From Rhizaria sp. SCN 62-66 (taxonomy: Eukaryota): 64,000 nucleotides of DNA. The first letter of the stretch is position 1; each line of letters opens with the position of its first letter. Of this stretch, positions 1 through 64,000 are shown piece after piece. The stretch is from NCBI GenBank assembly GCA_001724265.1, contig MEDY01000008.1, positions 62,001 through 126,000 on the forward strand, written 5' to 3'. Under the pieces are notes generated by a model. That model was not told the DNA's origin. It saw only the letters and a program-made list of their open reading frames with translations, and searched no databases. Position numbers and translations under genes: made by a program.

Positions 1-600
1 CACGGCACTCCGTTCGTCCTCTCGTCTTCTCCTAGCGCCCAGACCACCAACGGTGCCCCCGCGCTCGCTGCCGCGGCCGCAGGTTCGCCGGTGAGCGAGG
101 TCGCGCAGTGGCAGCGCGCCGGTGGTAACACCGGTCCCATCGTGCTGCAGCCGCCGGCGACGTTCACGATCGTGTCTCAGCTCCCGCTGCGGCCTGTGCC
201 CGCGCTGGCGGCGACCACGGACGCGAGCAGCACCGCAGAGGCGCACGCTAACGCGCTGACGCTGACGTTCCGCGACGCCTACGGGCGGCAGCTGGCGACG
301 GCAGCGGCACTGTTCCACTGCCTCGACGTGGCCACGGTCACGCTCGGCGACGGCACCAAGGCGCTCACGATCGCCGCGATGCGGCTGCCCGCCCCTCGCA
401 AGAGCCGCAAGACCGTGGCGGGCGGGTCGGCGACGGCGGACGAGGAAACGGATGCCACCGAGGGCGAGGCCGAGGTGGGCGTGAAGGCCGGTGGTGACGG
501 CGTGGAGACCGTGGGCGCGCGGGCGATGAAGCTGGCGAAGCACGGGTTTGACCTTGTACCCACGCTTAAGGGATACTCGGGCAAGGGCAGCAAGGCGTGA
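1..600 (+). CDS. 3' end of a gene (5'-partial); C-terminal segment resembles a degenerate R3H-like domain
   Basis: Frame is open from base 1 to TGA at 598-600, with GC-rich coding composition followed by a sharp drop to AT-rich sequence. FRDAYGRQLATAAALFHCLDVATVTLGDGTKALTI loosely fits the R3H pattern, but the RxxxH His is replaced by Thr. Confidence 0.6.
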   Translation, partial: HGTPFVLSSSPSAQTTNGAPALAAAAAGSPVSEVAQWQRAGGNTGPIVLQPPATFTIVSQLPLRPVPALAATTDASSTAEAHANALTLTFRDAYGRQLATAAALFHCLDVATVTLGDGTKALTIAAMRLPAPRKSRKTVAGGSATADEETDATEGEAEVGVKAGGDGVETVGARAMKLAKHGFDLVPTLKGYSGKGSKA

Positions 601-2447
601 GATGATCATCAGTAATCCTTGACAACAATTTAACAGACTTACTCAAACATTTTCTTATCAGGCACCCAAGGAGCTTGCCAAATTCAATACAAACATGTCG
701 CACTACGACAGTTTTAGTCAACGCATGTCTCTTTTTAGATTGATAATTTGACGCATGTACACAGTCTTTCACAATGGATAGTCTGTATTAGTTTGAGGAC
801 TAGTTTTTTAAAGAAGTCAACAGAGAAAAAAACAAGTGCAGATGTGTTAACATATAAAAAAATTATGCAGTACGCAGCTTTACCAACACACAGTTGCGCA
901 CACAAACCTATGATGTCGGGTTTCAATGTAACGCTAAGAAGCATGTCACATAAAGATTACGATGTTTGTCAGTGAACATTGATTGACTCTTAACACGAAA
1001 GAATGCGAAACGTAAAAGTGATAGAAGCTGAGACAAAAACAGTGACAAGGCAGCGAGCAGGCACGTATGCTGCGACAAAGTGACACATGTTACGTACGTC
1101 TGACGAATAGAGATTGCGTATCATGAAGGCAACACCAACAAAAACGCTGCCGCACACAGTTATTAAAAAAATATGAGGAAAGTATGCTGAAAAATCGTGC
1201 TGAAAAATCGCGAGATCTTTTTTTAAACAAGCAATGTCGTTGAATTCGGAGAAAACTGTCACAACGCATTGCATTTTAAGACACCCAAAGCTGTCCCGAA
1301 AAAAAAACACACAACAACACGCGCACGGTCACGAAGACACGAGGTTACTTCGAACACAGTAAATTGTGGTACGCGCGCAGGTGACAAGCTTAGTGGTAAG
1401 TGAGAGAGTGATGTCATGTAATAAGAAAAAAAAAGAAGTCTGTGTGAGTATTTAAAACACAGGAAGCGACCAGGATAGGAAGCGCTCTCTGTGGGAACGA
1501 GGAGAGTGGTGCAGGAGGTAGTAATGATAAGAAATCAACGAAACACACTGACAAAGCGGAGGAAGCGAAAAGAAGAAGAAAAATAAGAAAATAAAACAAA
1601 ATAAGATTAACATGCAAACAAAATTCAAACATATGAGTGCATTCACGTCCATGCCAATGCGTGATAACAACACCAGCATACACACCCATCTTCCGCAAGT
1701 GCACATCAAAAAAGAGGTACACGAAGTTAATGCGGTCAAACGCTGTCAGCAGTGCTTATAGCGAATACCACAAAAGCAATTACGATGCGCAAACAACAAC
1801 ACAACGAAATTGGATTAAAAAACAACAACAACAAAAGAGTAGTAATGAGAGCAGGAAGATGGAAGCTGTGTGATCGTGAACGATTGACAAAGGGATCTAG
1901 CAGTTACGTATTCAAGTCACACGCACATACTAAGCCCTATTTTGCAGTCGAAAATATTTTAAATGCTTTGCTAATAATAGTCGTTGTAGAACTGGAAGCA
2001 ATGCGAACAAGGAACAAACATGTACACATTCTTAAAACGAGTCACCCTGAGGCGACGATAGGGGACCAGAGTTGCATCATGTGAACTAGGTTACGATTTT
2101 TTTTTTTTAAAAACAACTAGAGTTACAATAAAAAGTCTTGCTAGGCAACACAAAAAACAACAACAACAGAGAACACATTGGACAGTCAAACGTGCACAAA
2201 CATTAGCACACACATAGCCTTATCGGAACAGGGAGGAAATGAGAAGCGGACCCGACACCATAGAGCAGGAAGAGTCGCAGTACGAAGTTACACAGAACAT
2301 GAGAGATCCAGAAGATGCCGTGCCAGCGTAACCATGTGTTGTGAAAGTAGACGGCTTTTACTACCTCGACAAACAAGACATAACAGTTCTGACGGTGTGC
2401 CTATCACTCACCGTTGCCCTTTGTCGCGGTGTTGCATCCACTGTTGC

Positions 2448-5400
2448 TTACTTGAGTCCCGGATAGCCCGAGGCGGAGCCACTCGCGTCGGCAGTCCAAT
2501 TGGCCGGGAGACCAACGCCCTGCATCGGCATTTGCAGACCGCCAGACATCGCGACTGCCGCCATCGCCGCCGCCGAAGCAGCCACAACATCCGCGGTCAC
2601 CGCAGACGCCGCAACATCGTTGCCGTTACCGATGCGCGCAAGCGCCATGGCCTGCCGCTTCTCGCGGTACTTGGCCCTGCGCTGCTCGTTGATCTTGCTG
2701 GCGTTGATGTTCCAGTACTCGCGCGCAGCCTGGTTGAACCGCTCGCGCGTCGCCGCGCGCTTCAGCCGGCGCCGCTCGTTCGAGTGGTCGCGTGAGTTGG
2801 CCGAATGCGTCTGCATGTCCCCCATCCCGCCCTGGTACTCTGGCCCCCCCGCGCCGCCGTCGTCGGCGTCGCCGTAGCCCGCGGCGTCGTACGCGGCCAG
2901 GTCAGCAACCGCATCCGCATCCCCATGAGCGCCCGCCATCGTGGCACGCACGTTAGCGAGTTGGCTCACCGGGCCGCCCGCGCCGCCGACGCCGCCGGCG
3001 ACATGGAGGGGCGTCACACCGAGCGCGCCGCCGGAGTAGCCGCTGCGCGCCCCGCCGCGGGCCCCGCCGCGCGCGCTGCCGCGAGCGGCGGAACCGCCGC
3101 GGGCCGCGATGGTGGTGTAGCTGGCCGTGCCCGCCGCGCCACCGCGCGCAGCGCTGCCGCCGCGGCCGCCGCGGGCAGACGAGGCCGTCCCGCCGCGGCC
3201 GTGCGCTGCAGCGGTGGCGGTCGCGACAATGCCCGCGGCGTTCTGGCCGTACGCCGCGGCGAGCTGCTGCTGCTGTTGCTGCTGTTGTTGCTGCTGCACT
3301 TGGTACTGCAGCTGGAAGTAGTCGACGTTCGCAGCGGCAGCGGCGGCAGCAATAGCAGGATCGTAGTTTTGCATCATCGCAACGTTGTTATGCACTGAGG
3401 CCGCGGCGGGGGCCGAGTAGGCGTAGTTGCGCATCGTTGCCGCGTTCAGCGCCGCAGCGAGAGACGCCGCAGTCGCCGGGTCGAAGCCCGCAGCGCCTGT
3501 GGTGCCTGCTGCGGCGCCCGCCGCAGTGAACATGCTAAACGTGTTAGCATTAATCTGTTGCGCGGCGTTCGTGGTGGCGCCCGGTGCGGCGGCGTTGACG
3601 CCGTAGGTGTTGGCATAGACTGCGTTGAGCGTGTTTGCGTCGAAAGCACCGGCGGCAGAGCCTTGCGCAGCAACGATGTAAGCGTACGCTTGCTGCTGTT
3701 GCTGTTGCTGCTGCTGCGATTGGAGAGCCTGGAGTTGCAGTTGCGCCTGGAGCTGCTGCTGTTGCAGCTGCGCCTGTTGCTGTTGCTGTTGTTGCTGCTG
3801 CTGCGCTGCCAGTGCCGTATAGGCGTTGGACACCACGCTGTACGAGCCCGCGGGCAGGACGGTGATGCTGTTCGCGGTCAGCACGGGCACGCTGACGCTC
3901 GCCACCGTCGCGGCCGCGGACGGCACCGCGGTCGAGGACGTGGGCGAGCTGCCATGGCTGGGCACCGACGACAGCAGCGCGTCGCTGGGGCTCGAGGTGT
4001 ACGAGCCCGCGCCGGCAGCGCCCGCACCGGCACCGGCGCCGGCGCCGTACACGTTCGCGGCATCAGCGGGCGCGTAGCTGGGCTGGACCGGGAGCGAGGC
4101 CCCGGTCCCGGCCGCGGCAGCGCCGTTGGCGGACGAAGCGGCAGTCGTAAGAGCAGACCCGCTGGCTCCAGCAGCCGCGCCGGCCGCGGGGGCGGCCGCG
4201 GTCCATGCGGAGCCGGCGGCCCCCGCGGCCGCGCGCGGCGCAGACAGGGACCCGCCGGCGCTGCTGACGCTGCTCAAGCCTGCCGAGGTGAGCGCGTGCT
4301 GCGCGCCTGTCGACGCGCCGCTGGCGGCCGAGACGCCCGTCACGCCGGCGGCCATGTTGGCGCCCGACCAGTAGGACGCCAGGGTCTTAGGGTCCGTCGC
4401 CGTCGTCGCCGCAGCCGCATTCGCGGCGTTGGTCCCCAGGAGCGCGCTGACCAGCAGTGAGTTGTTGGCGGACGAGCTGGGGTACGACGCCAGCGCCGTC
4501 TGCTGCTGGTGCTGGTGCTGCCCGCTCGTCGCAACGGCCGAGGCGGGCGTGGGCGGCGCGACGAGCAGCGAGACGCCGCCGGGCACTAGGGTGGCCGACG
4601 ACCGGCGCGGCGCGAGACGCGAGTTTACGACCGTGGGCGCCATGAGTGAGTGCCCCGCCGAGGCCGACAGCGCCGCGGACGACAGCGCGGAGCCGGCGAG
4701 CGCGCCGCTGACGGCCGTCGCGGGAGCTGCGGCGGGCTGCGCGGCGGGCGAGGCCGGCGAGCTGGACGCGACAGCTAACATGGTGCGGAACGACTGCGAC
4801 GTCAGCAGTCGGCTCGCGGCGGACATGGTGCCTGTGTTGCCGGCGCCGGCGCCGTGGGCGTTGGCGGACGCCGAGGCCATCGCGGGGGACATCGGGGACA
4901 GCACTGCGTGCGCCCCGCTGTACGGCCCGAACGAGTTGGGTTGATGCGCGAGCATCGTGTGGCCGCCGCTGCCGGCCCCGACCGCGGCGGTGCCGAGAGC
5001 GGCCGCGCCGAGAGTGGAGCCGGCGAGGGTGCCGGTGGGCAGCGCGCTGCCGGGCAGAGCGCCGAGGATGCCCGAGCTGTAGACCCCGCCGGTTAGCGCG
5101 GAGCCGGAGAGCCCCGCGTTGCTGAGCGCCGAGGGACCAAGGCCGAGCGCGTTGGCGGCGCCGCTGACGCTAGCGGTGTTAAGGCTCGAGCCCACGAGGC
5201 CCATCGACGTCAGGCTCGCGGTGCTGAGGCCGGCAGACGTCAGCATCGTGCCGCTGAGCGCGCCGGAAGTCAGTCCGCCCGCGCTGAGCCCGTTGGCGTT
5301 GAGCGCCGCGCTGCCGCCGCCGAGCGCGACCAAGCTGAGCGCGCTGGAGCTGAGTCCGGCGTTGCTGATAGCCGAGACGAGGCGCGGCCGCTTCACGCGC

Positions 5401-6566
5401 GGGTCGATGTAGCCCGCGGCGACTGAGCCGTCGGTGGTGACCACGTTGTTGTTGTGCACCGGCGACGAGACGCCGCTGCCAGCGATGGAGCCACCGACGT
5501 TGGAACCGGTCGCGCTCGTCACCCCGGAGCCAGCACCGGCGACAGGGGCGCCCGCGTGGCCGTGGTCGTGGCTGTGGGAGTAGTTCATGGACGGCACAGC
5601 GAGGTTCGCCGACGCGGGGATGTTGGCAAGCGTGGAGTGGGCGCCCGCGGGCGACGGCGAGTGCGAGCGCGACGACTGCGCCTGCGAGTGCGGCTGTGGG
5701 TGGCCCTGCGTGTGCGAGTGCGCGTGCGGAAGGGCGCGCGGGCGCGGGGAGCCCGACGTGCTGCCCGACAGGACGCCGGACACGTTGCCGGAGCCGTTGG
5801 ACGACACGGACGACGACCGGGCGCTGAGAAGCGCGGCGGCCAAGGTCACGGCGTCGGTCGGCGCGGGCACAGGCGGCAGGTGCACCAGCGTGACGCCGGG
5901 GCCGCCACCGCCCACCGCAGCGGCCGCGCCGACGGTGGCTGAGCCGGGCGTGGAGGAGCCGCCGGAGATGTTGGTGGGGGACGGTGAGGCCGAGGCCGAC
6001 ATCGTGCGAGACATTGGGCCGACACTGCCTAGAGCGCTGCCGGCGGGTCCGGCCGTGGGGGAGGCCGCGTTCGACGAACCAGAGGCAAGCGCAGCCGCCG
6101 CAGCCGCCGCGGCGGAGGTCGGGGGCATCGTGACGTGCACGGGCGAGCCGCCGAGTGCGCCGGCGAGCAGCGCGGGCGCGATGTCGGGGAAGGACGAGTA
6201 GGAGCGCAAACCGAGCCCGCGAGGTTTCGTGGCGTTGAGCAGCCCGCCGGGGAGCGTCATGGCATTCACAGCAAGGAGCGACGTGCTGCCAATGAGGGCC
6301 GTGGGAGCAGCAAAGGCGGGGGACGCGACCGCAGCGCCCGCGACAGACCCGGTGGCGGAGCCAGAGGGCAAGACGGGGACTGCACCCGCTGCGGCCGACG
6401 ACTGGAGAGTGCCGGGCACGCGGTTAGGGAAAAAAGCGCTAGCATGCTGCGAAGTTGATTGCAAAGAGTGCAGGAAACCGGACCGAGTAGGGGATGCGTG
6501 GATGGACGATGATGCGGCTGACGCGCCCGATGTTGAGGTCGCGAGAGGCTGTTGAGAGGAGCTCAT
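2448..6566 (-). CDS. Low-complexity Ala/Gly/Ser/Gln-rich protein with RGG repeats and a C-terminal basic helix (putative nucleic-acid-binding protein)
   Basis: Long GC-rich ORF; the first ATG is at 6566 (MSSSQQPL) and the stop is TAA at 2448-2450. Contains polyQ tracts, ARGG/RGG repeats and the basic segment ERRRLKRAATRERFNQAAREYWNINASKINEQRRAKYREKRQ. Confidence 0.75.
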   Translation of the reverse strand: MSSSQQPLATSTSGASAASSSIHASPTRSGFLHSLQSTSQHASAFFPNRVPGTLQSSAAAGAVPVLPSGSATGSVAGAAVASPAFAAPTALIGSTSLLAVNAMTLPGGLLNATKPRGLGLRSYSSFPDIAPALLAGALGGSPVHVTMPPTSAAAAAAAALASGSSNAASPTAGPAGSALGSVGPMSRTMSASASPSPTNISGGSSTPGSATVGAAAAVGGGGPGVTLVHLPPVPAPTDAVTLAAALLSARSSSVSSNGSGNVSGVLSGSTSGSPRPRALPHAHSHTQGHPQPHSQAQSSRSHSPSPAGAHSTLANIPASANLAVPSMNYSHSHDHGHAGAPVAGAGSGVTSATGSNVGGSIAGSGVSSPVHNNNVVTTDGSVAAGYIDPRVKRPRLVSAISNAGLSSSALSLVALGGGSAALNANGLSAGGLTSGALSGTMLTSAGLSTASLTSMGLVGSSLNTASVSGAANALGLGPSALSNAGLSGSALTGGVYSSGILGALPGSALPTGTLAGSTLGAAALGTAAVGAGSGGHTMLAHQPNSFGPYSGAHAVLSPMSPAMASASANAHGAGAGNTGTMSAASRLLTSQSFRTMLAVASSSPASPAAQPAAAPATAVSGALAGSALSSAALSASAGHSLMAPTVVNSRLAPRRSSATLVPGGVSLLVAPPTPASAVATSGQHQHQQQTALASYPSSSANNSLLVSALLGTNAANAAAATTATDPKTLASYWSGANMAAGVTGVSAASGASTGAQHALTSAGLSSVSSAGGSLSAPRAAAGAAGSAWTAAAPAAGAAAGASGSALTTAASSANGAAAAGTGASLPVQPSYAPADAANVYGAGAGAGAGAAGAGSYTSSPSDALLSSVPSHGSSPTSSTAVPSAAATVASVSVPVLTANSITVLPAGSYSVVSNAYTALAAQQQQQQQQQQAQLQQQQLQAQLQLQALQSQQQQQQQQQAYAYIVAAQGSAAGAFDANTLNAVYANTYGVNAAAPGATTNAAQQINANTFSMFTAAGAAAGTTGAAGFDPATAASLAAALNAATMRNYAYSAPAAASVHNNVAMMQNYDPAIAAAAAAANVDYFQLQYQVQQQQQQQQQQQLAAAYGQNAAGIVATATAAAHGRGGTASSARGGRGGSAARGGAAGTASYTTIAARGGSAARGSARGGARGGARSGYSGGALGVTPLHVAGGVGGAGGPVSQLANVRATMAGAHGDADAVADLAAYDAAGYGDADDGGAGGPEYQGGMGDMQTHSANSRDHSNERRRLKRAATRERFNQAAREYWNINASKINEQRRAKYREKRQAMALARIGNGNDVAASAVTADVVAASAAAMAAVAMSGGLQMPMQGVGLPANWTADASGSASGYPGLK

Positions 6567-8344
6567 CGGATGGCTGCGAGTGTTCTCACTGAGGCGCGCG
6601 GGACGCAAGTCAGACTACGGCAAGACGACGTGAAGCAATTAAAGCCCTCTGTTGAGGGCAGGAGGGTCGAAACGCGAAGGCCCGGGTTGCAGGCGTGGTG
6701 AGAACGCCGTTAAAGGAGGGGTGACGCAAGGGTAGATGGACAGCCGTGGTAGGCTTGCGAAAGCGGCCTGAGTATGCGCTACACGTAAGGTGGATATCGC
6801 AGAAGCAAGTATCTTCAGTTAGCACCCTTAGCGTACAGTCCTATACTGCGACAGCTCGTGAGCAGGATAGGGGTGGACACGTGTGGATTAGGTGCTCTGC
6901 ACAAGGCGAGTTCACAGCGGTTAGACATGGCACAGGCGAGTGTTTTGGTGAGATCAACAGATAAGAATTTAGCAATTTACAAGGTGCCCCAAGAGGATAG
7001 AAACACAATATAGCAAACTATCGCATCAGATGTCAGTAGAAAACCTGTAATAAGACTGCATTTAGGATAAAAACAGCATGTACATAGACAAAATAGAACG
7101 CCCACCCCTCGTTTTGGCGGTCTGGCTGTCGCTGGGTTTAGATCCGTCGCCGTTGTTGCCCTGCTTGGCAGCAACGTCTGGAATATGAACAGGACCTTCA
7201 GCACATTACATATCACATTGAGACACATTCCTCACCCGAACAAACGCATGTGTCATCGCGTCTGACTGCCAACAATGCCTTTCGCATGCTCATCCGAGGC
7301 GACGTTCGACGAAGGCGCTTCACTGTTTCACTTTTTCGGTCCATGGTAAGACAACCACACGTTAATGTCGCCATCACCACAGGTCATCAAACCGTGGCTA
7401 TGGTCGATGTTTAAACATATTTGTGGTCGTACACAGTATTATTTTTTGCGTATTGCTGTTGTTGGGGAGGAGCTTGTTTATTGGAGTTCGTTGTTGTCAT
7501 TGCTGACAAGCAACACTGGACTGTGATGGGAGCACGTACAGACATAAACACACCCACAGCAGAAATCTAACTTGATATCATACTTATACATTGTCACAAA
7601 AGTGCACTGTTGTTGTGACTGGCAGACGCGACACACACGCACAGCACACACACACAACACAGTCGCACAGAGGGATATATGGGAGGGCTACATAAAAACA
7701 GTTATAATCTGGTGACGGACAAGATAGAGACAAAAAGAGCAACAACAACAACACGCAACACTAAACACCATGTTAGCGCAATTTAGGATCGTATAACGAG
7801 AAAAGCGCCAATCTGAGGTTAACCAAGATCGTCACGACATGTTAGCAAGTTAAGCTTCACAAACACGACTACAGACGCGTGGTTACCGTACTTTGTTGGA
7901 ACGACAGAACTGATGAAATACTACTAGTCTTCGCACATAACTAAAACATAAGCATACGTACACCAAAGAGCTATAAGATAAAATACATGCAATGCGAAAG
8001 ACCCATATAAAGAAAGGACAGGACCGACTACGTTTGGCTTTGCAGACACAGCAACGACGTAGTAAGTTTATTTCTTACGGCGTGTGTGGTTGCAGCTTAA
8101 GATTAAAATAGCGCGATTGACCCCTTATCAAATAAGGCTTCACGCGGTATTGCATCATCTTAAAATAAAAGACAATATCCAAAAAAGAGTTCTATACGAG
8201 TTTGAATCGGTATTGGCACGCTGGGTGCGTGTGTTCATCAGCAAGTCACGCCTGAGACTACGCGTTTTTCAGCTCGGGTCAGGTTTGGCGATCTTGCTTT
8301 GTTTCCACGTAATAAGTGACTTGGAACTGCAAAACAGAGTAGTC

Positions 8345-11300
8345 TTAAGCAGAATCACCATCGGCGGAGATAAACGACACACCCAGCGCACTCGCACTCG
8401 GCTCAAGACCTTCGTTCTGCGGTTCAGGCAGCATCTGCGATTGCGGTTGCGACTGGGACACGGCTTGTGGCTGCGGCTGGGACTTGGGCTCGGACGACGG
8501 GGCCGAGACGGCTTCGGAGACAGCACTCGGTGTCGCCGCCACAGTCTGCGCGCCGACAACCGGCAGCGACGACGCCGACGCCGTCGCGGACGCGGCCATC
8601 GAGCCCGTCGCAGAGGTGGACGCCTCGAGACTCGAGGCCGAGAGCCCTGTGGAGATGGGCGCCGGAATCAGCCCCCGGCCCGCGGTCGGCGCGGCGTTGC
8701 TATTGCTGTTGTTGGGGTGCGCGGCGTTGAGACGCGTGAGCGGGGTGGGCGTGTCGGGCGTGTCTAGCTCAACAGGTGTCACCGTCACGAGCACGGGCGA
8801 CGCCAGCGGGCCGTCGGCGGCGTGCGCAATGCTGGGCGTCGACACCGCCGCGCCGTGGTTGTTGCTTACGGCAGCGGCGTTCGCAGGCGCGGCGGAGGGG
8901 CCGGTCGCGGGCGGGTTGGACGCCGTGGACACGGGCGTGATGGGCGACAGCGCAGGCGCGGCGACGTTGAGCTTGAGCGCCTGGCCGCTGCTGGTGGCGC
9001 CTGACGCGCCGCCGGTCAGAATGCCGCCGTTGTTACCAACGCCAGGGAAAAAGGCAGACGCCGACGTCGAGGTCGCAGACGAGGCTGGCGTCATTGTCGT
9101 GGCAGCGATCGGGGCACCTTGCTGTTGCTGCAGAGCCTGGGTGGTCGCAGCATACGCGTGCGCGGCAGCCTGTGCCTGCGCCTGGAGCTGGGCGAGCTGC
9201 GCCTGCTGCTTCTGGAGCTGTTGCTGCTGCAGCAGGAGCTGCTGCTGAGCGATCTGCTGCTGGATCGGCACGTGGTGCGCCTGCGAAAGCGCGCTGCGGG
9301 GCGTCGCGGGCACGCCGGGCGTGGCGCCACCGGCCGCACCCGCGGGGGTCGCAGGCGCCGCTGCGGGCGCCGCGGTCGGGGCGGCGGCGATGTGACCGGT
9401 GCTGCCGGTGCTGCTGCCGCTGAGGTTGGCGGGAATCGTCATGGGCACGTGCATCGGCATCGGGGGAACCATGCCGGGCATCACGACGTTGCTGTTGCTG
9501 TGACCGAGAGTGCCGTGCGCGCCCGCGACGGCGCCCACGCTGTGGCTGCCACCGTGGGCTGCGCCGGCCGCGGCGGCGTGGCCGAGGATGGGGGCCGCGC
9601 CGGGGACGCTCGAGGGCGCGCTGGAGCCCGGGTATGAGGTCGACAGCGGCGTCGCGGGCGAGAAGGCGCGCTGCTGCGGCGGCGACGGCGTGCCGTGCTG
9701 CTGGCCGTGCAGCTGCGGGTGGTCGGCGCCCGAGTGCAGCACATGCGGGCCCGCGGGGAAGGAGCTCAGGCCGGTCGACACGCTCGAGTTGCTGCCCGTC
9801 TGCAGGAGCGCGTTGTGATGCAGCAGCGGGTGTTGCTGCTGCTGCTGCTGCTGCTGGTGCAGAAGCTGCTGCAACTGTTGTTGCTGCTGCTGCAGGATGT
9901 TCTGCTGCTGCTGGAGCTGCGCCTGCGCGTGCGCCTGCTGCTGGTGCAGTTGCTGCTGCTGGACGTGCTGCTGCTGCGTCTGGTACATGTGCAGCTGCTG
10001 CTGGTAGCCCTGCACCATGACCTGGTATGAGTCGAACTGCTTCTGCAGCGCCGCCTGCTGCTGCGCCAGCGAGGATGCCGTCACCGACACGGGCGCGCCG
10101 CCGACGATGCCGACGCTCGTCTGCGGCGTGATGCCCAGCGCGGGCGCTCCAGACGCCGACAGACGGGGCGTCACTGCACCGCTCGCAGTCGCCGCCGAGA
10201 GCGCGCCGGGCCCGCTGCCGGCCGTCGCGGGCATCACGGGCGCGATCGTGCTGACGGGGGCGCCCGCGACGGCGGACATGGGCAGCGCGCCGGAGCTGGG
10301 CGTCGACGGCCGCGGCGAGGGCTGCGTGCGCGACGAGGGCCCCACGGGGCGCGGCGCGGGAGACGGCAGCGCCGCCACGGAGCCGACGGGCGCGCCCGCG
10401 ACCGCGGAGACGGAGGAGCTCGCGCCGCTGACGCTGCCGTGGGTCGGCGTCGGCGAGGGCGACGGGGCCGGGGCGGCGGCGTGCGCGGACAGGGTGCGCG
10501 CGTTCGTCACGGGGGTCTTGCCCGTGGGGATGCCCGCGGACGAGTGCGAGGGCGGCTCCTGCGTCGGCGCGCGCGAGAGGTTCGGCAGGCCGTAGGGCGA
10601 AGGGGAGACGGAGCCGATGCGGGAGAACTGGTCCGTCGAGGGCGACTTCTTGAGCCCGGGGTAGAGCACGGCGGGCGTGACGTCCTTGCGCAGCGACGCG
10701 AACCAGGGGTGCGCCATCGCGGCCGAGGACGTGGGGCGCGACGATGGCAGCTTCTGCAGCAGCAGGGTGACGAAGTCACGCGCTTCGGGCGACACCGTCT
10801 GCCACTCGGTCGCCGTGAAGGACAGCGGTGCGTAGAGCGTCTGGTGGATAACCTGGGCCTGCGTGCGGCCCTGGAACGGCAGCTCGCCGGACAGCAGGAC
10901 GAAGACGATGACGCCGAGTCCCCACATGTCGACCATCTTGGAGTAGCCCTTGAGCAGCAGGACCTCAGGCGCGACATACGAGATGGTGCCGCAGTTGAGC
11001 TTGAGCACCTCTTGCGGACACGCAAAGATGGAGAGCCCGAAGTCGGCGAGAACGACCTTGGTGTCGTCCGTCTTGTCCAGCATGAGGATGTTCTCGGGCT
11101 TCAGGTCGCGGTGAACGATGCCGCGCTCGTGCAGGTAGTCGAGCGCCGAGAGCAGGCGCCACGCGATGACGCGCGCGACCTTCTCCGAGAAGACCTTGCG
11201 CATCATGATGCGGTCGAACAGGTCGCCGTGCGGCACCAGTGGCATCACAATGTAGATGTTCGAGTGGTCCTCGAATACTTCCTTCATGTTGATCACGTTG

Positions 11301-14032
11301 GGGTGCGACATGAGCTTGAGAATCGCGATTTCGGCGCGCAACGCCTCCTGCTCCTGCTGGTTGGACTCGATCATGCTCTTGCTGACGACCTTGATCGCGA
11401 ACAGCTTGCCCGACGCGCGCTGACGGGCCTCGTACACGACGGCGAACTTGCCCTTTCCGATGGCGCGGCCGAGGTCGTAGAACTCCTCGACGGCCTGCGT
11501 CTTGGCGGCGAGACGCAGCGCGCGCACCCAGGCGCGGCGCTCCTCGACCGTGCGCGTGTACACCGTGTGCTTGTGCGTGCGGGTGATGATCTCGAAGCCG
11601 TAGTAACGTTCGCTGGCGTACTCGTCCTCCTCGGGCAGCTCGATGAAGCAGCCGTCGAGGAAGATGATGAACTTAGCGTCGATGGCCTCGCGCTCCTTAA
11701 AGAAGTAGATGAACGAGTCGCGGACGAGCACCCACCTCTGCTTCCAGTGCTTCACCAGCGATCCCGCGCGCTTGTACAGCGCGCCCTCGAACGACACGTG
11801 CTGTTGCGCAGCGTGCACCGCGGCCTGGCCCGCAGCAGCCGCGGCCACAGCGGCAGCCGCAGCGGCGGCCGACTGCGCCGTGGGGGTCGTGCCCGCGGTC
11901 GCAGACCCCAGCGCAGCCGCCTTGGCGGCGGCCACGGCGCCGGGGCTCGTCGCGAGCGTGATGGCGTTGACCGAGGCCGAGGGCGCGGGCTTCTCGCGGT
12001 GCATGACGCGGAAGTCGAGCTCACCGACCGTGCTGACAGCGGGCGAGTCGGGCAGCGGGCTGCCGACGGGCGTGGACGTCGCAGAGTTGAACGCGCCGCC
12101 GGTGCCCATCGCGGCCGCAAGGACCGCGGGCGCCGCCACGGGCGTTGTGCCACTGCCCACGGCACAGGCGTTGGCGTTGGCTACTGCGGCGTCGAGGCGC
12201 AGCAGCAGAGGGTTCGACCGCATCGGCTGGCCGCACTGCATGCAGTGCTTGATGTTGCCCAGCGTGGTGAAGCCGGGACACACGCCCGTGGAGTCGTTGG
12301 AGCACTCGTAGGACCGCTTATCGTGCGCCGGGCGCAGCGCGGAGCCGCAGAGGTGGCAGTGGCGGCAGCCCCAGCCGCAGTTGCGGCAGATGAGCGGCTG
12401 CGGGCCCGCGTCAGCGCCAACGCTCGAGCAAACGGCGGCGCCGGTAAGGGCACAGGCGGGCGGGAGCGAGCCGGGCCCGAAGGTGCGGCCGTTGGTCGTC
12501 ACGGCCGACTCACGCGTGAAGGCCGCGGCAGACCCGCGCGGCGCGGGCGTGTAGTTGAGCGCCACAGAGCCGCTGGGCGCCGTCGAGAGCGTGGTAGGGG
12601 CGAACACCGAGTGGCCTGAGGTGGAGACGGTGCCCGCGCCGGCTGTGGGGGCGCCTGCGATGGCCGTGGTGACCGTCGTGGCCATGACCGAGGCGGGGTA
12701 GTCGGCGGGCACGGTGTTGCTGCCGGAGCGGCTGCTCTTGCCGCTGACCGAGACAGAGCCGGCAGTGCCGCTGGTGCCGGCGACAGAGACAGCGCCGGAG
12801 CTCGTTGGGGCGGCTGCGGTCTTGTTGTGGCCGCTGGTGCTAACCGCAGCGTGGGCGCTGGTGCCGGGGTTGCTGTTGAAGCTGGAGTTGACGGCACCCG
12901 GCACGGGACCGGTGGCGCCCGGAGCAGGGGAGCCGGCGTTGCCCTGGCGGCTCGGCGCCTTGCGCTCGGTGGCAGAGCGCGGGTCGACCCAGCAGTTGTT
13001 CTCGAACACGGCCTCGATGGCGGCCACGACACAGGGGTTCTGGTCGAGCCAGCGGACGAAGTTGGTGTAGCAGAGACTGTTCTGTTTGTCAACGTCACAC
13101 GAGTCAAAGGCGTAGTTGACAATGCGCTCGATCACAACCTTCTCCTCGTCGGAGCCGATCATGGCGGCCGTGTTGACTTCGTGCACGACGTTGATGGGCC
13201 CTGCGTATGGATCGTGCAGCTGTTGCGTGAGCAGGCGCGTGCGGCGCTCCTCGTCAGTCAACAGTGACTCGTCGACGTCGTCGTCATCGTCATTGCCGTC
13301 ACCGTCGAGTGCGTTTTCGTCGTCGTCGCCAACGTCGTCGTTGTTGTTCTCCTCGTTGCTGTTGCCGCGATCCAGCCTGGTGACGTCGAGGCGCATCGCA
13401 GGCGAGCCGTCGCCCGTGCTGTCGCCCACCCCGGCGCTCGAGTCAGCGCTGGAGCGCGTGGTGAGCGCGAGGCGGTCCGCGGCGCGGCGCCGGCGAACAG
13501 AGGCACGCGAGACGGCAGGGTCGCGAAACGACTTAAGGTAGGCGAGAGTGCGCTCTTGCTGCTCCATGATGTGCGGGTCAACGAGCGAGTGCAGCATGAG
13601 CGACAGGTCGGCACGAGAGATGGTTCTATCATTGTTCAGGTCGTACATCTCGAAGATCATGCGGATGCGCTGGTCCTTGGTACCGCGAGCGTAGCGGGCA
13701 AGACCGTTGATGAATTCTCCGTAGTCAATGGCGCCGTCGTGGCCGGAGTCGAAGACAGAGAACAAGCGCTCGCCAAGCATGCCTGGGACCTTAAAGAACT
13801 TAAGGAACGTGCTTTTGTCCATGCGGTGATCCTTGCCTTCGAGCTCTTTGAACATGAGTGAGAGGACGTTCAGCTCGGATGGCTGAAACATACGGTCAAC
13901 GCTGTTCTGCGGCGGCTGAGACGGGTCTGCAAAGCTTGACCGCGGCGAGGAAGCAGTAGTAGTACCACGAGGACCACTGCGGGAAGCACCATCGCCATGA
14001 CCGTGGCCTTGAGAGCTGTTCTTATTGCCCAT
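8345..14032 (-). CDS. N-myristoylated EF-hand + PH domain CAMK-group Ser/Thr kinase (CDPK7-like architecture), 1895 aa
   Basis: MGNKNSS myristoylation-type N-terminus. EF loops DSGHDGAIDYGE and DLNNDRTISRAD, plus a degenerate DVDKQNSLCYTN. CxxC cluster, then a PH domain (EGALYKR...WKQRWVLVR...ERRAWVRAL). Kinase motifs GKGKFA, AIK, HRDLKPEN, DFG and CGTISYVAPE; polyQ tail; TAA stop. Confidence 0.92.
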   Translation of the reverse strand: MGNKNSSQGHGHGDGASRSGPRGTTTASSPRSSFADPSQPPQNSVDRMFQPSELNVLSLMFKELEGKDHRMDKSTFLKFFKVPGMLGERLFSVFDSGHDGAIDYGEFINGLARYARGTKDQRIRMIFEMYDLNNDRTISRADLSLMLHSLVDPHIMEQQERTLAYLKSFRDPAVSRASVRRRRAADRLALTTRSSADSSAGVGDSTGDGSPAMRLDVTRLDRGNSNEENNNDDVGDDDENALDGDGNDDDDDVDESLLTDEERRTRLLTQQLHDPYAGPINVVHEVNTAAMIGSDEEKVVIERIVNYAFDSCDVDKQNSLCYTNFVRWLDQNPCVVAAIEAVFENNCWVDPRSATERKAPSRQGNAGSPAPGATGPVPGAVNSSFNSNPGTSAHAAVSTSGHNKTAAAPTSSGAVSVAGTSGTAGSVSVSGKSSRSGSNTVPADYPASVMATTVTTAIAGAPTAGAGTVSTSGHSVFAPTTLSTAPSGSVALNYTPAPRGSAAAFTRESAVTTNGRTFGPGSLPPACALTGAAVCSSVGADAGPQPLICRNCGWGCRHCHLCGSALRPAHDKRSYECSNDSTGVCPGFTTLGNIKHCMQCGQPMRSNPLLLRLDAAVANANACAVGSGTTPVAAPAVLAAAMGTGGAFNSATSTPVGSPLPDSPAVSTVGELDFRVMHREKPAPSASVNAITLATSPGAVAAAKAAALGSATAGTTPTAQSAAAAAAAVAAAAAGQAAVHAAQQHVSFEGALYKRAGSLVKHWKQRWVLVRDSFIYFFKEREAIDAKFIIFLDGCFIELPEEDEYASERYYGFEIITRTHKHTVYTRTVEERRAWVRALRLAAKTQAVEEFYDLGRAIGKGKFAVVYEARQRASGKLFAIKVVSKSMIESNQQEQEALRAEIAILKLMSHPNVINMKEVFEDHSNIYIVMPLVPHGDLFDRIMMRKVFSEKVARVIAWRLLSALDYLHERGIVHRDLKPENILMLDKTDDTKVVLADFGLSIFACPQEVLKLNCGTISYVAPEVLLLKGYSKMVDMWGLGVIVFVLLSGELPFQGRTQAQVIHQTLYAPLSFTATEWQTVSPEARDFVTLLLQKLPSSRPTSSAAMAHPWFASLRKDVTPAVLYPGLKKSPSTDQFSRIGSVSPSPYGLPNLSRAPTQEPPSHSSAGIPTGKTPVTNARTLSAHAAAPAPSPSPTPTHGSVSGASSSVSAVAGAPVGSVAALPSPAPRPVGPSSRTQPSPRPSTPSSGALPMSAVAGAPVSTIAPVMPATAGSGPGALSAATASGAVTPRLSASGAPALGITPQTSVGIVGGAPVSVTASSLAQQQAALQKQFDSYQVMVQGYQQQLHMYQTQQQHVQQQQLHQQQAHAQAQLQQQQNILQQQQQQLQQLLHQQQQQQQQHPLLHHNALLQTGSNSSVSTGLSSFPAGPHVLHSGADHPQLHGQQHGTPSPPQQRAFSPATPLSTSYPGSSAPSSVPGAAPILGHAAAAGAAHGGSHSVGAVAGAHGTLGHSNSNVVMPGMVPPMPMHVPMTIPANLSGSSTGSTGHIAAAPTAAPAAAPATPAGAAGGATPGVPATPRSALSQAHHVPIQQQIAQQQLLLQQQQLQKQQAQLAQLQAQAQAAAHAYAATTQALQQQQGAPIAATTMTPASSATSTSASAFFPGVGNNGGILTGGASGATSSGQALKLNVAAPALSPITPVSTASNPPATGPSAAPANAAAVSNNHGAAVSTPSIAHAADGPLASPVLVTVTPVELDTPDTPTPLTRLNAAHPNNSNSNAAPTAGRGLIPAPISTGLSASSLEASTSATGSMAASATASASSLPVVGAQTVAATPSAVSEAVSAPSSEPKSQPQPQAVSQSQPQSQMLPEPQNEGLEPSASALGVSFISADGDSA

Positions 14033-15341
14033 TTGGAGTTATTAACCAAGTTGAAGGCTTGCCGAAAAGGGAGAAGGGATCGGACTTCCAACGGTCTGTC
14101 GGAGACGAGAAGCAGTTAAAGGCGAAGGAGGAGGGCGACTCTAACGAGAAAAAGGAGTGGCACAGGAAAACGCTCAGGAAGAGAAACCAGGATGCAAAGC
14201 GAAGACCACTAAGTCGAAACTAAAGTGGGTTGCCAGGGAAGAAAAGGCACGGAGCGATGACCCAAGCGAAAAGAGGGATGCCGCGGTAAGAGGTGAAAAC
14301 CAGGGCAAGATTACGTCGGTTACGCGAACCAACAAAAAGACTGCGTTAAAAAGTGGGGTACTGTTTAACAGCAATGAAATATCCGTTTCGTTTCGATCTC
14401 TAACTGCATGTCAGGCACCTTTTTCAGTGTCGCGAGGTGAGGGCTGGTCTTGGAGACTTCACAGGTAAGAGATGTGGCAGCATAAATGAGCAGGAAAACG
14501 ACGAGGGAATAGCAATTTGTGAAGATAACTGAAATGCAACAACATCGATGTATCTGGGAAATATCATATCAGAGGCAATATTGGCGGATAAACTGTCTTT
14601 GAACACACATTTAAATCCGCTGATGACGCCAAAGTTTAATAGGTTGGTCACGTCAGAAACAGAGAGGTCCTTGCGGTCAATCGACCGCGACGGGTGCTCT
14701 CCCTCCCATCGTTCGTTGCTCGTCAATAGAAGGCCCTTAAAAAATGTGGACGAGTTGCTTGCGGTCATGTGTTAGCGCTGCCTATTTTATTTGTATTTTA
14801 GATTCATTGAAGTTATGTGAGGGTCACACACGACGCATTCTTTATCGTCTCCGACCCGAAAAAGTTGCTCGCGAGAGACCGACGAGGCGGATTGCCACGG
14901 TGTTTGCGGCGATCCTGGCTTGGTTTGAATCAAAGACATTTGCTAACCACTCTCTTTTGTGTTGTCCCCACCCGACTGTGCCTTTCTGCCTTCTATACCA
15001 TTCGTATCCCCAGTTTCTGTCACCTCCGCCTAACGCGTTGTCAAAGCGTCACTGTGGACACGCAACAAACTCTTCTCTTTTGTCGTCTTTGTTCTTGCCC
15101 GCTGGCATTCGGCTTCTTTAAACTACCAGTTCGTCTGCTGCCCAGTAAGGTGGCTATGCGCTAAGAGTAGCTACGCCCCGTTACACTACTCTCCCACGTC
15201 TCTCCCAGTCGCCTTCTTCGCGATTCTCTTCCTGCAACGGGTTTACTTGTGAGTCACACTTTGAGGCACTTACTCACTGTTCACGCAATCCTTACCGCAA
15301 CAGAGCACGTGGCTAGTTTAGTACTATCCTAACCTGAAGTA

Positions 15342-18300
15342 ATGTCTTCATCTTCTTCACACATCGAGCTCGGCGGCTCTGGCCCCAGCTCGCGCTCGAC
15401 AGGATATCAATCGTCGTCGAGCTTGCGCCGCACTGACTCATTCTCAGTGGGCAAAGACCGCTTCCAGCGAAGCATGGAGGGTCATGATCCTCGGTTGATT
15501 CACCTTAGCAAGACTATGTCCCGGCTCCAGAGCGAAATCTTCGCCCCCGACGAAGGTGACGAGTGGCTCCAAGTCAAGTCCATGGAAGGCCTCGCCCCAC
15601 ATTGGCGCCGCGAGTGCATGCACTGGGCGCTCGCCATCTGCACCTGCTTCATGTCGCTTGTGATCGCGTCTTGGTTCCCCGAGCGTTACGCGCGCTGGCG
15701 CTACGTGCGCGCCCCACTCTCCGACGCCGACTACCTGCTGGTGACGGACTCGCAGAACCGCGGCGAGGTGTGCCCCGTGCAGGTCATCCGCGAGCTCGCC
15801 AACACAGAGCTCTCCATGCTGCACTCGGGCATGCTGCCCAACTACGACGTCTCGACCCCGTTTGCCACCGGTGTGAACCCTTCTGCGGTGTTCCCCGCCA
15901 ACGTCACCACCACTCTCCAGGCCTTCACACTCGCTCGTGCCGCCCAGGCTGACGCCGACTCCGCTGCTGCGGCCAACGGTGGCGTCCCAGGCGCTTTCCC
16001 CAACGATGCCTACAACGCGGCCGACGCCACGAGCGCGAGTCTTGGCCCCAACAGCGCCGAGAATGACGCGTTCCTATCGCAGCCCTCGCGCGGCCGCAAG
16101 GTCTCGACGTCGCTGGCCCCCGGCGCGACCCCGCGCCGTGGCTCACCCGCCGCGCCCTCACGCATCGCGTACGCGCCGCACATTACCTCCGCGGCCGACG
16201 CGGCGCCCGGGCTGGCGACATTGCTGGCGCGATTCACCCCGCGGCCGCCGGCCGCGCTCGCACAGCCGCGGTCGTGGTGGCGCCAGCTGTGGTCTTCGCT
16301 GCTCGACTCCGTCTTCGGCGGCGACCGCAAGGTTCCTGATACGGAGGACATCCCGGCGATTCAGCGCATGGTCGTGTTCCGCAACTGCCGCTTCATCTAC
16401 GACGAGGATCTGCGTGAGTTCGTGCGCCTCCATTACCCGCAAAAGTACCGGCTCGACCAGATCAAGGCCATCACCAAGTCCGGCCTCGACACGCCGACCC
16501 ACCGCTCGCTCCTGGACCTGTTCGGCCGCAACGCGCTCACCGTGCTCGTGCCGTCGGTGTTCCAGCTGTTTATCGCTGAGGTGCTGCATCCGTTCTTTAT
16601 CTTTCAGGTCTACTCCGTCGTGCTGTGGTGCTTCGAGGAGTACTACATCTTCGCCACCTGCATCGGCGTCCTCGCCATCATCTCCGCCGTGCTGACGCTC
16701 TATGAGACGCGCTCGGCGCTACTGCGCGTTCACAGCCTTGCCCAGTTTGACCGCCCTGTGCGCGTGCTCCGCGACGGCGCATGCCAGGTCGTGTCCTCGC
16801 TCTCGCTCGTGCCCGGTGACGTCATCTTCCCCGACCTCGGTCCCGTCCCGTGCGACATCGCGCTGCTCAACGGCCGCGCCGTCGTCAACGAGTCCAAGCT
16901 CACCGGTGAGTCCGCCCCCGTCGTCAAGCAGGCTCTCGAGCTCCCGACCGCGACAACCACGACCACTGGCGCCGCCGCGGCGAGCGCCGCCGCTCTGGCG
17001 CGCGCCCGCGTCGGCGCCGGCTCTGCGCCGGCCCCTGTGCCGACCGCGGGCAAGGGCAAGGCGATCCTGAAGCAGCGTCCCGTTGCGCCCGACACGTCCG
17101 TGCCCGTCGCCAAGGAGCGATCGATGCTGTACGCTGCGACGGACATCGTGCAGCTGAAGCCGCGTGACGAGAAGCACCCCGTGATGGGCATGGTCGTCAA
17201 CACGGCGTTCGCCACCACCAAGGGCGCGCTCGTCATGTCCATTCTCTTCCCCAAGCCGTCGTCGTTCAAGTTCATGGAGCAGGCGCTCAAGTTTATCTTC
17301 GTGCTCTTCCTCGTTGCCGTGCTCGGTTTCGGTGTTTCTGTCTGGCGTTTCCTTAAGTACGGTGCGCCTGTGTACCTCATCATTGTGCGCTCGTTTGATC
17401 TGATCACCATCGTCGTTCCGCCCTCGTTGCCGCTCGCCATGGCCGTTGGTACCAACTTTGCCATGCGTCAGCTCAAACGTATCGGCGTCTTCTGCATCGC
17501 TCCTTCGCGCATCAACATGGCCGGCAAGATCAAGCTCTTTTGCTTTGACAAGACTGGTACCCTAACCTCGCCCGGCATGGAGATGGCTGGTGTCCACACG
17601 CTTAAGGCTGCAATCATGCCTGCTGATCCTGCTGCGGCGGCAGCGGCTCACGCCGCTGCTTCCGCCGCGGGCAGCACGCCGGGCCACCTCATCCCTGTGT
17701 TCGCGCCATCGCTCTCGCGCGACACCGGAGCGCTGCCTCTGCACGTCGCCACTTGCATGGCCGCGTGCCAGTCGCTCACATGTGTGTCCGGCGAGCTCAT
17801 CGGTGACCCGCTCGAGGTGCGCATGTTCGAGTCGGTCAACGCGTCGCTGCACGAGAGTGTGGCGTCATTTGCAGCCGCGGCGGGGCCCAGCTACTTCAGT
17901 CTTAATGCCTCGTCTGCGAGCAGCACTAGTCTTGCGAGCTCCAACTCCAATTCTGCTGTCAATGCCGGTTCCAGTGTCCCCACTGCAAGTGAGGGCTTGA
18001 CTGTGGTGCACGGCGTCACGCTTGACACCCGCGAGAAGTCTCTTGGCGTTGTCGTGCTGCCTCCGCCGCCTGCCATCGTGCAGGCCCACGCGCAGGCCGT
18101 GTCAATGTCGCTCATGTCCCTGCCTGCCGCCACCGCCGCAACGACTGCGATGCTCCCGCCGCCTCCGCGTGCGATGTTCGCCATTCTGCGTCAGTTCCAG
18201 TTCTCCTCGAAGCTGATGCGCATGTCCGTCATCGCCAAGGACCTCCGCTCCGGCGCGCAGTTCGTCTACACCAAAGGTTCCCCCGAGGCCGTGGTTGCGC

Positions 18301-21300
18301 TGTGCGACCCCTCGACCGTGCCTGCTGACTTTAAGGCAATCGCGGACACCTACACCCGCCAGGGCTACCGCGTGCTCGCGATCGCCATGAAGCCCTGGGC
18401 TGCTGCTCCTAACGCAAATGCGGCGGCGTCTGCTGCAGCTGCTGCGGCGGCGGTCGCTGCTGCTGCAGCTGCGGCAGCTGGTAGCAAGCTCACCCCGGTG
18501 CCGCTGTTGCTCACGCCGTCATTCTCGGGTACCGGCGCCGAAGGCTACGCTCTACTGAACAATAACGCCGCGTCGAACGCGATTGCGCTGACTGCGCATG
18601 CGTCAGGCCCGCTCCCGCCGCCCTCGGTGCCGCCCGCGCCGACTGGCATGATCCCTGTCGACGACGATGAGGACGAAGACGAGGACGAAGATGAGGACGA
18701 GGACGAGGACGAGGACGAAGACGAGGACGAGAACGAAGATGAGGATGAAGACGTGACTGAGTCGGAGACGACAACGAACGCCGCAGGAATCACTACTCTC
18801 GGCACGCCTGTCGCTCCCTCGACTGCGCCTTCGGTCATCAACGCCAACGCTGCCGAAGACGACGCCGCGTCTGCCCTCGCTGCTGCGCTGTTGCTGCCTC
18901 CGGCCACGCCCACGTCACCTGCGCTTGCGGCCGTCAACGCGGTTGTCTCGCCCACCGCGACTGTCACAGCCGACAGCGCCGCCGTGGCTGCCGTGGCCTC
19001 CGCCCCCGTCGCGACCTCGTCTGCCGCGACCTCTGCTGCCGCGACACCTGCGTTCCCGCCATATACCAACACCGCCGCCCCCGCGGTCGCGCCACTGTCG
19101 CTCAGCACTGCGGTCGCGCCCGGCAGTGCTGCTAGCCCCACGGGCATCACAGCTGCAGACGTGTCTTCGCTGCTGACGCCGCCGACGGTCATCGCCGCAT
19201 CCAGCTCCGCCGCCTCCGCGGCCGGGGGCTCGCCCACCCCCGTCGCTGACGCCAGCGCCACCCCCGTCGGCGTGAGTTCGACCCCTCAGCTGGCGCACAC
19301 TTTCTCCGCCTCAGGCCCCACGGCGGCGGCGTCCTCCACGCTGCACGGCACGGGCACGGAACTCCGCAACGCCGCTGAGCGCGGACTCACTCTGCTGGGT
19401 CTCGTGATCCTCGAGAACAAACTCAAGCCTGCGACGACGGATACGCTCACTGAGCTGCGCCGCGCTGGTGTCCGTTCCGTCATGATCACGGGCGACAACG
19501 TGCTTACTGCGGTGTCTGTCGCGCGCCAGTGCGGCCTGCTGCCCCCGCCCGACGCGCCATCGGCGCCCCCGCGCGAGGTCTACGTCGCGCGCCTCAAGCC
19601 CATGCCGCCGCTGGGCCGATTCTCCGGCGTGCCCGGTATCATTGTCGACCGCAATGCCGGCTACGCGGGATCCACGCCCGCCATCGCGCCCCCGCCCGGC
19701 GCGCCCGCCTCGGTCCGCGCGTCGTTCCACGCCCTCTCCATGACCATCTCCGAGCCCCCCGCGCCTGCCAATAACAGCGGCAGCAACGGCAACGGGTCAT
19801 CAAGCGCCGGTGCAGCTGATGCTGCCCCTCAGGCTGGCGGTGCGTTCCCCGCCGTTCCTTTTGCGTACCGCACCGGCTCCGGCCAAAACAGCTCCGCGGG
19901 CCCCGGCTCGTCGCGCCGTCTGCTGCTCGGCTCGCAGCACCCGCGCTCCTCGCGCTCGCGCTCTGGCTTCTCGTACTCGCTGTCGCGGCTGAACCCCGCG
20001 CAGGCGGTGCGCCAGCGCATCGAGTGGGTGAGCATGGACGACGAGTCGCGCCGGCTGGACCCCGTGACTCTGCTGCCCATCTCCACGTCCAGCTCCTCCA
20101 ACGCCAACGCGAATGCCGTGGCATCGTACGGCAGTTTGAACAGCAACGACAGCTCTGCGTGCGGCAATGGTAGCGCGAACGACGACGACTCGGAGCGCAC
20201 TTCCCTGCTCTCCGGTAGTCGCGGTGGCAACAGCAGCAGTTTGAACAATGTCAGCAGTGGCGTTGGCGCTACTGCGGTAACCGTGTGCCGTCCTTACGAA
20301 CTTGCTTTGACCGGTGATGTGTACGCTGACCTGCTGCAGGATGCACTTGCGTCCCCCACGCCCCAGGCACGCGCGTATCTGCACAAGATCATCTTCTCAA
20401 CCGCTGTGTTCGCGCGCATGTCGCCGGACCAGAAGGCCTCCGTGGTCGAGCAGATGCAGGAGTGTGGCATGTATGTCGGTATGTGCGGTGACGGTGCCAA
20501 TGATGGTGCTGCGCTCAAGCTCGCCCACGTCGGTATTGCGCTGTCTGACACTTGTGCTGAGGCGTCGATTGCGGCGCCGTTCACTTACTCACCCTCTGCG
20601 CCTGATGCTGCGCCTGAGTCTGTCTCTCAGGCCGACCTTGAGCTTTCTGCTGCACTGGCGGGCTCGCTCTCGTTGTCGCGCCAGGTGTCCCTATCTGGCA
20701 AGCCTCTCGCTCACCACGAGGGACTCACAAAGCCTGATCTTGTGTCGCAGCTCTCTGTTAACGCCGTCGCGAAGCCCGAGAGCGATATCGCTTGCGTCCC
20801 ACGCGTGCTCTGCGAAGGCCGCGGTGCGCTGGCGACGTGCTTCCAACTGTTCCGTTTCATGGCGCTGTACAGTATGATCCAGTTCGGTTGCTGCATCATG
20901 CTCTATTTCCAGGGTGCGAACCTCGGCGATTGGCAGTTCCTGAACCAGGACATGTTCCTCGTGTTCCCACTCGTCGTCCTCATGGGCGAGACGTTTGCGG
21001 CTGAGACGCTGACTGTGGAACGCCCGTCGTCCGACTTGCTCTCTATCGCGAATCTGTTCTCAGTTGCTGTCCATGTCGCGATGTGTCTCTCGTTCCAGTT
21101 CTACACCTACGTCGCGTGTTCTCACCAGCCTGGCTATGTCAACCTGCCGAACGCGAACTTCCTCTCGAACAGCTGGGAAGTCACGTCGCTTTACTTGCTT
21201 GGCAACTTGCAGTACGTGCTTGTAGCTTTCATGTTCTCCTCCGGGAGCGTGTGGAAGAAGCCTCTGCGCGCGAATGTCCAACTCTTTGCTTGGCTCATCT

Positions 21301-21686
21301 TCGCCACATGCTTCTGCGTGTTCCTGCTTCTTGGCACCGACACCACGCTCTGGCCCATGTCGATGATTGCGACGGAGACGACGTGGTCGGAGACATTCTT
21401 CCTCACTCGCGACGATGTCCACATCTCCACGGCGTGGCGCTTCAAGATCCTCTTCCTGTTCCTCGCTAACTGCGTGCTGTCAGTACTGTTCGAGTTTGCG
21501 TTCATGCCGCGCTTTGAGCACTGGGTCGGACTGCTGAAGGACCGCCGTTACACGCACACCGAATACGGCCCCGGTGGCACGCCCGCCGACGGCAGCAAGC
21601 CCTATCACATCTGGCGCAGGGAGATTGAGGATGGTTGGTATCTCAACGCGCCTGCCTCTACTAACAACACTGGACTTAAGCGCTAA
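15342..21686 (+). CDS. P5B-type P-type ATPase (ATP13A2-5/Ypk9-like, probable polyamine transporter), 2114 aa
   Basis: Motifs FIAEVLHPFFIFQ, LTGES, PPSLP in TM4 (P5B-type), DKTGTLT phosphorylation site, KGSPE, MITGDN, FARMSPDQK, MCGDGAND and FRFMALYSMIQF, with C-terminal TM helices. TAA stop. Confidence 0.95.
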   Translation: MSSSSSHIELGGSGPSSRSTGYQSSSSLRRTDSFSVGKDRFQRSMEGHDPRLIHLSKTMSRLQSEIFAPDEGDEWLQVKSMEGLAPHWRRECMHWALAICTCFMSLVIASWFPERYARWRYVRAPLSDADYLLVTDSQNRGEVCPVQVIRELANTELSMLHSGMLPNYDVSTPFATGVNPSAVFPANVTTTLQAFTLARAAQADADSAAAANGGVPGAFPNDAYNAADATSASLGPNSAENDAFLSQPSRGRKVSTSLAPGATPRRGSPAAPSRIAYAPHITSAADAAPGLATLLARFTPRPPAALAQPRSWWRQLWSSLLDSVFGGDRKVPDTEDIPAIQRMVVFRNCRFIYDEDLREFVRLHYPQKYRLDQIKAITKSGLDTPTHRSLLDLFGRNALTVLVPSVFQLFIAEVLHPFFIFQVYSVVLWCFEEYYIFATCIGVLAIISAVLTLYETRSALLRVHSLAQFDRPVRVLRDGACQVVSSLSLVPGDVIFPDLGPVPCDIALLNGRAVVNESKLTGESAPVVKQALELPTATTTTTGAAAASAAALARARVGAGSAPAPVPTAGKGKAILKQRPVAPDTSVPVAKERSMLYAATDIVQLKPRDEKHPVMGMVVNTAFATTKGALVMSILFPKPSSFKFMEQALKFIFVLFLVAVLGFGVSVWRFLKYGAPVYLIIVRSFDLITIVVPPSLPLAMAVGTNFAMRQLKRIGVFCIAPSRINMAGKIKLFCFDKTGTLTSPGMEMAGVHTLKAAIMPADPAAAAAAHAAASAAGSTPGHLIPVFAPSLSRDTGALPLHVATCMAACQSLTCVSGELIGDPLEVRMFESVNASLHESVASFAAAAGPSYFSLNASSASSTSLASSNSNSAVNAGSSVPTASEGLTVVHGVTLDTREKSLGVVVLPPPPAIVQAHAQAVSMSLMSLPAATAATTAMLPPPPRAMFAILRQFQFSSKLMRMSVIAKDLRSGAQFVYTKGSPEAVVALCDPSTVPADFKAIADTYTRQGYRVLAIAMKPWAAAPNANAAASAAAAAAAVAAAAAAAAGSKLTPVPLLLTPSFSGTGAEGYALLNNNAASNAIALTAHASGPLPPPSVPPAPTGMIPVDDDEDEDEDEDEDEDEDEDEDEDENEDEDEDVTESETTTNAAGITTLGTPVAPSTAPSVINANAAEDDAASALAAALLLPPATPTSPALAAVNAVVSPTATVTADSAAVAAVASAPVATSSAATSAAATPAFPPYTNTAAPAVAPLSLSTAVAPGSAASPTGITAADVSSLLTPPTVIAASSSAASAAGGSPTPVADASATPVGVSSTPQLAHTFSASGPTAAASSTLHGTGTELRNAAERGLTLLGLVILENKLKPATTDTLTELRRAGVRSVMITGDNVLTAVSVARQCGLLPPPDAPSAPPREVYVARLKPMPPLGRFSGVPGIIVDRNAGYAGSTPAIAPPPGAPASVRASFHALSMTISEPPAPANNSGSNGNGSSSAGAADAAPQAGGAFPAVPFAYRTGSGQNSSAGPGSSRRLLLGSQHPRSSRSRSGFSYSLSRLNPAQAVRQRIEWVSMDDESRRLDPVTLLPISTSSSSNANANAVASYGSLNSNDSSACGNGSANDDDSERTSLLSGSRGGNSSSLNNVSSGVGATAVTVCRPYELALTGDVYADLLQDALASPTPQARAYLHKIIFSTAVFARMSPDQKASVVEQMQECGMYVGMCGDGANDGAALKLAHVGIALSDTCAEASIAAPFTYSPSAPDAAPESVSQADLELSAALAGSLSLSRQVSLSGKPLAHHEGLTKPDLVSQLSVNAVAKPESDIACVPRVLCEGRGALATCFQLFRFMALYSMIQFGCCIMLYFQGANLGDWQFLNQDMFLVFPLVVLMGETFAAETLTVERPSSDLLSIANLFSVAVHVAMCLSFQFYTYVACSHQPGYVNLPNANFLSNSWEVTSLYLLGNLQYVLVAFMFSSGSVWKKPLRANVQLFAWLIFATCFCVFLLLGTDTTLWPMSMIATETTWSETFFLTRDDVHISTAWRFKILFLFLANCVLSVLFEFAFMPRFEHWVGLLKDRRYTHTEYGPGGTPADGSKPYHIWRREIEDGWYLNAPASTNNTGLKR
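18659..18755 (+). repeat. Coding acidic (GAC GAG/GAA)n repeat encoding a DEDEDE tract inside the P5B ATPase
   Basis: gacgaggacgaagatgaggacgaggac... encodes DDDEDEDEDEDE...ENEDEDED. Confidence 0.85.
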
Positions 21687-22067
21687 CTTAAGTGCCGTAA
21701 GTTTCAGCTGACTTTGATCACTGCGGTACTGCGATGTGCATATCAATGTGTTTTATTCTGATTAGTATCAGGTGTTTATTATTCTTTGAATCTGTCTTCT
21801 GGATTTGGTCGGGGGAATTATCGTGTTTTTCGTGTTCACGCACTGTCTACAAAGTCACTTTTCACCAATGGTTTACTCTCTATTTGTTTCTCTCTTGTAA
21901 ATTTATCATGATTACTCTGTGATTTACTCTGTGATTGATCGATAACGCAAATACAATTTGTGTATGTTAATACATATATAATCAGATCTATATATACTAT
22001 ATAAAACACATGATAAGCCCCTTACTAAAAAATAGAGCAAATGTGTGAGTTTTTTCAACAAATTAAC

Positions 22068-25000
22068 TTACTGCTGCGTCTGCGCCCAGCGCTCCTTGTT
22101 GCCTGCCCAGGACCATCCAGGCCTACGCTTACGGCCCTGCCTCACCCGTAACGAGGGTACATGCGCGTACACACCGCCAGGGTGTACATCAGCAGCGCCA
22201 GTCGCGTCGCTCGTGACGCGCGAGAGCAGCGGAGTGCCAGGGGTTGGAGAAAGGGTATCACCAGCGTGCGCAGCTGAGGCAACCGCAGACGCGGCGGCGG
22301 CGTCAGTGTCAGTCGCACTCATGTCATCGAGACCACCGTAAGAGAACTTAGCATCACCTTGTGTAGGCCGCCATGTGGGGCGCGGCGTGCGCGGATCTGC
22401 GGCACGACGCATCGCATGTTCCTGGTGGCGCCACGCGCGGTGCGCAGACAGAACCTGCTTCATCTCGTCATCGCACACGACGACGTCAACGTTCGCGCCC
22501 GTAAGCTCGTCACGGACGCGCAAGCAGAGCAGGTCCATCCTGCAGCGGTCCGCATCGTCGTCGCCTTTGTCATTGGCGCCGCCAGTCTCGGTGTCGCGCT
22601 CACCGCTACCACTCGGGCGGCCGGCGTGAGCGTTGCCATACACTTGCGCGCGCACCATACGCACCCGGGATGAGTCCTCAGAAAGACGCGCAGCGACAGC
22701 ACGCTCACGGAGATTGGATCCACTGCCAATGACACGCAGCACACGGTCCGCAAGGCTTTCCTCCACAGCAGCGCCCACAGGTGCAGACGGATACGCGTCG
22801 CGAGTGAAAGTGCGTGCAAAGTCATCATAGCGACCAACATCGGTGTCACTATCGGTAAAGTCAGAGTAGATTTCCGAGGACATCGTGCTATCGTCATAAA
22901 GGCAGCCATAACCGTGACCGTGACCATGACCGCCATGACCGTGACCATGTCCGTGACCATGTCCGTGACCGTGACCGTGGCCGTGACCGTGGCCACCACG
23001 GCCGTGACCACCGCGGCCGTGGCCGTGGCGGTGTCTATGCATCCGACCGCCGTGACTGTGCATGTGCGTGTGACTGTCAAACTCGCGGACAATAGGTGTC
23101 GTCGTCGCTGAGGCTTCGTCCTCATCGTCATCCTCACCATCGGAAGGATACACTGTGGCACCACTACCCGGAACAGCAGCGATTACATTTGCACGAGGCG
23201 CAGGCCCCCACTGGCGCTGCACAGGTTGGTGGGGCCTCCTACGACCAGGCGTCGGCAGCGACGGCAGGGGAGCGGAAAGCGTCGATGAGCTCAAGTCAAG
23301 CGCTGCCACATCGGCGTTCGCGGTCGTTGCATCAGGCGAAGCAGGGCCGTAGCGTGGTGTGAAGGCAATCGACACAGGGTCCTCCTGACGCCACAGCGGC
23401 TGGCCGTGCTCGGACGCGTACCCGCGCGCTTGCGCCCGTGCGCGGTACCGCATTGCCCGCGCCTTAGTGACGGCGACAGTGAGTGAGCGCGCGGAGATGC
23501 GCTCCCACAACTCCTCCTCGCTCGGTCCTGGGTCAACATTGTGACGCCACAGCAACAGCAGTGCGGCAGCCACAAAAGAGCCATAGGCAGCATACGTGAA
23601 CATTGCATCAGGACCGTGAGCGTCCCAAATCAGGCCCATGGTGACGCCAGCAATAGCGTCGGCAATGCCGTTAGTACCGTTAAAAAGGCCAAATGCTAAA
23701 CCGCGAACTGAAGCGTCTTCAGCTACAACATCAACAATTGCAGCCTTCACAACGCCTTCCGAGACGCCCATGTACACGCCGTAAAGACAGTACAGGACAG
23801 CAACCTCGAGACCCGAAGTCGATGCAGCGAAGAGCAGCAAGACTAATGCACGGATAGCCCAACCAGCGGCAATCAAGTACACACGGCCCTGCGGGATCCG
23901 GCGGCTTAGCTTGTCAGAGAGCGCACCAACGGGAGCAGTCAGCGCAGCGTACGTGATGTTGTAGGCAAGCGCCATGGCGACAACACCGGCGACGGTGAGG
24001 CCCCGTTGTTGTGCAAGAAGCACCAGGAAAGCAGAAGTAAAGTTTGAGAGCTGAAACACAGTGAAGATCGCAATTAACGTGAAGTACACAGAGCCAAGGC
24101 GAGACAAGGGTGAACCACGGCGCTTGCTCCCGCTGACACTGCGGTGGCGACGGCCGTTTGTGGAGTCTACACTCGAGCTATTGCTGGTAGCACCCGCTCT
24201 CCGAGTCCGGCGATCATCGTTCACAGCATTGCTGTTGCTATAATTCACAGCGTTGTCAGCAGCACCGTTGGGCCGAACAGAGATACTCTGGAAGCCAGTT
24301 GCGCCCTCAGCGTTAAAGGCGGTTCTACTATCAGCGTTGCTCGCATTTGAGCGAGACACAATGTCAGTGCGCAAAGAAAGCGTCACACCGTCAGTTGCTG
24401 CAACGACGCCATCAGCATCAGCTCTAGCAATCGCGGGTGTGGACGCGGTGACCACACGCGCAGGGCGAACAATAGCAATAGAGTTAGGCCCAGGAACATC
24501 GTTTATGCCAGCGGTGGCATCAGCAGCGACAGCGGGAGCCTGTTCGCCAGCAGGCTCAATTGCAGTTGCATTGGCAAGCGCGGACGCTGCGGCAGACGCG
24601 GCGGCGTCAGCCTTCTTCGCCTCTGCCTTAGGGTCATCAGCCCAAAGCAAAATGCAAACGACGGCCATGAGTCCGAACGGAAGTGACCACATAGAGAGCT
24701 TGAAGTACATCTCGCGCGACAGCTCTTTGCTCGCGACTTGCGCCGCCTCCGTCACAACAGTGGCGGTCGCGGACGCTCCCGTGGCCGCCGCAGCACTCAC
24801 TGCGGGGTGCTGGAAGAACACGTCGTGGAGCCATGCGAGCGAGAAGCGGCCCCAACCGCCGGCAACGGCCGGGTCCGGCGCGGGGGTTTCGCGGGCAACA
24901 ACGTAAAGTGCAAGCGCGAGCGAGCACACAGCGCCCGCGGTCTCTGCCGCGTGGTGCAAGCCGTACGCCTTGCCGCGCTGCGACGCCGTGATCGAGTCGG

Positions 25001-25673
25001 CAATAAGCGCGTCACGCGGGGCACCGCGAAGTCCCTTGCCAACGCGCTCAATCCAGCGCGTGATTGCGACGAGCAGGAAAGAAGGCGACAGAGCAATCAA
25101 AGGGCGCGCGACAGCACCGATGCCGTAGCCCAGCGACGTCATGAACCTGCGGTGACCAATGATGTCGGAAGCGTAGCCAGAAAAAATCTTGACAACGGCA
25201 GTGACTGTAAGCGCAAGGCCCTCCATGACGCCAATCGCGGATACGGGCGCCTTGAGTGCGTGGTGGAGGTAGAGAGGGAGCAGAGTGAGGATCATCTCAC
25301 TCGAGATGTCGTTGAAGAACGATGCGCCAGCAAGAGCGTAAACCGTCCGCGGAATCGGCGGGATAGAAACAGAGGTAGCATCAGAAACGCGCCGAGCTGA
25401 ACCGAAGGGACGTGAAATGGTCGCAGAGCGAGGACAAGGAGCGACGATAGGCTGGACTGCGGAGCTTGAGACCGTTGCGACTCTGGCGGAACCGGAGCCG
25501 CGGCGCGAGCGCGTCTGACTGTTGCTACGGGAACGGGGCCTGCTACAACTATCGTTGCAACCGCGCGTGTTTGCAGTGTGGGAATCTGCAACAACAGTTG
25601 TCGTGTCAGATGGACCGAAGGCGTCCGAGCTGGGCATCAGCGGGACGCTCTCGTCGGTGGGATGCGACGACAT
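22068..25673 (-). CDS. Major facilitator superfamily transporter (prokaryote-style MFS_1/MJ1317-like core) with long loop and His/Gly-rich tail
   Basis: SFFNDISSEMILTLLPLYL, GYASDIIGHRR (motif A), RWIERVGKGLRGAPRDALIADS, RGKAYGLHHAAETAGA and a second-half GALSDKLSRR; about 12 hydrophobic segments. First ATG at 25673; TAA stop. Confidence 0.88.
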   Translation of the reverse strand: MSSHPTDESVPLMPSSDAFGPSDTTTVVADSHTANTRGCNDSCSRPRSRSNSQTRSRRGSGSARVATVSSSAVQPIVAPCPRSATISRPFGSARRVSDATSVSIPPIPRTVYALAGASFFNDISSEMILTLLPLYLHHALKAPVSAIGVMEGLALTVTAVVKIFSGYASDIIGHRRFMTSLGYGIGAVARPLIALSPSFLLVAITRWIERVGKGLRGAPRDALIADSITASQRGKAYGLHHAAETAGAVCSLALALYVVARETPAPDPAVAGGWGRFSLAWLHDVFFQHPAVSAAAATGASATATVVTEAAQVASKELSREMYFKLSMWSLPFGLMAVVCILLWADDPKAEAKKADAAASAAASALANATAIEPAGEQAPAVAADATAGINDVPGPNSIAIVRPARVVTASTPAIARADADGVVAATDGVTLSLRTDIVSRSNASNADSRTAFNAEGATGFQSISVRPNGAADNAVNYSNSNAVNDDRRTRRAGATSNSSSVDSTNGRRHRSVSGSKRRGSPLSRLGSVYFTLIAIFTVFQLSNFTSAFLVLLAQQRGLTVAGVVAMALAYNITYAALTAPVGALSDKLSRRIPQGRVYLIAAGWAIRALVLLLFAASTSGLEVAVLYCLYGVYMGVSEGVVKAAIVDVVAEDASVRGLAFGLFNGTNGIADAIAGVTMGLIWDAHGPDAMFTYAAYGSFVAAALLLLWRHNVDPGPSEEELWERISARSLTVAVTKARAMRYRARAQARGYASEHGQPLWRQEDPVSIAFTPRYGPASPDATTANADVAALDLSSSTLSAPLPSLPTPGRRRPHQPVQRQWGPAPRANVIAAVPGSGATVYPSDGEDDDEDEASATTTPIVREFDSHTHMHSHGGRMHRHRHGHGRGGHGRGGHGHGHGHGHGHGHGHGHGHGGHGHGHGYGCLYDDSTMSSEIYSDFTDSDTDVGRYDDFARTFTRDAYPSAPVGAAVEESLADRVLRVIGSGSNLRERAVAARLSEDSSRVRMVRAQVYGNAHAGRPSGSGERDTETGGANDKGDDDADRCRMDLLCLRVRDELTGANVDVVVCDDEMKQVLSAHRAWRHQEHAMRRAADPRTPRPTWRPTQGDAKFSYGGLDDMSATDTDAAAASAVASAAHAGDTLSPTPGTPLLSRVTSDATGAADVHPGGVYAHVPSLRVRQGRKRRPGWSWAGNKERWAQTQQ
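22912..23030 (-). repeat. Coding (CACGGT/CATGGT/CACGGA)n hexamer repeat encoding (HG)n
   Basis: ccgtgaccgtgaccatga... on the plus strand; translation HGHGRGGHGRGGHGHGHGHGHGHGHGHGHGGHGHGHG. Confidence 0.85.
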
Positions 25674-26126
25674 AAAACACCGGCCACCGAGCGAGCAAAA
25701 ACAAAGATCAAGGAAAACTAACACATGTAACAGAAATAATAATAGTGTGAGTACCTATACAAACTAAGTACACTTCTAACAACGATCATAGTTGCGAGAA
25801 ATATCCAACTGAGACGAGCTATTTTTTGCTGGTGACGCGGCCTGAGAGTCCGAGCATGCGCCGCAAGGACCAATGCGTGACTCGAAAAAAACACAAAGTA
25901 GGAATATGCATCGGCTATCAAGTGTTTTCATGTGTATTTTCGCATATGCGTTCAATATCAAGGTCTAATATATCTGTAATATCTGTCTTGTTTTTAGTAG
26001 TTGTTAATTCTCATGACTGTTCTGATCGTATCATCCTCTGGAAGATAACAGCGTATTCGACGCATTCATCTCGGTATGCGACATTCTCGCACATCATTCC
26101 ATGTATCAAGGAGTACAACACTGTGC

Positions 26127-28040
26127 TTAACGCGACCACTGCTTAGTGTTCTTCTTGCGCGGCGCCTCATCCTCCTTGCTCTGCATCTCCTTGGCCTGCT
26201 GGCGCAGCTCCATCTCGGGGCGCGCCTTGAGCGAGACCTGAAGCGAGATCTTGGGCGGCACCGTGAAGCAGAAGGCACGCGCCACGCCCATGAGGTCCAG
26301 CCCGGCGGCGTTGAACGCGTCCTTGAGCGGGTGCTGCGCGTATGCCTGGACGAAGGACCGGTACGCCTCGCGCGCCGACTTGTGCAGGAAGTAGTTCTTC
26401 TGCACCAGCTCCTCCAGCTGCGCCTGCACCTTGGCGATCTTCTCCTGCGGGAAGTCGAACTCGTTCAGCGGCACCTTGGCCGCCTGCAGGTGGCGCAGGA
26501 ACTTGAGCTCCTCGGGCATCAGGAAGAGCAGCGCACGGCCGGTCGCGTTGAGGCCGCGCGCAGTGCGGCCGACACGGTGGATGTACTCCTTGGTATCAGA
26601 CGGGGGATCGTACTGGATGATCCAGTCAACGGCCGGGATGTCGAGGCCGCGCGCGGCAACGTCCGTACAGATGAGGATGCCCTTCTCGGCGTTGCAGAAC
26701 TCGAAGAAGGTCGACGTGCGCTTCTTCTGCTTCTGCTGGCCGTGAAGGTCGAGCACAGGCACGTCGATGTAGTTGAGCAGCTCGCTGTAGAAGCGCACAG
26801 CGTTGCACGTCGACATGAAGACAATAACCTTCTTCTTGAGGTTCTTCTTGAGGAAGGTGAAGAGAAGCTGAAAGCGCATCTCGGCGGGGCACACGACGTA
26901 GCCCTGCTCGATGCCCACGGCCGTCGACACGTCGGCCGATGCGTGGACCGAGATAAGCACGGGGGTGCGGACGGAAATGCGCGCGATGTCGCGCACGTTC
27001 TTGGTCTGCGTGGCCGAGAAGAACATCGTCTGGCGCTTGACGGGGAGGCTCTTAACGATGTAGCGGAGCTCGTCCTCGAAGCCGATCTCAAGGATGCGGT
27101 CGGCCTCGTCGATGACCAGCGCGAGCAGGTTGCTAAACACAAATCCAGGGGTGTTCTCCATGTGGTCGCGCAGACGGCCCGGGGTGGCGACGAGCAGCGT
27201 GATGCCGCGCGCGAGGCGCTGGGCCTCGGCCTCGCGCTTGGAGCCGCCCATGATGACGCCGTGAGTGAGGTGGTGATACTTGCACAGCTCCTGGACAACG
27301 CCGTAGATCTGCAGGCACAGCTCACGCGTGGGCGAGATAACCAGGATACCAGTGCCTGGAGGGACGTGGCAGAATGCAAAAGAGTAGGGCGACACAAAAG
27401 CGAAACAGAGACAATGTGAGCGCGTGGGTGAAACATGTGTGTGCAGTAATTGGGCACAACCAGATAACCAAAATGGGAATAAGAACCAATAAAAAATTGT
27501 CATCGCGTATATATTATGTGATTGCGTACCGTTACGGGACTTGAACTCGGTGTTGAGGAGCATCTCGATCGAAGGAATGAGGAAGGCGAGCGTCTTGCCG
27601 GAGCCAGTCTTGGCGGCGCCGAGCACGTCGCGGCCCTTGAGCAAGACGGGGATGCAGCGCGCCTGCACCTCGGTCATGGTCTTGAACCCCATGTCGACAA
27701 TAGCCTTGCGCGTGTTCTCGCTGAGGGAGAGGAAGTCGAACTCGTAGTTGATGTTGTCTCCGTTGGGGTCGAAGGTGTCAGCGTCGAGCACCTCGTCGTC
27801 CTCGGCGTAGTCCTTGGCGGGCTTCTGCTCGCGCGCGCGCTTCTGCTTGGCAAAGCGGTCCGCAGGGGGCTCGTCGTTGTCCGACTCCTCCTCGGCAGCG
27901 GGGGCAGCCTCGGTCTTGTCAAGAGCGCGCTTCTTCTTGCGCTCCTCCTGGGCAACAGGGGCCTCAGAAGCCACGGCCTTGACAGGCTTAACCGCAGGCG
28001 CAGCGTCGGCATTAGAAACAGACTTACTCTTCTTCATCAT
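26127..28040 (-). CDS. DDX18: DEAD-box RNA helicase HAS1/DDX18; 2 exons (28040-27530, 27355-26127)
   Basis: Q motif (GFKTMTEVQ), [35 protein letters not shown] and [11 protein letters not shown], plus a Has1-type C-terminus ([19 protein letters not shown]). Removing the GTACGC...CCAG intron 27529-27356 restores [15 protein letters not shown]. Confidence 0.95.
27356..27529 (-). other. Spliceosomal intron in HAS1/DDX18 (174 nt, in frame, stop-free)
   Basis: GTACGC donor and CCAG acceptor, AT-rich; interrupts the conserved RNG|TG between motifs I and Ia. Confidence 0.88.
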
Positions 28041-28389
28041 CTGGTACTCAGATAACCCAAAAGAAATCGTATTGACGATTCAGTTGTCGCGAAAGAATCA
28101 AAAAGCGTAGTCCTTCCTCACCCAACGCCGACGGAGCGACCAGAAACCAAACGGAGCCATAGGACCGAAAAAATGCAGTCACTTAGCTCTTTTGCACAAA
28201 ATATATCGCAGTATATCAAGCTACGTTCGAAATATTAACAATAAAACAATTTATAAGGTGTCTAATGTATCATATTTGTTTTTAAGTACGAGAATCAAAC
28301 ATCATATGCTCTGGCCGTACGTTTATCAAAGATTTTACAGTGCGTACGTGACTTGTACGCGTTGTCGTACGAGCTGGTGAATGTCTTAA

Positions 28390-30951
28390 TCAACCACACT
28401 TGCACAAATGGCGCTCAGGCGGTCCGTTCACGTCCATCTTCTCCCACACGAACGACGTGTTGACACGTCCGAGCTCTTTGTCCCAAAGTGCAACCGAAGT
28501 GTCGATGAAGAGCTCCACGTCAAGGAACAGAGAACCTGCGCAAGGCACACACACAAGCAACACAAGAGTAGAGGTTATGTTGTTATTAAGATATATTAGT
28601 TATACAAAGTGATAAGATTAAACAACCATGGTAAATACAGAGCGATTTATGTTCCTGTTTGTCACGTACCCATAGCGTAATCGATGGCCATCGCGGCGGC
28701 GACCGCAGACTCCGGGTCAATCTTAGCGACAATCTTCACGTCAGCGACGGAGCCCGCAGGCAAACGCGTGGTCCCGTCGCCATCCGCGGTCAGAGCAGAC
28801 GGCATAAGGTCGCTCACGGTCAGTTTTGCGGCGCTGCCCGCAGTGAGGGCGTTCGAGAGCGCGCTGACGAGAGCTGCACGCCACGGCGCCAAAACGCTGT
28901 CACTATCACTCATACTCGAACTGGCACTGACATCATGATTGTCAGAAGCAACAGCGTCATAGGAAACACCACTGTAGCTGCCCACGGTCAGTCCGAGCGG
29001 CACGTCCGCGTCTGCCGCAGAGAGAGCCAGTGGCATATATGCGACGCGACTGGACGCAGTCTGCGCGAGCTTCTTGGCCGTGGAGCCGTCGCCGGCGACG
29101 CTAGCAACGGCAACGTGGTCGCCCTTGTACTTGACGTAGCAGGTGAGGTGGTTGACGGCGACGTCGAAGCGGTTCGGGTTGTGCAGCGCGAAGTGGAAGG
29201 TTGCGTTGACGGCGACCTGAAACTCGGTCAGGGACGACAGGATCGAGCCCCAGTGGATGGACTTGTTGCACAGCGAGTACGCCGGGTACTGCAAAAAAAC
29301 AACAATAACAAAAAACACAAAGAAAACGTACAGAGAAATATGCTTAGTCTTATGAGAACCGTCTTGGATGGAACTGCATATGGATGTGTGCTATGTTACC
29401 GTAACGTACCTGAGGCCAGAAGACCATGCCGATGATGGCGGCGATGCTGACAGTGACGCCGACCACAACCACAAAGAGCGCAAACACGTCCTTGGGCTTG
29501 CAGGTGACGACGCCGTGCAGCCAGCGGCCCAGAGTGCGACAGGCGCCGCGCACGCCGCCGCCGCGGTGGTCACAGAGGCACAGACAGCAGCACGTTTGGT
29601 AGCAGCAGTCAAGCGCGCTCGCGTCACTGGCGCCGGGGCCGCGGCGGCGCGGGCGGCCGGAGCGCGGGGAGAGGTCGCCGTCGCCGTTGAGCGATCCCGC
29701 GGCCAGGGCGTCATCGTGAACCTGTGTACGCGTGAGTATGTACAAAATATAACAGAATCAACGATACATCAGCACAATCAAAAAAGAAATGAATAAACAA
29801 TCGTAATGGTGGTTATTGAAGTAACGTTTTCACATTTAAATAAAGATTGAGCCGAATTCAAGTGAATCACTGCAATCAAACATTTGTTTCCGATAACTAT
29901 GCGTCGTACCTGCATCTGCACGCGCGCGCGCATGTACTGCGGCAGCGCCTGGAACTCGGCCTCGGTCAGCCCTGCAGCGGGCATCGCGGGTGCGGCCGGT
30001 GCCGGTGCCGCTGCGGCGGCGGCGGGGCGCATGCCGAGCACGGAGCGCGCGGCCGCGGCGGACACGGGCGGCGGGGACTCGAGCCAGCGCTCGCCGAGCC
30101 GGTCCTCGCTGCTGCCCACCGCGGGCCGATCGGCGGCGGCAGCGCTCGAGCCGCGGGGGCGGGACGGCTCGGACAGGCGGTAGTACTGATCGCCGGCGCC
30201 CCCAGAGCCCGCAGTGGCGGCGGAGGCTGAGACGGCGTCGGACTCGGAGTCGCCGGGCAGGTCGGTGGGGGAGCTCGAGCACTTGAAGAAGATGCAGTAC
30301 AGCAGCGAGATGACAATCGCGAAGATGGCGGCCGCCAGGAAAATCATCAGCGGGTACACGTAGCCGGGGGCGCTGCCGTAGGAGCGAAACGTGGGGGTCG
30401 CGCGGACGCAGGGGTCTTCAGTGGGGCAGGTGAGGCCGTAGAGGCAGCCATAGACGCTGCCCACCGCGTGACACTAAGTCAAAACGAGAGAAAGACAAAG
30501 TCCATAATATGACGCGTTATGATAATAAGACGAGGATGGTTGAATTGAATGTAAGTTAAGCGTAACATATTGGGGTTTCATCAAGAGAAAAGTTCGTTGC
30601 GCCGCGTACCTGGTTGTCGTTTTCGCAGAAGTGGCAGCCGGTGGTGTTGTAGCACGCGTCGCAGTCGGTGATCGTCGCGCACGCCGCGTTGGGCGCGCTG
30701 AGTGCGTGTGAGTTGGCGACAGCAAGCATAGCCGCGGCGGTGTCAAAGAGGGAGACAGTGGGGAAAGGAGTGGTGGGCTCGATCGCATCGGCAGCAGTGA
30801 CAGTGGCAGATGATGCTGACTCTGATGCTGAGGCAAGCGAGGCTGCGCTCAGGGGGAACGCAGAGACTGAGACAATACCGATAGCAAGCAAAAGCATCGC
30901 GATGGTTTGCATCACGCGCGCACGCATAGCACGCAGCGGTGCTGGGGACAT
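28390..30951 (-). CDS. Membrane protein with signal-like N-terminus, PSI-like Cys domain, 2 TM helices and C-terminal LEA_2-like domain; 5 exons (30951-30610, 30473-29910, 29721-29410, 29288-28670, 28535-28390)
   Basis: Four GTACG...AG introns join the ORF-track fragments in frame. CATITDCDACYNTTGCHFCENDNQ|CHAVGSVYGC is PSI-like. A TM helix is followed by FWPQ|YP and FALHNPNRFDVAVNHLTCYVKYKG (LEA_2-like). Ends CKCG then TGA at 28390-28392. Confidence 0.75.
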
Positions 30952-31629
30952 GGCAGTGTCCTTGAGTAAAGTTGTGAAGTGTGAAAGCGGGTGGGTCTAG
31001 AAGCTTAGAGGGAGTGGAAGCAAAGCAGGGTCAGAGTGAATCAGGACGGTCAGACGGTCACTAGAGATAAATAAGAAGATATGAACGGCATATACATAGC
31101 CAATGCGTGTTCAATCTCATATGAAATATGATGACAAATCAATGTGTCGTTATTTGATGTGCTTTGTAAGATGAAATCCAGTATGATGGAATCAGCTCAA
31201 AATATGGATCGCGAATGTGAGAGTACTGACCAAAGACATCGACCAAACAAAGTGAAGTAATAAAGACGAGTCTATACGCACATCTAAAATCAGAAAAATG
31301 CACAAACAGCCTTGTTGACGATCGGGATCTCGAGATATGCATGGTAAAAGTTAGCTGACCACATCTCAGATTGACCACGTGCAGAAAGTTGTCCGTTGAC
31401 TAAGATGAGGGTTCAAACAACGCAGTTTTTAAAGTCATTTGTGATGTGGCCTGACCGTCATTGTAAATTTCAGGATGTGCTTGTATAAATATATGTGTTA
31501 ATATACACGATTTTTTAATAACACTGTCTTGTCCTATTGTTGTAATGTCCTGCACTCTCTTTTGCCACAGTAGCTGGTCCACACAGAAACACACGGCAAC
31601 CTCGTTGCTGACGAGTATCCCAACACAAC

Positions 31630-34600
31630 ATGCCGTGGCGCTCACGCGACACTGGGGACATGGGGACATTTCCCCGTGGCAACCCCATTGTTCGCGAACG
31701 TTGGCAGGCCTATGCACATCACAGGCATCTCAAGCGGATGTCTACCCCAGCCCAGGTACGCTTCCTTCCTCCTTCATCCAGCAAGTCTAAAGCAGCGCTT
31801 CAGTCATATAAACACGAGCGTCATATATATCACAACGCATGTATCGTTTTGTTTTTTGCATTTTCGGCTTTCACAGTCAATGGTGCCCCCGCCCGGACCG
31901 ATCAAGGTCTCCGTGTCCGGCCCGCGCGGCGGCGGTTACTCAATCGCGGAGAAGCTACGCGTCGAGCGCCAGAACCTCTTCCTAGTCGACTACCTCACCA
32001 AGCTGATGACGCGCAAGTCGCAGTATGCCGTGCCCACCGAGGCTATGCTGTATCCCGCGACGGCGCTGCGTTCCACGGCCGCCGCCCCGCTGCAGTCGCC
32101 CCGCTCGGCCCGGACACGTTCACACTCGCACTCACCTTCACGGTCGAAGTCGCGGTCACCAGATGCACGTCGCGCTGCCAGGAAGGGCAATAACAGCGCT
32201 GTTCAACATGACGCCGGCGATGGCGGCGAAGAAGAAGAAGATGAGGAAGAAGAAATGAGCCAGGACGACGACTCGCAGGCGCAGTCACGCTCCATCTCAG
32301 CCTCTGCCCCGACAGCCTCTGCCGCGGCCTTCCCACCCCCGCGCCTGCTGGGCAGCTACTTGCAGCGGCGCCGTACGCAGGCGGGCATTGCGCGCAGCAA
32401 CGCGCTGCTGGGCCTGCGGCTCGCGCGCGCGCGCCCTGCCGTAGACACCTACCACCGTGCCGGTCGCGTGACGGCGCAGTTAGAGCGCCGGGCCCAAGCT
32501 GCGCGCCAGGAACGCGTCGCCGCCGCGCGCGGGCGGGGCGCGCTGCGGGCGCGTGAGGCGCGGCTTATGGCGCCAATGGAGGGCCGTCTTGCCCTGCTGG
32601 ACGCAAACGAGGCGCACCAAAACGCGCCCGACGCCGACGCCACAGCGGAAGAGAATAATCGCAGCGCCGCTCGTGGCGGCGACGCTGCGCGAAAAAAGCA
32701 CAGGGTCGGCCGCGGCGCGGGCGTGCGGCGCGGCGGCGTGGGGACGACGTATCGTGACGCGCGCGGTGTGCGGGTGTACCGAGCGGTTCCGAAAAAGTTC
32801 GAGTCGCTCACGCCGCGCGTCGACTCGGGCGTCGTGCGGGCGTCGCTCCACGCGTCTGCAGATGAAATCCTCAATGCGCACAGCAGTGGTGCTGACAATG
32901 GCGCAGGCGGCCACGGCGCGGGGTTTGCGGCTGCGCGGCCGGGCGCGAGCGGACTCGCCGCGTCTGTGTCTCCAACATCGACAACGGCTGCACCGGCGGA
33001 GGGCAATGCTGACAACGCGAGCAGTCGCGCGGTGCCTGGGATGATGAGGCCTTTGCACATGCAGCGCAATAACGATAACAACAGCAACAGCAGTGGCAGC
33101 AGTACTACTGATGACACTGGTCCGGGCGCGAACCCAGAGGCTGACGAGGACCTTAACGACATCCTGCGGTCGCAGCCTCTGCACGGGAGCCCCGCCGCCA
33201 CTGCGGCCGCCAACGCCACGGCTGCGGCGATTGCGAACGCGGCAATGGCTGCCGCGGCTGCGACAGGCGCTGCAACAAGCAGTCTCGCAGAAACGCTACC
33301 GTCGCCTGAGAACGTGCCCAACACTGCGCGCGGCCGCAAGAGTTACGGTAATGACGCGACTAAAAGCGACGCTGCCAAGTCGCGCACATTCAGGCCCAGG
33401 CCGCCAACGGTGTATTTCGCAACTCCGCCGATGCCCCCGCCGCTGCCGGGGCAGCCCACGGCAATTGCAGGCTCTCGCGTGTCGGATAACGGGAAAGAAG
33501 CGGCAGGGGGGCAGAACGCGACGAGGACCGATCGCGGTGCGCGCCCTCGCTCTGCTGTCTTGTCATCGCTATCTAAGGGTGTCGACGGGAATCTAAGCAG
33601 CCCTGCAAGTGCGTCGGCATCGGCGGCGCGTGATGCGTACGGCGCGCGCGTCGAGCGCATGTCGACCGTGTACAACAAGGAGACGCAGGCGTTCAGGCAG
33701 CACCGGCGACAGACGGACGCCACGATCGCGCGCAATAAAGCTGTATACAGCAACACCGCCCTTGCCGATGCCGACGATCACCCCAACGATACAGCAAGCA
33801 CGCAAGGTGTTGCAACTGACGTTGCTGCCGCTGAGGACGGTGAGAGCGTCGCCCCTGCAGCGCCGCTGCTCGGTCCTGACTTGGCCCCGCTCACTCCCGA
33901 CGACGCCCCAGGCTACGAGACCAACAACGTCATCAGCAAGCGTGGCAGCACAGCAAACGCGCGCGACGCCGGCGAGGATGAATCGCTGTACTACGCCGTC
34001 GCGCAGCCGTACTCCGCCCGCTTCCACTCGCCGCACTTCCCCGCGGCGCGCTTCGTTACCGGCGAGCCCCCACTGACGGCAACGCGCGAGCCCGAGGCCG
34101 GCGCGGCGCGCGCGCAACTTGCCAGCGCGCGCTCCGCCGCCGAGGCTGCGGCGCTGGCGCGCAGCCGCGCGGCCGCGGTGGCGATCGCGCAGGGCGTGGC
34201 GCTGGGCCGCGTGCTCACCGGCGCGCGCGGCAGGCTCACGGCTCAGGACCGCGCCCGCGCCGCCGCGGCGCTCGCGCGCGCCGACGCGCACTCGGGCGTG
34301 GGTGCTGACGGCAACAAAGCACATGCTGGCGAGCATGCTAACGCCGTCCAGCGCCGCTCGCGCCGCCCCGCCTCTGCGGCGCCCGCTGGCCGTGGCGTCA
34401 GTGCCAGCGAGTCACAGCACGCGCAACAGCTTGGCACCCCTTTTAGCGCTGCGTCGCTGTCCCGCGAGCTTGCTACGGCGCGCCTGCTCCGCGCTGAGGC
34501 CGAGGACTTCGCGCTGTACCGCGCCGCCGCTGAGGCCGCCGAGCGCCGCGGCACAGGCTCCGGCACGTACATGACGAACCGCACCGAGACGGCGGGCAGC

Positions 34601-36394
34601 GGGGCCGGCGGTGCGGGCCGCGGTGGCAGCGTCTGGGAGCCGGAGCCCGTGCCCGACAAGGTGGTCGTACGCGTGGGCCGCGACGCGGCGGGGCGGCTGC
34701 TGCGGCCCGCGTCGGCGCCCCCCTCGCGCCGCGACGGCTCGGCAACACATACGAACGCAGCCCCCTACAGTCAGACAACAGCTGCGGGCGGCGTGGTCCG
34801 TGCCGCAGTGGCCGCGAAGCCCCCGAGCTCGCTGCGCGGCCCCCACTGGCCCGCCCCCGCGCCGCCGCGCGCCGCACTGTCGTCGACCGCGTCCCTTGCG
34901 CTCCCGCGCCGGCCCACGGTGGCTGACAGCGCGGCGTGCGGCGGCTGCGGCAAGTGTGGCGACTGCGCGGCCGCGACATGGGCCGACCCGGCGGCCGAGC
35001 CGACGCAGCTGCCGCCGCAGGCGCGTGAGCGCGTGCGCAGGCTCTGGGCCGCCGCGCGCGCCGAGGCCGCAACGGTGCTTGCCAAGATGCCGCCGGTTGG
35101 CGCCGACCTCCAGCGCCGTGCGGACGTGCCGCCGGAAGTCAGGCCGCCCACGACACGCGCGGTCAACAAAGCTGCTCTGACGACGACTGCAGTGGCTGGG
35201 GCTATAACGGCGTATAGTGGCAATAATAGCGCACGTAGGCCCGCCAGCGCTCACTCCGCCCGTTATCACAACCATGCATCCGGCGACGACGGCGGCGACA
35301 GCTTCCCTGAGCGTCCGCTGGTCACGGAGGCGCTGCCCACGCGGCCGCTGCTCCGCACGTCAGTCTCGCCGCGTGCGCGCATGTTGCCGTCGTTCTATGC
35401 CGCCCCCGCGGAGCGCGCGGCCGCGCTGGAACCCGCTGCGCGCCCCCGCGCCGTGGCGGCTGCCGAGAGCGCGGTCGGCGCCTGGGCGCAGCGCCGTGCG
35501 GCGACGCGCGGCGAGGAGTTCTCCATCCACACTGGCGCGAAGCGCGCTGTGGAGAGGCGGATCCTGGAGCACCGGGCTGAGCGCGCTGCGCAGGCAGCCG
35601 CAGCGGAGGCGGATGAGGCGGCCGCGAGGGCCAAGGCGCGCGAGAACGCGGCCAAGAGCGATGATCGCGCGCGGAGGCGGCGGATGATGCTGGCTGGCGC
35701 TGTCTCTAGCAACGGCAACAGGCACACCAGCAACGCTCACAATGACGGTGACGTCAGAGCGCTCTGCTGCGGTGATGACGCGGGGACTGGCGGTGCTCCC
35801 GGTGTGGGCTGCGACACAGCGCCCATCGGCGAGCTCCGGTCCGAGGCGCTGATCCGGCAAGCGCAGGCCGCGACTGAGGCGGCCGCGGCGGCGCGGCGCA
35901 GAGCGGCGACGCCCCCCGCCTCTGCGGTGCGCGGGGCTGCATCTGCTGCGGGGCGCGCCGAGACTGCGGCCGGGCTGCGTATGGTGTCGTCACTGTCGCA
36001 GGCGCACTTGATTTCGCGCGGCGCGGGGCCTGCGTACCAGCGCAACAGCGACAACGCCTCCGCGTACGCCACTCCGCACGGCAACGTTGGTGGGGGTGCT
36101 CGCAGTGGGTGTGGAACAGATATGAGTGCCCGCCAGGATACGGCGCGGCAGGGTGGGATGCAGGCGAGCATGAGCGCGCACACGTTGTACCACGCGCACT
36201 CGCAGGCGCAGTCGCAGGCACAGTGGGCCCAGTCACTGCGGGCGCAGGCTGCAGCTGCGGTGGCCGGCGCGGGGGCGGTGGCAGAGGCGGCAAGGGCTGC
36301 TGCGGAGGCCGAAGCGGCTGCGCAACAGGACCACATGCTGCCGGTGAGCGTGAGCAAACGGCATTTGCTCTCGAGGGGACCTACCCCAGGTTAA
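31630..36394 (+). CDS. CFAP97/Hemingway-domain-like protein with long Ala/Arg-rich low-complexity C-terminus; 2 exons (31630-31755, 31877-36394)
   Basis: Splicing the GTACGC...ACAG intron 31756-31876 gives PRGNPIVRERWQAYAHHRHLKRM...EKLRVERQNLFLVDYLTKLM, which resembles the CFAP97/KIAA1430 domain pattern. TAA stop. Confidence 0.65.
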
Positions 36395-36863
36395 ACAAGA
36401 AAGATATTTAGACCAGTTACCTAGACATGTGTTGACGGATTGTCGTCACATTTCACAACATAACCAATACCTACAATAAACATGACGTAGTATGTGCATT
36501 CACCATGTCTATAATACTCGCCAATACTGTTTTCAAATATCCTAGTTTCTGTTTTAAGTCTCTATGGTGTGAAGTTTAGTTGCCATCACAAATTAGCTCG
36601 CTGTCGCAAGAGATGGAGAGTCGGGATTGGCGCGCCAGGGACCAAATTGGACAGTAAAACAGCGGTCAGGACAATCGTCTTATGAAACATGGTATGATTG
36701 TCCTAAATATTAATTTAGTGTTTTTTCCTAAATCTTAATTCTACTTGCTCACAACCTCATTATGTATGTCTGTAAACCCATTGGTACTTTGCTGCAGGTC
36801 TCTGGACTCACAGCTAGCAGCTCTCTCACACCCCGTAGTTCACGCGTTCGCCGCAACGAAATC

Positions 36864-39800
36864 ATGGCCGAGTGCCCGATCTGTGGCGGCTCATTTCCGT
36901 TGTCATCGATTGACGCCCACGTTAACGCATGCCTTGACGACAAGACCGCGCGCGAATGGGACAACTAGAATGCAGGCGGACAACCCGTTCAGCAAGCTGA
37001 AGAACGCGCGCCCCAGGCTCACGACAACCATGAGAGGGACTCGGACGACGACGATGGCGAAGAAGATGACGCATATGACGACGAAGATGGTGGCGAAGGT
37101 GATGAAGACGACGCTGGCCGTAACACCAACGACGACGCCGTAGACCAGCAAGAGGAAGCACAGTTCAGGGAAGCGCTGCGACTCTCACTCCTTGACCAAC
37201 CGTCTGCGCCTGCGCCAGCTCCCGCCTCCGAGGCCGCGGCATCCGCCCCGCTTGTGCGCGCCCCCGACTCTGTGCGGCCGCTTGTCAAAAAGGAAGCCGG
37301 CATCGCGCCCGTGGTTGAAGGACGCATGCACATCAGCACAGTCCCGGTGCCGTCCAATCAGGCATACCTAAAGCAGCAACAGCTGCAGTAGCAGTGGCAG
37401 CAGAGGCGTGAATCCGACGCAGGCGCCTCTGCGGCTGCAGCCGCGCGTCCTATCGCTGTGAGCACTGTGCCTCAACCCACGCCACAGCAGCAGCCCCAAC
37501 AGCAACAGCTACAGCTAAAGCAACAGCTGCAGCAGCAATGTATGGAGGAACTGCAACTGCGACAACAGCATGAGCAGGAACTACTAGCAGCTGCAGGCCA
37601 TGTTTCTCGTGACGCGAACGACGCCTCAGTCGCTGCGAATGCAAACGCTGCAGCTGACGATACCCACGACCTGCAGCAGCCGCAGCAGCATCGGCAAGAA
37701 TATTCGCCATCGGACGCCACGTCAGACGCCGTCACAGCTGCGATGCATGCAGCGGCGGCTGCTGCAGCTGCAATGGCAGCGAGTGCTGCGCCTGGTGCCG
37801 ATATGAGCGACAAGAACGACAACAACTACGAGCGCGACGCCTCTGCCTCAGCAGCTGATGCTATGTCGGACGCAGACTCTGGAAGTGCGAGCGCCCACGG
37901 TGCCAGTGCCAGTGCCAGTGCCAGTGCCAGTGCCAGCGCCAGCGCCAGCGCCAGCGCCAGCGCCAGCGCCAGTGTGGCTGCTGCGGGCGAGGACGGCGCA
38001 GTTGACCGGCCGAACCTAGGCGTCTCTGACGGCGTCGTTTTCCACCCCGCCAGGCACAACTTCTGCTTCGACCTCATCAAGCGCGAGCCCGGCGTGGACG
38101 CGATCCCGTGCCTGCCCGCGCTCCCGCTGTCCATCACCCAGGGCTACGGCGGCGACACCGTGCTCGTGTACACGGGCGGCGCGCGAGCCGCGCTGGCGAC
38201 TATCGCCGTGGCCGCAGCGCGCAACGCGCCTGCGGCCGTGGAGCAGGCGACGGCGCTCCTTGCTCGCACGTGCGCCTAGTGGGACGCCGCCATCGCCGCC
38301 GCGACCGCCAAGCTGGCCGAGAAGCGTGTTACGGGCACAGACGAGGACATCGCGGACGCGCTCGACGCGATCGATGCCGCCCGCCAATTCAAGGACGACC
38401 ACGTGCGGCGGATGAGCGCGCGCGCGCGGGCGCTGGTCGGCAAGGCGGTGCGCGTGGCCGAGATGTTCGACGTCGCCGAGGCTGTGCTCAAGAGCGACGC
38501 CGTGGCCGGCGCGCGCGAAGTCATGACCAAGGCGCAGTACGAGCGTTGGCGCGAGGAGAACATGAGCGCGGAGGAGAAAAACGCAGAGGTAGTCATTGCG
38601 CGCGCGCTTGCGAGTGTGTATCCGGTGGCCGGTGACGCAGACAACGACCTGCAAGAGAACGACATCAGCGGCAGCGCCAGCCCCAGTGCGAGTGCGAGCG
38701 CGAGCTCGACGGAGAAGACCGCTGCCTTGACTGCCTCCGATACTGCTGCTCTAGCGGCTGCGGCCGCAGCGGCAGCGGCAGCCGCTGCGAATATGAATGA
38801 TGGTGCGGGTAGCAGCAGTTTTAGTGGTTTGATGACTGCTGCTTCTGTCAACACAAGCCTCAGTAATATTAAGGTCGAGAAAGAACACAGTGCCAACAAC
38901 AACGACTACGAGGACCGGGCGTACGACGGTGAGAGCTACGACAGCGAGCCGCCGCCCCTCATCCCCCTTTCGCCGCGCAAATCGCTCGCCGCGACACCCT
39001 CTCTGAGCGCGCGCAAGGCTGACGCCTCAAGTGCGTCTGCGGCTGCGCTTGCTGCGGCGGCAAGCAAGAAGCGGTTGCTGCCATAGGACACCGCGAATGA
39101 CATCAACGCTTCTGTCGATGGCGGCTTTCGGGGCGGTCAACAGCAAGAATCGTCGTCTTCACCGAGTGACGGCCCCATCACGCAAGACCGTTCTCGACTT
39201 CGCGTTGCAGGAAACTACGTCAACTCCGCGGCGAACGACGACGACGATGTTGTGCTCGGTCTCCCTGTTGCAGCTGCTGTAAAGCCTGAGCTGAGGGGAC
39301 AATCTCTTGGACAATCAGATGTCGACGCCGCCGCTGTAGCGCGCCTTGCGGCTCAAGCATCCGAGGCCCAAGCCGCCGCCAAAGTCTCGGCAGCCGCCGA
39401 TGCCCAAGCAGAAGCCGACAGCGCAGCTGCTGAAGCTCGCGCAGCTGCGGAAGCCCAAGCGGCAGCAGCAGCGGCAGCGGCAGCAGCAGCAGCAGTTACA
39501 GCAGGAACAGCGGTAGCGGCGGCGGCGGCGACGGCTGCGGCGGCGGCAGCGGCGGCGGAAGGGGCTGTTGTGGCTGATAGTCACGTGCAAGCTCGACAGA
39601 AGCAAGAAGAAGCTGATGCTGAGTTTGTGCGTCAAATGCTGCAGGGTGAGCGCGACGCCGAGGCTGCGCGCATTGCACGACTCGATGAGCTTGCGTTCGC
39701 CGAGGCGCAGGCTGTGGCGGACGCTGCAGACAAGGAAGAAGCTGAGCGTATCCAGCGTATCCGTGACGAAAGCAAAAACCTCAACCTGGACAGTGTTGAC

Positions 39801-42686
39801 GACTGCAATCTTGTGACGTGCCCGAACCCGAAGTGTGGCGCCGTCATCGACGCGGTGCCGGGCGATGTGCCAGAGATGGACGAAGTCAACTGCGGAGAGG
39901 CACAAGTCGCCATTTTTCGCAACAAGCGCACTGCGCGTGCTCAGGACGGTGTGTGGGGTGTCCCGGTCTCAGACTCGGCGAACAGCAACATCCAGTCAGT
40001 CGTTCACGCGGCAAAGCACCGTATCAGGTGCTATGCCTGCACCAAGAACTTTTGCACTGAGTGTAGCACCACGCCGTACCACGACGGGTACGACTGCAAC
40101 GCGTGGGTAGCCCACAAGACGGCCGTGCAGTGCTCTACGTGCCAGCGCGACCTCACGCGGCGCACGCTGTTCCTCGACTCGTCCGACCCGCAGTGGGTGC
40201 CGTACATCAACGCCGCGTCCACGAAGCCGTCTAACGACGACGATGATAACGCGATGACTGTTGCCAACGCGATGGCGATCTTGGCGGCGGGCGCGCCTGC
40301 GCGTCGGCAATCTGATCTTGATCAGCGCTTGGCTGAGGCCCGGGCCAAAGCTGACCTGAAGTTTGTTGAGGTGCAGCCTCACCGGCCCAGTGCAGACGAG
40401 CTCCTGCGTAAAGACGTGGGCAAGGGCAAGGGCGTTGTACAGCGGCGGCGCGACGAAGAGGCGCGGCATGCAGCCGCGGTCAACCAGCTTAACCTCTACA
40501 ACTCTTGGAACGAACGCCGAAACGCGTTCTACGCGTCGTTAGTTAAAGATAAGGCCAGAGTTGTAGAGCTCGAGTGTGAGTTAAACCAGTTTCTCAAGGC
40601 GGATGAGGTGTTCAAGTACAACATTGCGATGGCCACAGTCCTTCCCGATGCTGCGGTGAACCGCGCGGTGGAGCTTATCAAGGCCGGCTCGCACGTTGTC
40701 TGTCGCAAGTTCGAGTGTGTGCAAGTAGGTCTTTCTCGCTGCTGCAGCAAGCTGCCCATCTGTGGCCACGTCTGTGGTGGCGCGCGCGGGGAGACTATTC
40801 ACCCCCCGTGCTTGCGCGAAGGCTGCGCGGCCGCCATGGCCGCCAACACAGCCAACTGCGCAGCACTCGGCCTGGTGCTGAGCCAGGACACGAGGTTGCT
40901 CCCGGGACACAAGCTGCCCAACGGCGCTTCCTTCCCATACATGGTTATGAAGCCGGGTGAGCGGTTCAACAGCGAGCTGGCGCTGAAGCTCGACCCGCGG
41001 GAGGGTGAAACTGTTACGGACTGGCAGACACGGTGTCACGCTGTGGCGGTGCGTGCCAAGAATGCGCTCGCCATCACCGCTAATATCCAAGGGATGCAGC
41101 TCGAGAACGTGCCCCCCGAGGCGGCGGCCATGATTACTGGCGGTCTCAGGGTGCCTCGGACGACATCGTATATGGCTGCCATTGTGGACTCGGTGCGCAG
41201 GATTCATATGTCGCCGCCGCAAGAGCAAGCCGTTGATGGCAGCTGTGCGATGTGCTACACCGACGACCTCGGTGCAGCACCAGTGCTGCAGGTACGTGTG
41301 TGAAGAGTCAATTGTTTTCACTTGTATGGCATGATTGGTTTTTGTTTATTGTTTTTTATTTGGCAGTTATGACATGCACTTCGGACTACTCACTTTCTCT
41401 TGGTTTTAACTAGTTCTCTCACTCCTGACTGATGTTTTTGTTTCCATTTGTTCAAACGATAGCTAACGTGCGGCCATGTGTTCCACCTTGAGTGCGTCAA
41501 GAATCACTTGCGTGTCGGCTACTCGACTCGTTATATCTCGTTTGCGTTCCTCGAGTGTCCAACTTGTCACGCGCCGCTGTCACCGCTGGGCTACCCGGTT
41601 CCAGAGCACAACGTGGCGCTGCACTGGTCACCAAATCAGTACATCGAAAGCATCACCGGTCCCGCAGCGGAGCGCAACAGGCTCGCGCTGATAACTCAAG
41701 ACAACGTGAACTCTCTGAACTCACTCGTTATTGGATGGCAGACAAAGATTAAGGAACCGATTCAAATGTGGCTGCCGCTGTTTGGGATCTTTGACGTGAA
41801 CGATCCTGTCGCAGAAGTGTTCACGCTGCTCACTCAACACCTGCAACAGAAGCGGCTTGTCGAGTATCTCGCACTGCAACACCTCGTCATTCAGGGACAG
41901 CTTGTACGTTTGCATACGGTTATTTTTTGTGACGAATTATGGTATTAATTGAACTTGTGTTGTGGTATTGCTTAAATTTGTTGGTGGTGTTCAACTCACA
42001 TATTTCTATTGTGATTTGTCATTTTGGTTGATGCCTTTGAACATAGAACATCGAGGCGTTGACGAAGCCGGACTCGCGCTTCTACAAGAAGCCCCTCGAG
42101 TACGCGATCAACACATCATCGTTCTACAAGTGCTCTAAGTGCACTATCCCGTACTATGGTGGTCAGCGAGCTTGCGATGCGGGCCTTGGTGCCGCCCCTG
42201 CTAACCATAACAACAACGACGGCGAAGCCCGCGCACCAGGCGACAACGCTGACATGCTGTGTAGTCGGTGTCAGAAGAGCAGCGTGAAGCCGTGCCCGAA
42301 GCACGGTGACATGTCCATGTCGTTTAAGTGCCGTTACTGCTGCAAGGTTGGAGTCTGGTTCTGCTTTGGAACGGTACGTCATGTTACTCATCCTCGAATG
42401 TTGTTCTTCGATCATTATCACACTCCTTTTTACTGCCGGATCAAGTGTGCTTACATAATTTGTGTGTATGTGATATTATTTCAAACTTACATCTTGATTT
42501 CTACAGACGCACTTTTGCGACGACTGTCATAAGAACCCGGGCAAGTCATCACGCGGTCCTTGGCCAAAATGCCCTGGCGCAAACAACGTGATGGGCCTGG
42601 GTTGCCCGCTCAACACACCGCATCCGCCGCACGGGACGGAGTTCTCGCTCGGTTGTTCGATGTGTCGTGCTGGCCTCAATGCCTAA
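36864..42686 (+). CDS. MYCBP2/PHR-type RING-Cys-relay E3 ubiquitin ligase with UBZ4, UIM and IBR-like modules; exons 36864-41291, 41463-41903, 42047-42373, 42507-42686 (about 1791 aa); four in-frame TAG codons in the first of these exons
   Basis: One frame runs from ATG 36864 to the donor at 41292, with TAG at 36966, 37389, 38277 and 39084 and no TAA/TGA. RING: CAMCYTDDLGAAPVLQ|LTCGHVFHLEC...FAFLECPTC. Tandem-cysteine domain: YKCSKC..YYGGQRACD, CPKHG, FKCRYCC, WFCFGT|THFCDDCH, HPPHGTEFSLGCSMCR. TAA stop. A possible upstream start is ATG 36689-36691 followed by a GTATGA...GCAG intron (36692-36797), in frame. Confidence 0.85.
37902..37973 (+). repeat. Coding hexamer microsatellite (GCCAGT/GCCAGC)n encoding (AS)n
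   Basis: About 12 tandem gccagy units; translation ASASASASAS... Confidence 0.9.
41292..41462 (+). other. Spliceosomal intron splitting the RING domain of the RCR ligase
   Basis: GTACGT...ATAG, T-rich; splicing restores the RING-H2 spacing. Confidence 0.9.
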
Positions 42687-43101
42687 TGGAAACAGTGTGA
42701 ATAATATCCTTTCTCTGGATGCTACTTCAACACAACCAATTGCTGTGTGACGCGGCCCTTACTTTTATCGAAGTGCGTCGCAGCGTTGTACACTGTTGGG
42801 CTATGCTGCGGTGTTAATGACATAATCAACATGTATTTGTGTATTTTAGAGTGGCGATGTTGTTTCCCGTCACAGTATGGTTGGACATGGATAAGACTAC
42901 TTAAAACTGTACGAACCTCTGGAACTCTCAGAGATAAGTTATATAGATTAGAGATTAGATAGCGTTTACGCTGCTGGGAAGCTGCATAAAATGCAGCATC
43001 CACAACGCGGGTTTGAATTATAAACTAGGTAATACAAACATTAATTAAACAGAAAGTGCATCCACACTGGTTTCCACACCAGCAGTAATCGTTGGGGAAT
43101 G

Positions 43102-46100
43102 TTAGTCACCCACGTTATTGCCTGCAGAGTGTGCGAGACCCTGAAGCTGACGCGCAAGTTGGTTCGCAGCACGACGACGGCGCTCCATCTAGAAACACAA
43201 ACAATAAAAGTATAACACAAGACAGACAAATGCAAAGTGGTAAGTGTGAGGTGTCATAATGCATTGAGAAAATGTTATATTCGGAAGAGTTGATGTTGTG
43301 GATGTCAAGCGAGTCCGTACCTCTCGGAGCATCTCTTTCATCTCTCCCTCGACTTCCTCCGTCGCAGCCTCAGCGCGCTTCCGCGCCGCAGTCTGTTCGG
43401 CAACCTCCGCTTCTGCGCGTGTTACGCGCTCCTTCATCGCGACCACCTCAGCGCGCGCCGCAGCGGCAGCGTTTTCCGCAGCCTCCGAGCGCGCAGCAGC
43501 AGACGCAAGCTCAAACGCTGTCGTCGCAGCGGCGCGCCCACGTGCAGCCTCCGTGTCAGCAGCCAAGCGGCGCGCGTCGGCGGCCGCGGCGAGGGCGGAC
43601 TCGAGATCGCGCCGCAGCGTCATTTCAGCAGCAGTCACGCGAGCCTGAGAGTCAGTCACAGTGTGTGCGAGCTACGAGAAATGTCGCGCATAAAAACATA
43701 GTAGCATATAGTGAGAGTGAGAATATAAATATGATGTGTGTTCATTAAAGCAAAACGAAAAATTGCACATCATTATAAGCAAGTATTGTTCCCTCGTACC
43801 TCTGCCTTGGTTGCAGCAAGCTCTTCTGTGGCCTGCTTCGTCGCTGCCTCAGCACGGGCCAGCTCTGTCGCCACTTGTTTAGCACGCTCCGTCAGCGCAA
43901 GGTGCTCAACTGACAGATCCTCGAGGGACTGCTCCAATTCCTCAACCTTGCTCTTAAGCTCACTCCTCTCGGTCCTGAGCTCATTGATTTCACTGCGCAT
44001 ATGCGACGACTCGCGCTCGCCGCGCGCCCGAGCCTCGTCCAGCGCAGAGAGTTGGTCATCAAGCATGACGTCCTTCGCGCGCACCGCGGTCTCGAGCTTG
44101 TCAACGCGCCGTTGAAGCTCCGCCACCTCCGCAGCCTTGGCGTTCAGCTGCGCCGTCACAGTGGCGACGGCGGCGTCCTTTTCGCCGCCGCGTTCGCCTG
44201 CGGCCTCAGCAGCGAGCGCCGCGGCACGCGCGCGCTCGTCGGCAGCGGCGGCGCGCTCCTGGGCGGCGCGAATCGCCGACTCTGCAGTCACTGCGCGGCC
44301 ATTGGCCTCACTGATGGCCTCAGTGGCGGCGGATAGACGCTGCCGGAGTGCAAGCACCTCGTGCTCGCTCGATGTGGCGCGCGCACGGGCCGCGGACGCG
44401 TCCTGGCGCGCGCCCGCAAGCGCAGCCGCGTGCTGGGCAAGGGAAGTCTGGGCCTCTGCGACTGCGGTCAGGGCACGCTTTTCGTTCGTGACTGTAAGCT
44501 TGAGCAACGCCTTGAGATCGGCAATGTCTTGGTCGCGCGCTTTGATGGCAGCACGGTGTGTTTTGACCTCCTCAGCGGCGGCCTTATTCGCTGCCGCCGC
44601 GTCTTGGCCGAGCGCGAGGACAGCAGCCTCAGCCTCAGCGCGCGCAGCGGCTTCATCTCTCGCGCGCGCTTCGCTCGCAGCCGCAGCGTCCTCAGTCGTC
44701 TTCGCGCGGCGTAGAGCGGCGTCGCGTTCGCTCTCCGCCTTGGCGCGCGCCTGGCGCTGCGTATCCGCGTCAGAGCCCGCAGACGCGGCTTCTGCCCGTG
44801 CAGCCGCGGCCGAGGCCGCAGCGTCAGCGGCCGCGGCACGAGCCGTCGCAAGCTCGCGCGCGTGCGCAGTAGCCTGCGCAGTGAGAGCACGGCAGAGTTG
44901 CGCAACAGACTCACTCTCGTTTTGATCAACCGGCACGCCAACAAAGCCGGGAATAGGGTTGTGGTTGGCTGTCGCTGGGGCAGCGGGAGGAGCAAGGCGG
45001 GAGCGGAGAAATGCGAGTTCAGCAGCCATCATCGCAAAACGTGGGTCCTCTGGTGATGCCATTGGTTGCGCATGTGACTGTAACGGCGCGTGGGGGTGGA
45101 TTTGAGGTTGCGACTGTGTGAATGACTGTGAGAGTGATGATCGCGAGTCATCAAGTTCTTCCGTGATCGACGGGAGCCCTGCACCTGGAAACGCCCAGCC
45201 CCCGCCGTGGCCAACGATATCAACACCACCAGCGGCGTCGTCGCTCTCATTGTGCATCGGGTGAGTGGCGGGGGGCCGAGAGGAATTCGAGTTGGAGGTT
45301 GTCGCGGTGCGCGTCCCTTGCGATGAGGCATCAACTCGAGACAGTGTGTTATCAGGGTGAACGTGAGCGCCTCCACCGGGCATATCATGCGTCGCAACAT
45401 TACTTGCAGTTGCAGGAGGAGCAGAGGCGAGTGCAAGAAAGCGCGGTGACGCGCTGGGCGACGGATCGTACTGTGATGCATATGGGTTTTCATCTTTGAC
45501 AGCAGCTGAACTGTGAGCGTGGCCGTTATCATGGGTCTCCCGTCGCGCGTTCTTGCTCTGTCCAGCAACAGCTAAATACAGCTCCTCTGCCGGCATGCAG
45601 ACGCACTTTACACCGCCGCGGTGAGCACAACGGCAATATACACGGTCTTTTGCGCCGTGAACACGCGTGTGCGCATGTTTGTGCGCGTGGGCAGAGCGCG
45701 CGCTGTCACAGTCACTTCCAGAAGCCCCAGAAGACGATGATGAGGATGAAGATGACGACGGTAACGGGGATAAAAGCATTGACGGCGACAGCGACCCTGT
45801 CTCGTGCCCGGCTGCCCCGTGGTCCACCTGATCAGCGCCAGCGTCACCCTCATCGTCCGTCTCACTGCCGCTACCATCGCCGTCAGCGTTTACTCTGCGG
45901 GGGCGGCCGCCGACACTGGCGCCGCCCTCGATTTTGCGCCGCACGCGCCGGACGCGCGCTTGCTCGCGTGCCTTGGTCTGCTGCAGCAGCGCGCGCAGGA
46001 CGCCGGTGTACTTGGGGTCGTCGGCGCTCACATCTAGTGACGATGTAGACGAAGACGAGGACGAGGACAGCGGACTGTGTGCACCGCCCTTGGTAGTACC

Positions 46101-48376
46101 GGCACCGCTAACGGCGTTGGCGTTGTTACCAGCGGCACACGCGCATTTGCACTCAGCACTGTCACAAGCAGGGCGACGGCCGCTGTGACTGTCAGTGTGG
46201 AGCTGATGCTGCTGGTGAGCGCTGCACTGATACAGGCACTGCTGCTGATGACCAGTGCGATGCAGCGGCAGCGCAAGAGGTGGTACAGGTGCAGAACTCA
46301 GACTCGAGCTGGCACCATGCAGCACTGCTCCAGTGTTCATGGCGAACACAGACTGCGCTGGAGCTGTGGACGCAAATACAGAAGCAGCAGCATTCGCAGG
46401 AGGTGTGGTGTGTACGTTTGTGCTGGGAGTGGGTGCGGGCGTCCGCCGCCGCAGCCGGGCAAGCAGGTTGTCGATAGCCGGAGTCGTCGTCAGGCCCGCG
46501 CTGCTGTTCGAGGAGGTCGTACTCGGGTGGTGGAGAGACGTTGCGTCGCTTGCATCCGCGGCAGAGTGCAGCATCCGCACGACCGCGGTCTCCGTTGCCG
46601 CGCCTGCTGCCGCCGCGCCCGCAACGTCAGCATCCGCAGCCAAAGCCGCGGCAGCAGCGGCAGCGGCAGCGGCAGCCGCAGCAGCAGCCGACAAAGCCGA
46701 AGCGTCAGAAGTGACGGCAGGCACGTTGGCTGTAGCAGCCGTGGGCAGCGGCATCGGAATCAAACCCAACTGCAGCGCCTGTGCGTGCGCCTCCGCCAGC
46801 GACGCCGGCAGCGGCAACCCGTCGAGGCGCGCAAGAAAGGGCAGCAGCTGTGCGGCGTAGAGCCGGTACAGCGGGATCGCGCAGACCGGGTTCGTGAAGC
46901 TCGCGTGCGCCATCGCGCCGGCGGAGGCTGAGCCAGGGGCGTAGGGCGCGCTGTGAAGCCAGAGATCGCGAAGAGAAGTGAGGTGACGCAAATGCGAGAG
47001 CTCGGAGAGAGAGGAAATCGAGTTGCCACGGAGGTCCAGGAACTCGAGGCGAGCGAACGTGTTTTCTGCGTGTAAAGCGCGACATAAGAACACAATCCAG
47101 CACAGAAGTAACACAATTAGAAACGACAGATATGCGCATAGCCAAGAGCTTAAGTTATCAAATATTTTAAGAGGTTATGCAAATTGGCAACAACAGTATC
47201 GATGAACATCGTCACAGACATACCCATGTAGCTTTCGTCGCCGTCCTCATCATCGGCATTTTCAGTCGTAGCTGTGGTGGCAAGGCCAGCGTCAGGGCCC
47301 GTCACGCCGCCGCGGCCGCGGCCACGGGCAGGTGCCGCTCTGCCCGCAACAACCAGCGCCGAGCTATTGTGACTCGAACTGCCAGCGCCGCCGCTCGCGC
47401 GAGTGCCTTTGCTCTCAGCACCGGCAGCGCCTGCAGCGCCGGCAGCGCCGGCAGCGCCGGCAGCGCCTGCAGCGCCGGCAGCGCCTGCAGCGCGGCGGCT
47501 CGCTGCTGCGCCGGCGCCAGTCCGCGAACTCGCTGTCGCAGCCGTCTGCGCAGCGCCCGCGGTACTGCCGCTTGCGCTACCGCTGTAGCCGGCGGCAGGG
47601 GGCATCGGCACGAGGACGAGCGTTCCGTTGCTGTTGCTAGCGCCTGCGTGCGCGCCCGCAGGCCGCCAGCCAGGGGGCGGGGCCTGAAAGCCCGACTCGG
47701 CCGACAAACCCGCCAGCGTGGCCAAGCTGTTGTGCGGCAGCGAAAGCCGCTCCAGCGCGGCGAGCGGGGCGAGGCCGTCGAGGTACTGTAGCGCGTTCGA
47801 CGACAAGTCGAGGCGTGTTAGCGTGGGGGCGGCGGAGAGACCGGCGGTGGAGCGCAAGCGGTTGCGCGCAAGGGAAAGAGCAGTGAGTGCCACAAGGCAT
47901 GTGAACTGGGACGGGCGCAGCGAGGAGAGCGAGTTGCCGGCGACGCTGAGGGTGCGCAGCTGTGAAGTGGGCGGATAGGGGCGATACAGGGCGAGGAGTA
48001 ACGTGAGTGAAAATCGCATGATATCAACACAACCGCGTCAACGGAACACTAGATTGTCATTAAACGCGTGTAAAATAAAACCAAATCCCGTGTCTTACAG
48101 ATATCACCTTCAGTTCTGTTGAATTATAGCTCAAATGACGTACGTTGATGCACATGTCTAGGTTGGGAATGTCGTTGAGTGACGTGAGCCCAGAATCGTC
48201 CATAACGAGCTCACGCACAATGCCCGCTGCAGACGCAAATGGTAAACATGAAGTGGTAGGCGTAAGAGCGACTATATGTCACAGATGTGCGAATTGGCAT
48301 CACAAGGTGAGGAAAAAATTAAGGGTCACGTACCTGGACGTCCATCGCAGAGAGGCTCTGCGCCAAAGGATGCCAT
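43102..48376 (-). CDS. Leucine-rich-repeat + coiled-coil protein (LRRCC1/VFL1-like centriolar architecture); 6 exons (48376-48334, 48226-48144, 47959-47224, 47065-43800, 43644-43321, 43188-43102)
   Basis: Five GT-AG introns join the fragments in frame. SDS22-like LRRs (LRTLSVAGNSL, LTRLDLSSNAL, LEFLDLRGNSI), an LRR cap (NPVCAIPLYRLY...LARLDG) and a long C-terminal coiled coil. TAA at 43102-43104. Confidence 0.8.
47420..47492 (-). repeat. Coding 9-bp tandem repeat encoding (AGA/AAG)n
   Basis: cagcgccgg/cagcgcctg units repeated about 7 times on the plus strand. Confidence 0.8.
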
Positions 48377-48949
48377 CAGTAGGCAGAGTTAAGGGCTATA
48401 AGGTCGTGGACTGGTGGAGACACTTGATGAATCCAGATCCGCCAAAAGGTACGTTTATATAAACAAGGTTGGCATATTTTGATGTGATATCCCAGAAAGA
48501 GTGCGATCAAGGGAGAGTCAGCTCAACGGTTGTGCGGTGCAAAGTTTGAAATAGTGATAGATTTCGATCGTCAAAGTGAAGCATCTAAATGATATCAAAG
48601 AGATATAGTAGGTAATAAAATGCTCACGATATTGCATAATCTGTTAGTAGCTGTACATTGTGGCAAGTAACTTGAAAGTGTGTGTGGTCGGGGGACGCTG
48701 CTCACGGTCACTGCCGCTGCGCTCACAGTCACCTCCAGCAGCTGTCTGACCGACCGAACAGTGGATAGGATTTCGCATTGAATGTACGCTATGAAATGTC
48801 GATATCCTCAAATGCAGTTTCTGCTTTGAAGCGCCACCACCGTGTAATAGTCGGAAATATTGTTTGATCGCCCAGAATATCTCACCCTTACTTGCGCCAC
48901 ACCTCCCTCCTCTTCCTGTGACGACGTCGACTTTTGTACAGCGTCAGAT

Positions 48950-49710
48950 ATGATCTCGACCCCCAACCCCCTGGTCATCAAGGGCCTCCTTGGTTTCTCC
49001 GGCTTCTCTGCCTTTCTGTACACCATTGCTAGCTTTGTTACCGCATCCTACGTACGTTCCACCCTCTAACGCCTGCGCAAATCCTCCTCGCATCTTCAGC
49101 TCGTCCGCCTACATTCTTCTTGCCTGCCTTGCTCAACGCGCTCACATCTACATCTTGCCTTCGATACTGTTCAATATGTACCATTTAGTCATGTGTGCTT
49201 AACATCAAGTGCATTCAGGGCACGAGCAACTACGGAACTTCTTTCTCCACCAGCGCTGGTGAGGGCTTCATGATCGTCATGTTCGGCCTCTTCTTCTGCG
49301 TCTCTATCGGCCTCTCGTTCTTCACCCTCGCCCCCGGCAAGTTCGGCCCGATCTATTCCGGTGTCCAGCTCGCGTCGTCCATCTTCACCCTCCTTACTGC
49401 ACTCTTTATGGCTGTCTGGGCTGGCCTCAAGCAGGAGTCTCTCGTCTCCGGTGCCAAGTACATCATCATCGGTGAGGGCGCGTCCGCCAAGGTCACTGAT
49501 GGCTACATCTCTGCCACCTCCACCATGATTGCCGGTGCTTCCCTCCTCATCATTGCGCAGACCGCCTTCCTCGTTCTCTACGCCAAGTGGCGCCCTCAGC
49601 TTCTGTCGACTTCGACCACGGACTCGTCCGCTTCGGCTGCCGCGTACGCCGCGTCGTACGAGCCCGGCGCGTACTTCGACGCCGCCGCCGGCGACGCCAA
49701 CAAGGCGTAA
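48950..49710 (+). CDS. Small four-transmembrane protein (MARVEL/claudin-like topology); 2 exons (48950-49051, 49219-49710)
   Basis: A GTACGT...TCAG intron joins MISTPNPLVIKGLLGFSGFSAFLYTIASFVTASY to GTSNYG... in frame. Four hydrophobic segments, strongly C-ending codons, TAA stop. Confidence 0.7.
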
Positions 49711-50751
49711 GCAAGGACCCCGGCCGACAACGCGCACAACGCCGAGCTCATTAGGAATGTTGTGATGTCGTGTGTGTGATTGTGGTTTGTATTAATATGA
49801 ATGCATGTATGTGTGTCTGGTGGTGAATGACCGAGTGACAACTGACTGTGTGAGCCGTATTTGTGTTCGCGATGTGCTTTGATCTGAGCAAAGAGGTGTG
49901 ATGCGCTTCGGTTTCTTTTAATTCATATCCTGATCGCATGTGTTTCTGCGCGTGCACTGATTGTTTTGTGACTGGCCGGTTCTGTCGCCGTTTTGTTTAA
50001 GTTTTTTTCCTCCTATAGATAAAACACCTATTTTATACCCTTTACTCATGACACTCGTCAACTCCTAAGTCACCATGTATCTCTTTTTGACACATATCAT
50101 TGACGACGCATGTCATAATTCTGCTAGTTGATTCTTACATATCGACAGTAATGTCATTGGCAACGTCACAGCATCGATCCTAAAAAGTATTTTGAGGCGA
50201 GTATTTAAAGAAAAATGTGAAATTAAAAAACTAACAACAAAAATAGATAGAGTAATAGCATGAATAGAATATATCACAAATATGTTAGCGGAATGCACGA
50301 TTAACACTGTTGAACATGTAAAATACAGTGTTTAGCTCAGAAGCCCTACTTCCGTCAGAATGTAACACCTCGCGGCGAGATCACGATATCATAAGAATAA
50401 ATTGTGTATACTTAAAAAAATATTATGGATTGGGGATAATAAACAGTTCGAACAGTTCGACGAGTTTTCTTAAGCTAGGTAAAGTGCGAGGCTGAATAGT
50501 CTCGACTCGTGACTTACAACACTAAGACACGATAGGAAAAAAAGATATTGTTTGTAAACGCACATTTAAAAGATATTAAAACAACCATCACAGTCTGAAA
50601 CATACGAAATGGCTTCAAACAGGGATACTGATCACAAGTTACACTGATGAGACAACGAGTACTCGTAATAACAACACCAGAGAAAATGTGACATAAAAAC
50701 ACACACAAAGAATAAAGTAGATCACGCACACGACGATCAAGAAGAGATTGC

Positions 50752-52612
50752 TTATTGTTGGGTATGTTGCGAGGCGGGCATCTAATTTTGCTTTTTCTTT
50801 TGCTGTTGCTTATGCAACTTCTGTAACCTCGACAAATGAGACATTGATAGCGGAGCAGCTCCCAAGCCATCATTCGAGCTCACTGTCACCGCTGTGGCGG
50901 ACGAACCCGGTGACATGCGTGACGTTTGTGCACTCACACGAACATCAATGCCACCTACAGTCACCTGGCTCAACCCTCGTAGCCCACTTGATGAGGAGAC
51001 GGTCTTGGAAGCGATGACGGAGATGTCCGTAGCACCTGACAGTGGCGATGCGGATGCGTCACTGCCCTGCGAGACAGACGTCGTGCACGTGCCTGAGCCA
51101 GGTGATGTCTGCACATTACGCGAGAGTGAGTCGGCAACGGGGCTTGGGACAGTACCAGAGCCAATGCCGTCATCACTGCTGAGATTGCCCACAGAGCCAC
51201 GACGGAATTGAAGAGTTCCGCTGTCATCGGTGCCCTTTCTGACGTCGCGAGTGCGGAAAGTGACAATGCCCGGCGACTGCCTTGGGGAACCTTCGCTGCG
51301 CATGTCCAAGGCAAACGAAGCTGCCGCCGCAGGTGTGCTGCGATACTGCTGCAGTGAACGTGGCTGTGAAGTGTTGGGCGACTCAATAGTGGTTTTGGCA
51401 GTTGCGGCGGGCGGAGGCGCCAATGACGCGTCGCCACAGCCATAACCGCTGCCACTAACTTGGCGCCAGTCGTTGCGCTGATCTTCATACGAGACATGTG
51501 TCCCACCAGTCACGGTCGCATTATCAGCGCCAGCGGAATCGCCTCCATTGTCGCTGTCGCCGAGATCAGGAGAGTCGAAATGATCGGCGTCTACTGAGAT
51601 GACAGATGCAGACGCGTCATGTGCAGAATCGGGCGATGCTGCGCCGCAGGGGGCAGCCAGCACAGACACTGTGTCAACTATGTCCGTCACAGCAGGAGTT
51701 CCAACATCGCTGACGGGAACAGTGGCAATGGGAAGCTCCGTGAAACCGACAGGCAGAGAGGCGAGACAGCCATGTGACAGCGGAAAGTTCCCGACAGATC
51801 GCATATTGGCGTGCGTGACGTCTGTTCTGGCGGGAGCAAGGGTCGACTCTGAGGCAACTGACGCGAGATATGGCGTCTGTTGCACCAGCGACAAAACAGC
51901 GGAGTCGGCACCCGCACTGTTGACGCACAACTTAGCAGCTGCGGTTGCGGCGTGAAGCGCGGTTTGGGCTTCCGCATCAGCGTGCGGTTGCGTCGCATCA
52001 CGCTCGCGTTCACTGTCAGCGATGTGCACGGTATGTTGAATGGGGCACTCACGTTGACGCTGGTGATGTGCCGCATTGGCAGGACCGTAGGCAATATGCT
52101 GGACATTGTTTTCATGACACAATGACGCGCCAATCACAGTTGTAGGATCTGCTTGAGGTTGCAGCAGTGACTGTGACTGTTGTAGACTTTGCTGTTGTTG
52201 CACACTTTGGGTAGTCGCATTGGATTGATGCTTTTTAACACCCTCATCCTCGTGACCAGCCTCCTGAAGGGTCCCCAGCGGAGAGCCATTGTACAGTGAC
52301 CGACTGTGACTGTTACGCCGACTTGTCAAGTGGTGTGGCGGAACTACCCCAAGCAGACCCGGAATGTTGACAGAGAACTGCGGCATAGCCTGTGGATGAA
52401 GTAGTTGTGGATGAAGTAGTTGTTGCGGATAGTGCCGTTGAAGTGACTGCTGGTGTTGCATCACAGATTGCGGATACCCAGACATGTTTGTAGCTCCACT
52501 CATGCAGTTTGCACTTAGCATGCTACTCGTCAGCGAAACATGGTCCTTATGATGTTTAGGCATGAACAACATAACCTCACCGGCTGGAGTCGACGGATTA
52601 CCGAGTTGATGT

Positions 52613-52647
<35 letters not shown>

Positions 52648-55600
52648 TTGTTGTTGTAAGATCTGCTGCTGCATGTAATGCAATACGAGTGCATTGTAGT
52701 GAGCATGATATTGTTGGAGTTGCTGCTCCGTCGGCGGCTGACCGTTTCTGTTATCCATAAACAGGGCGGAAGGCGGAGGCGGAGGAGGTGGGATAACGCA
52801 CCCAACATTAGCACCGACAGCAAATTGCGGTTGCTGACCTTGTAACTGCACATTGGACACAGGACCCCAAGCTTCCATACGCGGACCAGGGCTATTATGG
52901 CGCGGTACATTGCCCATATTCTGCGCCGCAATGTGAGGGTTAATGATGTTTTGCAGCAACAACGGAGACAGAATACCCGCCGTGAGCCCAACAGGGTTGT
53001 TGGTGACGCCATTTGCGAGCGCACCCGCACCATGGACTACATTTGCCGGCCCACCTTTGGCGTTACGCCGTACGCCTGCACCTGGTATGTTCCGCACCGC
53101 GCGCAGCCCAGGAGTTGACGGCGCCTCCAGATTATCTAGGTTAAGCCCTGAGAATGTCAGCAGCGGCACCGGTGCAAGCGCAGGAGCAGCCTGGGCAACG
53201 CGCGCTGTTGTTTGCGAGAGAAGTAGTGGTGCCCAGCCCCAGGTCGCAGTATTGGGGTCTGTTGCATTGGTCTTGGCACTCGACACCGCAGCTTTGCCTG
53301 GACCCGCACTGATGCGGTTACGCGTGCTACGGGGCGCGGGGAGACGGCCTGCAGCAGCAACAACGCTGGTGCTGCTGTGGATTCCTTCACCGTCGACTCT
53401 AATACGACCTGTGCGCGATGAACTGTCACTGCGACTGCGACTGCGATGCGTGTTGGGTTTCTCTAAGGAGCGAACCTTCCAGAGTACTTCTTCGTTATTG
53501 TTGGGACCGATGCAACCTGTGGATGTCACCGTACCGCGAGTTCGCCCGCGGCCGCGCATCGCACGCAGCTGCGACAGTACCCGCTCACGCGCAAGCAAGA
53601 TAACAGCGCGGCGGCGCTGGCGCATCTCGCGGACAATCTCACGACGCCGGCGGCCATGGAGCCGCATGCGCACGTGAGCACTGCACCCGGCAAGAAGGGC
53701 AATGAATGACAACAGCAATGGTGTGGTGATGAACAACTCAATAATGATGCCAACGAGTGCACCAAGGGCCCACACCCAGACCCCGGCACTGTCATCGCGC
53801 GCAGCAAGGCGTACTGAAAGTACAACTGCAAAGAAAATCGCCACAATAATGATACAGGTGACAGCAGCCATCTGCACCACCAATGTTGGTAGGAATGACC
53901 ATGTGAAACAGCTGTCGCGTTGAAAATCCTGAGTGGTGCGAGGTTGGTCACCTGCCGTATATGATGTCGAGGGAGCGATGGCCATGCCTACTTCGGGTGG
54001 GGACATTGGGGGATCAGAGGGACCTCGTTGTTGCTCGGATGCGACAGACTCGCTACTGCTCACATGCAGACCCGCACGCGAAGTCGCTTCGTGTTGCGGG
54101 CGGGTGCGAATACGCCAGCAACAGAAACGCCTCTTGCTTCCCCCACGCTTGTTAAGACGTGACGACGCTGGTGGAGTGACGCCATTGCTCACATCGCTCC
54201 CACTCACAGATGGCGACACTGTTGCCGAGGCAGTGCCAGGAACATCAACAATATCGTCGTCGTCTCTGTCTCTATGTGGGAGCAAAGACGATGCCATTCC
54301 AAAAGTCATGTTATAGCTCGTGTGGGGCTGCGGGTCGACGAAGCGCTCGTAACAGCGCAGGACGTGGGCAGGATCAACGGGTACGAGCATCACTAACGCA
54401 CGCGCAATAAGCGCTTCTTCACGTCGTCGTTGTGCCAGTTGCTCTTGAAGTTCCTTGCTCGCGCTATTGCGCGTGCCTACTCCACACAAAGGGAGCCCGC
54501 TGTAGCATGCGGCAAGTGCGCGCTCGTTGAGATTTGGACCCAGGTCCTCGGAGCGCAACAGCTCGCCATCGCGGCGTCGGTGACGGCGCGCGCGCGCGGC
54601 AGCAACAACAGCGTCGCTGCGGGCACCCGTGGCAGTTGACACAGTGATGAACGTGCCAGGTAGAGCTCCACCAACAGAAGTAGTCGGAGACTCGGGCAGC
54701 CCATCGTCAATGCTGGAACCGCTCGCAAATGCAGCAGCAGCTGCCGCTGCAGTCGCAGCGGCGGAGACATTGACATCGTTGTTTGCTGGGGACGGCTTGC
54801 TGCGTTTGCTGGTTGAAACATTATTGGGGCGTGTTACTGCCATCATCGCACTGCGGACTTCTTCTTCGTTATCGCTGCTGCTGCTGGAGTTGAGATCTTC
54901 GTCAAAACCCGTGAGTGTAGTGCGCCCCCGCCACGCCTGTCCTGCTCGAACAGCAGCACTGCGTACCAATGCACTGTCACCGTAGAGCGTCGCCAATGGC
55001 AGCACGCGCAGATGCTGCTGCAGCAGACGATCGCGGGCTAACCGAGCAAGCACACTCTTCGGAAGTGTGGGGACGGAAGCTGCAACAGCGGGGACGGGTT
55101 TTGGCGATAAATGCACGGTGTCATCAGACGAGTGAGACGAGTGATCCTCAGCACTGGTTTCATTACCAGTGCTTTCATGGCCCTCCGACGAGTCATTTTT
55201 AGGCAAAGCGGGAGCATCAGCAATTTTGGCTGCATCGCGAACACCAACACCAGAGCTGGTCGCCACGTATTGTGATGTCACAGTCGCATCATTATCTATC
55301 GAGGAGACTGCGATAATCGGCGCATCCTTAAAAATGCGCACTGGCGCCACAGGAGGTGTGTCGGCCTTCGTCGTTACCACCTGACACACTGCAGGCGGAC
55401 TCAAGCTCCGACAACTGCTGGGGCTACTACTCGTACTTGGTGGAGACAATGCGGGGCTATCGGTGGCGGCACGTCCTTTGTTGTTCGCACCATCGCTTCC
55501 AGTGGAGTCACTACTTGGGCCCTCTGTTGTTGTAGCCTGAGGATCGGACGAACGTACTTCATCGTCACTGGCACGCAACACGTCGACTGCTTTCTGCCGT

Positions 55601-58600
55601 AAATTCGCCCGTTCCCCACTCGATTCACGAGTGCGCGTGTTAGAGCGATGGTGAGGGGGACGTTGTAGACGCAGCTTGCTCTGCTGAGCCATAGGATCAC
55701 CAGGAGTGACCGAGGATACACCAGTCCTAGAAGCGGTCGTCGACACTAAAGTCGAGGAGGAGGAGGAGGATGATGACGATGATGCCGATGACGAAGACGA
55801 CACAGCTCCTGATGCGCGGTTCAGCGCAGCGCGAGCCCGACGAGCCCGACGAGAAGTCACATTGAAACTATCAGTCTGAGTCGAGGCTAAGATCGCGGAT
55901 GCGGTACCTGCAGGGGCGGGCGTGGAAGTTGCAATAAGGCTCTCAAGCTCTTCGGCAGCGTTGGGGATCTCGCTCGGAGTAGGCCGCCAGCGGGCAGCGT
56001 ATGAAAGCACATGTAGCAGCTCAAACGCGCGCGCGTTACGCGATTTGAGCGCGGCCTGTAACAGACACGGCTCTGGAGCAGACGCTGTGGTCGAATCCAT
56101 TGCGGATGTCAATGTCTCACGAATCAAAGCAAGGTCGCCAGCAGAAACATTTGACGTCGCAGTTCTCGCGCGAGGATTAGTCATCGCAAGACCAGAGTGG
56201 GATGACTGGAGGGCGTGACGACCAACTGCAGAAGCTACCGCTGCGGTAAGGCGCGCAGCGGGACCTAAACAAAGTGTAACCCATCCAAGCTTGCGTTGGG
56301 GTCCTGCGGCTGCCGTAAGAGCAGCGGCACGAGCACGGGCAGAGCAGTTTGCACATGCACACTGAATACGCATGCCAATGCTGCCCTCATCTGGAGCGAT
56401 AGCGGAGTTGACAAAGGACGAATGCTGGCGACGCATTGTCGCTCCGTTTCCAGCACCTGTCTTTGTCTGCTTGGTACGCGTGTACAGAATTAAGGGCAAC
56501 TCCATCTGTGGAAAGAAATTGCTCGCACCAGGGATGACACCACCGCAATAGTTGGCGAATGCGACTTGCTCAGCGTAGTAACGAACAAAGTCCTCGGCGC
56601 GCTTGATATTGGAGGAGCGTAGAAGGCACAGCAAACACTGCGACAGAAGCGCAATAAAGGCGGACACAATAGCGGCGGACAAAATAATGCGCACCACGGC
56701 ATCCTCAGCAGAGTAAGAGCCCTGGAGGTTCTCGTTCTCACTGCGTGGTGCCTCGAAAAGAAACAACAACACACACGCCGCACATGCAAGCGCACCAACA
56801 GTTGTCGCAAAAATAATTGCAATGCGGCGCGTGAATGTCATGCGCGCAACAGAGACGCGACGCCAGAGTGAGTAAGCAACATGGCGACGACGCGAGAGAC
56901 GCGAAAACATCACTGTAACTGCTGAGCATAATGGCCTTGACCGCGGACCCCAAATCGACGCACTACGACTGCTGCGGCGAGCGGCGTCGGCTTTCTTACA
57001 GCTATTGCCATTGTTGTCCTCAACTTCGTCTTCAGTACAATCAGACTCATCACTGTCAAGATCCGAATCTGAATCCTCCCTGCTACTATTTTCCAAATCA
57101 TCAAGCTCAGACTGCAACTCGAGACCCAAAGCCTTTGCTGCGGCCGCAAGCGCACTGATATCGATGCTGGCGTACTCACCATCGCTGTCAAGCGCAGGCC
57201 TGTCACTACCACCGCCAGAAGGCGCGTCGCCATTCTTGGACGTGGTGTTATTGTTGTCATTCATCTCTGTGGTGTGCACGCTAGGACTGGAGTTTGTGGT
57301 TTTAGCCGGATGCTTACCGGCAAGGCTGCCTGTGCGCGGGCCGCTAGTATTACCCGACGATGGGCGCTGAGGACGCGGTGCACTTGAACGCTTTTTACTG
57401 CCGGAACGCGGCGAAACAGAAAACTTACCGATCGGCTCATTGGTGTCAATGGATAAGTCCCAACCGCGCGCCACCGCAGCTAGACATGCTTCATTCTCGG
57501 AGTTGTAGTTCACCGGAGGAAGTTGTTGCTGAGCAGTCTGCTGCTGTTGCTGCTGTTGTTCTAATTGTTGAATCATGAGCTGCTTCATTCGCATGCTTTG
57601 ATGAAGCACCTGTGTCATCACCTTTTGAAGTTGAATTTGAAGTTGCTGTTGCTGAACTGGCATTGTTGGAATTTCGGCAGTGCGCTGACTTGGTGGCGTC
57701 GGTGTGCGCGAACCTCCACTGCCACTGCTACGACTTCGCGGCCTCGAACGCGAGTGTTTCTTTTTGAACATCATCACGTTGTGAGATAATGCCTCCGTGT
57801 GATGCGTGTCGACGGGACGCGTGCGCGACCTACCTGCCGCTGCCGCAGCGGCGCTTGAAGGGGGCAGCGCAGCAGCAGATGCGAGTGAGGGTTTAAGCTC
57901 AATAGGGCCGTCTGCAGTCACTGCTAGAGTCGTCAATGCCGCTGGTGACTCAACCACAGGCGGGGCAAATGGTGGGGGCAATGGACCATCAACGCCAACG
58001 CGAGGTCCGGAGTGCGGATTGTGTTGCTGGTGTAGACCTGTCTCCGACCTATGCACAGCGACATCGTGGCTGTTTCTTCCGAGATCCAACAAAGGGAGTG
58101 CCGTCAACGGTTTGTGAGATACTGTCGTGGGAGACGAGAGTGAGTCACGTGGACCAAACATCGGCGATCCTGTCGCAGCTGCAACTGCTGACGCCTTCCT
58201 TGCGGCAGCAGCAACCTTTTTGGCAGTGGCTTCACTTGCGGCAGCCGCGGCGGCAAGCGCTGCAGGGTCCGTCTCGAGTGCCCACGGGTGGTTCGCGAGA
58301 TGACGTTTGTTCCACTTAAGCGCGGCTGAAAAGACACTGTTGCGGAGGGCCGCAGCATCACCAGAACTAGCAAACAGCAACGCAAGAAGAGATAACAGAA
58401 CAACAACTGTGACAATAATTATAGGGGCAATATTGTCTTTGAGCATGGCCACAGAGACACCAAATACTGTTTTCGCTCCTGACGACACAGGATAGGTAAG
58501 TTCAGGAACAGGATTAATTATGACAGCGTAAAGTCCTAGCCTTGTGCATGCACAGACTGTGCGCGTTGCAGATAGGCGCTTTGCGACTGTACACGAACTC

Positions 58601-61600
58601 GAATCCCAGTCCCGTTCCGAGCCAGCAATAGTGGAAACAGTACTTGATAAGACATTTGCAACTGAAGTTGTCGCTACCCAGCTGTTAGGACGGCTCACAC
58701 AGGTCACTTGTTGGCGCGAGTTGACGTTGCGATGCTCGACAGTAACATGCATGGGGGTATAAAGCAGAGTCCAAGAGTCCGAGTCAAGGAAACTTGTTAA
58801 ATTGCGCGGTGCGAACGTGGCAGTTGCTCTCGAAATAGACATATTGCGAGATCCAGTGGAGGCCAACATGTCGGCATCTAAGATAGTTGGCGAGAGATAC
58901 TCCTCAGAAATTGTGTTTGCCGAAGATGTGACAGCAGGGACGTCTTGAGAAGAGACAATACGGTCCGCACTTCCAGGATAAACATGGACGCTAAAAAGTC
59001 CTGATCGCACCCACAATGGCCACTGTGTTAAGTCAGACGTTTTAAACATCAACAAACCGATAACATCAAGTGAAACGCCCAGCTCAGCCAGCTCTGTGTC
59101 AGTCAGAGGGCTTTCGGAGGAATTTGCAGGACTAATCGTTAATATGTCTTCGGCAGTAAGTGACACCAGAGGCAGTGCTAAATCAGGAAAACCTGGAACA
59201 AGATTTGCGACACTCGCTGTGATGAAATGTACTGCAGAGGAGATATCGCTTGCAGTGTTAGTAGCAGTAGCGGCTGTTGCATTGGTTGTTTCGGTCGTGG
59301 GTTGTGTCGCGTTATTTGCAATCAGAGAAAACGCACCACCAGAGAAGAATCTGCATACCGCAATATCAGCACCCTCATAGCCGTTGAGTGCATGCATCGA
59401 CAACAATGACTCCGGAACTGTTGCGGAACCCGCAGTGTCATCGTCCGAAGGCGAATTGGTTGCAATTTCGCCGTTATTTACAAGACGAACACCATCCCAG
59501 TCGGCGCTAACTTCAACAAATGAAGTCTTCTGGGTTGGCACATGACGGGAAGCAGGCGGATCACTGTTAATCGACGCCGTGCTAAAGATAATGTTGGAGG
59601 TGTTGTAGGTAACATTCAGCGCGGTAATGTCGTTCCAGATTGGAACAATCGTTGCATCAACCTGCATCTGCGTTGATGAACGCAAGAAGGTAAATGCGAT
59701 AGCGCTATTGCCAACAACAACAGGGGATTCGTTGGTGACTTTACCGCGTAGCATCAATGCAGTAAACGATGGAACCAATGTTGTCAGGTGTTCAAGCATC
59801 GCGTCCATGACAGGACCCAATGTCATAAAACCGGATAGGCGTTGTGAGATGTACACACCGCTAGTGACTGTCGTGAGGGTTGAGTCAATGAGCACGGCGG
59901 AGTGACTTGTGCCGCTCTTGGCGAGAGCGATCACATGCCGTTTTTGGTATGCAAGGATGCGTTTCCACAAGGTCCATACAACTGTGAATGCATTCCAAGC
60001 GCCATCAGTAGGAACTGTCGAAGTGACAGCATCAGGGTGCATCGCAAAAAGGGCTGTAAGATTAACCGTTTGCAACAAGGAAACAGACGTGATGTTGACT
60101 ACGGTATTGTTACTCGAAAGCACACCAATGGCGCGCAAAGCAGATGCGAATTCTGCCCGGAGCAGACTCGCTTGACGCAAGCGCGGAATACTATTCACAC
60201 TGGCTGCCGTAGTATTCGACGACAACGTTGTCGTATTGCTTGACGTCACATTTGCTGCTGCAGTCGCTGCGAGCGCGTTGACCTCACTGACCGCAACATA
60301 AGCAAGGCTGGCAAAGTAGTTAACAAACATAACACCGAGTTGAGATCCCTTAAATGCAGTGGTCGCATTAGCAGTCGTCTTGAAGGCTCGTCGACCAGCT
60401 GATGTAGACGGCATCATTGAAGCTAGAGTAAGCGTCGCCATAACCGACTCAACGGGCTGTTCACTCTGTACGGAGGCATTCGAGTCAGACGTTAACGGCG
60501 TGTTACTTGTAAACATTGGCAACGACACGAGATTCTCCATGTTCGCAAACGAAACGTCAAGCTTGCCATCGAGAATCTCGTGTAATAAAGCAACAGCCAC
60601 TCCAAATCCAACCTGTGAACCAAGTTCTTGTGCGGATGCAATAAGGAGCGAAAATGATTGAATGATGTCCGACGCCCGTTGACTTGTTAGTGCAACCCGA
60701 GTCTCAGTGAGCAAGGTCTGAAAGCGTTCCTGCTTAGCGAGGCGTAGTGCTGCAGCCTGCTGCTCCTCCGTGTCCGTGGTGTCGACAGTATCCGTCGGCG
60801 CAGCAGGCAAAGTAAATGTAGTCCACGTGCTTACTCCCTGTGCGTCGACAGCCTCAACGAGGATCTGCACAGCACGGGAAAAGAGGCAGAAGTTACGGAC
60901 TGGATCGAGACGTGTCGAATGAAGCAGCACCTTCGGTAGGCGGCTCATCACTACAGGATCTGTAATAACTAACGCCGACGCAGTGCTGGCCGTTGACTGC
61001 GGAAGTGAAGCTGCAGAAAGATGCCAGCGAAACGACAAGGGCAGAACAGTCTCCGCCGTGGTGAACCCATAACAGCGCACTGCATGAACAGACTGACTAG
61101 TCGTCACCGATGGATCGACTTGACATCGTCCTGAGCTCGTCATCGGTGCCGTTACGACCGTCACGATCGCTGAATTAAGCGCACCAGGCAAGAGCGCTCC
61201 AGGAATCTTCTGGAGGTCCGCGGCAGCAAGAGCAGCGGCAGGTGGCGGTGAGCGTGGATAAGCAGAGTCAGCGGCAAAGATGTGAACGCGGAACGTGTAG
61301 ACTGTGTCAGGACTTAGCGCTGTTGCGTTAATAACAAGCGTCGTCATAGTGCGCTTGCCGACAGTCACATACGGGCCGGTCAGGTTGAGTTGTCCAGAAT
61401 CGCAGGTCCATAGCACCGCATAATTGCTATTTTTGGCTGCAACCTGCGCACTAAGCCTTAAGTGCTCTGTCGAGGGAAACACGCCCGCCGAGTACTGAGG
61501 GTGTGGGGCTGCAGCGGCGTTGATATAGTACTTGTTACCACGCTTGATAGTACCACCAAGCACAGCAGTTGAGATGCGGGAGTAGTCAGACGGGTAATAT

Positions 61601-64000
61601 GTGGTCACTGAAAAATAAATGGACACCGTAGCTTCAGGTCTCTGTCCAATAGTAGAAGCGCGCTCAACATCAGTCTCAGCAAGCGTGGCCATGATCTCGG
61701 GTGAGAGCGTGACACAGGACTGTGTGCTCTTCAAGGCGTTCGCACCGTCGCTTCCTGCAGCGAAACATGGCACCGATGCGTTTTGCAGTAATGCCCAGTC
61801 AGCCGTAAGCTGGAGTTGTGCCAACGACGAATTTGTGGCGAGATCTTGCTGCGTAAGCTCGGACCGCACTGTTGCGTTCAGTGAAACATACGTGTTGACC
61901 ATTGTTGGTGAGTGATATCGACGATAACACATCCAGGTGTAGACAAAAGCACTTGGATCTGTTGCTTCCAAGTCAGGATCGACAGTGCCGTTGGCGTAGA
62001 GAGTCAGTTTCTCATTTGGTGAAAGAGCAACACCACCATACTCAATAGTACTGCGTGTACCAATCACTGCTGCCGCAGTTGAAAACAGATGCTGTGAGGT
62101 CGTTGTAGCGGTGAGCTTTGAGGCTGTGTTGAATTCTGAGCGAAGAGAGAGTGTGCTGGAGACTTTAGCATCGCTGGTGTTTGGCTCGTAAACATAAGAG
62201 AACGACGACTCAAAAACACGGACGAGGGGGGAAGGCACGTTACCAGTGACATACCCTACAGCAACGGTCGGCGAGAACCGCTGTTGCGCAAGCGGACGAA
62301 GCGCAAGGTGTGTCAGGATGGGCATGCTTTTGATTGTGATCTTAATGCGCTCACAGACAGTCACATGCGTCCACACCGAACTCGGAAGCCCTGCAGTGAC
62401 GCACAGCCGGAATCTGTACGAAGCACCGGGTGGTAGCGTGAATGCCGGAATAAACAGCGCAGTTTGATTCAGCGTTGTGACGGTGGATGCGAACAAAGCA
62501 GGAAGCGTTTCATTGACGAGCGGGCCCCACTTATATGAGATAAACTCGTGCCCTGCTGCAGTTGAACAGGATGACAACGTGACAAGCGGAGTCACCGTGA
62601 TTGCATCTGCAGCAGCATACGTGTTGCTGCGGCCGGAAAGGATCGAGATTAGCGGTCCGTCCGCGGCAAGGCGCGTCACATTGACCGTGGCAACAAACTC
62701 GGAACCCAACCAATTTGTGACGCGGACAGAGAACGTTGCGGTTGTGCCTGCAGGAAGGAAGGTATCAACCTCCGTTGAGTTAAATTGAACTGTAAACACC
62801 GAGGCGGAACTTGTCAGTGTTGAAAACGGCGTATTGAGATTGGTGGGTGCGATACGGTTTAATAAGGTGTTAAATGCAGCCACAGCGGCACTGTTAGTAC
62901 CATTATTGACGAGCTCAAAATTCATCGACGGCATCATGCCAGCATGACCAATAATAGAACGCACGAGTAGAGTTAGTGGTGAACAGTTACCGATTGTTGA
63001 CGGCGCCGAAAGATCTGCAAACAAGCCCGGCAGAGACGCAGGCGCACGCACTGTTGCGGTGACTTGCGGCATAAAAGGCACCGAGTCATCGTCAATGTTT
63101 GCGTAGAGCGCAGAATTCGTGGCCGTCACAGCGGGCTTGATCACACCACCCTTAAAGGAGACAGTAGACACTGGTCGCAATGTAAAACCGGAGCCAAGGC
63201 GGATCCGAAAAACAGTAGGCGTGCGCCAGTGACATCCAGCGCTCGCCGTCTCACCCAAAAGATCTAATGTTGCCGTCACAAGCACATGCGTACATGTGTA
63301 AAACGTGCCACCAGTGTCGCGGACAGAGATGCCGTCTGCGTCAATGTACGTCGGCACCGGCTGCATGGTGGGGTACGTGAACGTAACGTCAACAAAAGAC
63401 CCAGCAGCGTCAAAATGCGCATCGGCAACGTTGCACATTGGAATACACATGATATCCTCGGCCCAACTGCCGGCCCACGTTATACCGGCGGAGGCGTTCG
63501 TCGCGTCAGACACGCGAGAACAGAGCGTGAACGACGTTGGATAGTAAACAAATCCACTCTTGCATGTGACATATGTTTCCGTGTCAATATCAAGCTCATC
63601 GGGACTCTTAGGGGAGGTGGGACCACCAATGATCGCCCCAGCGACATCAGAGTCGTCCCATATCTCGCCATCATCACTCATGTACGCAGCGCTATACATC
63701 GCAGAACGGGACTGATCAGAGACACCACTGACGCGTGACGCGCGGGGCTTAGAAGGGGCCACGAAGAACCCAATAGTGTGCAATTTTCCACCCCCCATCC
63801 CCCCGCCTGCGCCAGCATCGTTCGTGGCACCGCCCTCAAGTGTGGCGGGATCAACGACGTAAACCGTATTGTTCCAGCCAAGTGTATATGTAATCGAGAC
63901 CACACCAAGTCGCACACGCATGGCAGCGCAAGTTGGCTTCGGAACACACTGCGGCACATCCGGGCTCCATACTCCGCCAGTCTGACAGTACCGGTACATG
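50752..64000 (-). CDS. Giant polycystin-1-like adhesion/receptor protein (Sushi/CCP, REJ-like, GAIN/GPS, several TM helices), 5'-partial; ends at TAG 50782-50784, or at TAA 50752-50754 if TAG is sense
   Basis: Uninterrupted 4405-codon ORF. Sushi-like CQTGGVWSPDVPQC; REJ-like LFIPAFTLPPGASYRF, DPDL...FVYTWMC and LVINATALSPDTVYTFRV; GPS WDSSSCTV...TVCACTRLGLYAV followed by a TM helix; PKD1-like HVAYSLW...TFTRR-TM segment. Confidence 0.8.

Follow-up and report, generated by a model that had tools for sequence, protein, structure and literature searches.

The locus described here raises the question of whether UAG, a stop codon in the standard code, is translated as an amino acid in an uncultured eukaryote. 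It lies within a 64-kb window (the whole stretch of DNA analysed, 64,000 nucleotides), where one ubiquitin ligase gene carries four in-frame TAG codons, which the original prediction took to be sense codons of an otherwise intact gene.

The first exon of this gene (36864-41291, + strand) comprises 4428 nt, or 1476 codons, and its frame is interrupted by TAG alone. The stop-to-stop ORFs 36732-36968, 36969-37391, 37392-38279, 38280-39086 and 39087-41303 (n = 5) all lie in the same frame, and translation of 36762-41303 gives four internal stops, TAG each time, in the contexts WDN*NAGGQ, QQQLQ*QWQQ, RTCA*WDAA and RLLP*DTAN (the asterisk marking the stop), just as had been claimed for the ORF fragments. 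Within the TAG-bearing half, the coding frame holds 0 TAA, 4 TAG and 0 TGA codons whereas the other two frames hold 17 and 27 stops; within the second half it holds 0 stops, against 17 and 33. Because the coding frame is so much poorer in stops than its two alternatives, it is coding-like well beyond chance. The full gene consists of four exons with 1791 codons and a TAA terminator, and the further claim that its reading frame is free of TAA, TGA and frameshifts holds over all 1791 codons. Its features are listed below, where P0004 denotes the sole relative of the ligase.

36864-41291, + strand: exon 1, codons 1-1476; ATG at 36864 (context aacgaaatcATGGCC), donor CAG/GTACGT.
36966-36968, + strand: TAG1, codon 35, past the N-terminal C2HC-type zinc finger and ahead of the acidic tract.
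37389-37391, + strand: TAG2, codon 176, within a Gln-rich run.
38277-38279, + strand: TAG3, codon 472, within a long predicted helix.
39084-39086, + strand: TAG4, codon 741, in a linker 5′ of an Ala-rich tract.
39636-39638, + strand: Met925, the first in-frame ATG 3′ of TAG4, just 5′ of the P0004-conserved region; candidate internal start in a rival reading.
39684-41291, + strand: conserved half of exon 1, with an IBR-like Cys/His-rich segment, a Cys-rich segment shared with P0004 and the first RING half (CAMCYTDDL...).
41292-41462, + strand: intron 1, 171 nt, GC 0.36, GTACGT...AG; P0004 has an intron at the identical position (APIVQ/VR...).
41463-41903, + strand: exon 2, 147 codons, with the second RING half (CGHVFHLEC...CPTC) and a linker.
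41904-42046, + strand: intron 2, 143 nt, GT..AG; spliced out in an X5 contig (joint 41903/42047).
42047-42373, + strand: exon 3, 109 codons, tandem-cysteine domain of the MYCBP2 (RING-Cys-relay) type.
42374-42506, + strand: intron 3, 133 nt, GTACGT..AG; spliced out in X5 record 22 (joint 42372/42506, cut +1).
42507-42686, + strand: exon 4, 59 codons followed by a TAA stop at 42684-42686.

Judged by its sequence, the gene product is an E3 ubiquitin ligase module in which a RING is followed by a MYCBP2-type tandem-cysteine (RCR) domain. Over 107 of its 109 residues exon 3 aligns with human MYCBP2 (chains 5o6c_A and 6t7f_A, E 2e-18), and RING families match exon 2 at E 5e-4, a score that stays under the curated cut-offs because intron 1 splits the RING. 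The N-terminal 1400 residues carry a UBZ-like finger, an acidic tract, poly-Gln/Ala/Ser tracts and the IBR-like Cys-rich segment. AlphaFold2 run without an alignment gave a mean pLDDT of 55.5, its sole confident part being a helical hairpin around TAG3; this codon is residue 98 of the folded fragment and sits in a helix at pLDDT about 85-93, so that a stop there would truncate a structured element. The conserved Cys/His ligands are kept in the downstream part. The claim that the catalytic domain and splice sites 3′ of the TAGs are intact is likewise upheld, as exons 2-4 are open and two of the three introns are spliced in RNA-derived contigs. Introns masking the TAGs were considered and ruled out: local GC is 0.59-0.74, compared with 0.33-0.36 in the three introns, and the GTACGT donor is absent from the interior of exon 1.

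The next step is to ask whether the TAGs are real. An artefact was conceivable in that the window comes from a metagenome assembly, and apparent stops could arise from misassembly, sequencing errors, a chimeric contig or RNA editing back to sense. We compared the window with contigs from four other public runs: X3, which belongs to another study than the possible source run; X4, sampled in 2025, whose strain differs by about 0.17%; X5, an RNA library; and X7, a polyA-RNA library. Contigs of X3 run across TAG1, TAG3 and TAG4 without a single difference and extend to TAG2 with a flank of just 22 nt on one side; those of X4 bridge TAG1 and TAG2 unaltered. TAG1 is thus bridged unaltered in X3, X4 and X7, and TAG4 in X3 and in X5 record 17; for TAG3, X3 is the one support outside the possible source run. 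At none of the TAGs do the four runs list another letter. The RNA-library contigs, which cover TAG1 and TAG4 among the four sites, read TAG, not CAG, at both: TAG4 in X5, where contigs with introns 2 and 3 removed occur as well, and TAG1 in X7, whose contig may be DNA or pre-mRNA since X7 holds an unspliced piece of intron 3. Rare variants can drop out of contigs, and editing at a low level is therefore possible. The four TAGs are real DNA, fixed across samples, and not assembly errors; the artefact explanation is largely refuted and we regard it as very improbable. The gene is also transcribed, and spliced at introns 2 and 3. Two pitfalls named with the original prediction, a CAG misassembled as TAG and an untranscribed locus, are in this way answered by contigs of independent runs that show TAG and by RNA-library contigs from which introns 2 and 3 have been removed.

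If the TAGs are real, one would look for them in other genes of the same organism. The eight neighbouring ORFs, the long ones among them spanning 1133-4405 codons, contain 0 TAG in 14,424 codons versus 4 in 741 here (Fisher 5.7e-6), which bears out the caveat, entered at the outset, that TAG is missing from thousands of neighbouring codons. When reckoned by the share of Gln codons, the probability that all four TAGs would fall in one gene is 2.6e-5; of the 673 Gln-type codons counted, TAG accounts for 4, all in a single gene out of about 10. A spread of TAG over many genes, as is expected of a code with UAG as sense, is thus not seen within the 64-kb window. This clustering rejects a uniform model in which TAG is simply a rare synonym, and an extra gene-specific assumption is required. 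Extending the neighbouring ORFs under TAG = Gln did bring in some TAGs, all in AT-rich intron or upstream sequence that is not coding-like, and these were discarded.

The ends of the ORFs in the window are dominated by TAA (9 of 11, with one TGA and one TAG), despite a GC3 of 0.52-0.87. The sole TGA end coincides with a donor-like GTGAGA and has a TAA 5 codons further, and the sole TAG end (50782) is followed 10 codons further by an in-frame TAAGCA, a context common to three of the TAA ends, including the homology-verified stop of HAS1. True termini are verified for two of the 11 ends, HAS1 by alignment and the E3 gene by the end of its domain, and at several TAA ends an overlapping GTAAG-like string may instead mark a splice donor. 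With regard to the decoding machinery, ARAGORN found no tRNA gene in the 64-kb window, Rfam gave no matches there, and the eRF1 gene is not among the genes of the window.

This distribution leads directly to the principal competing explanation, namely that the standard code applies and the N-terminal half has been lost to nonsense mutations. The gene would then be a young transcribed pseudogene, or its C-terminal half would be expressed from about Met925 (39636) while the upstream 2.7 kb decays. Besides the restriction of the TAGs to one gene, such decay would account for their confinement to codons 1-741 of 1791 (P 0.029), 5′ of everything conserved with P0004, and for the first in-frame ATG past TAG4 directly preceding that conserved region. 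TAG is moreover the commonest nonsense outcome in this GC-rich gene (53% of random nonsense substitutions, given its own codon content), TAG2 is one C-to-T step away from CAG, and no suppressor tRNA was seen in the 64-kb window. Pseudogenes are also far more frequent than changes of the genetic code. The pattern of lesions speaks against decay, however. With four neutral nonsense hits, one expects about 146 substitutions (6.6%) across the 2.2-kb N-terminal half, together with about 5-20 frameshifting indels. No such indel is observed, the four TAGs being the sole lesions, and for an indel:substitution ratio of 0.05 the probability of no frameshift does not exceed 0.0075. That all four hits should be TAG has a P of about 0.077. 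Decay of the whole gene is further opposed by the 1050 lesion-free codons 3′ of TAG4, three intact introns and the retained Cys/His ligands. An internal start is opposed by an RNA-library contig whose first base is 36816 and which thus spans the 5′ end with the ATG at 36864: the message includes the N-terminal ORF, so a scanning ribosome would not reach Met925.

Strain differences bear on the same alternative. Comparison of X4 with the window gives 4 synonymous and 2 non-synonymous differences in the CDS (omega about 0.16, Fisher 0.034, n = 6), and 5 against 2 when X5 is added, so that the whole SNP statistic consists of 7 differences. The three differences 5′ of Met925 are all synonymous (P 0.014-0.077), contrary to what a decaying region would suggest, and in the non-coding flanks indels account for 2 of the 5 differences between strains. 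Since TAG1 and TAG2 are present in X4 too, they are older than the strain split. The dN/dS near 1 that had been put forward as a sign of decay compares here with an omega of about 0.16, estimated from a very small sample of 6 differences. Taken together, we regard loss of the N-terminal half as a substantial possibility, if not a likely one; were it true, the locus would be an ordinary decaying gene region with an odd set of lesions, all nonsense and without frameshift, and of little wider interest.

A second way of keeping UAG as a normal stop is gene-specific read-through, in which full-length ligase would be made at a very low and possibly regulated level along with short N-terminal products. 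This fits TAGs that are specific to a gene otherwise intact, under apparent constraint and with detectable mRNA. Four successive events would nonetheless multiply to a tiny yield unless each were efficient, and we found neither a shared stimulatory context nor a downstream RNA structure: the base after the stop is a different one each time (A, C, T and G), the flanks have no motif in common, and the 120 nt 3′ of each TAG fold like their shuffles (z +0.84, -0.56, +1.33 and -0.03). A eukaryotic gene read through at four internal stops is not known to us, and we consider this explanation improbable.

If the UAGs are translated, the next question is which residue they specify. An internal repeat copy at 37519-37540 (repeat family D6) has CAG opposite TAG2, and because CAG occupies this place Gln is likeliest to have been the ancestral codon there, whereas Leu stays conceivable at TAG1, TAG3 and TAG4. 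Relatives of the ligase offer little to align at these sites. An exhaustive HMMER search of 1.84 billion representatives returned 180 matches (E up to 1e-3), of which 179 are to the IBR-like segment; the remaining one, P0004, encoded on an 11,474-bp JGI contig, is 34% identical in an alignment that reaches no TAG site, and none of the HMMER relatives aligns over any of the four. When aligned by eye, TAG3 could be set against a Gln near the beginning of P0004, but this was rejected as not significant, as 229 of 500 shuffles score as well. Scanning the ligase alignment against metagenomes gave no match, the ESM Atlas leads were IBR-like only and all below 0.9, and neither an exact 33-mer over TAG3 nor the HAS1 protein matched the prokaryote genome collection. 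Dispersed repeats in the window, considered as a probe for sister contigs, were low-complexity repeats only.

The HAS1 gene of the organism lies on 6 contigs, of which the longest measures 161,484 bp. A metagenome scan with the HAS1 relative P0157 gave 18 loci. One of them (L011) is the same organism, a 3.4-kb piece 100% identical over HAS1 and two adjoining ORFs that ends short of the ligase; among the other 17, the one further match to genes of the window was to a kinase, distantly, in L007 and L008. As the HAS1 loci lack the ligase gene, they provide no orthologous TAG sites to compare. The best named relatives of HAS1, at 49-62% identity, are scattered over many supergroups; this gene therefore supports no particular affinity, and a placement among sainouroid rhizarians would be speculative.

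We therefore return to the reading in which the four in-frame UAGs are translated in a live RCR-type ligase gene with TAA as the working stop. It is supported by breaks that are TAG only, a frame without frameshift, spliced catalytic exons, strain differences that are mostly synonymous, and TAA ends; we favour it tentatively, at a little under an even chance. The decoding of UAG, the residue it encodes and the reason for its clustering in one gene are all three things that we infer. The host would be an uncultured, GC-rich, intron-poor eukaryote of wastewater and bioreactor samples in which UAG is a weak or abolished terminator and TAA terminates. The four UAGs would be decoded, most simply as Gln, by a hypothetical suppressor or near-cognate tRNA(Gln). 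UAG would remain very rarely used and probably mildly harmful, and would have become fixed in a single low-abundance protein only, within an N-terminal half that is largely disordered and under weak constraint. With respect to the original prediction, UAG as a sense codon accordingly finds backing in the gene itself (its TAG-only breaks, intact frame, splicing and TAA ends) and runs against the 14,424 neighbouring codons, and Gln as the simplest residue is a candidate suggested by the internal repeat at TAG2.

One may go a step further and suppose that the organism is at an early or ambiguous stage of turning UAG from stop to sense, TAA being the near-sole terminator and UAG, probably read as Gln, being nearly unused and persisting only where it drifted in from CAG, in a part of the protein under weak constraint. 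We hold this as possible and rather doubtful. Documented UAG-only nuclear codes are finished states with the codon already in most genes, and the routes leading to them have been argued from theory, either by disuse of the codon first (“codon capture”) or through an ambiguous intermediate. If the early-stage reading is true, the locus would represent a natural halfway state, with the standard code on one side and on the other the UAG-only codes known from Iotanema, the rhizarian exLh and phyllopharyngean ciliates, and a direct snapshot of a code transition in a lineage outside the ciliates. Because the organism turns up repeatedly in runs from wastewater and bioreactors between 2015 and 2025, it should be possible to sample it again.

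How does this locus compare with known systems? As a ligase, it resembles the MYCBP2/PHR RCR E3 ligases in having the tandem-cysteine domain directly after the RING, and differs from them in its unrelated N-terminal 1400 residues. It shares with a unitary pseudogene the multiple premature stops in one gene, and departs from it in having no frameshift, TAA or TGA, an omega of about 0.16 (6 differences), splicing and an untouched catalytic half. Documented UAG-only codes have internal UAG in 78-91% of genes (PMC11687900), and the rhizarian exLh has 384 UAGs over 71 genes (PMC5304391). Among codes with UAG = Gln, those of Iotanema spirale (Fornicata) and the phyllopharyngean ciliates Hartmannula sinica and Trochilia petrani are similar to the present case in that only UAG occurs in-frame, UAA is the main terminator and Gln is the likely ancestral residue, here at at least one site (PMC5304391, PMC11687900). 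Their UAGs, unlike ours at 4 of 673 in one gene, make up 18-32% of Gln codons and occur in 78-84% of genes. With exLh (Sainouroidea) and three TARA phyllopharyngean MAGs, where UAG = Leu, the locus has in common that UAG alone is reassigned, UAA forming 96-98% of the MAG stops; it differs in that their UAGs extend to 71 genes in exLh and to 81-91% of MAG genes, compared with one gene here, and in that TAG2 lies in a Gln run with CAG in the internal repeat. Finally, in the ambiguous codes of Condylostoma magnum, Parduczia and Blastocrithidia, as described in PMC5304391 and PMC4967479, stops far from the 3′ end are translated while those near the end terminate. In those three organisms in-frame stops are abundant across genes, whereas neighbouring ORFs of 1133-4405 codons have none here; the parallel is that over 2.5 kb separate each of the four UAGs from the 3′ end of the mRNA, while the end of the 4405-aa ORF has a TAG 10 codons before TAA.

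The E3 ligase gene keeps one reading frame of 1791 codons over four exons, unbroken save for four in-frame TAG codons in exon 1, and its terminator is a TAA at 42684:

36864-41291, + strand, exon 1, from the ATG at 36864 to the donor (4428 nt, 1476 codons)
41463-41903, + strand, exon 2, starting with the second half of the RING
42047-42373, + strand, exon 3, tandem-cysteine domain, MYCBP2-like
42507-42686, + strand, exon 4, ending with the TAA

As the original prediction had stated, the TAGs at 36966, 37389, 38277 and 39084 (TAG1 to TAG4; codons 35, 176, 472 and 741) are the only internal stops when 36762-41303 (+ strand) is translated, each in its predicted context. The stop-to-stop ORFs 36732-36968, 36969-37391, 37392-38279, 38280-39086 and 39087-41303 all agree in frame, which bears out the claims of a common frame, a 1476-codon exon and TAG-only breaks ahead of an intact downstream part. 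The coding frame of the TAG-bearing half holds 0 TAA, 4 TAG and 0 TGA (17 and 27 stops in the other two frames), and that of the second half 0 stops (17 and 33). An open frame broken by TAG alone is far beyond chance. At TAG2, an internal repeat (37519-37540 against 37375-37396, 20 of 22 bases identical) has CAG, so a Gln codon would be the likeliest ancestor there. TAG3 lies within a predicted helix (pLDDT about 85-93) of a model that is poor as a whole (mean 55.5).

Splice donors in the window (41292, 41904, 42374 and the 28662 region) are strikingly uniform, reading GTACGT. Short introns (133-171 nt), AT-rich at a GC of 0.33-0.36, separate exons with a GC of 0.6-0.75; together these features could provide a lineage signature for binning. 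Cryptic introns around the TAGs were rejected, local GC being 0.59-0.74 against the 0.33-0.36 of real introns, and a scan of exon 1 for the GTACGT donor found none.

The human MYCBP2 tandem-cysteine domain (5o6c, 6t7f) aligns to exon 3 with an E-value of 2e-18. RING families match exon 2 at E 5e-4, short of their cut-offs since the domain is split by intron 1; its first half forms the 3′ end of exon 1. Also in exon 1 is an IBR-like Cys-rich segment (E 0.0056), and the N-terminus has a C-x2-C...H-x3-C finger with weak UBZ-type matches (E 0.046); the UIM ascribed to the coding sequence is a putative one. Among 1.84 billion representatives searched exhaustively, one true relative emerged, the 1308-aa JGI protein P0004, with 34-35% identity across the IBR-like and Cys-rich segments and an intron at the position of ligase intron 1. 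Its alignment reaches none of the four TAG sites, and an alignment by eye placing TAG3 opposite a Gln of P0004 was rejected, since 229 of 500 shuffles were equally good.

The window stretch is present at least partly in 12 of 14 listed public sequencing runs (bioreactor, wastewater and activated sludge; 2015-2025), and contigs of four of them (X3, X4, X5 and X7) were compared with window 36500-43800. The following bridge the TAGs unchanged:

TAG1 (36966): X3 record 1, X4 record 9, X7 record 24
TAG2 (37389): X4 record 10; X3 record 2, whose overlap on one side is just 22 nt
TAG3 (38277): X3 record 3 only
TAG4 (39084): X3 record 3, X5 record 17

X3 is DNA from a study distinct from the possible source run, with 0 differences in its records, and X4 represents a strain with 11 differences in about 6.3 kb. 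The contigs of the four runs list no other letter at any TAG, although contigs may lose rare variants, so that a minor allele or low-level editing could go unlisted. With every TAG thus seen unchanged in other runs, an artefact origin is very improbable. Contigs of X5, a run graded doubtful, omit 41904-42046 and 42374-42506 with GT..AG ends, that is introns 2 and 3, which shows that spliced cDNA is present in this run. The polyA-RNA library X7 has a record (29, 42393-42562) reaching from within intron 3 to exon 4, and DNA or pre-mRNA may therefore be the source of its contig over TAG1. RNA-library contigs thus span TAG1 (X7) and TAG4 (X5), not TAG2 or TAG3.

That the code is standard and the N-terminal half is decaying, whether or not an internal start is used, is a real if doubtful possibility. 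In its favor, the TAGs sit in one gene only, none beyond codon 741 of 1791 (P 0.029) and all upstream of everything conserved, and Met925 (39636), the first ATG past TAG4, lies just ahead of the conserved part. Against it stands the absence of any frameshift, TAA or TGA. Given the ligase codon content, a random substitution creates a stop in 2.7% of cases, and in 53% of these the stop is TAG, so four TAGs in four nonsense hits have a P of about 0.077. For four neutral hits to arise, the 2.2-kb N-terminal half should have taken about 146 substitutions (6.6%) and about 5-20 frameshifting indels (indel:substitution 0.05-0.2), with P(none) at most 0.0075; indels make up two of the five non-coding differences between X4 and the window. 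TAG1 and TAG2 are common to X4 and therefore older than the X4 split, since which the X4-covered CDS has taken 4 synonymous and 2 non-synonymous changes (Gly to Ser, Val to Leu; n=6, omega about 0.16, Fisher 0.034), or 5 and 2 with X5 included. Upstream of Met925 all three differences are synonymous (P 0.014-0.077 by mutation model). Also at odds with decay, the downstream part is untouched: 1050 codons, three introns, and the Cys/His ligands common to P0004 and MYCBP2.

Genes are densely packed on both strands of the window, as long ORFs with few or no introns. The neighbors are:

PH/EF-hand kinase
P5-type ATPase
MFS transporter
HAS1/DDX18 helicase
4405-aa ORF with a GPS motif
several ORFs without a family match

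The original prediction had noted the absence of TAG from the neighbors, and eight neighboring ORFs indeed hold 0 in 14,424 codons, against 4 in 741 ligase codons (Fisher 5.7e-6); from the Gln codon share (48/673), the probability of all four falling in the ligase is 2.6e-5. The model that makes TAG just a rare CAG synonym is rejected, and no less firmly than neutral decay. Re-listing the ORFs with TAG as Gln materially changes the ligase gene alone; TAGs from other extensions were rejected as coding, sitting in AT-rich intron or upstream sequence. ORFs end in TAA in 9 of 11 cases in the window, the ligase included, and the other two are:

595-620, + strand, end of ORF 1-600: TGA in a donor-like GTGAGA string, in-frame TAA 5 codons on
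50752-50784, - strand, end of the 4405-aa ORF: TAG at 50782, in-frame TAAGCA 10 codons on

ORF 1-600 runs off the window start, and its TGA, rather than terminating the gene, may mark the end of an exon. The TAAGCA context is common to three TAA ends, among them that of HAS1, which alignment to its relatives shows to be the genuine C-terminus. Several other TAA ends may be exon ends, overlapping GTAAG-like strings, and the terminator count is therefore indicative only. Were TAG a sense codon, the one at 50782 would bring the in-frame TAGs to five, and TAA would be the only verified stop codon in the window.

The giant ORF 50785-63999 (- strand) exceeds 4405 aa, is open at the window's end and contains long Gln/Ser/Ala tracts, the GPS (GPCR proteolysis site) motif being its sole recognized feature (E 1e-4). 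ORFs 47150-48037 and 43773-47174 (- strand) lie in different frames with a 25-nt overlap and probably belong to a single intron-containing gene; weak LRR and TACC-like coiled-coil matches were found for the 43773-48037 product. At about 27195-27375 (- strand), HAS1/DDX18 has some 58 additional in-frame codons without a stop, absent from relatives; this insert is an unspliced intron, and the closest relative's ORF also restarts there. No tRNA genes or Rfam families were found in the window.

Searches of metagenomes, a prokaryote genome collection, proteins and the Atlas found neither an ortholog over the TAG sites nor a further gene of the organism beyond the window. A 3372-bp JGI metagenome contig (L011) matches window about 28.0-31 kb only, with 100% protein identity to HAS1 exon 1 and ORFs 28662-29390 and 29778-30473, so the same organism is present in that separate metagenome. 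To named proteins, the identity of HAS1 does not exceed 62%.

Neither simple model, rare-synonym UAG or neutral decay, fits. The TAG-only, indel-free lesions, mostly synonymous polymorphism, intact and spliced catalytic half and TAA-dominated ends are the pattern of a translated codon; the distribution over half of one gene is that of a local loss of constraint. The claim that UAG specifies an amino acid is thus partly supported: it fits the lesions, but not their confinement. Gene-specific read-through is improbable: the bases after the TAGs differ (A, C, T, G), their flanks have no common motif, and the 120 nt downstream fold no better than shuffles; nothing suggests a programmed element. 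Our tentative preference, held at somewhat less than an even chance, is that the organism decodes UAG inefficiently; UAG would for that reason be selected against almost everywhere, and tolerated nowhere but in the ligase's disordered N-terminal half, this enzyme being needed in small amounts.

If inefficient decoding is true, a GC-rich, non-ciliate lineage would decode UAG yet almost never use it, an intermediate stage. A literature search, which is no proof of absence, returned no report of such a state or of this organism. UAG-only reassignment with UAA kept as stop is known from Iotanema, the rhizarian exLh and phyllopharyngean ciliates, according to the relevant passages of PMC11687900 and PMC5304391. 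These passages give internal UAG in 78-91% of genes and UAA as 92-98% of stops for the ciliates (PMC11687900), and 384 UAGs in 71 transcripts for exLh (PMC5304391). The UAG-only codes of these ciliates and exLh place UAG in many genes, whereas in the window internal TAGs occur in the ligase alone.
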